This document shows positions 1-64,000 of a stretch of 64,000 bases of DNA, one piece after another. Numbering within the stretch: position 1 is the first letter of the stretch; each line of letters begins with the position of its first letter. This DNA is from Octopus sinensis (lineage: Eukaryota), in assembly GCF_006345805.1 (NCBI RefSeq), contig NC_043011.1, positions 12,722,464-12,786,463 of the forward strand. The letters run 5' to 3'. A model generated the notes under the pieces. It did no database searches, had not been told where the DNA came from, and saw only the letters and a list, made by a program, of their open reading frames with translations. The position numbers were made by a program, and so were the translations under genes.

Positions 1-228
1 TATTAATAATAAAGCAGTCAGCAAGATGATGGCTTGTCACAATGCTTTTGTATCTTTTTATTAAATTCCTTATCACAAAATGTAGTAAGTCAGGAATGGA
101 TCTAAAAATATTTTTCATTATTTCTTTGTAGACAACTTGCAGCTGCTTTGGGCCAAATATCAGCCATATCAAAAAGTAATTGTATCTTATTATCCAATAT
201 TATAGGAGACTGGAATAAAATTTGAGGA

Positions 229-395
229 AGGCGCAGGGGTGGCTGTGCGGTAAGTAGCTTGCTTGCCAACCACATGGTTCTGGGTTCAATCCCACTGCGT
301 GGCACCTTGGGAAAGTGTCTTCTACTATAGCCTCGGGCTGACCAAAGCCTTGTGAGTAGATTTGGTAGACAGAAACTGAAAGAAGCCTGTTGTAT
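229..395 (+). mobile_element. SINE family A (tRNA-headed), 5' half
   Basis: aggcgcaggggtggctgtgcggtaag...gggttcaatccc (Pol III A/B-box-like)...gaaactgaaagaagcc, shared with >10 copies in the window; the 3' half is displaced to 3718-3933. Confidence 0.85.
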
Positions 396-619
396 ATATG
401 TATATATATATATATAAGTTTAACAATTGAGGATAACCTCTTAATAAGGAATCTTAACAAGAAATTATCGGGTAGTTAGCGTGAAAACCTCATAAAAGAA
501 AAGAATTCGAAAATAATTTTTTTCCTTTGAACAAATTAATTATATCTATATTGTATAGAGGGCATTATTACACATAAATGCCTCACACTAAGAGGGACAA
601 AGTCATTACTACCAAATAT

Positions 620-3717
<3,098 letters not shown>

Positions 3718-3933
3718 GTGTGTGTATATGTTTGTGTGTCTGTGTTTGTCCTCCCAACATCGCTTGACAACCGATGCTGGTGTGTTTATGTCCCCGTCAC
3801 TTAGCGGTTCGGCAAAAGAGACCAATAGTATAAGTACTAGGCCTACAAAGAATAAGTCCTGGGGTTGATTTGCTCGACTAAAGGCGGTGCTCCAGCATGG
3901 TCACAGTCAAATGACTGAAACAACTAAAAGAGT
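3718..3933 (+). mobile_element. SINE family A, 3' half
   Basis: gtctgtgtttgtcc...gacaaccgatgctggtgtg...ggcggtgctccagcatgg...aaatgactgaaac. Confidence 0.85.
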
Positions 3934-4369
3934 AATCCAAATGTACATTTTGTAAGATAAGTTGAGATAAAATGCATTTCTTTTTGCTTCCCGACCCCAA
4001 CCAAGTTAAACTTGAATAGCTTGTAAATATAGCCGGTACATTTTAGGTGAGGACTCAAATGAATCTTGGACAGGTTCAAGCTATCAGTTATGATAGCTAC
4101 TCTGATTAATTAGCAGGGGTCAAAAAATGAAAACTTAGGTGAAAAAAATATACTTGTCAGAACTCTCAGCCCATAACAACTTAATATCATTCAGACCACA
4201 TTTTCAGTGCATATCCTGACACCTATATTTGGCTTTCTGAGAATAAATAATCTCCTCTTTTTTTTTTTTTTTTTTTCCAAATTGGGAAAACAATCTTTCT
4301 TTATGATCTTGCTGCTATGCAGGTTGCTTGTCTAAATATGCTCTAAAACTCCTATCAAAAAGAGAAGGC

Positions 4370-4692
4370 TTACATGTATGTACACATGTATGTATGTATA
4401 CATACTTACGCACACATACATTGCATGCATACATACACACTAGACATACATAATTATACATACAAACAAACATATATACATACATGCATGCATGCATACA
4501 TACATACATACATACAAACATACAAACATACATACATATACACATACATGCATACATACAAACAAACATACATACATACATGCATGCATGCATACATAAA
4601 TACAATCATACATACATACATACATACAAACATACATACAAACATACATGCATGCATGCATGCATACATACATACATACATACATACATACA

Positions 4693-4723
<31 letters not shown>

Positions 4724-4890
4724 TACATACATATATGCATGCATACATACATACATACATACATACATACAAACATACATACATACATACATACATACAT
4801 ACATACAAACATACATACATGTATTCATACATACAAGCAAATATACATATATACATACAGACAGACAGACATACTGACAGACAGACAGAG
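4370..4890. repeat. (TACA)n/(CATG) tetranucleotide microsatellite
   Basis: Direct reading of the repeat. Confidence 0.95.
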
Positions 4891-5305
4891 AAAAGAAAAA
4901 GAAAGCCTTTATGACCTTATGAGAAATTTGTAGATGCTACATCCAGACTTGCTATAACTTTAGATTTCTATAAATGATTAGTGGGGTACTTAGTTATGTA
5001 ACTAATTGGCACATTACCAATTATAAAATCTCTCACAAAACCAAAAAGAAGGCTAGGGTTAGGGGTAGAAATTACAGTTACCTGCCATTAATGGAATTGT
5101 GAAAAATATGTGAAACATTCCAGGAGTTTAGTCTGTAGTATGTACACATACCAAATACGTAACTCTACACAAATACATGAACTGATACATAGATACAAAC
5201 ACATACATGCATGCACACATACATAAATACATACATACATACATACATACATACATACATACATGCATGCATGCATGCACACATACATACATACATACAT
5301 ACATA

Positions 5306-5613
5306 GTGGAGGCACATGACCCAGTGGTTAGAGCAGCGGACTTGCGGTTGAGGAATCGTGGGTTTGAATCTCAGACCGGGCGATGTGTGTGTTTATGAGT
5401 GAAACACTTAAGCTCCACGCAGTTACGGCAGAAGGTAATGGCGAAACTTCTGCTGACTCTTTCGCCACAACTTTCTCTCACTCTTTCCTCCTGCATCTTG
5501 CAGCTCACCTGCGATGGACCAGCGTCCCGTCCAGATGGGGAACCTATATGCCATGAAGCCGGGAAACCGGCCCTTATGAGCCAGGCATGGCTCAAGAAGG
5601 AACAACCACCACC
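5306..5613 (+). mobile_element. SINE family B (tRNA-headed, ~305 bp)
   Basis: gtggaggcacatgacccagtgg...gggtttgaatc...cccttatgagccaggcatggctcaagaaggaac; same as the copies at 43745, 46514 and 52134. Confidence 0.85.
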
Positions 5614-5689
5614 ACGTACATACATACATGTAGAAGCTACTTAAAGATACTGCAAACTCTTCTTTTGATGGTAACTATTGCTATTGCAA

Positions 5690-6260
5690 TATTGGGAACC
5701 TTTTTGTATCATCAGTAGGCGTCTTAAACTCGTTTTGCCCCACAGCCTATATGCTTTACATTCACTTACTGAAGTCTTACGTCTGCAACCTCTTGGTAAC
5801 CACAACTTCCATTGTTGGCCTCATCTGACATGCATGTTTCCCAGTTGGCTTCCGTCAACATTTGAGAAATGTCAAGTCTGTCCTCCCAGAGTATTGTGAA
5901 TACAGCCATAATGACCATTTTCATAAAAGAAATATGTCTGATCAGAGCAATTCTATCAACACCTTCCCTAAAAAGATGAGTCTGTCTTTTAGATCCACTT
6001 GCCTATTCCACTCAGCAGCCTGATGCAAAATGAACAATGAGTTCCCACAGCTATTTTTGCCTTAGGTACCTTATCACCTATTATGAATTTGATAGCTTTT
6101 GGTGGGTGAGGCTTTTTGGTAACTTGTTGGGTTAGCTCTATGCAGGTCCAGCCACTTAGTAATTTCTGTAAGGACTATTTGTATCAGCCTCTCCCAGGGA
6201 ATTCCAGTCAAAATGTGGTGCAAGGTGTAGAGAGCTGCTCCACACTCTTTGTTGATACAT
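5690..6260 (-). mobile_element. Degraded non-LTR retrotransposon C-terminus with restriction-like endonuclease (Hero/NeSL-like)
   Basis: Broken translation KECGAALYTLHHILTG (CCHC knuckle-like), WNRQVDLKDRLIF and IMAVFTILWEDRLD, resembling the REL motif ELTVPWE; family inferred from memory. Confidence 0.55.
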
Positions 6261-6525
6261 GCATAGAAACTTGCATGTTTACATATATGATAGAAGCATG
6301 CATACATACACACACAAACATACATACATTCACAAGCACACACACACACAGTCATTCACACACATGATGTGAATAGACATATTCTTGACATGGTTGATTG
6401 AGATTCCAATTAATGTTATCCCCAATATTATGGCCACAACTGTTAGATATGTTGTATAACTGGTCGTTCTGATTATATATTAAAGAAACCTTTTCCTCAA
6501 GACTCATCTCAAACTTGAATATGGC

Positions 6526-6915
6526 ATGTATCAATTTGCTATAAACGATATGGCTGATAATAACATCAACAAAACTGCAGATAAACCAAAGAGAAACAAT
6601 ATTGGAAAAGGTAAACAAAATTCTGTTAGATGTAGTCACAGTAGAAACCAGAACTATAAAGTATATTTTTCTTGGAGTTATGAACCCAATAATGCTTATG
6701 TAATTGCAAAAAAGAAACGTCCCTCAGTGAATTACATGAACAGAGTGAAAGTATACAGAAACATATTTCACACAAAGCTAAATTATTTCACAACAAAGCA
6801 ATTACACCAACAAGCAACATTTGTTGAACGCAAGCAAAGAATTGCTGATTATAATTTTATTCCCCGCAGAGTGAACAGTGCACAAATAACAGAAATTAAC
6901 ATGTTTCTCAAATAA
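6526..6915 (+). mobile_element. Possible degraded N-terminal region of an R4/Dong-like non-LTR element
   Basis: SWSYEPNNAYV...PSVNYMNRV...TTKQLHQQ weakly resembles the W..EEN...Y..RM...T.Q.L..Q pattern. Confidence 0.25.
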
Positions 6916-7213
6916 ACATGCCAACACCATGTGGAGGCAAAAGACCTGACAGCAACTGTTATGATGTTGATGTGCAGTAAGACTGACCATCCACATCGAA
7001 CTGTCAGAGATTATATGTAGCAACAGCCAATGTAAGTGTATTATGAGCTGGGAGTGTGAGTAATGTAAGCAACTGAAATTTATTCCATTAAAGATTATTT
7101 CACTTTTAAAAGTACATAAGGCAGATCGTTCTTAACTAGTGTTGGTAAGAGATCTATTGAGTTATTTTGACAGTGATATTTAAGCAGAATATATTTACAA
7201 TAATGTCCCTTAA

Positions 7214-7445
7214 AGCGGCAAGCTGCCAGAATCGTTAGCACGCTGGGCGAAATGCATAGCCGTATTTCGTCTGCCGTTACGTGTTCTGGGTTCGAATTCC
7301 ACCGAGATCGACTTTGCCTTTCATCCTTTCAGGGTCGATAAATTAAGTACCAGTTACGCACTGGGGTCGATGTAATCAACTTAATCCGTTCATTTGTCTT
7401 TGTTTGTCCCCTCTATGTTTAGCCCCTTGTGGGTAGTAAAGAAAT
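7214..7445 (+). mobile_element. SINE family C
   Basis: aaagcggcaagctgccagaatcgttagc...tttgcctttcatcctt...taagtaccag...tttagccccttgtgggtagtaaagaaat. Confidence 0.85.
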
Positions 7446-7466
7446 ATATATTTACAATAATGTTCC

Positions 7467-7650
7467 TTGGCAGAAACGTTAGCATGCTGGGCAAAATGCT
7501 TAGCAGTATTTCGTCTGTCTTTATTGTCTGAGTTCAAATTCCGCCAAGGTCTACTTTGCCTTTCATCCTTTCTAGGTCGATAAATTAAGTACCAGTTGTG
7601 TACTGGAGTCAATCTAATTGACTGGCCCCCTCCTCCAAAATTTCGGGCCT
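7467..7650 (+). mobile_element. SINE family C variant, adjacent copy
   Basis: Same head and central domain as 7214-7445, different tail. Confidence 0.75.
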
Positions 7651-7689
7651 TGTGCCTAGAGCAGAGAAGAATGTCCCTTCAATTTTATA

Positions 7690-8150
7690 AATGTGTACTA
7701 TTTATATGGCTTCTCTATATCCAAACGGTCTCTTCAAGACTAAATATGGCTTTAGATTCAAACTGCTTTGATATCCCAACATATCTCTTTGTTATCACGT
7801 ACAAACCACCAAGCATCCATGGTCAAGTATCTATGTATGAGGGAAAAACCATCCTGAGAATTGGGAAGGAGCTTCTCAGATTGTATAGATTTTTATGCTG
7901 AACAAATGCGAAATAGGGATACCCCACTGAGACTATTAACTTTAGATTTATACTTGTAATTATTGAGGTACTTATTGGATCATAAGCTAATACATTCAGA
8001 GTACCAATTTGGGAGTTAGTTACCTTACAATTATTCCAAAATAACACAAAGATATAGTAACCAGTTCGAATTTCGTGAAGAGGAATTTCAATAAATCTCA
8101 AGGCAATCATGCCTAGATATATAAAAATATAAATCACTGAGGTTAATTCC
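7690..8150 (-). mobile_element. Highly degraded LINE reverse transcriptase (CR1/L2-like)
   Basis: AYDPISTSII (cf. NYRPISLTSI), SEKLLPNSQDGF (cf. LL...Q.GF), DIEKPY (cf. DF.KAFD), spread over several frames. Confidence 0.4.
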
Positions 8151-8186
8151 TCCATTTAAAACAATAATTGAGTGTAATATATTTAA

Positions 8187-8588
8187 CTAGTAGTATCGCC
8201 CAGCATTGCTCGGGTTTGTAAGGGAAATAACTATATAAGCATTTTTAGAGATGTAAAGTATAATAGCCATCTCAATATGGCTAACCACAAAGGGGGGGGG
8301 GAGGTGTTACTGTAGCTTTTTACGTTCTGAGATTTAATAATAAATTTTTAGAGAGTTACTTCCCTTATATATGCCAAAAATGCATTAAAAATGAGAAAAA
8401 TTGATGGTAAATTTTTTTTAAAATTGTAGACTCATCGTAGACGCGCACTAATACCCAGAAGGGCTCGATATGAATCACGAATATAAGATACCCGGTTTTG
8501 GTTAAACTGCACCGCAAAATGTGGGAGTAGTTAGGAATCTAAATCGTAGGAGACAGACAGCACACAACTTCTCTTTTATATATAAAGA
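8187..8588 (-). mobile_element. Non-autonomous Helitron
   Basis: On the minus strand: A|TCTTTATATATAAAA ... subterminal hairpin cccgagcaatgctggg ... CTAG|T (5' TC, 3' CTRR, inserted between A and T, no TSD). Confidence 0.75.
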
Positions 8589-8799
8589 TGTAAGAGATGT
8601 CAAATATCTAATTAGAAATACTTATGTAGTTGGGAAATGATAGCTCAATGACTAATATTCTTGCATTGCTTTTGGTGAAGACAGAAGACAAGTTCCAAAC
8701 ATAATGCAATCTCATTACACTGTTTCAGCAAAACATAGTCTTTGCCATGATTGTGAAAGTAGAGGTGAAAGAAGAATTGCAGAAAAAGAGACATATATT

Positions 8800-9140
8800 T
8801 AGGGCACGTAAAGAGACATGTATTTAGGGCACGTAAAAGGGCACCATTTGAGCGTGATCGTTACCAACGTCGCTTCACTGGCACCTGTCCCAGTGGCACT
8901 TGTAAAAAGATTCGAGTGAGGTCGTTGCCTGTACCGCCTGACTGGCCCCCGTGTACGGTAGCACGTAAAAAGCACCCACTACACTCTCGGAGTGGTTGGC
9001 GTTAGGAAGTGCATCCTGCTGTAGAAACTCTGCCAGATCAAGATTGGAGCCTGGTGCAGCCATCTGGTTCGTCAGCCCTCAGTCAAAATCGTCCAACCCA
9101 TGCTAGCATGGAAAGCGGACGTTAAACGATGATGATGATG
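8800..9140 (+). mobile_element. 5'-truncated RTE 3' UTR (family D)
   Basis: ggcacgtaaaaagcacc motifs; ends ccaacccatgctagcatggaaagcggacgttaaac(gat)n. Confidence 0.8.
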
Positions 9141-9347
9141 ATATATTGATGGAGCATTCCCTTCAAAACTTCAACTATAGACAAACACAACAGACTTGAT
9201 ATAATTACTTGAGAGAGAAAACAGAATTACATAATGTTGTGGAGTTTGGATGACCAATGGATTTGAACATTTCACTCAAAATCAAGAAAGAAAATGATTC
9301 AGAGTCAGCTGCTTTAAAATCTGTACACTTCTCTAATCAGTTTATAA

Positions 9348-9670
9348 GGATGTGTGGTTAAGAAGTTTGCTTCCCAACCACATTGTCCTGCATTCAGTCC
9401 CACTGTACAGCACCTCAGGTAAATGTCTTCTGCTTTTTCTCTGGCCAATCAAAGCCTTGTTAGTGGATTTGGTAGAAGGAAACTGAAAGAAGCCAGTCAT
9501 CATATAGATCTATGAAAAACATATCTAGTTATGGGAAAATATTATCTTGCTTGGAAACAGGTAATGATTGGTGACAGGAGTGGTAACTGGTTATAGAAAA
9601 TCTGCTTCAATAAATTCCATCTAACGAATGCATATATGGGCAAGTTGATATTAAACAAAGATGATGGTAA
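9348..9670 (+). mobile_element. Old SINE with family A head and an RTE-type tail
   Basis: Degenerate A head, followed by a tail shared with 50076-50510. Confidence 0.6.
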
Positions 9671-10847
9671 TTTGTACCTGTAATTATAGGCATTGGTTGG
9701 TTGCATTACACAGTGTCTAAATAACAGTCTGTGGTTCACAAGTGCAGAAAATGATACTTTCACTCATACTTGGAAAATTTTTGATTTTTAATAACAGAAT
9801 ATGCCAGACTTTTCTAAAATTGAACGTGCGATTCTTTACTGATGTTGTTATCTAAATTTTAATGGTGGAGATTTGTTTCTTTGTTAGAGCAATTCAAAAG
9901 AATTAGAAAGAAAAGTAACATACCTACATGCAAACAAATACATACATGTAAAGATATATATATAAATACATACACATGCATATGCACACACATACAGACA
10001 TACATGCATGTATATATACAGATACAATCACACATATATACACCATACACACACAGAGACACTCTGATATACTAATGCACAGAAATGTCTGGCATTGTCT
10101 AAAGTCATATGAGAGAAAATTTTCACTTTGTGAAAATATTCACCTGGCTTTCATTGTGTTTCAAAGGAAGAATAAAATTTAGCAATATAACTACAAACCA
10201 TACAGATATGTACAAACTAACACTGTACCTCCTTTTCTATGGCGGACATTACATTATAATCAGCAGTTGCTTCATGTATTATATTCTTATACTACATGAT
10301 GTTCTAATGAAAACAATACACAGTTCCGTCTGTGGGAATGATTGCCTTGGGAATAAATATAAACAATGCAGCTGATTAGAGAATACTCACACCTACATAA
10401 AAGATATTGATAGGACATTCCAATCTAAGTTCCCTCCAAATTCCAACATAACAAAACCATTTAAAGCCAGAAAAAAAGCACAATATTGTTGCAGAACTTA
10501 GTTGACTATCAGATGTGAATGTCTCATGAAAAGTTAGTGAAAAGGAGTCTATTTACAAATAGTTGTCTCAAAACTGTACAACTTCTATATCTTCATAATA
10601 GTTTTCTGTTTGTAAGTTGGTTATATTAATAAATAATTCCGTAATGCTCTTGGACAATTAGGATATTTAGTAAAATTTAAAATAATCAAAAAAAAGTGCT
10701 TATCAGGACGTTTGTAAAACTCAATGTGTTCAGAGAATAGTAAAATATCTTTTCAAAGTTCTTTAGTGTCATTTAAATATCACATAGCTGCAACCAGTTT
10801 CTTCCTTTTAAGGACTAAAAAGTGTGGACATATACATAGACATATAA

Positions 10848-10879
<32 letters not shown>

Positions 10880-10882
<3 letters not shown>

Positions 10883-11060
10883 GGAGAGTTTACAAAAAAA
10901 ACAAAAAACGAAGACAGGTGGTGTACAAAACAAACCGATGTATTAGTATAATGCTCAGGAATAGAAAAAGTCTTTTACATTTCGAGCCTATGCTCTTCTA
11001 CAGAAAGGGACACAGAAAAAACAAGGAGAGAAAAAATATGTGTATTGGCTAACGATCTAT
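10880..11060 (-). mobile_element. Penelope-like pLTR fragment in (TA)n
   Basis: Contains a minimal hammerhead motif (10972-11007); flanked by TA repeats. Confidence 0.55.
10972..11007 (-). ncRNA. Degenerate minimal type I hammerhead ribozyme motif
   Basis: CTTT-CTGTAGA-A-GAGC(ATAG)GCTC-GAAA-TG-TA-AAAG; stems I and II pair; core A6 is U. Confidence 0.55.
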
Positions 11061-11589
11061 CATGTATATATATATATGAATACACAAATATGCCCATATA
11101 TAAATACAGGTATATGTATACAAATTAATACAGACATACATATATAAATACAAGAATATATATAGATATGATGCTTGTGTGTATCTTCATTGTCATTTTA
11201 ACATCTACTTTTTCATGCTTGCATGGGTCAGACAGAATTTATTAAGGCAGATATTCCATGAGTGGATGCCCTTTTTGCTGCTAACCCTCACCTATTTCTG
11301 AGCTAGAGAATATTTTCCTATGGCCAGAAATATTTTCCTTGAGAACTAGAAGCAAATCATACCACTTGTATTACAGTGACGCTTGCTTACAGACAATAGC
11401 ATATAAACACCCCTTACACACACACACATGTGCTTGCACGTACACGCGCACACACACACACACAAACGGGTTTCAGTTTCTGTCCACCAAATCCACTCGC
11501 AAGACTTTGGTCAATCCAGGGCAATAATAGAAGACACTTGTCCACATGCACCAGGAGTAAACACAAAAGTATGTGTTGATATCATCATC

Positions 11590-11690
11590 ACCATCATCGT
11601 TTGATGTCCGGTTTCCATGCTAGCATGGTTTGGATGATTTGACTGAGGACTGGCAAACCAGATGGCTGCACCAGGCTCCAATCTGATCAT
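11590..11690 (-). mobile_element. RTE 3' end fragment (family D)
   Basis: catcatcgtttgatgtccggtttccatgctagcatgg... Confidence 0.7.
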
Positions 11691-12123
11691 ATATATATAT
11701 TAATCAATAAAATTCCAACTTTTGGAACTTGTCTGATTTTCATGTTTTATTATTTGCAATTTTACAATCTTATTATATTGGAATAAACTAGTACTTTCAT
11801 GTGTTATGCAATCATCAGGTTTATGTAGTGACACTTGTATACACACACAAACACACACACACACACACGTATATTTTTTTCTTTTCTTTTACTTGTTACA
11901 ACCATTGGACCATGGCTATATTAGATCACCACTTTGAGCAAATCAACATTTGTACTTACTTTCAAATCTGGTCCTTATTCTTTCGTTCGTTGAATCATAA
12001 GGGGATTTAGACAGAAATCAACCAACAATCTAATATTTTGCTAATCTCTAAACACACTGAGTTTTACAGAAGTCCTGATAGGCACTTGATTATTTTAAAT
12101 TTCACAAAAAATCCTAACATTGC

Positions 12124-12202
<79 letters not shown>

Positions 12203-12207
<5 letters not shown>

Positions 12208-12465
12208 GCAATGGCCCAGTGGTTAAGGCAGCAGTCTCACAGTCATAGAATCGCGGTTTCGATTCCCAGACCAGGCGTTGTGAGTGTTTATTGAGCGAAA
12301 AACACCTAAAGCTTGAGGAGGACTCCGGCAGGGGGTGGTGGCGATCCTTGCTGTACTCTTTCGCCACAACCTTCTCTCGCTCTTTCTTCTGTTGGCCTGC
12401 TCGCTTAGCCAGCTGGGTGGCGTCGTTTGGAAGCTAAAAAACAACGCAAAGCGCATTGTGACCCC
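12203..12465 (+). mobile_element. SINE related to family B with a different tail
   Basis: tggcccagtgg A box, gtttcgattc B box, ctctttcgccacaac shared with family B; preceded by (TA)n(GA)n. Confidence 0.75.
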
Positions 12466-12775
12466 TTCATAATGACCAATCAATATAATTGACCATTGTC
12501 CACAAGAAATTTTAGGCGCGAACCCAAGCAAATATTAAACAACTCTGGAGCCTCTTTTTTCACATATAAGAGAGAGCAAACCCAACATAAAGTCAGATAA
12601 GAAGAAAAAAATCTATCAGAAAGGAACTCTAATCTTTTGATAAGCATAACAAATGCGCAACCGGTAAAAAGAACTATCACCTAATTAAATTACTTAAATT
12701 ACTTAAATTATTTTGTCAGCATTTTCTTCATTTCCTTTTTTATATATCACAACTCGTGTTCCACATCTCCTTTTT

Positions 12776-12822
<47 letters not shown>

Positions 12823-12829
12823 TCTTTTA

Positions 12830-12982
12830 TTTTTTTCAATCATTTAACTGCAGCCAGGACTTATTCTTTGTAAGCCTAGTACTTATTCTATCAGTCTCTT
12901 TTTGCCAAACCACTAAGTTACAGTGATGTAAACACACCAACATTGGCTGTCAAGCAATGGGGCAGGGACAAACACAGACACA

Positions 12983-13030
<48 letters not shown>

Positions 13031-13215
13031 CAAACACACAAACACACACACACACGGGCTTCTTTCAGCTTCCATCTACCAAATCCACTCACAAGGCTTT
13101 GATCACCCTGAGACTATAGTAGAAGACACTTGCCCAAGGTGCCACACAGTGGAACTGAAACTAGAGCCATGTGTTTGGTAAGCAACCTACTCAACACACA
13201 GTCATGCCTGCACAT
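12830..13215 (-). mobile_element. SINE family A
   Basis: Reverse complement of head-(TG)n linker-tail. Confidence 0.8.
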
Positions 13216-13240
13216 ATATATATATTATATATAATGCACC

Positions 13241-13294
<54 letters not shown>

Positions 13295-13794
13295 TAATAT
13301 ATTAGGTTGTCAAGTATGAAATTTGTAGAGAAGAAAAAAGTTTGCCAATATTTTTAAATGCAAGGAATAGTTTTATTCATCAAAATATGCACCCATATTG
13401 TCAAAACACTTTTGTCATTTTAGTGGTAGCTTGTCCAGCCCAGAATTGTAAAAGCCTGGCAATATATGTGGTCAGGAAGTTTGCTTTGCAACCACATGGT
13501 TTTGGGTTCAGTCTCACTATGCAGCACTTTGAGCAAGTGTCTTCTAGCATAGCCCTAGGCTATGCTACCTTGTAAGTGAATTTTGTTGATGGAAACTGTG
13601 TGGAGGCCCATTATATATATTAAATCGTCAAGTATGAAATTTGTAGTAAGATAAACTTTGTACTACAAATTTGTTGAAATTTGTAGTAAGATAAACTTTG
13701 ACAGCTGCTCATTTTGCATCATTATTATTATTTTTTGACCATCTTTATTTTCTGTTAGAAAGCTGACACATCTATTTCTTTATTCTAACTCATT

Positions 13795-14035
13795 TTGCAC
13801 TGCTTGACTGACCAGTTTATAGAGCACCTCTGAGACATCAGACTTAGCAATGACACCCAGGTCTTGTGCCATTTCCGCTCTGCCGGTCATTTGCTACAAC
13901 ATCTGTTTGTGTTCGGACTGTCTTTGCACAGGGGCCATCCGGATTCACGCCTTCACTGTGAACAGGTATTTATCTTCTCACTTCATTCCCTTGCACCACA
14001 TGGGCTCAACTCACCTCTGCTCTTCAGCTGACACC
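13795..14035 (+). mobile_element. Penelope-like GIY-YIG endonuclease C-terminal relic
   Basis: FIEHL*DIRLSNDTQVLCHFRSAGH...CEQVFIFSLHSLAPHGLN matches the PLE pattern F.EHL.DIR....PVA.HF....H...EQ..IF.L..L.P.GLN. Confidence 0.7.
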
Positions 14036-14189
14036 AAGATCACCTCCTCTCTTCATTTGATACAAACCTCATATATATATATACACATACACACACACAC
14101 ACACACATATACTAGGCTTACAAAGAATAAGTCCTGGCTGCAGTTAAATGATTGAAACAAATAAAAGAATAAATATATATATATATATA

Positions 14190-14545
14190 GGTGCAGGCAT
14201 GGTTGTGTGGTAGGAAGCTTGCTTCCCAACTGCATGGTTCCAGGTTCAGTCCTACTGCATAGCATCTTGGGCAAGTGTCTTCTTGTGAGTGAATTTGGTA
14301 AATGGAAACCGAATGAAGCTCATACTATATATGTATGTATACATATATACATATGTGTGTGTGTGGGTGTGTGTGTGTGTGTTTGTCTCCCCCACACCAC
14401 TTGACAACCAGTGTTGCTGTATTTATGTCCCGATAACATAGCAGTTCAGCAAAAGAGTGTGATGGAATAACTACCAGGCTTTAAAAAATAAGCACTGGGG
14501 TTGATACATTTGACTAGAGCAAGGTGGTGCCTCAGCATGGGACAC
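14190..14545 (+). mobile_element. SINE family A (diverged)
   Basis: Head, (TA)(TG) linker and tail. Confidence 0.8.
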
Positions 14546-14579
14546 ATATATATAAAAGATAGATATAAAATATGTAGCT

Positions 14580-14863
14580 GATGCCAGTGCCACCTGACTG
14601 GTACCCATGCTAGTGGCACATAAAAAGCACCTTATGAGCATGGCCAATGCCAGTGCCAGCTCACTGGCTCCTGTACCAGTGGCACATAAAAAGTGCCCAC
14701 TACACTCTTGGAGTGGTTGGCATTTGGAAGGGCATCCAGCTGTAGAGACCTTGCCAAATCAGATTGGAGCCTGGTGCAGCCTCCTGGTTTGCCAGTTCTC
14801 AATCAAACTGTCTAACTCTTGCTAGCATGGAAAGCAGACGTTAAATGACAATGATGATGATGA

Positions 14864-14866
<3 letters not shown>
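14580..14866 (+). mobile_element. RTE 3' UTR (family D)
   Basis: ...ggaagggcatccagctgtagag...gctagcatggaaagcagacgttaaatgac(aat/gat)n. Confidence 0.8.
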
Positions 14867-14904
<38 letters not shown>

Positions 14905-15364
14905 AAAATGTTTTTTAGCTAATTCTGGAAGAAAATCGGCAATTTATTTATTTAGTGCTGATTGAGTTGCGCATCTGCGTGGTAAATTCGAAAAATTAGC
15001 ACCAAAACTATAACCATATCATACTTCAAAGCAATCACTGTTATCATGAAACCCCTAGGATTTTATGATCCTTCATCTAGAAAATAGCTTAAGAAGGACT
15101 CCCTAACACTGGATTCCTCAGTTTGCTCCACTCACCTGCTCAGGTCAAACCTCGAGCAAAGCAGCATAGGAATATCTACCCTGGATGAATTTGTACTGCA
15201 ACAGAAACAACCAAATAGACATAAATGCTGCATGAAAGGACATTAGGACACCTATGCAGCAGGAATATGTGTCAGATTGGAATCTAATGTGAATTTAATG
15301 AGATTGATATTGTAATAGACATAGTTTGAAGATGTATAATTCTACGTTCTTCTTTATGATGTCT

Positions 15365-15688
15365 TCATATATATAGATACATATATATATTATTGTTTTG
15401 TTATTTAATCCTAAAAAATACATATATATATGTATATATATGTGTATATATATACATATATGTGTGTGTATATATATAATATTTATATTATTATATACAT
15501 ATACATACATATATATACATATCATATACATACACACATATATATATATATATATAATATTTATATTATTATATACATATACATACATATATTTACATAT
15601 CATATACATACATATATATATACATATATATGTATGTATATATTTAAATAAAATATATATATGTATATATATAAATAATGTATATATA

Positions 15689-15768
<80 letters not shown>

Positions 15769-15775
15769 TGCATAT
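15365..15775. repeat. Complex TA/TACA/TG microsatellite
   Basis: Direct reading; includes an internal ~80-bp duplication. Confidence 0.9.
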
Positions 15776-16113
15776 ATGGGTACAGGATGTTACCAACTAT
15801 GTAAACAATGTGAAATATGAAAGCAAACGAGTTAAATATGCAAACAACGAGAACAAAATAATTGCAAACAGGACAAGTAAACACAGAGAAACGACCCTTC
15901 ATCAGTTTTTGGTTGCCTATCTACTCCTCATTTCGAGCATTCAATGACAATATGAGTCTTGAAAGACAGTTGCTCCCATAAATTCTAAAATAGAATTTGG
16001 GATTTATGGAGGGTCAAAGTTGGGAATGAAAACAAGACACTGGAGACGTACAAGGAAACTAAATGAAAACAAACATTGCAGGTCGTTAGACGAGAACAAG
16101 AGGAAATCTATAT

Positions 16114-16154
<41 letters not shown>

Positions 16155-16366
16155 TATATATATATATGTATATATATGCATGTATGTGTCTGTATATATA
16201 TATATATATATATATTTAGTATATGAATGTATGTGTGTGTGTTTGTATATACATATATATATATCATCATCATCATCATGCTATATATATATATACCGGA
16301 GTAAACACATAAATGTGAAACAAGGTGGAAAGAAAAGTACTCAAATACCAGTGGTAGAGTAATATG

Positions 16367-16425
16367 CTTTATTTTAAGCAGCAGAAAATTCAACAATTGT
16401 TGAATTTTCTGCTGCTTAAAATAAA

Positions 16426-16426
<1 letters not shown>
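16367..16426. repeat. Perfect 60-bp palindrome with no spacer
   Basis: ctttattttaagcagcagaaaattcaacaa|ttgttgaattttctgctgcttaaaataaag. Confidence 0.95.
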
Positions 16427-16485
<59 letters not shown>

Positions 16486-16765
16486 GAAATGGATAAATGA
16501 ATTATCTTGTTACGGATTATTCAAAATTTAACCGATACCTGTGTAGCAAAAATCACACCAGAAAAGACACGGTTGAGGTTACGACCATGTGTAGAAAATA
16601 ATATAAAGGAATTTTGTAAAATCTTCGTTCGGTTCCATTTCTTCCCTTCACTATATATATATATATATATACATACAAACACACACACATATATTCACAT
16701 ACTATATATATATATTTATATATATATATATATATATACAAATACACACACATACATTCATATAC

Positions 16766-16797
<32 letters not shown>

Positions 16798-17236
16798 GAC
16801 ACAGACACATACATGCATATATATATATATATACATATATACATACATATATGTACACAATATATATGTATATAAATATCTATATACTCAAACATACATA
16901 CATGGTATATACACACAGTCATATACGATGGGCTTCTTTTCAGTTTCTGTGTACCAAATTCAGTTACAAGGTTTTGGTCAATGTGTGGCTACAGCAGAAG
17001 ATACTTGCCTAAGGTGTTGCTCCGTGAGACTGAAACCACATGGCTGGGAAGCAAGTTTCTTTAACAACATAGCCATGTCTGCACCCACCCATAATCTAGT
17101 ATTGTCAGCGAATTGTTTTGGTGTTTCAAGTTTTGGCCACACACACACACACACACAATGTACTTAGTTCTGTAATAATAAGCAGTTTCACCTGAATGTG
17201 GAGATGGACTGAATGCAAGAGATCATCTCTCTCTCT

Positions 17237-17605
17237 TTTACTCTTTTACTTGTTTCAGTCATTTGACTGCGGCCATGCTGGAGCACCGCCTTTAGTCGAG
17301 CAAATTGACCCCGGGACTTATTCTTTGTAAGCCCAGTACTTATTCTATCGGTCTCTTTTGCCGAACCGCTAAGTTACGGGGACATAAACACACCAGCATT
17401 GGTGGTCAAGCAATGCTAGGGGGACAAACACAGACACACAAACATATACATACACATACATATATATATATACATATATATGACGGGCTTCTTTCAGTTT
17501 CTGTCTACCAAATCCACTCACAAGGCTTTGGTCAGCCCAAGGTTATAGTAGAAGACACTTGCCCAAGGTGCCACACAGTGGGACTGAACCCGGAACCATG
17601 TGGTT
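17237..17605 (-). mobile_element. SINE family A
   Basis: Reverse complement, head truncated; followed by a SINE C tail fragment. Confidence 0.85.
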
Positions 17606-18025
17606 GGTATCTCCTCTGTGTTTAGCCCCTTGTGGGTAGTAAAGAAATAAGTATTCAGTAAGTGAACATTGAAGAGTAGATGAAACAGGGAGAACAGGGG
17701 GAAATGGTCAAAGAATATTGCTGAGTGATGATTTAACGGGCAGTAATATTTATTTTGGAATATGAGTGGTGAGTGTCAGTAGTGGAACAGTATTCCAGTG
17801 TAAAAATGATCAGAGTTCAAGTATTTTGTGGACCTAATAAAAGAAATACAGTTTTTGTGGTGCCACGTTTGTTCAGCGTAAATGTCATATAAGATCATCA
17901 GAGAGAGAGTAAGGCCAAGAATTAGAAGAGAGTATGATGAGTATAGCTTTGTGTGTGTGAGTTCATACATGTTCACATATACCTACACACACATACTGGC
18001 TCATACTCGATAAAAAAATTCATCA

Positions 18026-18189
18026 AGGCGCAGGAGTGGCTGTGTGGTAAGTAGCTTGCTTACAAACGACATGGTTCTGGGTTCAGTCCCACTGCGTGGC
18101 ACCTTAGGCAAGTGTCTTTTACTATAGCCTCGTGCTGGCCAAAGCCTTGTGAGTGGATTTGGTAGACGGAAATTAAAAGAAGCCCGTCG

Positions 18190-18231
<42 letters not shown>

Positions 18232-18443
18232 CATATGTATGTGTGTGTATGTGTTTCTCCCTTTGACTTGCTTGACAACCGATGCTGGTGTGTTTACGTC
18301 ACCGTCACTTAGCGGTTCGGCAAAAGAGACCGATAGAATAAGTACTAGACTTACAAAAGAATAAGTCTTGGGGTCGATTTGCTCGACTAAAGGCGGGGCT
18401 CCAGCATGGCCGCAGTCAAATGACTGAAACAAGTAAAAGAATA
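18026..18443 (+). mobile_element. SINE family A, full length
   Basis: aggcgcaggagtggctgtgtggtaag...aatgactgaaacaagtaaaagaata. Confidence 0.9.
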
Positions 18444-18749
18444 ATAAATTGCAAACTATGGATCTAAAACTAAAATGAATTTAAAGAATATTAAATTAGT
18501 ATAAATTTAAAAGAAAATTCATGGAAAATTAATGTACAAGGAATATGCAAATAATAATCTGTTTTCTGAAATAGTTTCACAACTTACTCATGTATTACGG
18601 TCAATTCAATAAGGCAGTTGATGATAAAACTTTCAGTGCAACACATAGCAACTCAGTGTATCACCAGCTAAAGTACAAACCATTACTAAGGAAGGATTGA
18701 CAGAAACTTAACAAGAAAATAGACTAAAGACTTTATAATAAGCCAGTAG

Positions 18750-19287
18750 GGATCTTTTCGGTTTGAACAGCAGTTTTTTTCTAGCGGTGTCATATGAAAT
18801 TGTCACCCATGATTATGACCCTAGTATCGATCTATTGCATTTCAATCTGTTTTAGGGTTGGGGTTAGGGTTAGGGGTGGGGGAAAGGGTACAGTTTTTTT
18901 CTAGTGGTGTCATATGAAATTGTCACCCATCATTATGACCCTAGTATCGATCTATTGCATTTCAATCTGTTTTAGGGTTAGGGTTAGGGGAAAGGGAAAG
19001 GGTATCTTTTTTTCTTCACAAATGTAAATAAACCCAATCTGTTTCTTAAACAAGGGACATATTCATACGGCACAGAATGTTTTTTAACTCAATAGACATC
19101 ATTGATTGGTTGAAATTGCAGAAATTGAAGAAAAAAAACCAACAAATATCTTACAAACTATAGAATTTTCTATAGTTTGTAAGAGAAAAAGATGTTTTAT
19201 AAACACATTCTACCAGTATACGAAGTTTAAAATTTTTTAGTTACCTAGAAATTATGTTAAAAACTGCCGTTCAAACCGAAAAGATCT
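18750..19287 (+). mobile_element. MITE with ~30-bp TIRs and 8-bp TSD (Merlin- or hAT-like), carrying TTAGGG repeats and an internal 120-bp duplication
   Basis: TIR ggatcttttcggtttgaacagcagtttt / aaaactgccgttcaaaccgaaaagatct; TSD gccagtag at 18742-18749 and 19288-19295. Confidence 0.9.
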
Positions 19288-19349
19288 GCCAGTAGTATAG
19301 GAGGTCATCATTTTATAAGGATATCTAACCAGTTTATCTTTTTAAACTT

Positions 19350-19859
19350 CTCTTGAGGAATATTGCAGGAGAATATGGCCTGCTTGTGGTGCAGCTTGTT
19401 CTAGCAATAAATCTCTTATCATTAGTATATATAATATATATATACATAAATACATACATATAAATATATATATATATATATTAGTGGATATATGCTTGGG
19501 TCCAAAATGGCAAGCAAAATCAATTTTCTCCATAGCTTATTTGTTGAAGACCTGGAAATCTATGCCAAAAACATCAATGTAGCCAATTGAGCTATCTACA
19601 ACCAATTCACATAATATTAGAATGGAATTCAGCTGTAACAAATGTTCATAAGAGTAATTGAGGAAGGACTACAAGCCATGAAGGAATATCTGAAAGCCTA
19701 TGGACTTTCCATAATCTTTGTTCTCAATAATGAAATATATAGAAATAAGTGGGAACACACAAGACTATATTTCATCATTGACATCATCATCATCATCATC
19801 ATCATCGTCATCATCATGATCATCATCATGATCATCATCATCATCATCATCATCATGAT

Positions 19860-19892
<33 letters not shown>

Positions 19893-21150
19893 CATCACCA
19901 TCATCGTCGTCGTCGTCGTCGTCATCATCATCATCGTCATCATCATCATCATCGTCATCGTCATCATCGTCATCATCATCATTGACACCATCATCATTGA
20001 CACCATCATCATTATCATCATTGCCATGACTACCATCACTGCTGCTGCCAACACCACCATTACTATCATCATCATCATCATCATCAACATTACAACCACC
20101 TCCTCCATCATCATCATCATCATCATAATTTTTACATACATCATTTCCTAAGCCGGCATGAGTTAGATTATTATTATACAACCAATTACTCAATCAATAA
20201 ATAAATAGTTACCATACTAAGCAAAACAGTAACCAAAGCTTTCCTTTTACAAAAAGACCCTGTTCTCCAAATGCATTTAATATCAGTATTCAGCCTGCTC
20301 GAGTGGACAATAAAGGATATGTTCAAATGGTGGATTCTGATATCAAAAGATTCTAACATCAATTGGAAACTTACATGGAAATAATGACAGACTATTTCAG
20401 AAGAAAATAATGAGAAAAGGCTTCATACCAATCATGATAGTTTTGAGTGCCATATGGTATTATTTGGATATCACCAGTTAAGCAACAAGGTGGGAGAGAA
20501 TCAATGCAATGAGGAGGTGTTTGAAAACGAGAGAATCATATAGAAGTTAGGAGTAAATTCCTAAAAATGCACTCAAAGTATAATGATGTGCTATTCAACC
20601 AGAGAACTGCTAAACATATCTGTTTTTATTGAGATTTAGAAGAGAAATGCATAGCACCAACCAAAAATAGATGTATATTCTATAAGCTGGACAGTTTGTT
20701 TCTGTCTTCAAATTGGTTTAGCTAGTCACCTTTTGTAAGCTTTGGTTTTAAATTCAAGAACAAGAGGTAGTTAGAAAATTTATTATTAATGAAAGACAGA
20801 ATGATTAAAACCTGAATGCATCTAATATTAAAAAGAAATTCTCACAACAGCATGTTTGTTATGGAAATCATAACATATAAAATAACATTATTTTCTGAAC
20901 CCTAGGGAGCTTTTATAAGAATCACTGCTTTATGACTACTTTCAAATGTCAAGCAGCCGGAAGACAAATTTCATTTGCATAGAATTCTCAGAAGAGCTGA
21001 TATCTATTCCCAACAACTAGAAGAACTGAAAGACAAATACACAAATGTCCAAATGTACAAAAAAAAAAACCTGCAATGAATTTGAACTCAAGACTTTAAA
21101 ACTAGTTATCTAACGCTATATATATATTCAGCTGCTCTAGTTCTACACTC
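19350..21150 (+). mobile_element. Degraded R4/Dong-like non-LTR retrotransposon, interrupted by (ATC)n
   Basis: RGILQ (cf. RGIFQGD), FLHSLFVEDLEIYAKN...SHNIRMEFSCNKC (cf. HLLFMDDLKLYAKN...S.DIGMEFG..KC), LLEWT, LTSIGNLHGNNDRLF. Confidence 0.5.
19772..20128. repeat. (ATC)n/(GTC)n trinucleotide repeat
   Basis: Direct reading; explains the poly-Ile, poly-Met and poly-Asp ORFs. Confidence 0.95.
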
Positions 21151-22145
21151 AGTGAACATCATCTAACTATGGGACCAAATTAAGTGTATCATACATGTGT
21201 GTGGTGGGGAGTGGGGAGAAAGAGAGAGACTACATGCAATGCGCTCTGTAGAAAATATAGTCCTGAAGTTTCAAAAATATGTCCGATATGGAATATATCA
21301 GGAACTTTCAATACAAAGTCATTTGTAGAACATTCCTATAATACAAAATTAAATTCCATAAACCTAAATAAATATCTAAAGAAGTAGAACTCTTGGGAAT
21401 GTCAGATGTCCTGCAGATGTAAACTTCTCAATCAACGCCACCAAAAAGAATTATGGATAGTTAGTTAACAATATACAACTACAATAACTGGATTATAGTT
21501 TCATATTTATACTTATAATTATAGGTACAGTTTTGGGGACAAGGATGAAGTGATGTACTTCAAATATATTCTCTAAAGTCAATTTGTGACAGGATATATA
21601 AAAAAATGCAACATTTTTCTAAGTTCAACATGCGGCTCTATATAGTTATTGTTGTTTAAATAAACAAGTAAAAAGCATTTTTTCTCAAGCAGATACACAC
21701 ACACATACACATGTATACACAGACACACACACACATACATACATACTCGCATGCTTAGACACACACATCATAATACAGACTTACACCCATACGCATACAC
21801 AGGCGCACATTCCTACATTTAATTATTTCTGCATGTACATATATGCAACATGCAAAGAAATGCAACTGCTACAAAGTACAGCAAACTCCTAGTAAGACAT
21901 CATGGGTTCAATTCTTACTTTACTTGTGCTACTATTAAATGTCAAGCATGATCAATAACTTAGAGAGTTGTGGGACCAACTAGAGTGCCTTGCTCTCCTC
22001 CTCACAATGGATGACAATAAGATTTTAATGGTGACCCAGCAGCTTGTTTGTAGCTGTTGATTGAACTTTACATAGAATATATTTTTAGAAATTACTATAT
22101 ATAACAATGCATACATACTGTTTCAGAAAGATAATTTTTACAAAT

Positions 22146-22200
<55 letters not shown>

Positions 22201-22515
22201 TATATATATGTATATATATGAATGTACATATGTGTATAGATATGTGTGTATGTATGTGTGTGCATGGGTAAAGGTACATACTTCCATTTACCTGTGCATA
22301 TTCTTTGTGTAATCTCTAAAAGTATGTAGGAATCAATGTCTATGAGTAATACACAGTGATCAGAATGTCCCTTTAACATTTCAATTTTATATATTATTCA
22401 AATTTAAATGCTGAAGGGACTTCTGAATGATCTTGTATATTTGTGTGTTGTATATGTCTATAGATATGCGGGCATTTATTATATACAGCATTATGCATAC
22501 ATACTACATACATGA

Positions 22516-22553
<38 letters not shown>

Positions 22554-23039
22554 ATTCTCACACACAGACACACACACACACACAACCATACAAATATGCA
22601 GAATGGGAGAAATGTTGAGGAACAAGATATTTGTAAAATAAAAACAAACTATGAATAAATGAAAGCTTCAATTTTTCTCCTTTATTATGTTGGTATATTG
22701 TTAGGGTCTGTCATTCTGGTAGCGGCAGGCATATATAGGGTCCTTTGTTATAGTGGTGATGGTGATGCATGGATTGGAGTGTTTCGCTGTGTCAGTGGGG
22801 GAGGGGTGAATCTTATAGGGGTCTTTGTCATTCAGGTGATGTATATAATAAGCAGGGGTCTTCGTTGTGGTGTTATTTATGTAATAGGATGAAAGTGGGA
22901 GATGTAATGTTTGTAAATGAAAGTAAACAATGCTGGAGTAAGGTGTGACAGTGGCATTTAGACCTCGGCTGCATGCTGATGCACTGTCAAGTGATAATTT
23001 GGAAGCTTGCACTTAGCAGCAGGCATCTTTGGAAGGAGA

Positions 23040-23187
23040 CAGAATGGAAAAGGGAGAGTGATGAAGAAGGAAAAGGGGAGAAAGGAAGAGAGAATGGAAA
23101 GGGAAGCGAGAGAGAGAGAGAAAATGGAAAGGGGAGCGAGGAAGAGAGAGAGAGAGGAAGAAAGAAAAGAGGAACAAAGAGAGGGTA

Positions 23188-23221
<34 letters not shown>

Positions 23222-23222
23222 T
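23040..23222. repeat. Polypurine (GA/GAA) tract
   Basis: Direct reading; lies in the intron just downstream of the exon as a polypyrimidine stretch on the sense strand. Confidence 0.9.
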
Positions 23223-23306
23223 GTAGCTATAACATAGTATACTTGTATGATATTGCAAAAGCATGGTATCTTCAGAAAAGTGATCGATGAAGAGGAAAAA
23301 ACTTAC

Positions 23307-23398
23307 CAAATCCAGGAATGTCTTCTTCGGGCACTCAAGGACTCGTTACCTGGCACGGATAACATAGCTGTCCGTAGAGGCATTTTTGGTTGGGCCAT
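23307..23398 (-). CDS. PDE4: Alternative first coding exon of a cAMP-specific phosphodiesterase 4 (dunce), PDE4D3/PDE4B4-like N-terminus
   Basis: ATG at 23398 (also in-frame ATGs at 23383 and 23365) with an in-frame TAA upstream. Encodes MAQPKMPLRTAMLSVPGNESLSARRRHSWI+TG, then a consensus donor TG|GTAAGT. RRHSWIC followed by a phase-2 intron matches the recalled PDE4D3 MMHVNNFPFRRHSWIC|FDVDNG. I did not find downstream exons in the window. Confidence 0.75.
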
Positions 23399-23541
23399 TG
23401 ATAGTAAATCCTCTTAGAAATCAGGGGTTGGGGAGGGGGAGTTGAATAATTACTATTTGTGCATGAAAAAAAACCACCTAATCTCAGTGAAATTCTGAAA
23501 TATGAGTAGTGGTCTAGTTTTGTGCAGGCAATCAATGCTCG

Positions 23542-23630
23542 GCAGCAGCAGCAGCAGTGGTAGTGGCAGCAGCAGCAGCAGCAACAGCAGCAGTAACAGC
23601 AGCACTAACAACAGTAGCTGCAGCAGTAGT
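23542..23630. repeat. Interrupted (CAG/CTG)n tract
   Basis: gcagcagcagcagcagtggtagtggcagcagc... Confidence 0.9.
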
Positions 23631-23699
23631 GCTTTGATGGATGCTATAATTGTGCCCCATTCTCCTTAGCGTAGAATCCCACAACCTATTCATTGATCC

Positions 23700-23900
23700 A
23701 TTGGACCTGAATGAAATGAACAAAGCAATCATTTGTCCATCAGAGACAAAGTGACTGTGTCACATGTGCTACAAAAATATTCTGTGTGTGGCTGACATAG
23801 GACATTCACATACTAATATATGTAGTCTCTCACAGCTGTGTCAGCCAATAGCCAACTACACTGTTTGTTGTACCAGTAGGTGTTTCGAAAATATATGATC
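23700..23900 (-). promoter_or_regulatory. Candidate alternative promoter or 5' leader of the PDE4 exon
   Basis: Unique sequence upstream of the exon; inverted tggctgacatag/ctgtgtcagcca pair and a CCAAT at 23845-23849; position-based inference only. Confidence 0.3.
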
Positions 23901-23914
23901 AGTTTTACACCACT

Positions 23915-24832
23915 AAACACACACACACACGCACTCCATGCACACTGCGCACTCTAAACCATACACAAACACACAGCATTCCACATATACACACATATAC
24001 ATACCAACTACTCCATCTATATACTTCACACTCCAAACACACAATATTTCACCACTCCACACACACACATACACACACACACACACATACACACGCATAC
24101 TCACACACACACACATTCATACTGCGCACTCTAAACCACACACAAACACACAGCATTCCATATATACACACATATACATACCATCTTACTCCAGCTATAC
24201 ACTTCACACTCCAAACACACACATACACTTACCACACACAATATTACACCACCCCCCACACACACACACCACTCCTTGTACACACCACTCCACACACATA
24301 TACACTCAGTCCACACGCTCACACAGACATACACATATACATACATATACATACCATCTTACTCCATCTATATACTTCACACTCCAAACACACACATACA
24401 CTTATCACACACATTACACCACTCCACACACACGCACACCACTCCTTGTACACACCACTCCACACACACATATACACTCAGTCCACACGCTCACACAGAC
24501 ATACACATTCCGCTCACATCATCCCATCCTGCACAGATACACACATCTCCCATGCTACTCGAACACATAACACACACAACACATACACTCCTCAATAACA
24601 TACACCAACCATAAATATACATATACACATATACACGGAAAACAGTATTCTGTGCATATGTTTGTGTGCAGTAGATGTATGTGTGTGTGTGTTGTGTTGA
24701 GTGTAATATGCATGTGTCTGTCTGGTGTGGCAGGTGCTTGTCTGCAGAATGTCTGTGTGTATGTGTGTGTATGCACGTGTCCATGTGTGTGTGTGTGTGT
24801 GATGTATATGTGTTTGTGTAGTGTGGTTGGTG

Positions 24833-24875
<43 letters not shown>

Positions 24876-25110
24876 TGTATATGTGTTTGTGTAGTGTGGT
24901 TGGTGGACGTGTGTGTGTGTGTGTGTGTGTGATGTATATGTGTTTGTGTAGTGTGGTTGGTGGACGTGTGTGTGTGTGTGTGTGTAATGTATTTGTGTTT
25001 GTGTAGTGTGGTTGGTGGACATGTGTGTGTGCGATGTATATGTGTTTGTGTAGTGTGGTAGGTAGACGTATGTGTGTGCGTGTGTGTTGTGAGTGGAGAG
25101 GTGTGATGTA
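23915..25110. repeat. Complex CA-rich then TG-rich minisatellite
   Basis: CA-rich with ~180-bp duplicated blocks to ~24635; TG-rich with repeated gatgtatatgtgtttgtgtagtgtggttggtggac units after ~24655. Confidence 0.9.
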
Positions 25111-26669
25111 CAAGAATAGCTTTTATAAGCACGTGTGTATTTCCATGTGAATATGTGTGTGATTGAAAGTAAGTATATGTAAGAGTATGTGAATATACAT
25201 GCTTTTATGTATGTGTGTATGTTTGAGAGATGGAGAGGTAGATAGAGAGAGAGAGAGAGGGGGGAGTGGGAATCCATATAGTGAGAAATTATATTTTTTT
25301 GCTGTATAGTTGTTGACAGTGGTTAATCTATATACATATTTCCTAACTTGAAACAAAGTAAAGCTTTGTTCAACACTATAACAATATAATACATTAACTT
25401 ACTTGATATCTCATTGATATTGCATAAATTTACTGAATCATGATCACATTACCTGTAATAATTACATTATAAAATATAATAATAAAAGTTATTCTAAAAA
25501 GAATATGAAAACAAAAATTATTCTTTAAAAATTACTAATTTTTTTTCCTCTTTTGTTGACGGTTCAAATAGTTAGGAACTGCTCAATATTGTTTAATCTT
25601 TATTTCTGTGTTTGATATTCCTTGTCTGGAAACTTGGACATTTTTCTGAACAGGCAAAAACAATGACAAGGTTAAGCTAATCTTTCAACATCCATCTCCT
25701 CATTTTCCAAATGGTTTTTGTTTATAGTCTTTGTTCTAACATAATACTAGCATTTATTTTATTGATTTATTTTCTTATTTTATTGAAGCTAGTGATCTAA
25801 ATTATTAATGCAGGAAGTGATAATCTAAATTTAAACATGGATGCCACCAAATTCCAGCAGTTGAGCTGACCAATACCTAGTAGTAGTGGGTGTAGTGTCT
25901 CAAGCCTCAAAGACTATTTAGCTTTTACCTGTCATCTGCTGCTAGGGACACAAGATGTCCACAAGTACCCTATTACATATGCATCCTACTTATTTTCATA
26001 TGACAGGTATAAGCAAATAATAAATCTAGGCATACCATCTTTTCTTGGAATAGGACAGTTCAGTATGTTGACAAGGTTAGGGTTAGTGCAACACCAACAA
26101 CAGTGTTTGAACTCATAACTTATAATTACCTGGTCATCGTTACTAAAGTGCATTACTTGAGCATGCTGTAGTATATTAGCCACAGCCATCAACAGCTGAA
26201 GACCTCCACTTAACTTCACACTTGTAGTAGGTTGCATGTGGTAAATTCACAGGAAATTGATGATATCACAATAAAATAAAAAATTTTAATCATATGTTGA
26301 ATGGCTAATTAGAATCAAGAAAATAACTGGATACATGAAGGTCATGTGATGACTCAGGTAAACTAGAACTATTATTAACAAACTGGTTGACTGAAATATT
26401 TTTACACTTGTACTAAGAGAGTAGATAGCCAAACAGTGTAAAGCACCAGACACAAAATGTTTCTTCTGTAAGTTAACCAGGGCACAGGAATGGGAGAGTC
26501 TACTATACTATATATGATTAAAAGTAAAAGAAACTAACTGCTAATGTCAGTTCTTTACTGTTTTTCCATCAACTTTGAAAGGATCTAAAACCTCACAGAC
26601 TTTTATGCACTTTTGGATTATGTTTATACTTTATAACAAGACAGACTGAAGGAAAGAGTAGTACATAAT

Positions 26670-27005
26670 ATTGTTTGAACTGTTAACTATAGTATATAAC
26701 TGTTAACAATGGTATGTAATATTCTTTGGACTGCTATCTGTAGTGTTGTTTGAACTGTTAACTTCAGTATGTAGAGTAATTAACAATGCATATAATGTTA
26801 ACTAAAGTATATAGAGCTGTTTCAACTGTTAATTATAGTATACAGCATTGTTTGAACTGTAAACTAATAGTACATAGTGTTGTTAACTGTAATATGGAGT
26901 TAGTTGTTTCAACTGTTAATTGTAGTATATTGCATTGTTAATCATATTATATGGTGTTATTAACTATAATATATGGTGCTGTTTACTAACTATAGTATCG
27001 ATATA
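26670..27005. repeat. Degenerate AT-rich minisatellite
   Basis: Recurrent tgtttgaactgttaactatagtat motif. Confidence 0.6.
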
Positions 27006-27010
27006 TAGTG

Positions 27011-27250
27011 TTGTGGTGCACCTGAGCACTATTGTGGTGCACCTGAGCACTGTTGTGGTGCACCTGAGCACTGTTGTGGTGCACCTGAGCACTGCTGTGG
27101 TGCATCTGAGCACTGTTGTGGTGCACCTGAGCACTATTGTGGTGCACCTGAGCACTGTTGTGGTGCACCTGAGCACTGTTGTGGTGCACCTGAGCACTAT
27201 TGTGGTGCACCTGAGCACAGTATACAATAATTTCATTATTATTATTATTT
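27011..27250 (+). repeat. 10 x 21-bp tandem array derived from a CR1 3' terminus, followed by that terminus and (ATT)n
   Basis: Unit ttgtggtgcacctgagcact(g/a); same motif single-copy at the LINE ends near 48110 and 59190. Confidence 0.9.
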
Positions 27251-27949
27251 AAAACTGCAGCATACAGTGTTATTTGAACTATTAACCAGAGACCAAGAAT
27301 ATCAGGTGTGTTATCCCAGGCCAACAGGTAAGAACCTCTGTGATTGCAGAACCTGTTAGAAAAGTGGCTGAATTTCCACACAAGCTACACATAAATAAAA
27401 GGAGGAACACACTGGACAATGTGATCCTGGAGACATTATTTGAAAATAAGTCGTAATGGTCTTGGCTGGAAGGCTTTGATCATGGGTATGTTTGATCAGA
27501 TATAACCAGGAACTACAACAACTACTATATATCTTAAGGTGTGCTTTGACTACTTATCTATAAGTAACAGTCAAGAGAAATTAGATACCTACCAGATGCA
27601 GTATATCTCATTCCACCAAACTTTTAGTCTATTACATAATAATAAAGCAAAATTCTCAGAAGCTAAAATTTAGAAGAGGAAATGAAGATGGATTCATTTC
27701 TGGGGAAAAGAAAAAGATTAAACCAAGTGTGTAATATGGAGAGTAGAGATAAAGAAGGAAGCCATGATAAGAGGAACAAAGGGGTATGGTTTATGTGGAT
27801 TAGCAAGTTTTAGCAAACAGAAACAGTTGAGGGACGTAGAGATCAGCACTGGGCTAAACAGAATATTAAGCCAAGTAAGTTAGGAAATGTTACTAATATT
27901 ACTAAGTATCTTCTAGTATTTATCACTTCCACACACATATATATATATA

Positions 27950-28170
27950 CAAAATGTGACCGCGTGTGTACCGTTGGCGATTTTTTTCCTCCGTCTTCCC
28001 TTCTCTGGATCTTTCCTTCTCCTATGTTTCCGACAAAGAGCCCCGTTCGAAACGTTAAACCCTCCTTCTTAACTTCTTTCCTGAGCGTCCAATAATACTA
28101 TATTTGTTCCATGTCCTCGCGTTGTTATGTTTTTTTGTGCTTTCATGTTTGGATTAACTTATATATATAT
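27950..28170 (+). mobile_element. Penelope-like pLTR fragment in (TA)n
   Basis: Contains a hammerhead-like motif; ...cctgagcgtccaataatac... resembles the cctgagc stretch next to the motif at 10972-11007. Confidence 0.55.
28026..28060 (+). ncRNA. Degenerate minimal type I hammerhead ribozyme motif
   Basis: GTTT-CCGACAA-A-GAGC(CCC)GTTC-GAAA-CG-TT-AAAC; palindromic ACGT stem III; core U4C and G8A changes. Confidence 0.55.
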
Positions 28171-28221
28171 ATATGTATATATATATATGTACAATATATA
28201 TATATACATATATATATGTAC

Positions 28222-28256
<35 letters not shown>

Positions 28257-28263
28257 ATGTACA

Positions 28264-28294
<31 letters not shown>

Positions 28295-29398
28295 ATGTAT
28301 GTATGTATATTGTACATATATATAACTAAGTACATATACTAATGTATATGCTGTGTGTATTTTCTGGTGTATCAGAGTATAGAAACTCTCATTGTCACTG
28401 GTGTTTATATACTCTGAATGAGAGTTTATATACTCCAATGTGCCATTGCATCCACTGGAAAATACACAAAGCATATACGTTAGTACATATGTTAATAATA
28501 TCTACTACACTAGCGCTGTTTTTACTACTTATGAAAATGTATGTGTGTGTGTGTGGATTGATAAATACTAGAAGATACTTAGTAATATTAGTAATATTTA
28601 CATTTTTTGGAAACCCATAAACATAAGTAAACACACACATGCACGCAGATGGACAGGCATACATACATAAATGTTCATCTGTCTGAGTGACTTGGACCAT
28701 CCAGTCCTTTATGAGGATGACTGCTGACTTCTGTGGGGACTTTGCTTAAACTGAAGAAAAATGTCGTGCACCATGACCCTCTTCAATTCAGAAGCAAGAC
28801 CAGGTTAAGATGACTGGGGAGGGAAATGGATGCAGCAGATGACCAAGGTGTCCTACTTGCCTCATCTTGCTCTCTCTCCACTTCACAATGTGTTACTGCA
28901 GCTGCCTTTCCCTCCATTCAACAACAAAGGTTTCTTTTTGCAGAGACTGCATATGAGGTGACCCCTAATATGCTAATTAACCCAATGTTGGCACCTGACA
29001 GATGCTACTACTCTAGGTGACAGTTGACCCGGGAATAACAGTGAATAGTGGCAAAGTGGTGATTCCACATTCCTCAAAACCAAGGAGCTCCAAAACCAGG
29101 ACCCCACAACTGAATGCATACCCAGGATATGCATACATATGCATGCATACAATGGGCTACTTTCTATTTCTGCCTACCAAATCTACTTACAAGACTTTGG
29201 TCTACCCTGAACAATAGCACAAAACAATTGCTCAAGGTGTGACACTGAACCCAAAACTACAAGATTGAGAAGCCTACTTCTTAACCATATAGCTGTGCTT
29301 ATATATATATATATAAATTATATTAGAGGTAAAACCTAAATCTAATTTTTCCCTGTAAGTTTGGATTTACTCCCTAATAATATTATATATATATATAT

Positions 29399-29800
29399 AG
29401 GCACAGGAGTGGCTGTGTGGTAAGTAGCTTGCTAACCAACCACATGGTTCCGGGTTCAGTCCCACAGCGTGGCATCTTGGGCAAGTGTCTTCTGCTATAG
29501 CCCCGGGCCGACCAATGCCTTGTGAGTGGATTTGGTAGGCGGAAACTGAAAGAAGCCTGTTGTATATATGTATATATATGTATGTGTGTGTGTTTGTGTG
29601 TCTGTGTCTGTCCCCCTAGCATTGCTTAACCAATGCTGGTGTGTTTGCGTCCCCATCACTTAGCGGTTCAGCAAAAGAGACTGATAGAATAAGTACTGGG
29701 CTTACAAAGAATAAGTCCCGGGGTCGATTTGCTCGACTGACGGCGGTGCTCCAGCATGGCCGCAGTCAAAATGACTGAAACAAGTAAAAGAGTAAAGAGT
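29399..29800 (+). mobile_element. SINE family A, full length
   Basis: Head, linker and tail. Confidence 0.9.
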
Positions 29801-30079
29801 ATATATATATATATTGTTTATACAAACATCCACGTATTTATATGCATGCGTAGTATATACACATACTCACTCACACATCGGTACTATCATCTTTATATAT
29901 CACTTTCTAGCATCATTCCACCCATAATTTGTAGAAACCATTCTAAATCTGAGACATTGGAGCAAGCCGGTCTCCACCAGCCTGTTGCATCTTTTCAAAT
30001 CATCAAACTTGTCCCAACATGTAAAATAGTAGACGGAAAAATGATCATCATCATGATGATGATGGTAATGATGTTACAC

Positions 30080-30187
30080 TAACACACACACTTGTGTATG
30101 TATGTATGTATGTATGTGTGTGTGTATGTATGTATGTATGTATGTGTGTGTGTATGTATGTATGTATGTGTGTGTATGTATGTATGA

Positions 30188-30221
<34 letters not shown>

Positions 30222-30285
30222 ATGTGTGTGTGTATGTATGTATGTATGTAAGTGTGTGTGTGTATGTATGTATGCATGCATGTAT
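30080..30285. repeat. (TATG)n/(TG)n microsatellite
   Basis: Direct reading. Confidence 0.95.
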
Positions 30286-31635
30286 ATTGAAAGTTCTGTA
30301 CCTTATCTAACAATTTAAAATATTTATATTATTTTTGAAAGAAATTTGTTATGAATCTGTATGCATCCTTTCAATTACTCATGCTTCAATCCATTAAACA
30401 TTCTTTACTGAGTTAATATCTACATCTCAGTAATAAATGCACCACATAAACGAAGTAAAGTTAATTTGCAACCAAGAAGTTGTCCCAGTTACAGCTATTT
30501 CACTCTGTTTATATCACTAATGCTTTCAGAAAATTTATGATTACTATAACATCCTAACACTTTTCTTCAGTCTATCTAAACACTGGTGCCGAAGTAAGAA
30601 TCATATTTATATCTCCACAAGTATTACAGTCCCATCGACTGACTCATTTGACATAACACTTTACAGCATTTGCTTCAATATTTTTTACGACTTGTAAATT
30701 TTATGAGTTTTATTTTTTCAATTCTTTTAGATAAATATCATAAATATTCCAAGATTTGAAGTTATGATAATTCTTTGGAATTGCCGTTTCTAAACTCATG
30801 CTTTCTTAATTACTGGGATCATGATATCAATTTTGGATTCTCATAGTAAAGCAAAAGTGAGCAAATTTACAGCAACCGTCTTTTCACAGCCAAAGGCTGG
30901 TTTTTATGTTCTGTGATTGGAGCAGAAGTTTATTTAGCTAATTGTCTCTAAATTAGGAATAATAATTCATTGCTATATTTCTCTAAATTAGTATCAGATT
31001 TAGTTCACAACAAATTATGTTCAATATATTTTCTATTAAAAAGTCAAATTCAATTAGGTAAAATTAGAGAAACCTACACAGAAGCTGGTCAATATTTTTC
31101 AGGTGAATAGGGAAGATTTTGAATTGAAACAAATAAGCTTAAACTCACAGACATATATTTATCTGAATTTGCTATGACACATAAAGAGAGAAGAAAATCA
31201 ATAATCTTTCTATTGCTTCATCATGACATAGTGTAGGTGTGGAGATATATGCTAGCAGAAGCAGGAAATACATAACTAAACATCACATAATTGTAATTAA
31301 TGGTTAGAATATACACATGGATAATAGTGAATAGACTGCATTCCCCTCCTCAGTGGATAGATTAGCAGATGCGGGAGTATAGACCTGCTGATGATAAAGT
31401 ATAAGACAACAGATGATAGAGTATGGTACGGTAGATATGTTTAGTACACAAGCAATTATCATAGGATAGACAGGCCAGCAAGTGATACAGAACACATTGG
31501 CAGAGAGATAGTAAGGAATAGACTTGTAGATAATAAGGGATATAGTATATAGGTGTATAGAGTCGCCCAACAGTAAGTCTTATTACCACACATGACAACT
31601 GTTGATATTAATGTTTTTTTATTCAATTGGGGTCA

Positions 31636-32047
31636 TACTCTTACTCTTTTACTTGTTTCAGTCATTTGATTGCGGCCATGCTGGAGCACCGCCTTTAGTC
31701 GAGCAACTCGACCCCGGGACTTATTCTTTGTAAGCCCAGTACTTATTCTACCAATCTCTTTTTGCTGAACCACTAAGTGACGGGGATATAAACACACCAG
31801 CATCGGTTGTCAAGCAATGCTAGGGGGACAGACACAGACACACAAACATACACGCACATATATATATATATATATATATACATATATACGACGGGCTTCT
31901 TTCAGTTTCCGTTTACCAAATCCACTCACAAGGCTTTGGTCGGCCCGAGGCTATAGTAGAAGACACTTGCCCAAGGTGCCACGCAATGGGACTGAACCCG
32001 GAACCATGTGGTTGGTAGGCAAGCTACTTACCACACAGCCACTCCTT
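31636..32047 (-). mobile_element. SINE family A, full length
   Basis: Reverse complement of head, linker and tail. Confidence 0.9.
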
Positions 32048-32875
32048 ACACATTTTTATGATTTAGTGCATGAGTTGAAGTGTGATTTAAAAATCAGGTT
32101 CAGTTCCAATTGATATCTCACGTGCAAGCAAAGAAAACTGCTGTAATGACCACTACAGAAATATATTTTTCTGTTGCAGGTAATTTCACTTTATCTTAGC
32201 TTGAACATTCAACTATTTTTAGTATTTTGTCAAGAGAGGAATACTGTAGAATGCAATTTAGTAACATGCGTGATATTCATGAGAAAGGGCGATTACAGTG
32301 AGACAAGATGTGTTGTTTTGAATAAAATAATTTCAATAACTGGCCTCATTCTCATACACTCCTCAAACCTTACAAACTACATTATTACTGCAGTGATTGT
32401 ATGAAGCATAGTGGAAACAGCTCCATGATCTGGGCTGGCTCTCTGCTAGCCTTTGCTTACCAAATTTGATTGTTACTCTTCTACCTCTAGTTTCTGTTCA
32501 TTCATGTGTAATAAAATGTAAGTGAAGCTTTAGAAATTTTAACACTTTCATTTTGATAAACTCCTCAGTTACTGAAATTACCTTCAACAGTTCAATCTAG
32601 CCAAGGTGCATTCTTGTGGTTTTGTCTAGTAACTAATACAACATTGATAGTTTGCTAGTTCTAAAACTACCAAAGTATTTAGTAACTGCTATTTCAGTAT
32701 GGACAGAGCTTAATTAACTGGAAACAGTGATAAAGAATATCAGACCTTATTTAAACGTAAAGAATATTCTCACTAAATAATAGATATCCAGTGAAATAAT
32801 CCATCGTTAAGAGAAAAGAAATACTCTCCCCATCATCAGATGTTATTTTATCAAAATAACTACTCTTCATGAATT

Positions 32876-32992
32876 CTGCACTCATACTCGTAAACTGCAC
32901 TCATACTTGTAAACTGCACTCATACTCGTAAACTGCACTCATACTCGTAAACTGCACTCATATTCGTAAACTGCACTCATACTCGTAAACTG
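32876..32992. repeat. 6 x 19-bp tandem repeat
   Basis: Unit ctgcactcatactcgtaaa, with two single-base variants. Confidence 0.95.
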
Positions 32993-33189
32993 AAGGCCAG
33001 CTGATGATTAACTCAGATATCAACTTGAGGCCACTTGTAAATACACTGATGATATACCTTCCTGTCAATGTAAATAAACTGAATCCTTTCTAATTAAAAT
33101 TTGCTACCACAAAATTATCCTAATAACTTGTACTAACTTAATTGGCACTCCATCAGTTATGACAATAAGGGTTTCAGTTGATCTGATCA

Positions 33190-33440
33190 ACAAGAACAGC
33201 CTGCCTGTGAAATTAACATGCAAGCGGCTGGGTACTCCACAGACACCCGTGTACCCTTAACATAGTTCTCAGGGAGATTCAATATGACACAGAATGTGAC
33301 AAGGCTGATCCTTTGAATTACAAGTACATCTTTCATTTTTGCTCCAGCTGAGTGGACTGATGAAATGTGAAATAAAGTGTTTTGCTCTTTTGCCAAGGGA
33401 CACGATTTATGACCTTACAACTATAAGCTGAATACCCTAA
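33190..33440 (-). mobile_element. Old SINE, same family as 56178-56460
   Basis: ccacagacacccgtgtacccttaac...gctccagctgagtggactg...ataaagtgt reverse-matches the 56178 copy. Confidence 0.6.
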
Positions 33441-33714
33441 ACACCTGTAAGTCACATGCCTACTACATGCCTTCACTTAGGAGATCACTCAGCCAGTCTG
33501 TCAATGAAGAGCATGGCTGTCTGCAAGAACTGATGAAAATTGCAGGACTTAGTGAACATTGCACCCACAGAATCCCATTGTCCCAGGGCCCTATCTGATC
33601 AAGAAGTTAATTTGTGCTATTGGGAGGTCAGCTATTTTACACCTCTTTTCTTTATTGTTTATTCAGAGGAGGAAAAGTAATGTCCATAGCTTCTTTTGAG
33701 ACCTCCATGACTTG

Positions 33715-33935
33715 TATGTTTCTTTATTACCTGCAAGGGGCTAAATATAGAGGGGACAAACTAGGACAGACATAGGTATTAAGCCGATTACATTGACCCC
33801 AGTGTGTAACTGGTACTTAATTTATCGACCCCGAAAGGATGAAAGGCAAAGTCAACCTCGGCGGAATTCAGAATGTAACGGCAGACGAAATACGGCTACG
33901 CATTTTGCCCAGCATGCTAACGTTTCTGCCATCTC
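33715..33935 (-). mobile_element. SINE family C
   Basis: Reverse complement of the 7214 family. Confidence 0.85.
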
Positions 33936-36900
33936 ATGACTTGTAGAAGGCAGCTAACTTTTCATTAGTAATGTTAAAGGCACCTAATAGACAAGCAACA
34001 ACATTAAACCAGATGAGAGACTAAATCTGTTGTTAGTATTCTCAATCATGACACAAAGAGAAGATACAAACAACAGATTTATAGCACATCAGTGGGACAT
34101 GAGTGTAGACTCCATTCAGATCACTTGTGTCCTTGTGAGTGTATGTTCCATTATATCAAGATAGGATTAAAGAAGACTTTATTTAGTAGTGTGTCTGTGT
34201 AATATCACAATAAACTTTCTTTACAAGTGGTTTATTAAATCAGATTTGTAGAGCTTATGTTTCCAGGATATTAATTATAGCTGGAATAGCCTATACAATG
34301 TGTGAGATGAAAATAGCATTATTGGAAGCCAAAATTGTATTACAAATTCAGGTGGTTGGATGCTTAATACTATTTTTTAGTAAACCATAATTCTAGTAGC
34401 AAACATGGCAGCAAAATAGTTCTCTAAGCTATATTCAATTTAGGAGTCATATCTTAGCCTTTTATCTTTTGAGACAACGTTTTTTTTTTTCATAAAGTTG
34501 TAGATTGTAAGGAGAGAATCTCTGACGATGTAATGTTGATCAAACTATGAAGAAAAACTTGGACAATATAGAAAACATCACATATATCATTATCTGAGAT
34601 TGTTCCAAAATATTTGTGATTATGTCATTGGTTTTCTCAAGAAATGATTTAACATGTTCTACAACAAACCCTTATATAAAAATATTCCTAACAATTTCCA
34701 CATCATCCACAATAATAATCACAAGCATAACTATAATGAAGGAATCACCATGTAATTGCTTAATCTGTTCAAAATAACAGTCAAACCTCCTTAAGCCATA
34801 CCTTACTATCTTAACCCTTTCGTTACTGTATTTATTTTGAGATGCTCAGTGTTTCTTTCAATTTCTTTAAATATAACAAAGAATTTAGTAAAATAACTTA
34901 GTAATCATTAAGCTAGTATTAGGAATGTAAATTTTGACTAAGGTTTAGTGGAAGATTTTTAATTCAAAACTTATGAAAATAAGACATTTGTACTCAGAGC
35001 CAGAGCTGGTTTCAGCCAGGTTAGTAATGGAAGGATTAAGAAAGGAAAGATAAATTGGATAAACTGCTTCTAGGTTTATCGTATATGGAAGAAAATATGG
35101 GATCAAAATGCTAAACTAATTTACTATTAGGTCTGCTTGATTAGTACAGAACTGAAGGTGAGATGCTAGTAGCATCTACCTTTTTCCATGAGTGAATGAG
35201 GGAGCTCTCACATGATGTCTTGACCTGCTATAAATAGTGGTTGTGTCTCCCTCAAATGACACTCAACCATCTTCCAAAAAATAGGAAGTAACTGTATAAA
35301 GTTTTCCTAGCTAACTATGTAATGAAACAAATATAAGAAATTAAAGATGAAAGGGCAACCTTTGACCATAAGTCTACTCAACCAGCCCTTACAGAGTTTT
35401 CAAATATCTCACAAAGAATATTAAGATATAAAATGTAACCATATTTTTACCTACAATGTGAACTGGTGACTGTTATTCAATAAAACTTGATGTGTTATAG
35501 AACAGCAGTTGCTACAACTTTCCTCACAACTACTGTGATGGTCCCGTGAGTTAAAACAGACAACTTTCTACTAATAATTGATCTCAATTGATCTCTGAAT
35601 GTACTATTAACTTCATTACACATGGCCTAAAGTATGAGCAATTTTTTTTCTAACCAAGCAGAATAAATAATAGAGAGAGAGTTGGGAGACAGCATGAAGA
35701 GAAATATAAGCTTAAAACACATAGAATGCTATGCAAACATGTGACTAGTTTGACCATTGCAGCTGAATTACTAAACTATGAAAATTATGGAAAATAATTA
35801 CTGCAAAATTTTCAAAGATAACTAGTTTCATAATAATCTCTCATTTCAATCAGCATCTTTCATCTTGACATGCATGGCCACTTAACATCTGTCTATAATG
35901 TATACTTAACAAATTGCTGGGTCTGGTCATTTGTAAGCTCTCGGTTTAAATCCAGCTGAAGTCAACTTTGCCTTTCATTGTTACTGGGAAATAATGTAAA
36001 CTTGCAAATCAACTACCAGGTCAATTTATATTCCTATAACACTTCCCAGACATGAATAGAATTATAATAGTTTCAAATTTTGGCACAAGGCTAGCAATTT
36101 TAGGGATACGTTAAGACAAACTATATCAACCTCAGTATGTAGGTGATACTTCATTTTATTGACTCCAAAAAGGACGATGGGTAAAGTCGATCTTGATAGG
36201 ATTTGAGCCAAGAGTGTAGAGCTAGAAGAAATATCACTTTGCATTTTGTCAGCTCTAAATAGTTAAGTTACTTCAGAGAATTCAATCACAAAATAATAAT
36301 TTTCTTAACTTTGGCTCCTAATCACTGCCCTATCATTAGTCTGACCTTTAGAACAAATCTATTTAACTTAGTAGAGGACATTGCCAACTACTTACAAGAA
36401 CTAGTTCATAACTGTACAAGCCAATCATCAAAAGACTTTTTTGTGAATTTACTGTTTGTCATGAACACATAAGTTCAGGATTTCTACGTTTTTGAACATC
36501 ATCAAACAAGATCGCACTCATAATATTTTTGATACCATGTAACTTTTTCAAAGTTACCTTTCTAAGTTTCAAAATTCTTCTGCATACAGCAGTTTCTACA
36601 CCTTTCCTCACATTTATTATCATAGCTCACCACCCCACCGCACAAGATAAAATAAACAACTAACATCTCAGAATTGATTTCAATTGATTTCTGAATATAC
36701 TGTTAACTTCATCACATATGGTCTGAAAAGAAAATATGAGCATTTTCTTTCTTTTTTTTTTTTTTCATAGTAAACAGAATAAATAATAGTGGGAAGGGGG
36801 CAACATAAAAAGAAATATCTAGGTCAGTAAGCACATATTAAGAGCAGTTTGTTGCTCAGCAAGTACTTTTCTTATAGAAGTTTCATCAGAATAAAAGTAA

Positions 36901-37354
36901 GTGTAATGTCTCACAGTTGTACAAAAACTGACTAGATTCTAAATATCCTGTTCTAAGATTTTTTTTTCCCTGACTCTAAATATTTTATTATTGAACTCTT
37001 GTGTAATAGAGAAGGTAAAGTCAGTGAACATGGTCTTTTCTCCTTTCAACAAATCCTCCACAAGTTTAGCCCCTTCAAAGACAAGTGTTAAAAATGGTAG
37101 TAACATCAAACAGCCATATTGATGTGGTGATAAACATTTCTTCTCAGTTTCGTTACCACTTTCATCTCTTATAGAGATTTTCTAACTAGCCACTTTGCTT
37201 GTTGAAATAAGAGACCCCTTACTTGAAAAGAAAGTAAGGGTTTGTAACAACAAAGGTCTTCAGTTGTAAAACAGTGTCTCAATATATTTACTTAATCAAT
37301 GGAAAAACAAATGTAAAATATATGAATAATATTTATATATATATATATAAACAT

Positions 37355-37526
37355 AGGCGTAGGAGTGGCTGTGTGGTAAGTAGCTTGCTAACCAACCACA
37401 TGATTCCGGGTTCAGTCCCACTGCATGGCATCTTGGGCAAGTGTCTTCTGCTATAGCCCCGGGCCGACCAATGCCTTGTGAGTGGATTTGGTAGACGGAA
37501 ACTGAAAGAAGCCTGTTGTATATATG

Positions 37527-37572
<46 letters not shown>

Positions 37573-37820
37573 TGTATGTATGTATGTATGTATGTGTGTG
37601 TGTTTGTGTGTCTGTGTTTGTCCCCCTAGCATTGCTTGACAACCAATGCTGGTGTGTTTACGTCCCCATCACTTAGCGGTTCAGCAAAAGAGACCGATAG
37701 AATAAGTACTGGGCTTACAAAGAATAAGTCCCGGGGTCGATTTGCTCGACTAAAGGTGGTGCTCCAGCATGGCCGCAGTCAAATGACTGAAACAAGTAAA
37801 AGAGTAAAAGAGTAAAAGAG
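37355..37820 (+). mobile_element. SINE family A, full length
   Basis: Head, (TA)(TATG) linker, tail (agtaaaag)n. Confidence 0.9.
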
Positions 37821-38042
37821 AATTTATGTAGTTTTGGTGATACTAGCAGGAAAATAGAACTCGAAACACGAGTAGCATACATACATATACACAAACATAC
37901 ATTCATACATACATTGTTGAAGTCATAGGAATTTATAAACTTTCAAGATAACATGGAATACTTCCTTTTTGGAATTGGATCTTGAAGCACATATAAAGCT
38001 ATAAATAATAGAATGTCAATATTGGATTGGAAAACCCCTTTT

Positions 38043-38463
38043 GGATATTTTCGGTTTGAACGGCAGTTTTTTACATAATTTCTAGGTAACTGAAAAGTTT
38101 TAAACTTTGTATACTGGTAGAATGTGTTTATAAAACATCTTTTTCTCTTGGCTTTATTGAGAAAATTCTATAGTTTGTAAGATATTTGTTGTTTTTTTTT
38201 CTTCAATTTCTGCAATTTCAACCAATCACTGACGTCTATTGAGTTAAAACGCATTCTGTGCCATATGAATATGTCCCTCGTTTAAGAAACATATTGGGCT
38301 TATTTACATTTGTGAAGAAAAAAGATACCCTTCCCCCCCCCCACCCTTAACCCTAACCCTAAAACAGATTGAAATGCAATAGATCGATACTAGGGTCATA
38401 ATTATGGGTGACAATTTCATATGACACCGCTAGAAAAAACTGCCGTTCAAACCAAAAGGATCC
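38043..38463 (-). mobile_element. Telomeric-repeat MITE, copy 2
   Basis: Same TIRs; TSD cccctttt at 38035-38042 and 38464-38471. Confidence 0.9.
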
Positions 38464-38702
38464 CCCCTTTTGGATAGAAAAAGTCAAATATTTGCTTAAT
38501 GGGACTTGAACCCACATCTCCAATAGACATGACAGGTGTTTTATCATTGTACCAAAGTAATCCTTCTTATTTCTCTCTCCATCTTAGAAACTATATTCTT
38601 ACTAGCAAGAATTGTAGGTTTGTTAAAATCATGAGAATTTATAAACTTTTGTGAAAATGTAGAATAATTTCTTTTTTGTAATTTTGTAATTGATTCTCAA
38701 AG

Positions 38703-39367
38703 TATGAGCACTGGCTGAAAATTCATAGGCTGACCAAGATCATCTCATAGAATGTGACCAAATGAGGTTTATTTTTCAACGTAGTACCCTCCTTACAGTC
38801 CATACATTCTTCCATCAGTGTTGCAGTGTTTGGATTCCATTGGTGAAGAAGCTTTCATCCTATTGGTCAAAAAAGTCATCAACAGCAGATACGCTGTCAT
38901 CATCACTGTGACACTGGTCCCCAGCCAAGTGTTTCTTCAAGTTGGGAAACACATAATAGTCACCTCATCATCATCATCATCATCAACGTTTAACGTCCGT
39001 TTTCCATGCTAGCATGGGTTGGACGGTTCAACTGGGGTCTAGGAAGACAGAAGGCTGCACCAGGCCCAGTCCGATCTGGCAGTGTTTTTACAGCTAGATG
39101 CCCTTCCTAATGTCAACCACTCCGTGAGTGTAGTGGGTGCTTTTTACGTGCCACCAGAACAGGTGCCAGACGAGGCTGGCAAACAGCCACATGGTGCCAA
39201 ATCAGGAAAGTAAAAAAGGCGATCAACCAGTGGGAAGCCATGGTCACACACAGCAACCATTGAAACCAAGGATTTGTGTGCTGGAGCAATGTCCTGATGA
39301 AACAAGACCCATTTGTCAGTTTTCCTGGGTATTTGGTCTTGATAGCCTTTTGTAACTGCATCAGCAA
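38703..39367 (-). mobile_element. mariner (DD34D-type) transposase relic, 3' part, split by an RTE tail
   Basis: AIKTKYPGKLT..VLFHQDIAPAHKS...FPDLAP | DYYVFPNLKKHLAG...FFTNGIQTLQH*WK. Confidence 0.85.
38966..39183 (-). mobile_element. RTE 3' UTR (family D) nested in the mariner relic
   Basis: (cat)n-aacgtttaacgtccgttttccatgctagc... Confidence 0.85.
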
Positions 39368-39394
39368 GTGGGCATAGTACTCAACATTGATGAT

Positions 39395-40375
39395 GTAGCG
39401 ATGATCTGTCGTGTATGCACACTGACATTACATATCCAGCGGAGCATACTGGCTTCATTCCTTGCAAGCTTATGCATGTCCTCAGCTGTCACGGCCCATG
39501 TTTCACTGCCATGTAGCATGGCTGTTCACACACATGCGTCATACAGTCTACCTTTTACTCTGAGCAAGAAGCCCTTTGTCACCAGCAGAGGTAGGAGGAG
39601 CTCTCTGAACTTTGCTCAGGCTATTTTTATTCAAGCAGCTACACTTTCAGAGCATCCACTCCCGCTACTAACTTGGTCCCCTAGGTAATGGAAGCTATCA
39701 ACTACTTGTAGTTTTTTCCCCTGGAATGTGACAAAAGCTCCTGAGCATTTGCCACACGCAAAAACTATCTTCTCAGTTAGCCTTCCTTTGGCATTGCTGC
39801 ACCTTTTATGTGTCCATAGCTTACACTAGGTACATCTTATGGAGTTTCTACCTACGCCTTTTCTACAGATCGAGCTGGGCCATCAACCCAAAAGGATTTG
39901 TGGTTTATCTGCCTTCCTACTTATTAGGACTTTGGTTTTTGCTAGGTTGACTCTAAGGCCCTTCGGTTTTAGACCTTGCTTCCACACCTGAAACTTCTCC
40001 TCTAGTTCTGATAGTGACTCAGCTATTAGAGCAAGGTTATCAGCACAGAGAAGTTCCCAGGGGCATCCTATCTTGAATTCCTCTTTTATTGCCTGGAGGA
40101 CTATGATGACTAAGAGGGGGCTGAGGACTTATCCTTGGTGGACCCTAACTAGAATTCATCACTGTACTCATTGCCAACCCTCTAACCTCTCATCTATCCC
40201 TAGTTTCCTCATTGACCACCAGATAAGGCTTTCTCCATGTCAAAGAGAGCTAGGTACAGAGGTTTATCTTTGTCTAGGTATTTCTCCTACAGCTGTCTTA
40301 CCAGAAATATAGCATTAGTGGTGCTTTTCTCTGGCACAAACCCAAACTGCATGTCATCTAGACTGACTCTCTCCT
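39395..40375 (-). mobile_element. RTE-clade reverse transcriptase relic
   Basis: MQFGFVP, VHQG, GCPWELLCADNLALIAESLSELEEKFQVWK (YADD decayed), DSFHYLGDQVSSGSGCSESVAA, RVKGRLYDAC; many stops and frameshifts. Confidence 0.9.
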
Positions 40376-40394
40376 AATATATATATATATATGT

Positions 40395-40575
40395 GCAGGT
40401 GGCACGTAAAAAGCACCCACTACACTCACGGAGTGGTTGGCGTTAGGAAGGGCATCCATCCGTAGAAACACTGCCAGATCTGACTGGGCCTGACGAAGCC
40501 TTCCAGCTTCACAGACCCCAGTTGAACCGTCCAACCCATGCTAGCATGGAAAGCGGACGCTAAATGATGATGATG
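40395..40575 (+). mobile_element. RTE 3' UTR (family D)
   Basis: ggcacgtaaaaagcacccactacac...gacgctaaatgatgatg. Confidence 0.85.
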
Positions 40576-40719
40576 ATATATAAATATATATATACACATA
40601 TATAAATATATGTATGTATGTATGTATGCATGCATGCATGTATGTATGTATGTACACACACAGATTCACAAGTAAATATTTATATTAATCAGTGTGTGTG
40701 TGTTTGCAATTTCCTGCCC

Positions 40720-40759
<40 letters not shown>

Positions 40760-40769
40760 CAACAATTGT

Positions 40770-40975
40770 TTCAATATTTGGCACAAGGACCACAATTCTA
40801 GGCAAAGAAGTTTGGTAAATTACATCACTCTCAGCACTTTATTCTATCAACTTCAAAAGGATGAAAGAAAAAAATTGACCTAGGTGGGATTTGAACTCAG
40901 AATATAAAAATGGACAAAAAAAAGCCACTAATCACTTTGTCCGGCGCAGTAATAATTCTATCAGCTTGCCACCAT
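40770..40975 (-). mobile_element. Old SINE, family C-related
   Basis: aaaggatgaaag...gggatttgaactcag. Confidence 0.55.
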
Positions 40976-41647
40976 TTGTTTAAAAAATAATATCATAAAA
41001 CATTGAATATCAGGCGAAAATATTAAGTTTGTATGTTGCCCTACTTTAAGGGCCTACTTACAACATTAAATGATATAGACAGAAAATGAATTTAAAATAT
41101 GACATAAAAAAAAAAATAATTGGTAAATACTGTTTACATAAAAATTCAATTGACATACATGCGTTTATTGCCATCTGCCATCTGGTGCTACTCTTGTCCC
41201 ATATATCATTCAATAGTGAACAATAGTAAAGTAGATGAGATGATTAGAGGCTTACAACTTTATTGTGACATGTATTTGTATCTGGAAATTTAGAACTTTA
41301 TCAGGGTTGCCATGTAACCCTTTAAGAAATGAAGTGTTGCTAATACCCCAAGATCAAGATTAGTGAATTTATATGGGTATCACAAAGTGATTTTGAAGTA
41401 AATCTCTTTTTCTTCAGATAACTTTTTGCAGTTAGTCCAGGGCGATGTGCATTATTGTAGTTGTATTTTATTTACTCAACTGAATTCATAAACAATGTTT
41501 ACTTATGAACGAAAGAAATTATATGAAAAATTACATTACATTTTTGTATTTGAGTTACAAGATTCTCAATGTGAATTCATGTCCCCAAGACATCAATATA
41601 TGGAAAAAGTAATTTCATGGTAAGATTAGAACAAGAATGTTTGAATA

Positions 41648-42005
41648 ATCATCATCATCATCATCATCATATCATATCCTCCTCCTCATCATAACCATCT
41701 CATCATATCCTCTTCCTCCTCCTCATCATCATCTCATCATATACCCCCCTCATCATCATCATCATCATCATATCCTCCTTCTCCTCCTCCTCATCATCAT
41801 CATATCCTCCTCCTCCTCCTCATCCTCATCATCATCCTTCTCATCATCATCACCATCATCATCATATCTTCCTCTTCCTCATCATAATCATCATCATCTT
41901 CCTCCTCTTCCTCTTCCTCATCATCATCATCATCATCCTCCTCCTCCTCATCATCATCATCACCACCACTACCACCACTACCACTATCATTAGCATCTTC
42001 ATCAT
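41648..42005. repeat. (CAT)/(CCT) trinucleotide low-complexity tract
   Basis: Direct reading. Confidence 0.9.
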
Positions 42006-42634
42006 TGTTATCAATTTACATATGCTTTCCATGTCGGCATGGGTTGGACAGAGAGAATTTTCTAAGATAGCAAATAGTGGCTGTGAAAATTATATATATA
42101 TACATTGCCCGAAAATGTACAACTGCAAATTATAAAATTAGCATTTTTAGTTTAAAAAAAAAAAACAAGTTTTGGAAAGACTTGCGTTTTTTATTTATTA
42201 AATTTATTATTTATTAAATTTATTAAATTTATTAAAAAAAAAAAATGAGAATTGAACAGTAAGTACCTATTTACATTTCAACAAATTAATGTGTATAAAA
42301 AAATTATGGGATTATGAAAGGATGGCTAAGAATATTCCATTGCTGTAGCGCCAGTTTAATTACTTCGGTTAGTGTCTTCAAAGAAATCTTGCAATGTTGT
42401 TTTCAGTGATTACGTTAAATCTAACATATGTAGAGATTCAGTACAGTTTCAATCAAAATGCCAGATGTAACATATTGCCATATATACAAATTGTGCATGT
42501 GCAAAGATTAATAAAAGTTCTCAAACAACCTCAGTGTAAAAAGTAGGGACTCATAACTTATTGGTAATTACACTAAAGTAATAAGATATAGGTCCAAGTC
42601 TCACTGCTTGCTCACATTTTTATTCCTTTTTACA

Positions 42635-43085
42635 TCGTCGTCGTCGTTGTCATCGTCGTTTAACGTCTGCTTTCCATGCTAGCATTGGTTGGACGATTTG
42701 ACTGAGGTCTGGCAAACCAGATGGCTGCACCAGACTCCAATCTGATCTGGCAGAGTTTCTACGGCTGGATGCCCTTCCTAACGCCAACCACTCTGAGAGT
42801 GTAGTGGGTGCTTTTATGTGCCACCGGCACGAGGGCCAGTCAGGCGGTACTGGCAGTGGCCACACTCAAATGGTGCTCTTTATGTGCCACCTGCACAGGA
42901 GCCAGTCCAGCGGTACTGGCAACAACATCATTCGAATGTTTTTTCATGTGCCACCAGCACATGTGCCAGTAAGGTGACATAGGCAACGATCATGCTCGAA
43001 TGGTGCTTTTTTACATGCCATCGGCACGGAGGCCAGCTTGTTGCTCTGGCAATGATCACGCTCGTATGGTACTCTTAGCTCTCTA
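42635..43085 (-). mobile_element. RTE 3' UTR (family D) with internal tandem units
   Basis: cgtcgtttaacgtctgctttccatgctagc...repeated gtgccaccggcac units. Confidence 0.85.
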
Positions 43086-43744
43086 CTGTCTGTACAAATG
43101 GCTGGTTTAAATATAAACATGCCTTTTTCTTTTAGTTTTTTGGTTACATCAAATAAAAGAAAATAAGTATTTCAACTCCCTGTTAATCCTACACAGATGC
43201 TCTCATGATTAGTTATTATAAAACCTTGCTCTATTTAATGAAGGACTCCAAAATTGAACCTTGAAATACACCATGAGAATATATTGACAGAATTAGAAAG
43301 GATATCATCAATAATAAACTAATTTCAAAATAGAGCTGAAGGAACCATAATTTTATGAAAATACTACTCCATTTCAATGTCAACATCACATTCAATATTT
43401 AATATCTGCTAATATCAAACTTTTAAGTCATTGGAGAATTTCAAAGGTGTATATCTGAGACCAATTGTCACAAGTTTCCTTCTTCAAGCTGTCAAACCTA
43501 AGAACAATTATACCCAACTGTGTTAAGAATTTCTTAGCCGCTTCAACTTTGGTAGGTCCTCTATTTCATGTGTGTCTCTGCCAATATCATCAAGGAAACT
43601 GGTCTTTAAAAGTCTCTACAATATAAAATCTAATGTGGTCTGTTGGTCAGTAAGATAGCAGTGGTCAGCAAAGCCTGTCCTGCATTGAGTAACAATCGTA
43701 GAGATTGGTATAATATGTCCATAAGTGTTCACCTTGTTTTTACT

Positions 43745-44048
43745 GTGGAGGCACATAGCCTAGTGGTTAGAGCAGCAGACTCGTGGTCGAGGGATCACGG
43801 GTTCGAATCTCAGACTGGGCGGTGTGTATGTTTATGAGTGAAACACCTAAGCTTCACGCGGCTCCAGCAGAAGATAATGGCGAACCTCTGCTGACTCTTT
43901 CGCCACAACTTTCTCTCACTCTTTCCTCCTGCATCTTGCAGCTCACCTGTGACAGACCGGCGTCCCATCCAGGTGGGGAACCTATATGCCATGAAACCAG
44001 GAAACCGGCCCTTATGAGCCAGGCATGGCTCGAGAAGGAACAAACAAC
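43745..44048 (+). mobile_element. SINE family B
   Basis: Full copy; near-identical flanks ccttg(t/g)ttttac suggest a TSD. Confidence 0.9.
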
Positions 44049-44526
44049 CTTGGTTTTACACTGATGCCAAGAGATGTTCCAGCCCTCATGAAAGGCCTAG
44101 CGTACGTACATCAAGGCAATCATGAAGCTCTTTCCTCATGGTCCAGGTTTGGGCCCCTGAAAGAAAAATGTTCTTTACATATGTTCTTAGGAAGATCAGC
44201 ATAGTTGACGTGGAAATACCTGACTACCTGATATTGTGAAGCTTGTTGCAGGTACTTTAGGGTTGTTATAGGTGTTTCAGATTTGTCACTTGTGTGTCTG
44301 GAACTTGAAGTCCCTGACCTCCTTGAGATGTGAGCCATCATTACAGCAAATTTGCAGGGAGTTTATATTTTCATTGTTGTTCATGTATCCAGTATCTGTT
44401 GCATTGAGAAACAGTGAAACTTTAGCTGCAAGGGTTGATAACGAGTACTTGCACATCACACAGTTAATGAATTGTGAGGGCAAGATTGTCAGTGGCGTCT
44501 CTATTAAAGAGGTACGTACTTTGCTA

Positions 44527-44951
44527 GCTCCAAGGGAACGACGGGTCAATACAGCTTGGTACCAGATGCTTCGCAGGAGTTGCCGGTGATGACGTGTTGT
44601 GTCAGGCCACCTTAGGGACTCCAGCTCTGGATTTTCTGTAGGGGTTTACTCCCTTAGCCTTCCCCAGGAGGGGGTTTTACCGCAAGGCAGCGGAGGTTTG
44701 AAATCGGAGTTTCCCTCTCCTAGCTGTATTGACCCGTTGTTCCCTTGGAGTTACCAGCTACGTGGAGAGGGGGGGATCAAACTGCATGGGCAACAGCTGA
44801 TCCCTCATACAAACCTACCCAGGCCTTGTAGCTCAACAGGAAGAGGACCGGAGAGGATTGGTCTGCACTTCCACACCAGGAAGTGCAGATAACCCCACCA
44901 CCTTTTCCGAGCTACACCATCGTCTCTCGAGACGGACGGATGCCGACGACA
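44527..44951 (+). mobile_element. GC-richer retroposon with an inverted 5' segment
   Basis: TSD tactttgcta at 44517-44526 and 44952-44961; 29-bp inverted duplication at 44528-44556 / 44722-44750. Confidence 0.65.
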
Positions 44952-45274
44952 TACTTTGCTAACATCTTGATTGCTTCTGCTTAATAGTGAATCCTTGGGT
45001 GGGATTAAGGCCTTGCCTAAGGATGCAGTTCACTACAATCACAAGGGAAAAAGGAGCTCTTATGTATTCCTGTAGGATTCCTATGGTTGCTGGACATATC
45101 TTAATCGAATCATCTGTGCTTTGCTCAAAGCTTGTTGGGCTTTCATGTGATGGTCTTGGCTTTGACAACCTCATTTGGCAAATCATAATTCAATTGGATA
45201 CCATGCTAAACAACAGGCTAAATCAGATGGAATAGTTTAGAGACTTTCATATGCTAACAGAGGATGAAGATCAC

Positions 45275-45660
45275 TCTATCTATCTATCCGCTCAGTCGAA
45301 GTCGACTCTCAGTCATTCATTGGATCAGTGTCCTCCAGTCAGTTCTATCCTGGGCCGCTTCTTCAGATTGGCTATGTCCATTCTGGTATCCCTCTTGATG
45401 GTGTCAAGCCAGCAGGTTCTTGGTCGGCCTCTTCCTCTCTTGCCACTGACCATTCCGAGCATGATGTCCTTCTCCAGGGATTTTCTCTGCATAATATGAC
45501 CGAAATATGCCAATCGATGCTTGGTGATCCTAGCTTCTAGCGACATTTTCGGCCTGATCTGCTTAAGAACTTCTCCATTGGTGAGCCTCGCTGTCCATGG
45601 AATCCGTAAAAGTCTTCTCCAATACCAAAGCTCGAATGCATTAATTCTCTTCTGGTCATT
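45275..45660 (-). mobile_element. BovB-like RTE 3' fragment
   Basis: RINAFELWYWRRLLRIPWTARLTN...YFGHIMQRKSLEKDIMLGMVSGKRGRGRPRTCWLD; (GATA)n tail. Confidence 0.85.
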
Positions 45661-46119
45661 CAACAACATGAAATTGAAGATCTAGCAAAGCTAATGGGTT
45701 TCAGATATTTTTGGCACTGCATTGTAAGACCCATCTTGGTTGCAACAACTTGAAGAAGTATGAAAACCCTCCAAATATTTAATCAGAATCTGATAGAGAT
45801 TCTTAATAGAAGAATCTTTCTGAACTAACAATTTTTTCTACCACAACATAAACATTAATTTACATAGTTGAAAAAACAATCCATGTGAAACCAAAATCAA
45901 TAATTCCAGGTCATTAATTCATTGTCAATTCTGCGAACAACACTACCTCTGGCTATGGAGAAACTGCATTTAGCAACGTTTATAAAAATAGATTAAAAGT
46001 CATCGGCTTAGGCTTAAGGTCAAGTTAATTTTGTTGTTGTCACTTTTCTGTAAGCTTTTATCCAAAAAGGAAAACTTTAATTCACTAATTTCTTTACTGT
46101 AATTTTTATGTTTATTCTC

Positions 46120-46500
46120 TGTCATCATCATCATTGTTCGACCGTGGTCAAGACAATGGAATTTACCATGCTACGCCAGACTTCACGGTCCATCATAGCA
46201 TTACGGAGGCCCTGTTGCTGGATGCCTGTATCCCTGGAGATTACATCAGGGTAGGAGAGTGTATGCCCTCTGGTATCGCGAGTAGATGGCTTCCAGAGGA
46301 GAAGAGCAGAAATTACCTCGTTTTCAGCTCTACAACAATGTCCAGCAAACTGGACTCTTCTACCTTTCACAAGAGATGATACAGGTGTTTTACATATTAT
46401 TACAGAAACTCCAAAAAGAAACATAGAAATTACATTTGACCATTCAGCAGACTTTGTCCCCAAAATTGGTGGTAGTATGAGTCCAACTGATGATAACCAT
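46120..46500 (-). mobile_element. RTE 3' end (ORF C-terminus and tail)
   Basis: LVKGRRVQFAGHCCRA...LLLWKP...YPDVISRDTG...NAMMDREVWR, then (TGA)n. Confidence 0.8.
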
Positions 46501-46513
46501 CTAGATATCAGAT

Positions 46514-46813
46514 GTGGAGGCACATGGCCTAGTGGTTAGAGCAGCAGACTTGCGGTCGAGGGATCGTGGGTTTGAATCTCAGACCGGGCGATGTGTGTGT
46601 TTATGAGCGAAACACCTAAACTCCACACGGCTCCGGCAGAAGGTAATGGCGAAACTCCTGCTGACTCTTTCGCCACAATTTCCTCTCACTTTTTCCTCCT
46701 GAATCTTGCAGCTCACCTGTGACAGACCAACTTCCCGTCCAGGTAGGGAACCTATACGCCAAGAAACCAGGAAACCACCCTTATGAGCCAGGTATGGCTC
46801 GAGAAGGGACAAA
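46514..46813 (+). mobile_element. SINE family B
   Basis: TSD catctagatatcagatgt at 46498-46515 and 46814-46831. Confidence 0.9.
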
Positions 46814-47251
46814 CATCTAGATATCAGATGTTTGAGGAATCTTTTAACTTCACTTTCTAATCAAAACTGGTAGTGGGACTTGTCTCATTACAAGTGATCT
46901 CTGATCTTCAATGAAATGAAGACGTACAATTTGGGTAGGCTAGGTATAAAAGAATATCATTAGAACATAGAAAGTTCAACAATTAGCAATAAATCAGCGA
47001 CTGTAAGTAGACACATATAACTATAATAAGGATTTCTCATATAGCACAAAGGCCACGAAATTGATGATGGAATAGAATCAATTATATCAACCCTCAGTAT
47101 TTAACCAGTACTCATTTCATTGACATTCCCAACCTGAAGGATTTGAACTCAGAATATAAAAGAACTTATCTGAATACTGTAAGGTATTTTGTCAGATGCT
47201 CTACTGTTTCTGCCAATCTTCACATTTAGCTGAAACACTAGTAAAGAAAAT

Positions 47252-47663
47252 GGATCTTTTCGGTTTGAATGGCAGTTTTTTCTAGCGGTGTCATATGAAA
47301 TTGTTACCCATAATTATGACCCTAGTATCGATCTATTGCATTTCAATCTGTTTTAGGGTTAGGAGTGGGGGGAAGGGTATCTTTTTTTCTTCACAAATGT
47401 AAATAAACCCATTCTGTTTCTTAAACGAGGGACATATTCATGCGGCACAGAATGTTTTTTTGCCTCAATGGACGTCAGTGATTGGTTGAAATTGCAGAAA
47501 TTGAAGAAAAACAACAACAAATATCTTACAAACTATAGAATTTTCTCGATAAAGCCAAGAGAAAAATATGTTTTATAAACACATTCTACCAGTATACGAA
47601 GTTTAAAATTTTTTAGTTACCTAGAAATTATGTAAAAAACTGCCGTTCAAACCGAAAAGATCC
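47252..47663 (+). mobile_element. Telomeric-repeat MITE, copy 3
   Basis: TSD aagaaaat at 47244-47251 and 47664-47671. Confidence 0.9.
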
Positions 47664-47719
47664 AAGAAAATGTTTAACATATATCAGTTATGACAAAATG
47701 ATGAGCTGTTTTACTCTAA

Positions 47720-48147
47720 ACATCATAAGCTTGTGAATAGATGAAACATATGACAATGACACCTGAATAACACCTACTGGAGGTCATCTCCCGTGTTCTT
47801 TGATAGTTCTATGATTCAATAAAATCAAGGTCATGTTTGGAAAGATGGAGTTCATGGTGATCGTACTAAATATCTGATGTCCTGAAAGTAAGTAAGAGTT
47901 GCTGAAGCATGGAACAGACTGCTGGCATCAGTTGTTAGTTGTCAGAGCACTGCATCCTTCAAAGCTTCCATGCTTCCTGAGATTCGCCAACACTACACCT
48001 GATTTTCTCCCCTCCATACACACGCAAGCATGTATCTGACTCATACACTGTTTACTTCCCAGACATTTGTACATTACTGCATATACTTTATAGGCACATT
48101 TGACAAGTTGTGGTGCACCTGAGCACTGTATACAATAATTTCATTAT
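47720..48147 (+). mobile_element. CR1-clade LINE 3' end
   Basis: VRVAEAWNRLLASVVSCQSTASFKASM, then a 3' UTR ending gtggtgcacctgagcactgtatacaataatttcattat. Confidence 0.8.
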
Positions 48148-50038
48148 ATAAGGTATTGTAGAACATAAATAGATTTTATCAGAAATGTGTGTAATGCTGG
48201 AATGAGCAAAGAACAAATTCAAAGTTCATTTGAATAATTTTGAAAAATGCTTTTTATTGTGTTTTGCAGAAATATTTCATTAGACAAACTTTGTAACTTC
48301 AAAGAAGTTTTGAGAAAACAAAAATTAAATTTTATAGCATCTCAAATGTAAGAATTGATTTCTTAAAGTAGAAGTTAATGTAGAAACTTTGATAGACCCG
48401 TAATATGGATAGAGGAAGGGGGCACAGTCGATAATTTGATATTAATTTAAGGAAAAGTGCTAACTCCTTCATCATCTGAAGTGTTGACAATAATAATATT
48501 GATCTCAAACAATGGCGCAATGCCATAGATTTGTAGAGAGAAGAGTATAAATGATTGAATCATTGCCAGTTATACTATTGGTACTTATCATACTGTTTTG
48601 GGGGTAATAAAAGACTAAGTGAACCTTTGCCAGATTCCGAATCTAGTCCATGTTATTTTGACTGGGTACTCTACTGATCTGCTCTTCTACCATTTTTCAT
48701 ATCCTTCATAATATTGATTTCTTATTATGTTACAAGACAATGCACTTTGTGAGAGGATGCAGTGAAATTTCCACAATTCTGACTCGAGGACAGTCAATTT
48801 AGGTGATTGCAGTGCATGACTAGAACTGTATTTCATTAAACTCAGAAAGGTGAAAAGCAGGTGTCTATTGTCCGTTGGATAATAACAGCAGTACAAAGCC
48901 ATTCACTTTGAGGATGAGAGTATAGCTAAATAATCAACCTGTGTGCATTACTGGTACTTTAGGTCAGAAGAATGGAAAGCAAAGTATGTAATGTCAGGAT
49001 TTAGATCAGAATCCACAGCCTATAAAATATCTTTAATATGAAATATAATTTGCCAAGGGACCTGAGAGAAAGATTTTACCAATATTTTTCTCATAAGTGT
49101 TAATGAATTCCTTACAATGTGATACAGGGTTGTTGCTGATTTTATATTTCACTTAAATTGAAGGCAGCTGAGCTCAAGGATTTAGGATTAGGGAGTCGGT
49201 CAAAATGGTAAGTGGTAGTTCTTCTGGCTCTTTTACATTAGAGTTCAAATACACCTTTGCCTTCCATTCTTTTGAGGCTGAGAAAATAAAGTAGCAACTG
49301 ATGGTCAATGTAATCAACTTACCCTCCCATTAAAAATTGCTGGCCTAATTGCCCAAATTTGAATTTACTTCAATTTAAAATAGCAGCTAAATATGTTTAA
49401 AGAAAGGCATTTTGTTTCTTTCTTTCTATTCTTTTATTAAAATGGAGAGATCTCTAAGGAAGGGAAGTAAATAGATACGCTCAAAACTACAGCTGCTTGC
49501 TTGCTTGCTATCTTTTCTGGAAATATTTTTGCTGGAAATAAACAAAATACAGTCAATATCACCAATAATGGATTTAATCGGATATCTAATACTTTGGAGA
49601 CTCGACTTAGGAGACTTTAAGGACGTAATTATAAAGGAATTGTTTTTATGTGTGTTGCTGTTTGATAGAAATGGATTTTGTCGTTCTCCCAATTCTTTAT
49701 TTCCACTTACACTTATCTTAATTAATATGCTAACGACACAAATCTGTTGTTGGAAGGGGGAAAAGTCTTGGATAATATTTAGAGTTATTTCCCTTAATAC
49801 ATCGTCCAATGTATCCATATTAAAGATGTTTTGTTTCTTTTCTTATCTTCCGAGTTAATACTCGCCTTTTTGACTGCTTCAGGAGAGAATCGAACGTATG
49901 CAAACATTTTACATGTATTGTTCCCGTCTTGTGGACTGTATTTTGACAATTTTTGTTTAAGAAAAAGAAAAGATTTGTGTAATTTTAAAATTTACTGATC
50001 AACACCAAAATATTTCCAGCTTTCACTTGTACACGCGA

Positions 50039-50069
<31 letters not shown>

Positions 50070-50075
50070 GAGCAA

Positions 50076-50510
50076 GTGCAGGCGGGACTGTGTACAGAAG
50101 CTTGCTTCCCAACTAAGTAGCACCTTAGGCAAGTATCTTTTCTTATAGCTCCTGGCTAATAAAGCCTTGTGAGTGGATTTGGTAAATAGAAACTGAAAGG
50201 ACCCAGTTCTCTCTCTCTCTCTATCTATCTCTCCCTCTCTTTTTACATTATGTATATTTGTATGCTCTCTTGCCTGGACATCACATGATAGCTGTAAATG
50301 AGCCTCCTTAGCATAGAAGCTAGATCGGTTGTTTCTAGTCTTCTGTGAAAATATGTCTAATTTCGGAAAAAATATTACCTTGCTTCAAAACAGACAAGGG
50401 ATGGTAACTGGAAGGGTATCTGATCATAGAAAAACCTGCATCAACAAATTCCATCTGACCCATACAGGCATGGGAAAGTGGACATTAAATGATGATGATG
50501 ATGATGATAA
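50076..50510 (+). mobile_element. SINE with family A head and an RTE-type tail
   Basis: Degenerate head; ends catgggaaagtggacattaaat(gat)n. Confidence 0.65.
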
Positions 50511-50514
50511 GTAT

Positions 50515-50549
<35 letters not shown>

Positions 50550-50564
50550 CTTTTCTTTTACTCT

Positions 50565-50936
50565 TTTACTTGTTTGTCATTTGACTGCCGCCTTCAGTCG
50601 AGCAAATCGACCCCAGGACTTATTCTTTGTAAGCCTAGTGCTTATTCTATTGGTCTCTTTTTGCCGAACCGCTAAGTTACGGGGACATGAACACACCAGC
50701 ATCGGTTGTCAAGCGATGTTGGGAGGACAAACACAGACACACAAACACACACATATATATATACATATATACGACAGGCTTCTTTCAGTTTCCATCTACC
50801 AAATCCACTCACAAGGCTTTGGTCGGCTCGAGGCTATAGTAGAAGACACTTGCCCAATGTGCCACGCAGTGGGACTGAACCCGGAACCATGTGGTTGGTA
50901 AGCAAGCTACTTACCACACAGCCACTCCTGCGCCTA
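50565..50936 (-). mobile_element. SINE family A
   Basis: Reverse complement, full length. Confidence 0.9.
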
Positions 50937-51423
50937 TATATATGTATGTATACTATTTATGCACACACATATACACACACACATATACACACACACATTA
51001 CATATGCTCACATACATGTTCAAAATATCCAGTGAGGAAGGATATTCGGGATCACCACTTGGATATTTAATCAAGGAGTTAAACCCAATGACTGGCATAG
51101 CAGCAGCATCATAAACAACTACAAAGGCAAACGAGATACATTAGAGAGAAGTAGTTGTTGGAGAATCAAATTTACTGGATCAGGTATTAAAGGTCACAGA
51201 AAGAGTCATTAGACAATTGGCTCATGATAGGATAGACCTAGGTGAGATACAGTTTGGTTTTGTACCTGGAAGCGATGTCACAAATGCAATTTTTCTTGTG
51301 AGGCAACAGCAGGAATACTTAATTAAGAGTAAACATAATTTCTGGCCTTTGCTAACTTGGAGAAATCATTTGACAGGGTATTACTTACAGTAACTAAACT
51401 AAGAAAATTAGGCATTGACAAAT

Positions 51424-51657
51424 ATATTTCTTTACTACCCACAAGGGGCTAAACATAGAGGGGACAAACAAGGACAGACAAACGGATTGTCGATTACATC
51501 AACCCCAATGCGTAACTGGTACTTAATTTATCGACCCTGAAAGGATGAAAGGCAAAATCGACCTCGGCGGAATTTGAACTCAGAACGTAACGGCAGACGA
51601 AATACGGCTACGCATTTCGCCCGGCATGCTAATGTTTCTGCCAGCTCGCCGCCTTGA
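51424..51657 (-). mobile_element. SINE family C nested in the RTE relic
   Basis: Flanked by a (tt)gacaaata direct repeat. Confidence 0.9.
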
Positions 51658-52046
51658 CAAATAGTTTGAGAACTGTACAAGCTATGTACAAAGACTGGAA
51701 GTACAGTGACAGTCAACAATGAGCTCAGTAAGGAATATAGCATGAGTGTTAGAGCCTGTTAAAGCTCAGTCCTCAATCTCTTCTACTCATCATAGTTCTG
51801 CAGGCCACCACAGAGAAGTTTGAGATGGATGTCCAGGGGAACTCTGACTCTGGGGAATCAGAGAGGAAACTTTAGGTATAGAAGCTAAGCCTAGAATTGA
51901 AAGCTCTTAAGGTAAACTTAATAAAAATGAAGGTCTTAGTAAGTATGGAGGAAGGCAGGAAATGGCTTTGCTCAATATGCATAAAAAGGTGTAGGTATAA
52001 AATCCAAATGCTGTATTCAGTGTAAGTTACAAATACACAAAGTATT

Positions 52047-52118
52047 TCCCATTTGGTCTAGTGGTTGGGATACCTGGCTCTCACCCAGGTGGCCCGGGTT
52101 CGATTCCTAGCATGGGAA
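52047..52118 (+). pseudogene. tRNA-Glu(CTC) copy, probably non-functional
   Basis: 72 nt, TCCCATT...CATGGGAA; perfect anticodon stem CCTGG/CCAGG with loop CTCTCAC; A box TGGTCTAGTGG, B box GGTTCGATTCC; T7:C66 acceptor-stem mismatch and a C:A T-stem mismatch. Confidence 0.85.
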
Positions 52119-52133
52119 CTTAATTAAATTTTG

Positions 52134-52440
52134 GTGGAGGCACATGGCCTAGTGGTTAGAGCAGCAGACTTGCAGTCAAGGGATCACAGGTTTGAATCTC
52201 AGACTGGGCGATGTGTGTGTTTATGAGCAAAACACCTAAGCTCCACGCGGCTCAGGCAGAAGGTAATGGCGAACTTCTGCTGACTCTTTTGCCACAACTT
52301 TCTCTCTCTTTTTCCTCTTTCATCTTGCAGCTCACCTGCGACGGACTGGCGTCCCGTCCAGGTAGGGAATCTATATGCCAAGGAAACCGGAAGATCGGCC
52401 CTTATGAGCCAGGCGAAGCTCGAGGAGGAACAAGCAACTG
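52134..52440 (+). mobile_element. SINE family B directly downstream of the tRNA-Glu copy
   Basis: Full copy starting 15 nt after the tRNA 3' end. Confidence 0.9.
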
Positions 52441-52934
52441 ATACACAAGCAATGTAGCAAAATCAAAGGTAGACTAACAGAGAACACAAACTTCATAATT
52501 GATAGATGTACTGGAGGGGTACACTCTACAAACAAACCAGAAACAGACTCCTTTGAATACCTGGATTGCTTACTAGAAATAATTGATAGCTTTTTCTACC
52601 TTGGAGATGTAGTCAGCAAGGGAGGTGATTGTTCTGAAAGTATAGTAGTCAAAGTAAGAAGAGGTTAGGAAAAGTTTTGGTAGCTATTACAGCAGCTGGC
52701 AACAAAGGTCTTTCCCCACAGAGTGAAAGGCAGATTGTATAATACTTGAGATAGAACTGCAAAGTTGCATGGTTGTGAGACATGGTCACTAAAATCAGAG
52801 AACATTAGAAGACTGACAAAAAATGAAGCAAGCATGCTCCTGGATGTGCAAATGCAAGCAGGTATATATAAATGTGCTGAGAAACAAATTCAGCATTGGA
52901 GAAATTTGATGTAGTGAGCAAGAAAGAAAATTGT

Positions 52935-53565
52935 AAGTGCCGCTCCCAAACAGTTGAAGGTATCAGGGGGAGCGGTAGACCCAGGAAGACATGGGATGAG
53001 GTAGTCAAGCACGACTTCCGAGCGTTGGGCCTCACAGAGGCAATGATGAAGGACCAAGATCTCTGGAGATATGCTGTGACTGCAAAGACCCAGGCTGCTT
53101 CCTGCACCAGTTCCGCATAGCCCCAGCCCATTCAAAGTACCTTGGATTGCAGAACAACCTGCAGTGCTTGAGGAGACCTATTGAGTGTCAAGTACATGAA
53201 TATCGAAATAAATATCAAATGGAAATAGTAGTTGTGATACCTGTGCCAGTGGCACGCAAAAAGCACCACCCGAACGAGGCCGATGCCAGCTCCACCTTGA
53301 CTGGCTTCTGTGCCGGTGGCACGTAAAAAGCACCATCCGAACGAGGCCAATGCCAGCACCGCCTTGACTGGCTTCTGTGCCGGTGACACGTAAAAAGCAC
53401 CCACTACACTCACAAAGTGGTTGGCGTTAGGAAGGACATCCAGCTGTAGAAACTCTGCTAGATCTGACTGGAGCCTGGTACAGCCTTGTGGCTTCCCAGA
53501 CCCCGGTCGAACCGTCCAACCCATGCTAGCACGGAAAACGGACGTTAAACGATGATAATGATGAT
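52935..53565 (+). mobile_element. Younger RTE copy: ORF C-terminus plus complete 3' UTR (defines family D)
   Basis: KCRSQTVEGIRGSGRPRKTWDEVVKHDFRALGLTEAM...WRYAV runs directly into the family D sequence ending aac(gat)n. Confidence 0.85.
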
Positions 53566-54064
53566 GTTGCGTGTGGATGAGGACTACTGTATAAGGAAGT
53601 GTTGACCATTTAACATGGCTGGAATTTGCAGATGAGGAAGATCCAAGAAGACATAGATTGAAAGGATGAAAAAGCCAATTTTGGGACTCTGATCCCCGCT
53701 GAAGAAATGACAAAGGGCCAGGATATCTGTTGATAAAGTCGTGAGAAGACGAAACTGACTTTTGGAAACACTGTGTTGCAAAAGTGAACCCCTTGCCTAT
53801 CTTCTCTACCTATTGACCCCTACCCACATCTCTCCTACCACATCTCCCTCTTCCTCCTATTACCTTATTTTCTTTCTTGCTATCCAGAACCATTTTCTCT
53901 TGTTAACTATCCTTCATACACTAATGGTTCTCTACACCTGTTCATTACATTGATATCCACCCTCCACCCTCATTCTTCATCCCCTACACTGGACCATTGA
54001 GTTATCTCCCATCATGCACTACACCCGACTCCTCCACCCGTTCCTGTAGCCTACCCACACTATC

Positions 54065-54612
54065 TCTTTCCAACTACTGATTCATCGAAACGGTATTTCT
54101 TTGACTCCTGTGCAGGTGGCAAGTAAAGAAACACCGTTTCGACCCTGTGCTTGATGAGACCTATTGAGTCAAGTACATCAACATCAAAAATCAACAGAAA
54201 TTGTAGTTGTGATCCCTGTGCTGGTGGCACGTAAAAAGCACCATCTGAACGTAGCCGATGCCAGCGCCACCTTGACTGGCTTCTGTGCCGGTGGCACATA
54301 AAAAGCACCATCCGAACGTGGCCAATGCCAGCGCCACCTTGACTGGCTTCTGTGCCAGTGGCACGTAAAAAGCACCAATCCGATCGTGGCCGTTGCCAGC
54401 TCGCCTGGCACCTGTGCCGGTGGCATGTAAAAAGCACCCACTACACTCACGGAGTGGTTGGCGTTAGGAAGGACATCCAACTGTAGAAACACTGCCAGAT
54501 CAGACTGGAGCCTGATGCAGCCTTCTGGCTTCCCAGATCCCCGGTCGAACTGTCCAACCCATGCTAGCATGGAAAACGGACGTTAAATGATGATGATGAT
54601 GATGATGATGAT
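54065..54612 (+). mobile_element. RTE 3' UTR (family D) with ~59-bp internal repeats
   Basis: Repeated ggcacgtaaaaagcaccatccgaacgtggccgatgccagc units; (GAT)n tail. Confidence 0.85.
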
Positions 54613-54930
54613 TCATTTCCCACTCTCTCTCCTAAATGTTAGTAGTTACAGCTCTTCTGTAGAGGAGCTACATGGGTACAAGAACCTGCTCTGCCCCATC
54701 CCCTTGTCTTATACATAACCCTCATCTTCTAGCATAAAGCTCCTCCTGTCGGATTTTGTATGCTGCATGCTGCATGGCAACCTGATTGGTGCTAGGCACA
54801 TGAGAAAAGCACCCACTGCACACTGTAAAGTAGTATTAGGAAGGACATTCAGCCATAGAAACTTATGCCAAAGCAGACACTGGAGCACAATGCCATCCTA
54901 AGACCAACTGGGTCCTGTCAAACTCATACT

Positions 54931-55370
54931 GGATCTTTTCGGTTTGAACGGCAGTTTTTAACATAATTTCTAGGTAACTAAAAAATGTTTAACTTCGTAT
55001 ACTGGTAGAATGTGTTTATAAAACATCTTTTCCTCTTGGCTTTATTGAGAAAATTCTATGGTTTGTAAGATATTTGTTGTTTTTTTTTTCTTAAATTTCT
55101 GCAATTTCAACCAATCACTGACGTCTATTGAGGTAAAAAAACATTCTGTGCCGTATGAATATGTCCCTCGTTTAAGAAACAGATTGGGTTTATTTACATT
55201 TGTGAAGAAAAAAAATACCCTTCCCCCACCCCTAACCCTAACCTTAACCCTAACTAACCCTAACCCTAAACCAGATTGAAATGCAATAGATTGATACTAG
55301 GGTCATAATTATGGGTGACAATTTCATATGACACCGCTAGAAAAAACTGCCATTCAAACCTAAAAGATCC
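54931..55370 (-). mobile_element. Telomeric-repeat MITE, copy 4
   Basis: TIRs; degenerate TSD ctcatact/ctcacacc; about six CCCTAA-type units at 55230-55270. Confidence 0.9.
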
Positions 55371-55737
55371 CTCACACCAAATGATGATGATCAACCATTT
55401 CATTATATTTGTCTTGACTGCCTTTGTTTCAATTAATGTCTAAAATGATAACGAATTTAGTAAAATAACTTTTGTCTGCTCCTTGGATTATGAATCAACA
55501 TGAATTCTTGATGGAAAGATTTTGGATTTCATTCCTTTTAAACAGGAAGTTTGCATTATCAAGAGCAGTCTCAGTGAAGTTAGTACGGAAAGGGTTAAAA
55601 GGTATCTGTACAATCTAAAATCAATAAAATTTACATTAATCTCAGTTTATAACAACTGTTTAGTAATTAAAAACTTACATTTAATGTAATTTTTAATTAA
55701 TCATTCATTTATTATTATTATTATTATTATTATTATA

Positions 55738-55960
55738 AAGGCGGTGAGCTGGCAGAATTGTTAGCATGCCAGGCAAAATGCATAGCAGTATTTCGCTTCT
55801 CTTTATGCTCTGAGTTCGAAATCTGTCAAAGTCAACCTTGCCTTTCATCCTTTTGGAGTCGATAAAAAAGGTACCAGTAGAATACCGAGATCTGTGTTAT
55901 CGACTTACTCCCTCCTCTAAACTTTCTGGCTGTGTGCCAAAATTTGAAACTAGGTGGTTC
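55738..55960 (+). mobile_element. SINE family C variant
   Basis: aaaggcggtgagctggcagaa... after (ATT)n. Confidence 0.8.
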
Positions 55961-56177
55961 CCCATTATGGTCATAGTCCAATCCTGAATAAGACAAGTAA
56001 AAACATAAAAGAACCGAAGAATACACCCAACCCATCCACATCTGCTTGCTTCTGGTCCTTGATCAAATCTGATGACTTTCTTATTCATTTGTAGATCCTT
56101 TGATGTGTTTGCAAGACAATGCTTGACATACAGCTTCAGTTGCTGATGGGACATGTAAATGTTTGAGAGTGAAAACA

Positions 56178-56460
56178 CATGGCTTGGTGGTTAGGGTATT
56201 CAGCTTATAATCGTAAGGTTGAGTTTGATTCCTAGTATTGCATTGTGTCCTTGAGCAAGACACTTTATTTTATGCTGCTCCAGTCCACTCAGCTGGCATT
56301 AAATGAGTTGTACCTGTATTTCAAAGGGCTGGCCTTGTGATATTCTGTGTCCTGCTGAATCTCTCTGACAACTCTGTTAAGGGTACATGTCTGTGGAATG
56401 CACATCAATTTCACAATCGTTGATCAGCTCAACTGGAACCCTCATCATTAACCGAGAGAG
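56178..56460 (+). mobile_element. Old tRNA-headed SINE with a gtgtccttgagcaagacac core (Meta/CORE-like)
   Basis: catggcttggtggttaggg...gagtttgattcc...tgtgtccttgagcaagacacttt. Confidence 0.65.
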
Positions 56461-57114
56461 GTCAAATGTAATTCTGTGTATCAAGACCTATTTTTGATTC
56501 TCTTCATGATGCTGAAAGCATTTCTTCTACACATTTTCAATCCTTCCACTATCAAAGAGACCATAAAACTGAGCAACAAATAGCAATGCCTTCTATTCTT
56601 GAAGAAGGGGTGATGACGCTCTTCACCAAAATGGTCATCAGTTGGTCTCTGAACTAGTTTTTCAGTTCTTCAGCCAGAGTGCTGACCATGATGTAGCTGT
56701 GCATAAAGGATTCTATAGAGAAGATACAAGTCAGACATGTACACTCCATGTGAGCTATCTCAGCTGATGCCATACAGCACACGTTGCTGGTTTTTGACTT
56801 GATGGAGAATTATCCTACATTGTCACATAATTTAAAGGACAAACATACATCCTTACTAATATATACATATATACACACTCACATATACATACATCTTGAT
56901 TCATTCCTTATTCAAAAATAATGATTTCTTTTTGCATAGCAACAAGATAAAGAAAGAATTCCCTTTTGCTATTATGAAATCACATTTACATAACTTGAAA
57001 TTTCACACCTTTACCAAAGAAACCATAGCAACTATATTTACTTCAATCTGAATTTAACACCTCTGTTTGTTACTGAAATCTCTTCAAAGAATCATATTTA
57101 TCATTTCCACACGC

Positions 57115-57298
57115 AAGAGTGGTTGTGTGGTAAGTAGCTTGCTTACCAACCACATGGTTCCAGGTTCAGTCCCACTGCGTGGCATCTTGGGCAAGTGTCT
57201 TCTGCTATAGCCTCGGGGCGACCAAAGCCTTGTGAGTGGATTTGGTAGACAGAAACTGAAAGAAGCCTGTCGTATATATATATATATATTATATATAT

Positions 57299-57329
<31 letters not shown>

Positions 57330-57575
57330 GTGTGTATGTGTGTGTGTGTGTGTGTGTGTGTTTGTCCCCCACCAACATTGCTTGACAACCGATGCTGGTG
57401 TGTTTATGTCCCCGTCACTTAGCGGTTCGGCAAAAGAGACCGATAGAATAAGTACTGGGCTTACAAAGAATAAGTCCCGGGGTCGATTTGTTCAACTAAA
57501 GGCGGTGCTCCAGCATGGCCGCAGTCAAATGACTGAAACAAGTAAAAGAGTAAAAGAGTAAATAAAAGAGTAAGA
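57115..57575 (+). mobile_element. SINE family A, full length
   Basis: Head, linker and tail. Confidence 0.9.
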
Positions 57576-58001
57576 CAAAAACTTCTTGTATAAACAACTC
57601 ACATTTCTGCTTTATTCAGTCCTTCACTCATAGTTTCAAGAGAAAGAGACTCACCACAATCTCATCATAGTTGGACACCAGTTCTATATCCTATTTATTC
57701 CTGTTCAGTGGTAAACTTCATATTTTATATGGAACAAATTAATAATATTCAATCTTTGGCTAATCACAATATTACCTTGACTGCCAGTTTGTTTGTAGTT
57801 ATAAACTATGATGGGGGGGGGGGGTTCAGCAATTTTTTCAGACACTTGAGAAATTTTACTTCTAAGAAGTTTATTTCATGGAGCTACTTAACAGTAGTTA
57901 AGCACATGCTTGTGAACTTTGAATTGACTGAAAGTAAGTTGCTTGTTTCAGTGTTTAATCTACTGCGAGCACTTTATGCATGTTTTGATATAAATTATGT
58001 G

Positions 58002-58382
58002 ACAGGAGTGGCTGTGTGGTAAGTAGCTTGCTTACCAACCACATGGTTCTGGGTTCAGTCCCATTGCGTGGCACCTTGGGAAAGTGTCTTCTACTATAGC
58101 CTCAGGCTGACCAAAGCCTTGTGAGTGGATTTGGTAGACGGAAACTGAAAGAAGCCCATCGTATATATATATATGTGTGTGTGTGTGTCTGTGTTTGTCC
58201 CCCCAACATTGCTTGACAACCGATGCTGGTGTGTTTACGTCCCCGTCACTTAGCAGTTCGGCATGAAAGACCAATAGAATAAGTACTAGGCTTACAAAGA
58301 ATAAGTCCTTGGGTCGATTTGTTTGACTAAAGGCAGTGTTCCAGCATGGCCTCATTCAAATGATAAACAAATTAAAAGAAAA
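58002..58382 (+). mobile_element. SINE family A
   Basis: Head, short linker and tail. Confidence 0.9.
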
Positions 58383-59029
58383 AAAAAATTATGTTTTGGA
58401 TATAAGAGAATGCTTACTTTAGCATTTGGACAATCCCTTCAAACATCTTAATGCAAATCTTTTAATGCAAAGGCAGTATGCAGTAGTCCAACATGTACTA
58501 TCCTTCAATAAACCTTTCTTTACTTGAAAAAAGTTATTTTTCTATATGAAAATGCATTGAAATAAAATAGTTTCTTTAGTTTTAAGAGAGAGAAGATGGC
58601 CTAAGGCCGAGAAAAATAGATGCTGATTTGCAAATTTCAATATCTACAGCAGAATATCTGTTAAAGAATGACTGTAAAAGGATGACTATAACCAGAAGGA
58701 AAAAAGAGGAAGGAAAAAGTTACAGGGGAAGAGAACATAAAGGCAAATGAAGATGACTATGTCCCTTGTACTGAAGTTGGAGAAAAGGTAATTGTATGGA
58801 AGGTGAAAGAGAAATGTGAGATAAAAATAACTTAACAACTGAGCAACCATTTTAACTATGATTGCTATAATAGAATCGGTTGTAAAGACTTAAGCTGCAT
58901 CAGTATTAAAATATTTGCTGTCATTTTGTTACTTGATGCATTCAGTCGGTAAATAAATCTTAAAACTGTTAACTATTCTAACTAAAATAGTTCTTACAAA
59001 ATACTTTTGTGATCTAAATTTGTTTCATT

Positions 59030-59240
59030 GAGACATTGCATCCTTTAAAATCTCCATGTTTCCTGAAATTCACCAACACTACACCTGATATCTCCACCTC
59101 CATATGCATGCACACATGTATATAATGACCCGTACACTGTTCACTTTTGTACATAATTCTATGGACTGTACATGCACCTTTGACAAGTTGTAGTGCACCT
59201 GAGCACTATACACAATAATTTCATTATTATTACTTATTAT
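59030..59240 (+). mobile_element. CR1 3' UTR fragment (same family as 47720-48147)
   Basis: caccaacactacacctgat...gtagtgcacctgagcactatacacaataatttcattattatt. Confidence 0.75.
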
Positions 59241-59249
59241 ATTTGAACA

Positions 59250-59865
59250 GTTCAAAGAACACAGAGAGAAATTGGATACAAGAATGGAAAGGCCAAAAGG
59301 AAAATTCATTTAAGCAAAAAAAAAAAGAAGAAGGCAAGGTTAGACAGTGCAAAATTATGGTTAACTACTTGTGTTGATTTCACAGAAGTAATTTTTACTG
59401 ATAAGAAGTGATTTAAGTTCAATTGACCCAGTGGCTGGTGCTTTTGGTCAAGGAAAGGTGAACAGTGATACTGAACAGAAGGAAGTTGGGTAGAGGTAGA
59501 ATAATGGTTTGGACATGATGTTTCGAAGTTGATATTTTTGGTTAGAGCAGCTGAAAGGAAAGCAGAACAGCGTAAATTATGTCCAGCTGATGCAAATGAC
59601 AGCCTTACCCTGTATTAGAGAAGAAGAAATAAGAATTAATTTTATCCACCAACAGAATAATTGCAGCATCCATGTATCAAAAACAGTCAAAGAATAGATG
59701 TAAGACATGAAAATAAGTCTATTGGAATACCTGGTGAGAAGTCCAGGCTTGAACTTAATTGAAAATATATGGGAAATGTTGACACAGCTTGAGTATGATG
59801 GACCAAAAGTGACAAATGAGGCAGAATTATGGAAATGGATTTTAGGAACCAAAAGAAAACTGACA
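59250..59865 (+). mobile_element. Tc1/Tc3-like transposase relic
   Basis: KKARLDSAK...VIFTDKK*FKF..PSGW; GRGRIMVW; KGKQNSVNY; FIHQQNNCSIH; RSPGLNLIENIWEML (DDE region, decayed). Confidence 0.8.
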
Positions 59866-60289
59866 GAAACGAAAACAGATGTTAAAAGTTAACATGTTAA
59901 AGGCGGTGCCCCAGCATGGCCACAGCTCGTGAGCTGAAACTAGATGAAACGAAAAATGAAATGAAAATGTTTGTCCAATACAATGAACAAATAGTGCAAA
60001 TGACTGAAAAGTAAGGACTACTGAAGCCGAGTGGCACCGTCCAAAAAATATCGATGCTGAATTTTAATAAAATTCTCATAAAATACTACTTAAATTGTTG
60101 TATTTCGGAATGGTCATTTTGCCAGTTTAGCCAATAAAAACACACGCACTATATATTTGGTGTTACTTTGCTTCAGCGTTATTTATTTTTTACATTAATC
60201 TTAATCTTATTTCGGCCAGAGTTCTTTCGTCACACTCCTGTGACCGCATCAGTGGTCAGGTATACGCATGCGCAAATGAAGACACATAC

Positions 60290-60545
60290 AATCATCATCA
60301 TCATCGTTTAGCATCAACTTTCCATGCTGGCATGGGTTGGACGGTTCAACTGGGGTCTGGGAAACCAGAAGGCTGCACCAGGCCCAGTCTGATCTGGCAA
60401 TGTTTCTACGGCTGGATGCCCTTCCTAACACCAACCACTCCATGAGTGTAGTGGGTGCTTTTTACGTGCCACCGGCACGGAGGCCAGACGAGGCTGGCAA
60501 ACGGCCACAGTCAGATGGTGCTTTTTACATGCCACCGGCACAGTA
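60290..60545 (-). mobile_element. RTE 3' UTR (family D)
   Basis: (cat)n-cgtttagcatcaactttccatgctggcatggg... Confidence 0.85.
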
Positions 60546-60614
60546 GAAATACAGAATACAAAATGGCTGACCGTTAGTAAGGAGAGACACACAAATAAGA
60601 AAGAAGAAAGCAAA

Positions 60615-60659
60615 GGACCACTGATGCGGTCACAGGAGTGTGACGAAAGAACTCTGGCC
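60615..60659 (+). ncRNA. Hammerhead-like motif with a variant core (its core and stems II/III are mirrored on the minus strand in the left arm)
   Basis: GGACCA-CTGATGC-G-GTCAC(AGGAGT)GTGAC-GAAA-G(AA)C-TC-TGGCC. Confidence 0.4.
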
Positions 60660-61187
60660 GAAATAAGATTAAGATTAATGTAAAAAATAACACTGAAGCA
60701 AAATAACACCAAATATATAGTGCGTGTGTTTTTATTGGCTAAACTGGCAAAATGACCATTCCTAAATACAACAATATCTGTTTCAACACACAATTTCACA
60801 TCAAAAATCTTGCAAAACAAATATATAAATGTAACTACTCAAATTGTAACATAAACACTCAGAAAGTGCAATCACAACAGGAATATTATGCACATGTCTG
60901 CATCGTTTTACTTTAAAAAGTGTGTTTATGCCTAAGTGTTTATAAGCACTGCAACTCAGGTGTCCAAACAAATGTGTCAACTCCCTGTTCGTGTGCTGCA
61001 GAATTTTCTTAACTTTAATCTTTCAATACTATTAAAGTCTTAATGTTTTCAGTCTCTGAGATAAAGTCATTGTATCAATAACACAAATGTGGAATTAATT
61101 TAAATCTTTATCAACGCTATTGTAAACATTATCTCTCCATATAACAGTTGAAGTATAAGCATTACTAGAATTTACTAAAGAGATGGG

Positions 61188-61198
<11 letters not shown>

Positions 61199-61279
<81 letters not shown>

Positions 61280-61290
61280 GTGTGTGTGCA
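61199..61290. repeat. (TG)n microsatellite
   Basis: About 38 uninterrupted TG units. Confidence 0.95.
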
Positions 61291-62406
61291 TGTATGTGTG
61301 TATATGCATACACATGCAGGATATGTTGTATGCCTCCTAGATGAAAACAGTGTAACACCTACAACACTTGATTTTTCAAAAGATCCAAAATATTTCTTTT
61401 GTTGAAATCAAACTATTGTATTTCATATTTTGTAAAAAAATTTTCTTTAACGATACCCAGACTACAAGTTAATACTTCTCTTATTGTGGGTTAGAAAGTT
61501 TTTTGTTTCCAATTTTTAAAGCAATGCAAATTTTAATCTGCAACATCTTTCCTAAACTGCAGCTAAAGGTTCTTATTATAGTTTTTTTTTTTATAAACTA
61601 CCATAAATGTTGATTTGAATTTGGCCCAAAGACTATTCAGACCAAAACACAGTCCTCATTTCATAATTGAAGGGAAACAACTTAATTTGGAATTAGAAAA
61701 AAAAGAAAAACTGAATAAAAACAGAAAACAGAAAAAGCCAAGAGCATTTTCATGTTGTGTAAATGAAAGAATCTGTTGTTTTATCATAAAACTCTACAAA
61801 ATTTATTCCATGTATCTTGATGTCAGGAAATGGCTATACTGCGATGTTTTAAAGCGTATTGGTTATATAAAGTCTTTCAATACATATAGGCTATATAAAT
61901 AAAACATCTTCAACAGCAAGTTTCAGTATATTTTTAGATTACAGCTTTTTAATTTCATTTCCTTTAACAGGTATTTCTGGTTTCGTAAAATTGTCTGCTT
62001 GCGGGGGTGTGTTTAGATTGTGATGTGGTTTCCAGTTTACGAGTTCAGGTATTCTTGTTAGATGTGTATTATGTATACTCACATTTAATATACAATATGA
62101 ATTTTAAATGCACCAGAAAATCTTTCAATTTAGTGGCAGATGTTTTCACCTTTTATCTGTGCATGTATCAAGTGCACCACTATGATATCCAAAGGTACTT
62201 GTCTGGAAAGCAGACTGCAATGACAGTCATTTAAGTCTTTTGAAACAGTGGAACAAATAAGGTGAACATTTTCTCTTCTCAGAGACACATTGATACAGAA
62301 AATTTGATGGTAAAAAGATGAAGGTCATATGACAGAGCAATAAAGAGAAAGAGCGAGAAAAATTGAAAAAGAATTAAATACAAAAATATAAAATAAACTT
62401 GGATTA

Positions 62407-62944
62407 TCTCTATATATATATAAACGGCAAAATGTCTCTGTGTGTGTCCTTTATACAAATCCACAATTTTTCAGTTAGAGGGCTCACACTTTCTATGGTC
62501 ATTCAAAACCGTCCAAGGACCAAAAGTGACAAGTGAAGCAGAATTATGGAAATGGATTTTAGGAGCCAAAAGAAGACTGGTAGAAATGAAAACAGGTGTT
62601 AAAAGTTAACATGTTAATGGCGGTGCCCCAGCATGGCCACAGCTCGTGAGCTGAAACTAGATGAAATGAAAAATGAAATGAAAATGTTTGTCCAATACAA
62701 TGAACAAATAGTGCCCAGTCACTCCGCAAAGACATTAAAAAAAATCAATAGAAGTGACTTTTTTGTGAATTTTCTATCCAAAACCCAATCAAAATGCCCA
62801 AAACTTGATATGCCAATTGAATGCCAGCTAGCTGTATGTGATTGGTCAGAGATTTGGACAGTACTTGCGTGTATGTGCGCACGCACGCAGCTGTATATGC
62901 ATGCACTAGCACTATGACCCGGCGTTGCTGGGTCATAGTGCAAG
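62407..62944 (+). mobile_element. Non-autonomous Helitron containing a 198-bp copy of 59800-59997
   Basis: A|TCTCTATATATATATAAA ... 18-bp-arm hairpin 62905-62945 ... CAAG|T (CTAG decayed). Confidence 0.75.
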
Positions 62945-63059
62945 TAATTTTTTTAAATGTTTGTATGAAACAAAGAGAAAGAGAGAGAGTCTGTGTGTGT
63001 GTGTGTGTGTTTGTCTATGAATGCATACATGTACATTCACTAAGGATAGATGAATGACT

Positions 63060-63240
63060 TTTAAAGTCTTACCAGTTCTATCCGCAAGCTGAAAGTTAAC
63101 AAATTCAAGGAGAAATTTTGTCATGCAGGTTGTTGTACACCAGGGCTCAGTTCTGAGTCTACTTCTGTTTATTATAATCCTCCAGGTCATAACAGAGAAA
63201 TTAAAAACAGGCTATCCTTGGGAACTCTTGTGTATCAAAG
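63060..63240 (+). mobile_element. RTE RT fragment
   Basis: VVHQGSVLSLLLFIIILQVITEKLKTGYPWELL. Confidence 0.8.
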
Positions 63241-63465
63241 ACCTACTTCTTATAGTTTAATTAGAGACAGATTCCCAACTTGGAAGCAAAACCTAAAGTT
63301 GAGTTGCCTCAAAACTATCCACTGCCTTTGGTCGAAAATTTCGACCACAGGATTTATCGTTTGTAAGCCTCGTACTTATTCTATCACTGTCTTTTGCTGA
63401 ACACTGCTAGGTTAGGGGAACGTCAACACAGCAACATTAGTTGTCAAGCAATGGTGGGGGTATGA

Positions 63466-63496
<31 letters not shown>

Positions 63497-64000
63497 CACA
63501 CACACATATATACACATATATACAACAGTCTTCTTTCTACACACATATATATGTACATGTACACATATATATGAACGCACACACATATATACATATACAC
63601 ACACACATATATATGCACATATATAAATAAATATACACATTTATACATTTATACATTAATATATACATATATATATATACACACATGTATACACATATAT
63701 ATATATATAATGGTATAAATATATACACATATATATAGAGTCCAACAAATTATATTTATGTGTATCCTTCAAATGCCTTCACTTTGGCGCGCTGAGATCG
63801 GAAATCTATTATTTTTAACACTTTGGTTGGTGCTGAGTTTTTATTTGAGAACACATTCTTCGTGGAAAATAGCGATTTTGACGTCTATATCTAGCATGTT
63901 GACCGTCCACTTTTAGTGGTCAGTCCTTTAAATTTTGTATGTAAAAATATTTTAATCTTCGGATTTTTTTAATATGCTAGGCCACTGGTTTTAATTGAGT

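What the first reader, a model, noticed from the sequence alone, without database searches (positions are those of the whole stretch)
23307..23398. Invertebrate PDE4 first exon carrying the vertebrate PDE4D3/PDE4B4 'RRHSWIC' PKA-site N-terminus
Seen in the sequence: a minus-strand ORF closed upstream by an in-frame stop, ending ...RRRHSWI-TG at a consensus GTAAGT donor (phase 2). Established knowledge, recalled: long PDE4 isoforms use alternative first exons that splice in phase 2 onto the common FDV(D/E)NG exon; PDE4D3 (MMHVNNFPFRRHSWIC) and PDE4B4 end in this same heptapeptide, and its Ser is the PKA site (Ser13 in D3) linked to mAKAP binding. Inference: this isoform-specific regulatory exon predates the protostome/deuterostome split. 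The motif, the splice phase and the completing Cys codon all agree. At 92 nt behind an intron of at least 23 kb, it is easily missed by annotation.
Basis: partly seen in the sequence, partly recalled or inferred. Interest (0 to 1): 0.85.

Follow-up and report, generated by a model that had tools for sequence, protein, structure and literature searches.

The report
Octopus PDE4 first exon, already annotated
The 92-base stretch is a real alternative first coding exon of the octopus cAMP phosphodiesterase PDE4 gene, carrying the same RRHSWIC protein-kinase-A motif as human PDE4D3; public annotation already includes it, and many other invertebrates have the same exon.

Summary
On the minus strand, 23398..23307 reads ATG…MAQPKMPLRTAMLSVPGNESLSARRRHSWI + TG, followed by GTAAGT. 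An in-frame TAA lies 15 nt upstream.

The 30 residues match 30/30 the N-terminus of two RefSeq models: XP_014768220.1 (Octopus bimaculoides PDE4 isoform X4) and XP_036365376.1 (O. sinensis isoform X5). Both continue …WIC-FDVENG into UCR1, UCR2 and the catalytic domain.

The same module, Φ-L-x-V-P…(R/K)RRHSWIC directly before FDVENG, occurs in Mytilus, Limulus, a copepod, hemipteran, beetle and wasp PDE4s, amphioxus, fish, frogs, birds and mammals. In Limulus genomic DNA the exon ends in the same splice phase, 22 kb upstream of the exon that starts T-TTT-GAC-GTG. A bivalve transcript contig shows the junction spliced.

An origin before the protostome/deuterostome split is therefore well supported. 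PKA phosphorylation of Ser28 and any binding partner in octopus are untested.

The exon itself is already known at database level. I found no paper stating the deep conservation, and one 2010 analysis says the PDE4D3 exon is conserved mainly in mammals. Interest is modest.

The parts
23307..23398 (-). Coding part of an alternative first coding exon of the octopus PDE4 gene: MAQPKMPLRTAMLSVPGNESLSARRRHSWI plus the first two bases (TG) of a Cys codon. There are three in-frame ATGs (M1, M6, M12); M12 (MLSVP...) aligns with the start of the Mytilus-type isoform (MLTVP...).
   Evidence: sequence. (30/30 identity to P0247 = XP_014768220.1). (identical N-terminus in XP_036365376.1, O. sinensis). (alignment). 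(the bivalve start codon is preceded by an in-frame stop).
23312..23326 (-). RRHSW core: a PKA consensus R-R-x-S-hydrophobic, with the Ser28 codon TCC at 23317-23315. It is equivalent to Ser13 of mammalian PDE4D3.
   Evidence: motif scan. (R25, R26, H27, S28, W29 and C31 invariant in 12 sequences from 4 phyla). (PDE4D3 residues 1-14 are MMHVNNFPFRRHSW; PKA phosphorylates Ser-13 and Ser-54).
23301..23306 (-). 5' splice donor GTAAGT. The exon ends after the second base of a codon (phase 2).
   Evidence: (the motif-plus-donor pattern is unique in the window and absent from 100 shuffles). (the Limulus homologue ends ...TGT GG|GTGAGT, and its common exon starts cag|T TTT GAC GTG).
23414..23416 (-). 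In-frame TAA, 15 nt upstream of the first ATG. It lies inside a pyrimidine-rich tract ending ...tttctaAG|AG (about 23445-23411) that could be a 3' splice site, so the 5' end of the exon is undefined: it may be a true first exon or follow an untranslated leader exon.
   Evidence: sequence only; no transcript data available.
1..23300 (-). The part of the downstream intron that lies in the window. It contains no PDE4 coding exon and is rich in microsatellites.
   Evidence: no PDE4 matches. (repeats). (the O. sinensis PDE4 gene spans about 732 kb).

Best explanation
This is the PDE4D3/PDE4B4-type alternative first coding exon of the single octopus PDE4 gene. Transcription from an upstream start, not mapped here, produces an mRNA in which this exon is spliced through its GTAAGT donor, in phase 2, across an intron of at least 23 kb. 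The acceptor is the common exon that begins T/C-TTT-GAT-GTN-GAR-AAY-GG. The resulting long isoform is 694 aa, starts MAQPK...RRRHSWIC-FDVENG, and carries UCR1, UCR2 and the catalytic domain.

Shown here: the sequence, the donor and its phase, identity to two RefSeq isoform models, and homology to the same exon in other phyla.

Inferred: the roughly 20-residue module (hydrophobic-L-x-V-P, a 3-8 residue spacer, (R/K)RRHSWIC) acts as it does in mammalian PDE4D3. That is, it serves as an isoform-specific targeting peptide whose Ser (Ser28 here) is a PKA site, so that cAMP/PKA changes which scaffold the enzyme sits on. The separately conserved QRRESF site in UCR1 controls catalytic activation.
For: - Sequence and donor.
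- tblastn of XP_014768220.1 against the window gives 30/30 identity.
- Members of the P0150 cluster include O. bimaculoides isoform X4, which begins with exactly this peptide followed by CFDVENG.
- I predicted the O. sinensis isoform by joining the window peptide to the O. sinensis common sequence. It exists verbatim as XP_036365376.1.
- P0247 has the Pfam domains PDE4_UCR (4.9e-47) and PDEase_I (6e-96).
- Of the 254 retrieved PDE4 sequences, 67 carry R[RK]HS[WF] directly before FDVxNG. They include Mytilus, Limulus, Lepeophtheirus, Clastoptera, Bemisia, Sitophilus, Tribolium, Leptinotarsa, Dendroctonus, Microctonus, Branchiostoma, many fish, frogs and birds.
- In the 12-sequence alignment R25, R26, H27, S28, W29 and C31 are invariant, and an upstream L-x-V(P) is shared.
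- Limulus genomic locus L001: the exon ends in phase 2, a 22-kb intron follows, and the common exon starts T TTT GAC GTG.
- The intronless 2.46-kb bivalve contig L002 has the junction spliced, and its last 20 exon bases (AGAAGACATTCCTGGATTTG) are identical to octopus.
- The O. sinensis PDE4 gene spans 732 kb, which fits a 64-kb window holding a single exon.
- PKA phosphorylates PDE4D3 at Ser-13 and Ser-54 in the mAKAP complex (PMC11941749).
Against: - No octopus transcript or splice-junction read could be examined. The octopus support consists of RefSeq 'PREDICTED' models.
- The downstream PDE4 exons lie outside the window, so physical linkage is inferred from the annotated isoform rather than seen.
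- Which of the three ATGs is used, and where the exon starts, are unknown.
- Phosphorylation and partner binding are extrapolated from mammals. To my knowledge mAKAP/AKAP6 has been described only in vertebrates, so the partner in octopus cannot simply be assumed.
Confidence: 0.93

Rival explanations
1. It is a chance open reading frame or decayed pseudo-exon in intergenic or intronic DNA that merely resembles the PDE4D3 N-terminus and is not used.
For: The ORF is only 31 codons long and sits in repeat-rich DNA with no other coding sequence for tens of kb. I saw no octopus transcript data.
Against: The motif-plus-donor pattern occurs in none of 100 shuffles. The peptide is identical over 31 residues in the annotated isoforms of two Octopus species. 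It shares the extended L-x-V-P...RRRHSWIC module, its position and its splice phase with other phyla. It shares 20/20 nt with a spliced bivalve transcript.
Confidence: 0.03
2. The exon is real, but the RRHSW(I/M)C motif arose convergently in protostomes and deuterostomes. It would be a short linear PKA motif re-invented next to the same exon, not an inherited isoform exon.
For: The motif is short. Many unrelated PDE4 N-termini also end in basic RRxS/T strings just before FDVENG, for example RRHTLANVR, RRRTTGS and RRNSDF, which shows a general pressure for basic/PKA-like sequence at this position. The sampled Drosophila representatives lack the RRHSWIC type.
Against: H, W, I and C are not needed for a PKA site, yet they are invariant or nearly so. 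The upstream hydrophobic L-x-V-P element and its spacing are shared. The exon position and phase 2 are the same in Limulus and octopus. Amphioxus bridges to vertebrates with RRRHSWIC-FDVENG.
Confidence: 0.05
3. The exon is an internal exon, not the first. An upstream exon would splice into the AG at about 23413/23411 and might add coding sequence, so the true N-terminus would be longer than MAQPK....
For: A good pyrimidine tract plus AG lies immediately upstream of the ATG, and the in-frame TAA would fall in the intron if that site were used. Arthropod versions have 25-45 extra residues N-terminal to the module.
Against: Both RefSeq models start at MAQPK. The bivalve transcript starts at the equivalent of M12, with an in-frame stop upstream and 283 nt of 5' UTR.
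Confidence: 0.15

Closest known systems
Mammalian PDE4D3 unique N-terminal exon (MMHVNNFPFRRHSWIC-FDVDNG; PKA site Ser13)
   Same: It has the same heptapeptide RRHSWIC and the same position directly before the FDV(D/E)NG exon. It has a similar M-(L/M)-x-V start about 10 residues upstream. Its product is also a long isoform with UCR1, UCR2 and the catalytic domain.
   Different: The octopus exon is longer: 31 versus 16 residues, with two extra upstream ATGs and a longer spacer. It has RRR rather than FRR. There is a single PDE4 gene rather than four paralogues. Phosphorylation and mAKAP/AKAP9 binding are shown only in mammals.
Vertebrate PDE4B4-type N-terminus (MLNVNAACSRRHSWIC-FDVENG in birds; ...MLHVSDLLLPRRHSWIC in a bear 4B-like model)
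   Same: It has the same motif and junction, the FDVENG (Glu) form of the common exon as in octopus, and an M-L-x-V start (P0004, P0005, P0159).
   Different: It belongs to a paralogue-specific vertebrate gene. The octopus spacer is longer.
Mytilus PDE4 isoform MLTVPTIQEPKRRHSWIC-FDVENG (P0002, P0122)
   Same: This is the closest relative found. MLTVP aligns with octopus M12-LSVP, the junction is the same, and the last 20 exon nucleotides are identical. A full-length spliced transcript exists.
   Different: The bivalve isoform starts at the residue equivalent to octopus M12. The spacer is 6 residues against 8.
Arthropod PDE4/dunce isoforms with ...LLVP...RRRHSWIC(G/S)-FDVENG (Limulus, copepod, Hemiptera, Coleoptera, Hymenoptera)
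   Same: They have the same module and the same splice phase 2, seen in Limulus genomic DNA, and a long intron before the common exon.
   Different: The Cys codon lies wholly in the exon and one more residue (G or S) is formed at the junction. The N-terminal extensions are 25-60 residues long.

Membership tests
PDE4 long-isoform alternative 5' coding exon, PDE4D3/PDE4B4 type | The exon belongs to a PDE4 gene: it is on the same strand and upstream of the UCR1/UCR2/catalytic exons. | tested here: met
   The peptide is 30/30 identical to the N-terminus of RefSeq PDE4 isoforms of O. bimaculoides and O. sinensis. The product has PDE4_UCR and PDEase_I domains. The downstream exons themselves lie outside the window, so linkage rests on the annotation.
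PDE4 long-isoform alternative 5' coding exon, PDE4D3/PDE4B4 type | It splices in phase 2 onto the common exon encoding FDV(D/E)NG, and the split codon gives Cys. | tested here: met
   The window reads ATT TG|GTAAGT. The annotated proteins read WIC-FDVENG. The Limulus common exon begins T TTT GAC GTG after a phase-2 donor. The bivalve cDNA reads ATT TGT TTT GAT GTG.
PDE4 long-isoform alternative 5' coding exon, PDE4D3/PDE4B4 type | An RRHSWIC motif lies at the C-terminal end of the unique region. | tested here: met
PDE4 long-isoform alternative 5' coding exon, PDE4D3/PDE4B4 type | The exon is transcribed and the junction is used in the organism itself. | not testable with these tools
   No octopus RNA-seq or cDNA was accessible. 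The only support is RefSeq predicted isoforms in two species, plus a spliced transcript in a bivalve.
PDE4 long-isoform alternative 5' coding exon, PDE4D3/PDE4B4 type | It is a true first exon with its own promoter. | tested here: inconclusive
   An in-frame stop lies upstream, but a plausible 3' splice site also lies 12-15 nt upstream of the ATG. No transcription-start data were available.
PKA-regulated scaffold-docking N-terminus (PDE4D3 Ser13 / mAKAP) | PKA phosphorylates the Ser of RRHS. | not testable with these tools
   Only the consensus R-R-x-S-hydrophobic is present. The mammalian data come from the literature.
PKA-regulated scaffold-docking N-terminus (PDE4D3 Ser13 / mAKAP) | It binds an AKAP (mAKAP/AKAP6, AKAP9) through the unique N-terminus. 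| not tested
   I did not search for octopus AKAP orthologues. The partner is unknown.

The most novel reading that the evidence does not exclude
The roughly 20-residue module hydrophobic-L-x-V-P...(R/K)RRHSWIC is a pan-bilaterian, PKA-gated docking peptide of PDE4 that predates the vertebrate scaffold mAKAP. Its ancestral partner would still be unidentified and could be found in invertebrate models. This would overturn the published view that the PDE4D3 N-terminal exon is conserved mainly in mammals and that such exons arose by recent sequence drift (PMC2929239). A second N-terminal type, RRHTLANVR, appears equally ancient.
Probability: 0.5. Interest if true: 0.45.

Novelty: already known. 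Interest (0 to 1): 0.3.

Why it matters
For this window, the result places an otherwise featureless 64 kb of repeats inside the 5' part of the very large octopus PDE4 gene, which spans about 0.7 Mb in O. sinensis. The exon is not new: RefSeq models in two Octopus species contain it.

The wider point is modest but real. The PDE4D3 N-terminus is the best-studied targeting peptide in compartmentalised cAMP signalling (mAKAP, ryanodine receptor, Ser13). It is not a mammalian invention. It is an ancient exon with invariant R-R-H-S-W-x-C found from molluscs and arthropods to humans. The one evolutionary study I could read says the opposite, and I found no paper stating the deep conservation. That gives PDE4 researchers a reason to look for a partner older than mAKAP and to test the phospho-switch in tractable invertebrates.

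Tried and rejected
1. A protein search with the 42-aa peptide found nothing. This turned out to be uninformative, for two reasons. The tool seems to list only proteins about 0.75-1.75 times the query length. The database also holds only 90%-cluster representatives, so short isoforms are hidden under longer ones.

2. Exact-sequence look-ups failed for the 31-aa ORF, a LINE-like ORF, Mytilus P0002, octopus P0150 and P0247. Only the longest product of each gene is on record.

3. The Elysia and O. sinensis PDE4 loci span more than 100 kb, so no DNA was returned. I therefore could not compare the octopus exon at DNA level between species, nor decide whether the window is O. bimaculoides or O. sinensis.

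4. A profile search of the 50%-identity representative library returned 677 UCR1-containing proteins but no further RRHSW N-termini. Representatives hide isoforms, so this says nothing about cnidarians or sponges.

5. Literature searches for RRHSW, PDE4+octopus and PDE4B4+PDE4D3, plus a partial look at the Aplysia PDE4 work, found no statement of the deep conservation. A search for HSWIC returned only unrelated text. The Aplysia targeting paper PMC4162181 is not held.

6. Pfam found nothing in the other window ORFs.

7. I considered chance, convergence and an internal-exon reading. These are covered under the rival explanations.

Full report
**1. What is in the sequence**

On the minus strand an ATG at 23398 opens the frame MAQPKMPLRTAMLSVPGNESLSARRRHSWI. 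The Ile codon is at 23311-23309. It is followed by TG (23308-23307) and GTAAGT (23306-23301).

Read without splicing, the frame ends TGG-TAA. Spliced at TG|GT, the exon ends after the second base of a codon, and a following T or C would make Cys. An in-frame TAA lies 15 nt upstream of the ATG (23416-23414).

The degenerate pattern for RRHSWI+TG+GTRAGT occurs once in the window and in none of 100 dinucleotide-preserving shuffles.

No other PDE4 motif occurs in any frame of the window: FDVxNG, RRESF, YRSDSD and the catalytic signatures are all absent. No other part of the octopus PDE4 proteins matches it. The rest of the window is microsatellites, tandem repeats and short degenerate ORFs.

**2. 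What it is**

The first protein search, with the peptide alone, found nothing. A second search used the peptide joined to a generic UCR1, the upstream conserved region 1 of PDE4. It showed that annotated invertebrate PDE4 fragments already carry the motif directly in front of FDVENG:
- Mytilus galloprovincialis: MLTVPTIQEPKRRHSWIC-FDVENG
- Limulus: ...FLTLPVPRRRHSWICG-FDVDDG
- a marine transcriptome sequence: ...YLQVPTTTTRRRHSWICG-FDVENG

All hits were 92-209 aa long. The tool apparently filters by length relative to the query, so I padded the query with X to 598 residues. That let full-length PDE4s through, including the Octopus sinensis PDE4 cluster P0150, which has 27 members.

Listing that cluster and reading its members gave the decisive result. 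XP_014768220.1, 'cAMP-specific 3',5'-cyclic phosphodiesterase 4C isoform X4 [Octopus bimaculoides]' (694 aa), begins MAQPKMPLRTAMLSVPGNESLSARRRHSWIC-FDVENGQAPGRSPLE.... That is the window peptide, the predicted Cys and the common exon. tblastn of this protein on the window gives 30/30 identity at 23398-23309.

I then built the expected O. sinensis isoform by joining the window peptide to the O. sinensis common sequence and looked it up by exact sequence. It exists as XP_036365376.1, isoform X5.

The product carries PDE4_UCR and PDEase_I domains. The O. sinensis PDE4 gene spans about 732 kb. That explains why a 64-kb window holds just one 92-nt coding exon.

The other octopus N-termini are not in this window:
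- MAQYLSTISNHG...AKS
- MSQAEIGTISELHLHRMNRNRRHTLANVR
- the short-form start MENPNYSK...

**3. How old it is**

Among the 254 PDE4 sequences retrieved, 67 have R[RK]HS[WF] immediately before FDVxNG. They come from:
- molluscs: Octopus, Mytilus
- a chelicerate: Limulus
- a copepod: Lepeophtheirus
- Hemiptera: Clastoptera, Bemisia
- Coleoptera: Sitophilus, Tribolium, Leptinotarsa, Dendroctonus
- a hymenopteran: Microctonus
- amphioxus: MVPIQGSHGCVRRRHSWIC-FDVENG
- many teleosts, frogs (MMHVNNFPFRRHSWIC, identical over its first 14 residues to human PDE4D3 residues 1-14 as quoted in PMC2173774), birds and mammals of both the 4D and 4B types

In an alignment of twelve representatives, R25, R26, H27, S28, W29 and C31 are invariant. 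A hydrophobic-L-x-V(-P) element lies 3-8 residues upstream in all of them. In octopus this is M12-L-S-V-P, matching the Mytilus start M-L-T-V-P.

Gene structure agrees. In Limulus genomic DNA the exon ends ...CAC TCT TGG ATA TGT GG|GTGAGT. A 22-kb intron follows, and the common exon starts cag|T TTT GAC GTG.

A 2,456-nt intronless bivalve contig encodes the complete 646-aa enzyme, with the junction spliced as ATT TGT TTT GAT GTG and an in-frame stop in its 5' UTR. Its last 20 exon nucleotides, AGAAGACATTCCTGGATTTG, are identical to the octopus exon.

Homology, rather than convergence, is therefore the better reading. The exon most likely predates the protostome/deuterostome split.

**4. How it most likely works**

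Shown:
- It is an alternative 5' coding exon with a consensus donor.
- Annotated models join it to the common PDE4 exons.
- It encodes a basic R-R-x-S-hydrophobic site.

Inferred from mammalian PDE4D3: PKA phosphorylates Ser-13 and Ser-54 in the mAKAP complex (PMC11941749). By analogy, the unique N-terminus would be a targeting peptide. Ser28 phosphorylation would change scaffold binding, while the QRRESF site in UCR1, also present in octopus, would control activation.

The partner in octopus is unknown. I did not look for AKAP orthologues.

The 5' end of the exon is also open. A pyrimidine tract ending in AG lies 12-15 nt upstream of the ATG, so a leader exon may splice in. Three in-frame ATGs are available.

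**5. Comparison with what is known, and novelty**

The exon is annotated in RefSeq for two Octopus species. The cross-phylum conservation is visible to anyone who compares the public models.

I found no paper that states it. The one evolutionary analysis I could read concludes that conservation of most PDE4D long-form 5' exons, the PDE4D3 exon among them, is found primarily in mammals, and that such exons arose by sequence drift (PMC2929239). The data here contradict that: fish, amphioxus and protostomes all have the exon. This is a small correction to the literature, not a new kind of feature.

**6. Limits**

- I had no octopus transcript data.
- No octopus DNA outside the window was available, because both loci exceeded the tool's size limit.
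- I cannot say whether the window is O. bimaculoides or O. sinensis.
- There is no information on non-bilaterians; the representative-library search was uninformative.

**Verdict**

Interest is about 0.3.

Noticed in passing
related proteins P0251, P0254, P0124, P0141, P0027, P0225, P0206 (not in the window): There is a second deeply conserved PDE4 N-terminal type ending RRHTLANVR directly before FDVENG. It occurs in Octopus, bivalves, Limulus and Drosophila virilis. Amphioxus has PRRHTMHC and vertebrates have RRRFTVAHTC at the same position. At least two alternative N-terminal exons therefore look pan-bilaterian.
   Followed up: partly
window 23307-23326 (minus) and L002 around 315-334: The last 20 nucleotides of the exon (AGAAGACATTCCTGGATTTG) are identical in octopus and in a bivalve transcript, including synonymous positions. 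Limulus uses different codons. This may be chance or may reflect constraint on the RNA near the donor.
   Followed up: no
window 23545-23640: A GCT/CTG-rich trinucleotide run, read on the minus strand, lies about 150-240 nt upstream of the exon's ATG, in what would be the 5' UTR or promoter.
   Followed up: no
window 52047-52119 (+): A tRNA-Glu(CTC) is called by ARAGORN and by Rfam (46 bits, above the gathering score), with a TTTT run about 10 nt downstream. It is followed at about 52135 by a second tRNA-like head. This could be a real tRNA gene or a tRNA-derived SINE cluster.
   Followed up: partly
window 616-3717: A 3.1-kb imperfect (AT)n microsatellite (about 1,580 copies) lowers GC to 12-17%.
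   Followed up: no
window 53241-53401 and 54215-54438: Two related arrays of a 67-bp tandem repeat (CTGTGCCGGTGGCACGTAAAAAGCACC...) lie about 1 kb apart. The long ORFs across them have no Pfam match.
   Followed up: no
window 18771-18989: A 120-bp unit, present in 1.8 copies, contains four telomere-like TTAGGG repeats.
   Followed up: no
window 45325-45669 and 46131-46523 (minus): Two ORFs resemble the C-terminal ends of non-LTR retrotransposon proteins by eye. They have no Pfam hit and no exact match in the gene collection.
   Followed up: partly
tool behaviour: the search for homologous proteins listed only proteins about 0.75-1.75 times the query length. Padding the query with X to 598 residues brought in full-length PDE4s. 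Isoforms are hidden under 90%-cluster representatives and had to be recovered with the listing of cluster members.
   Followed up: yes
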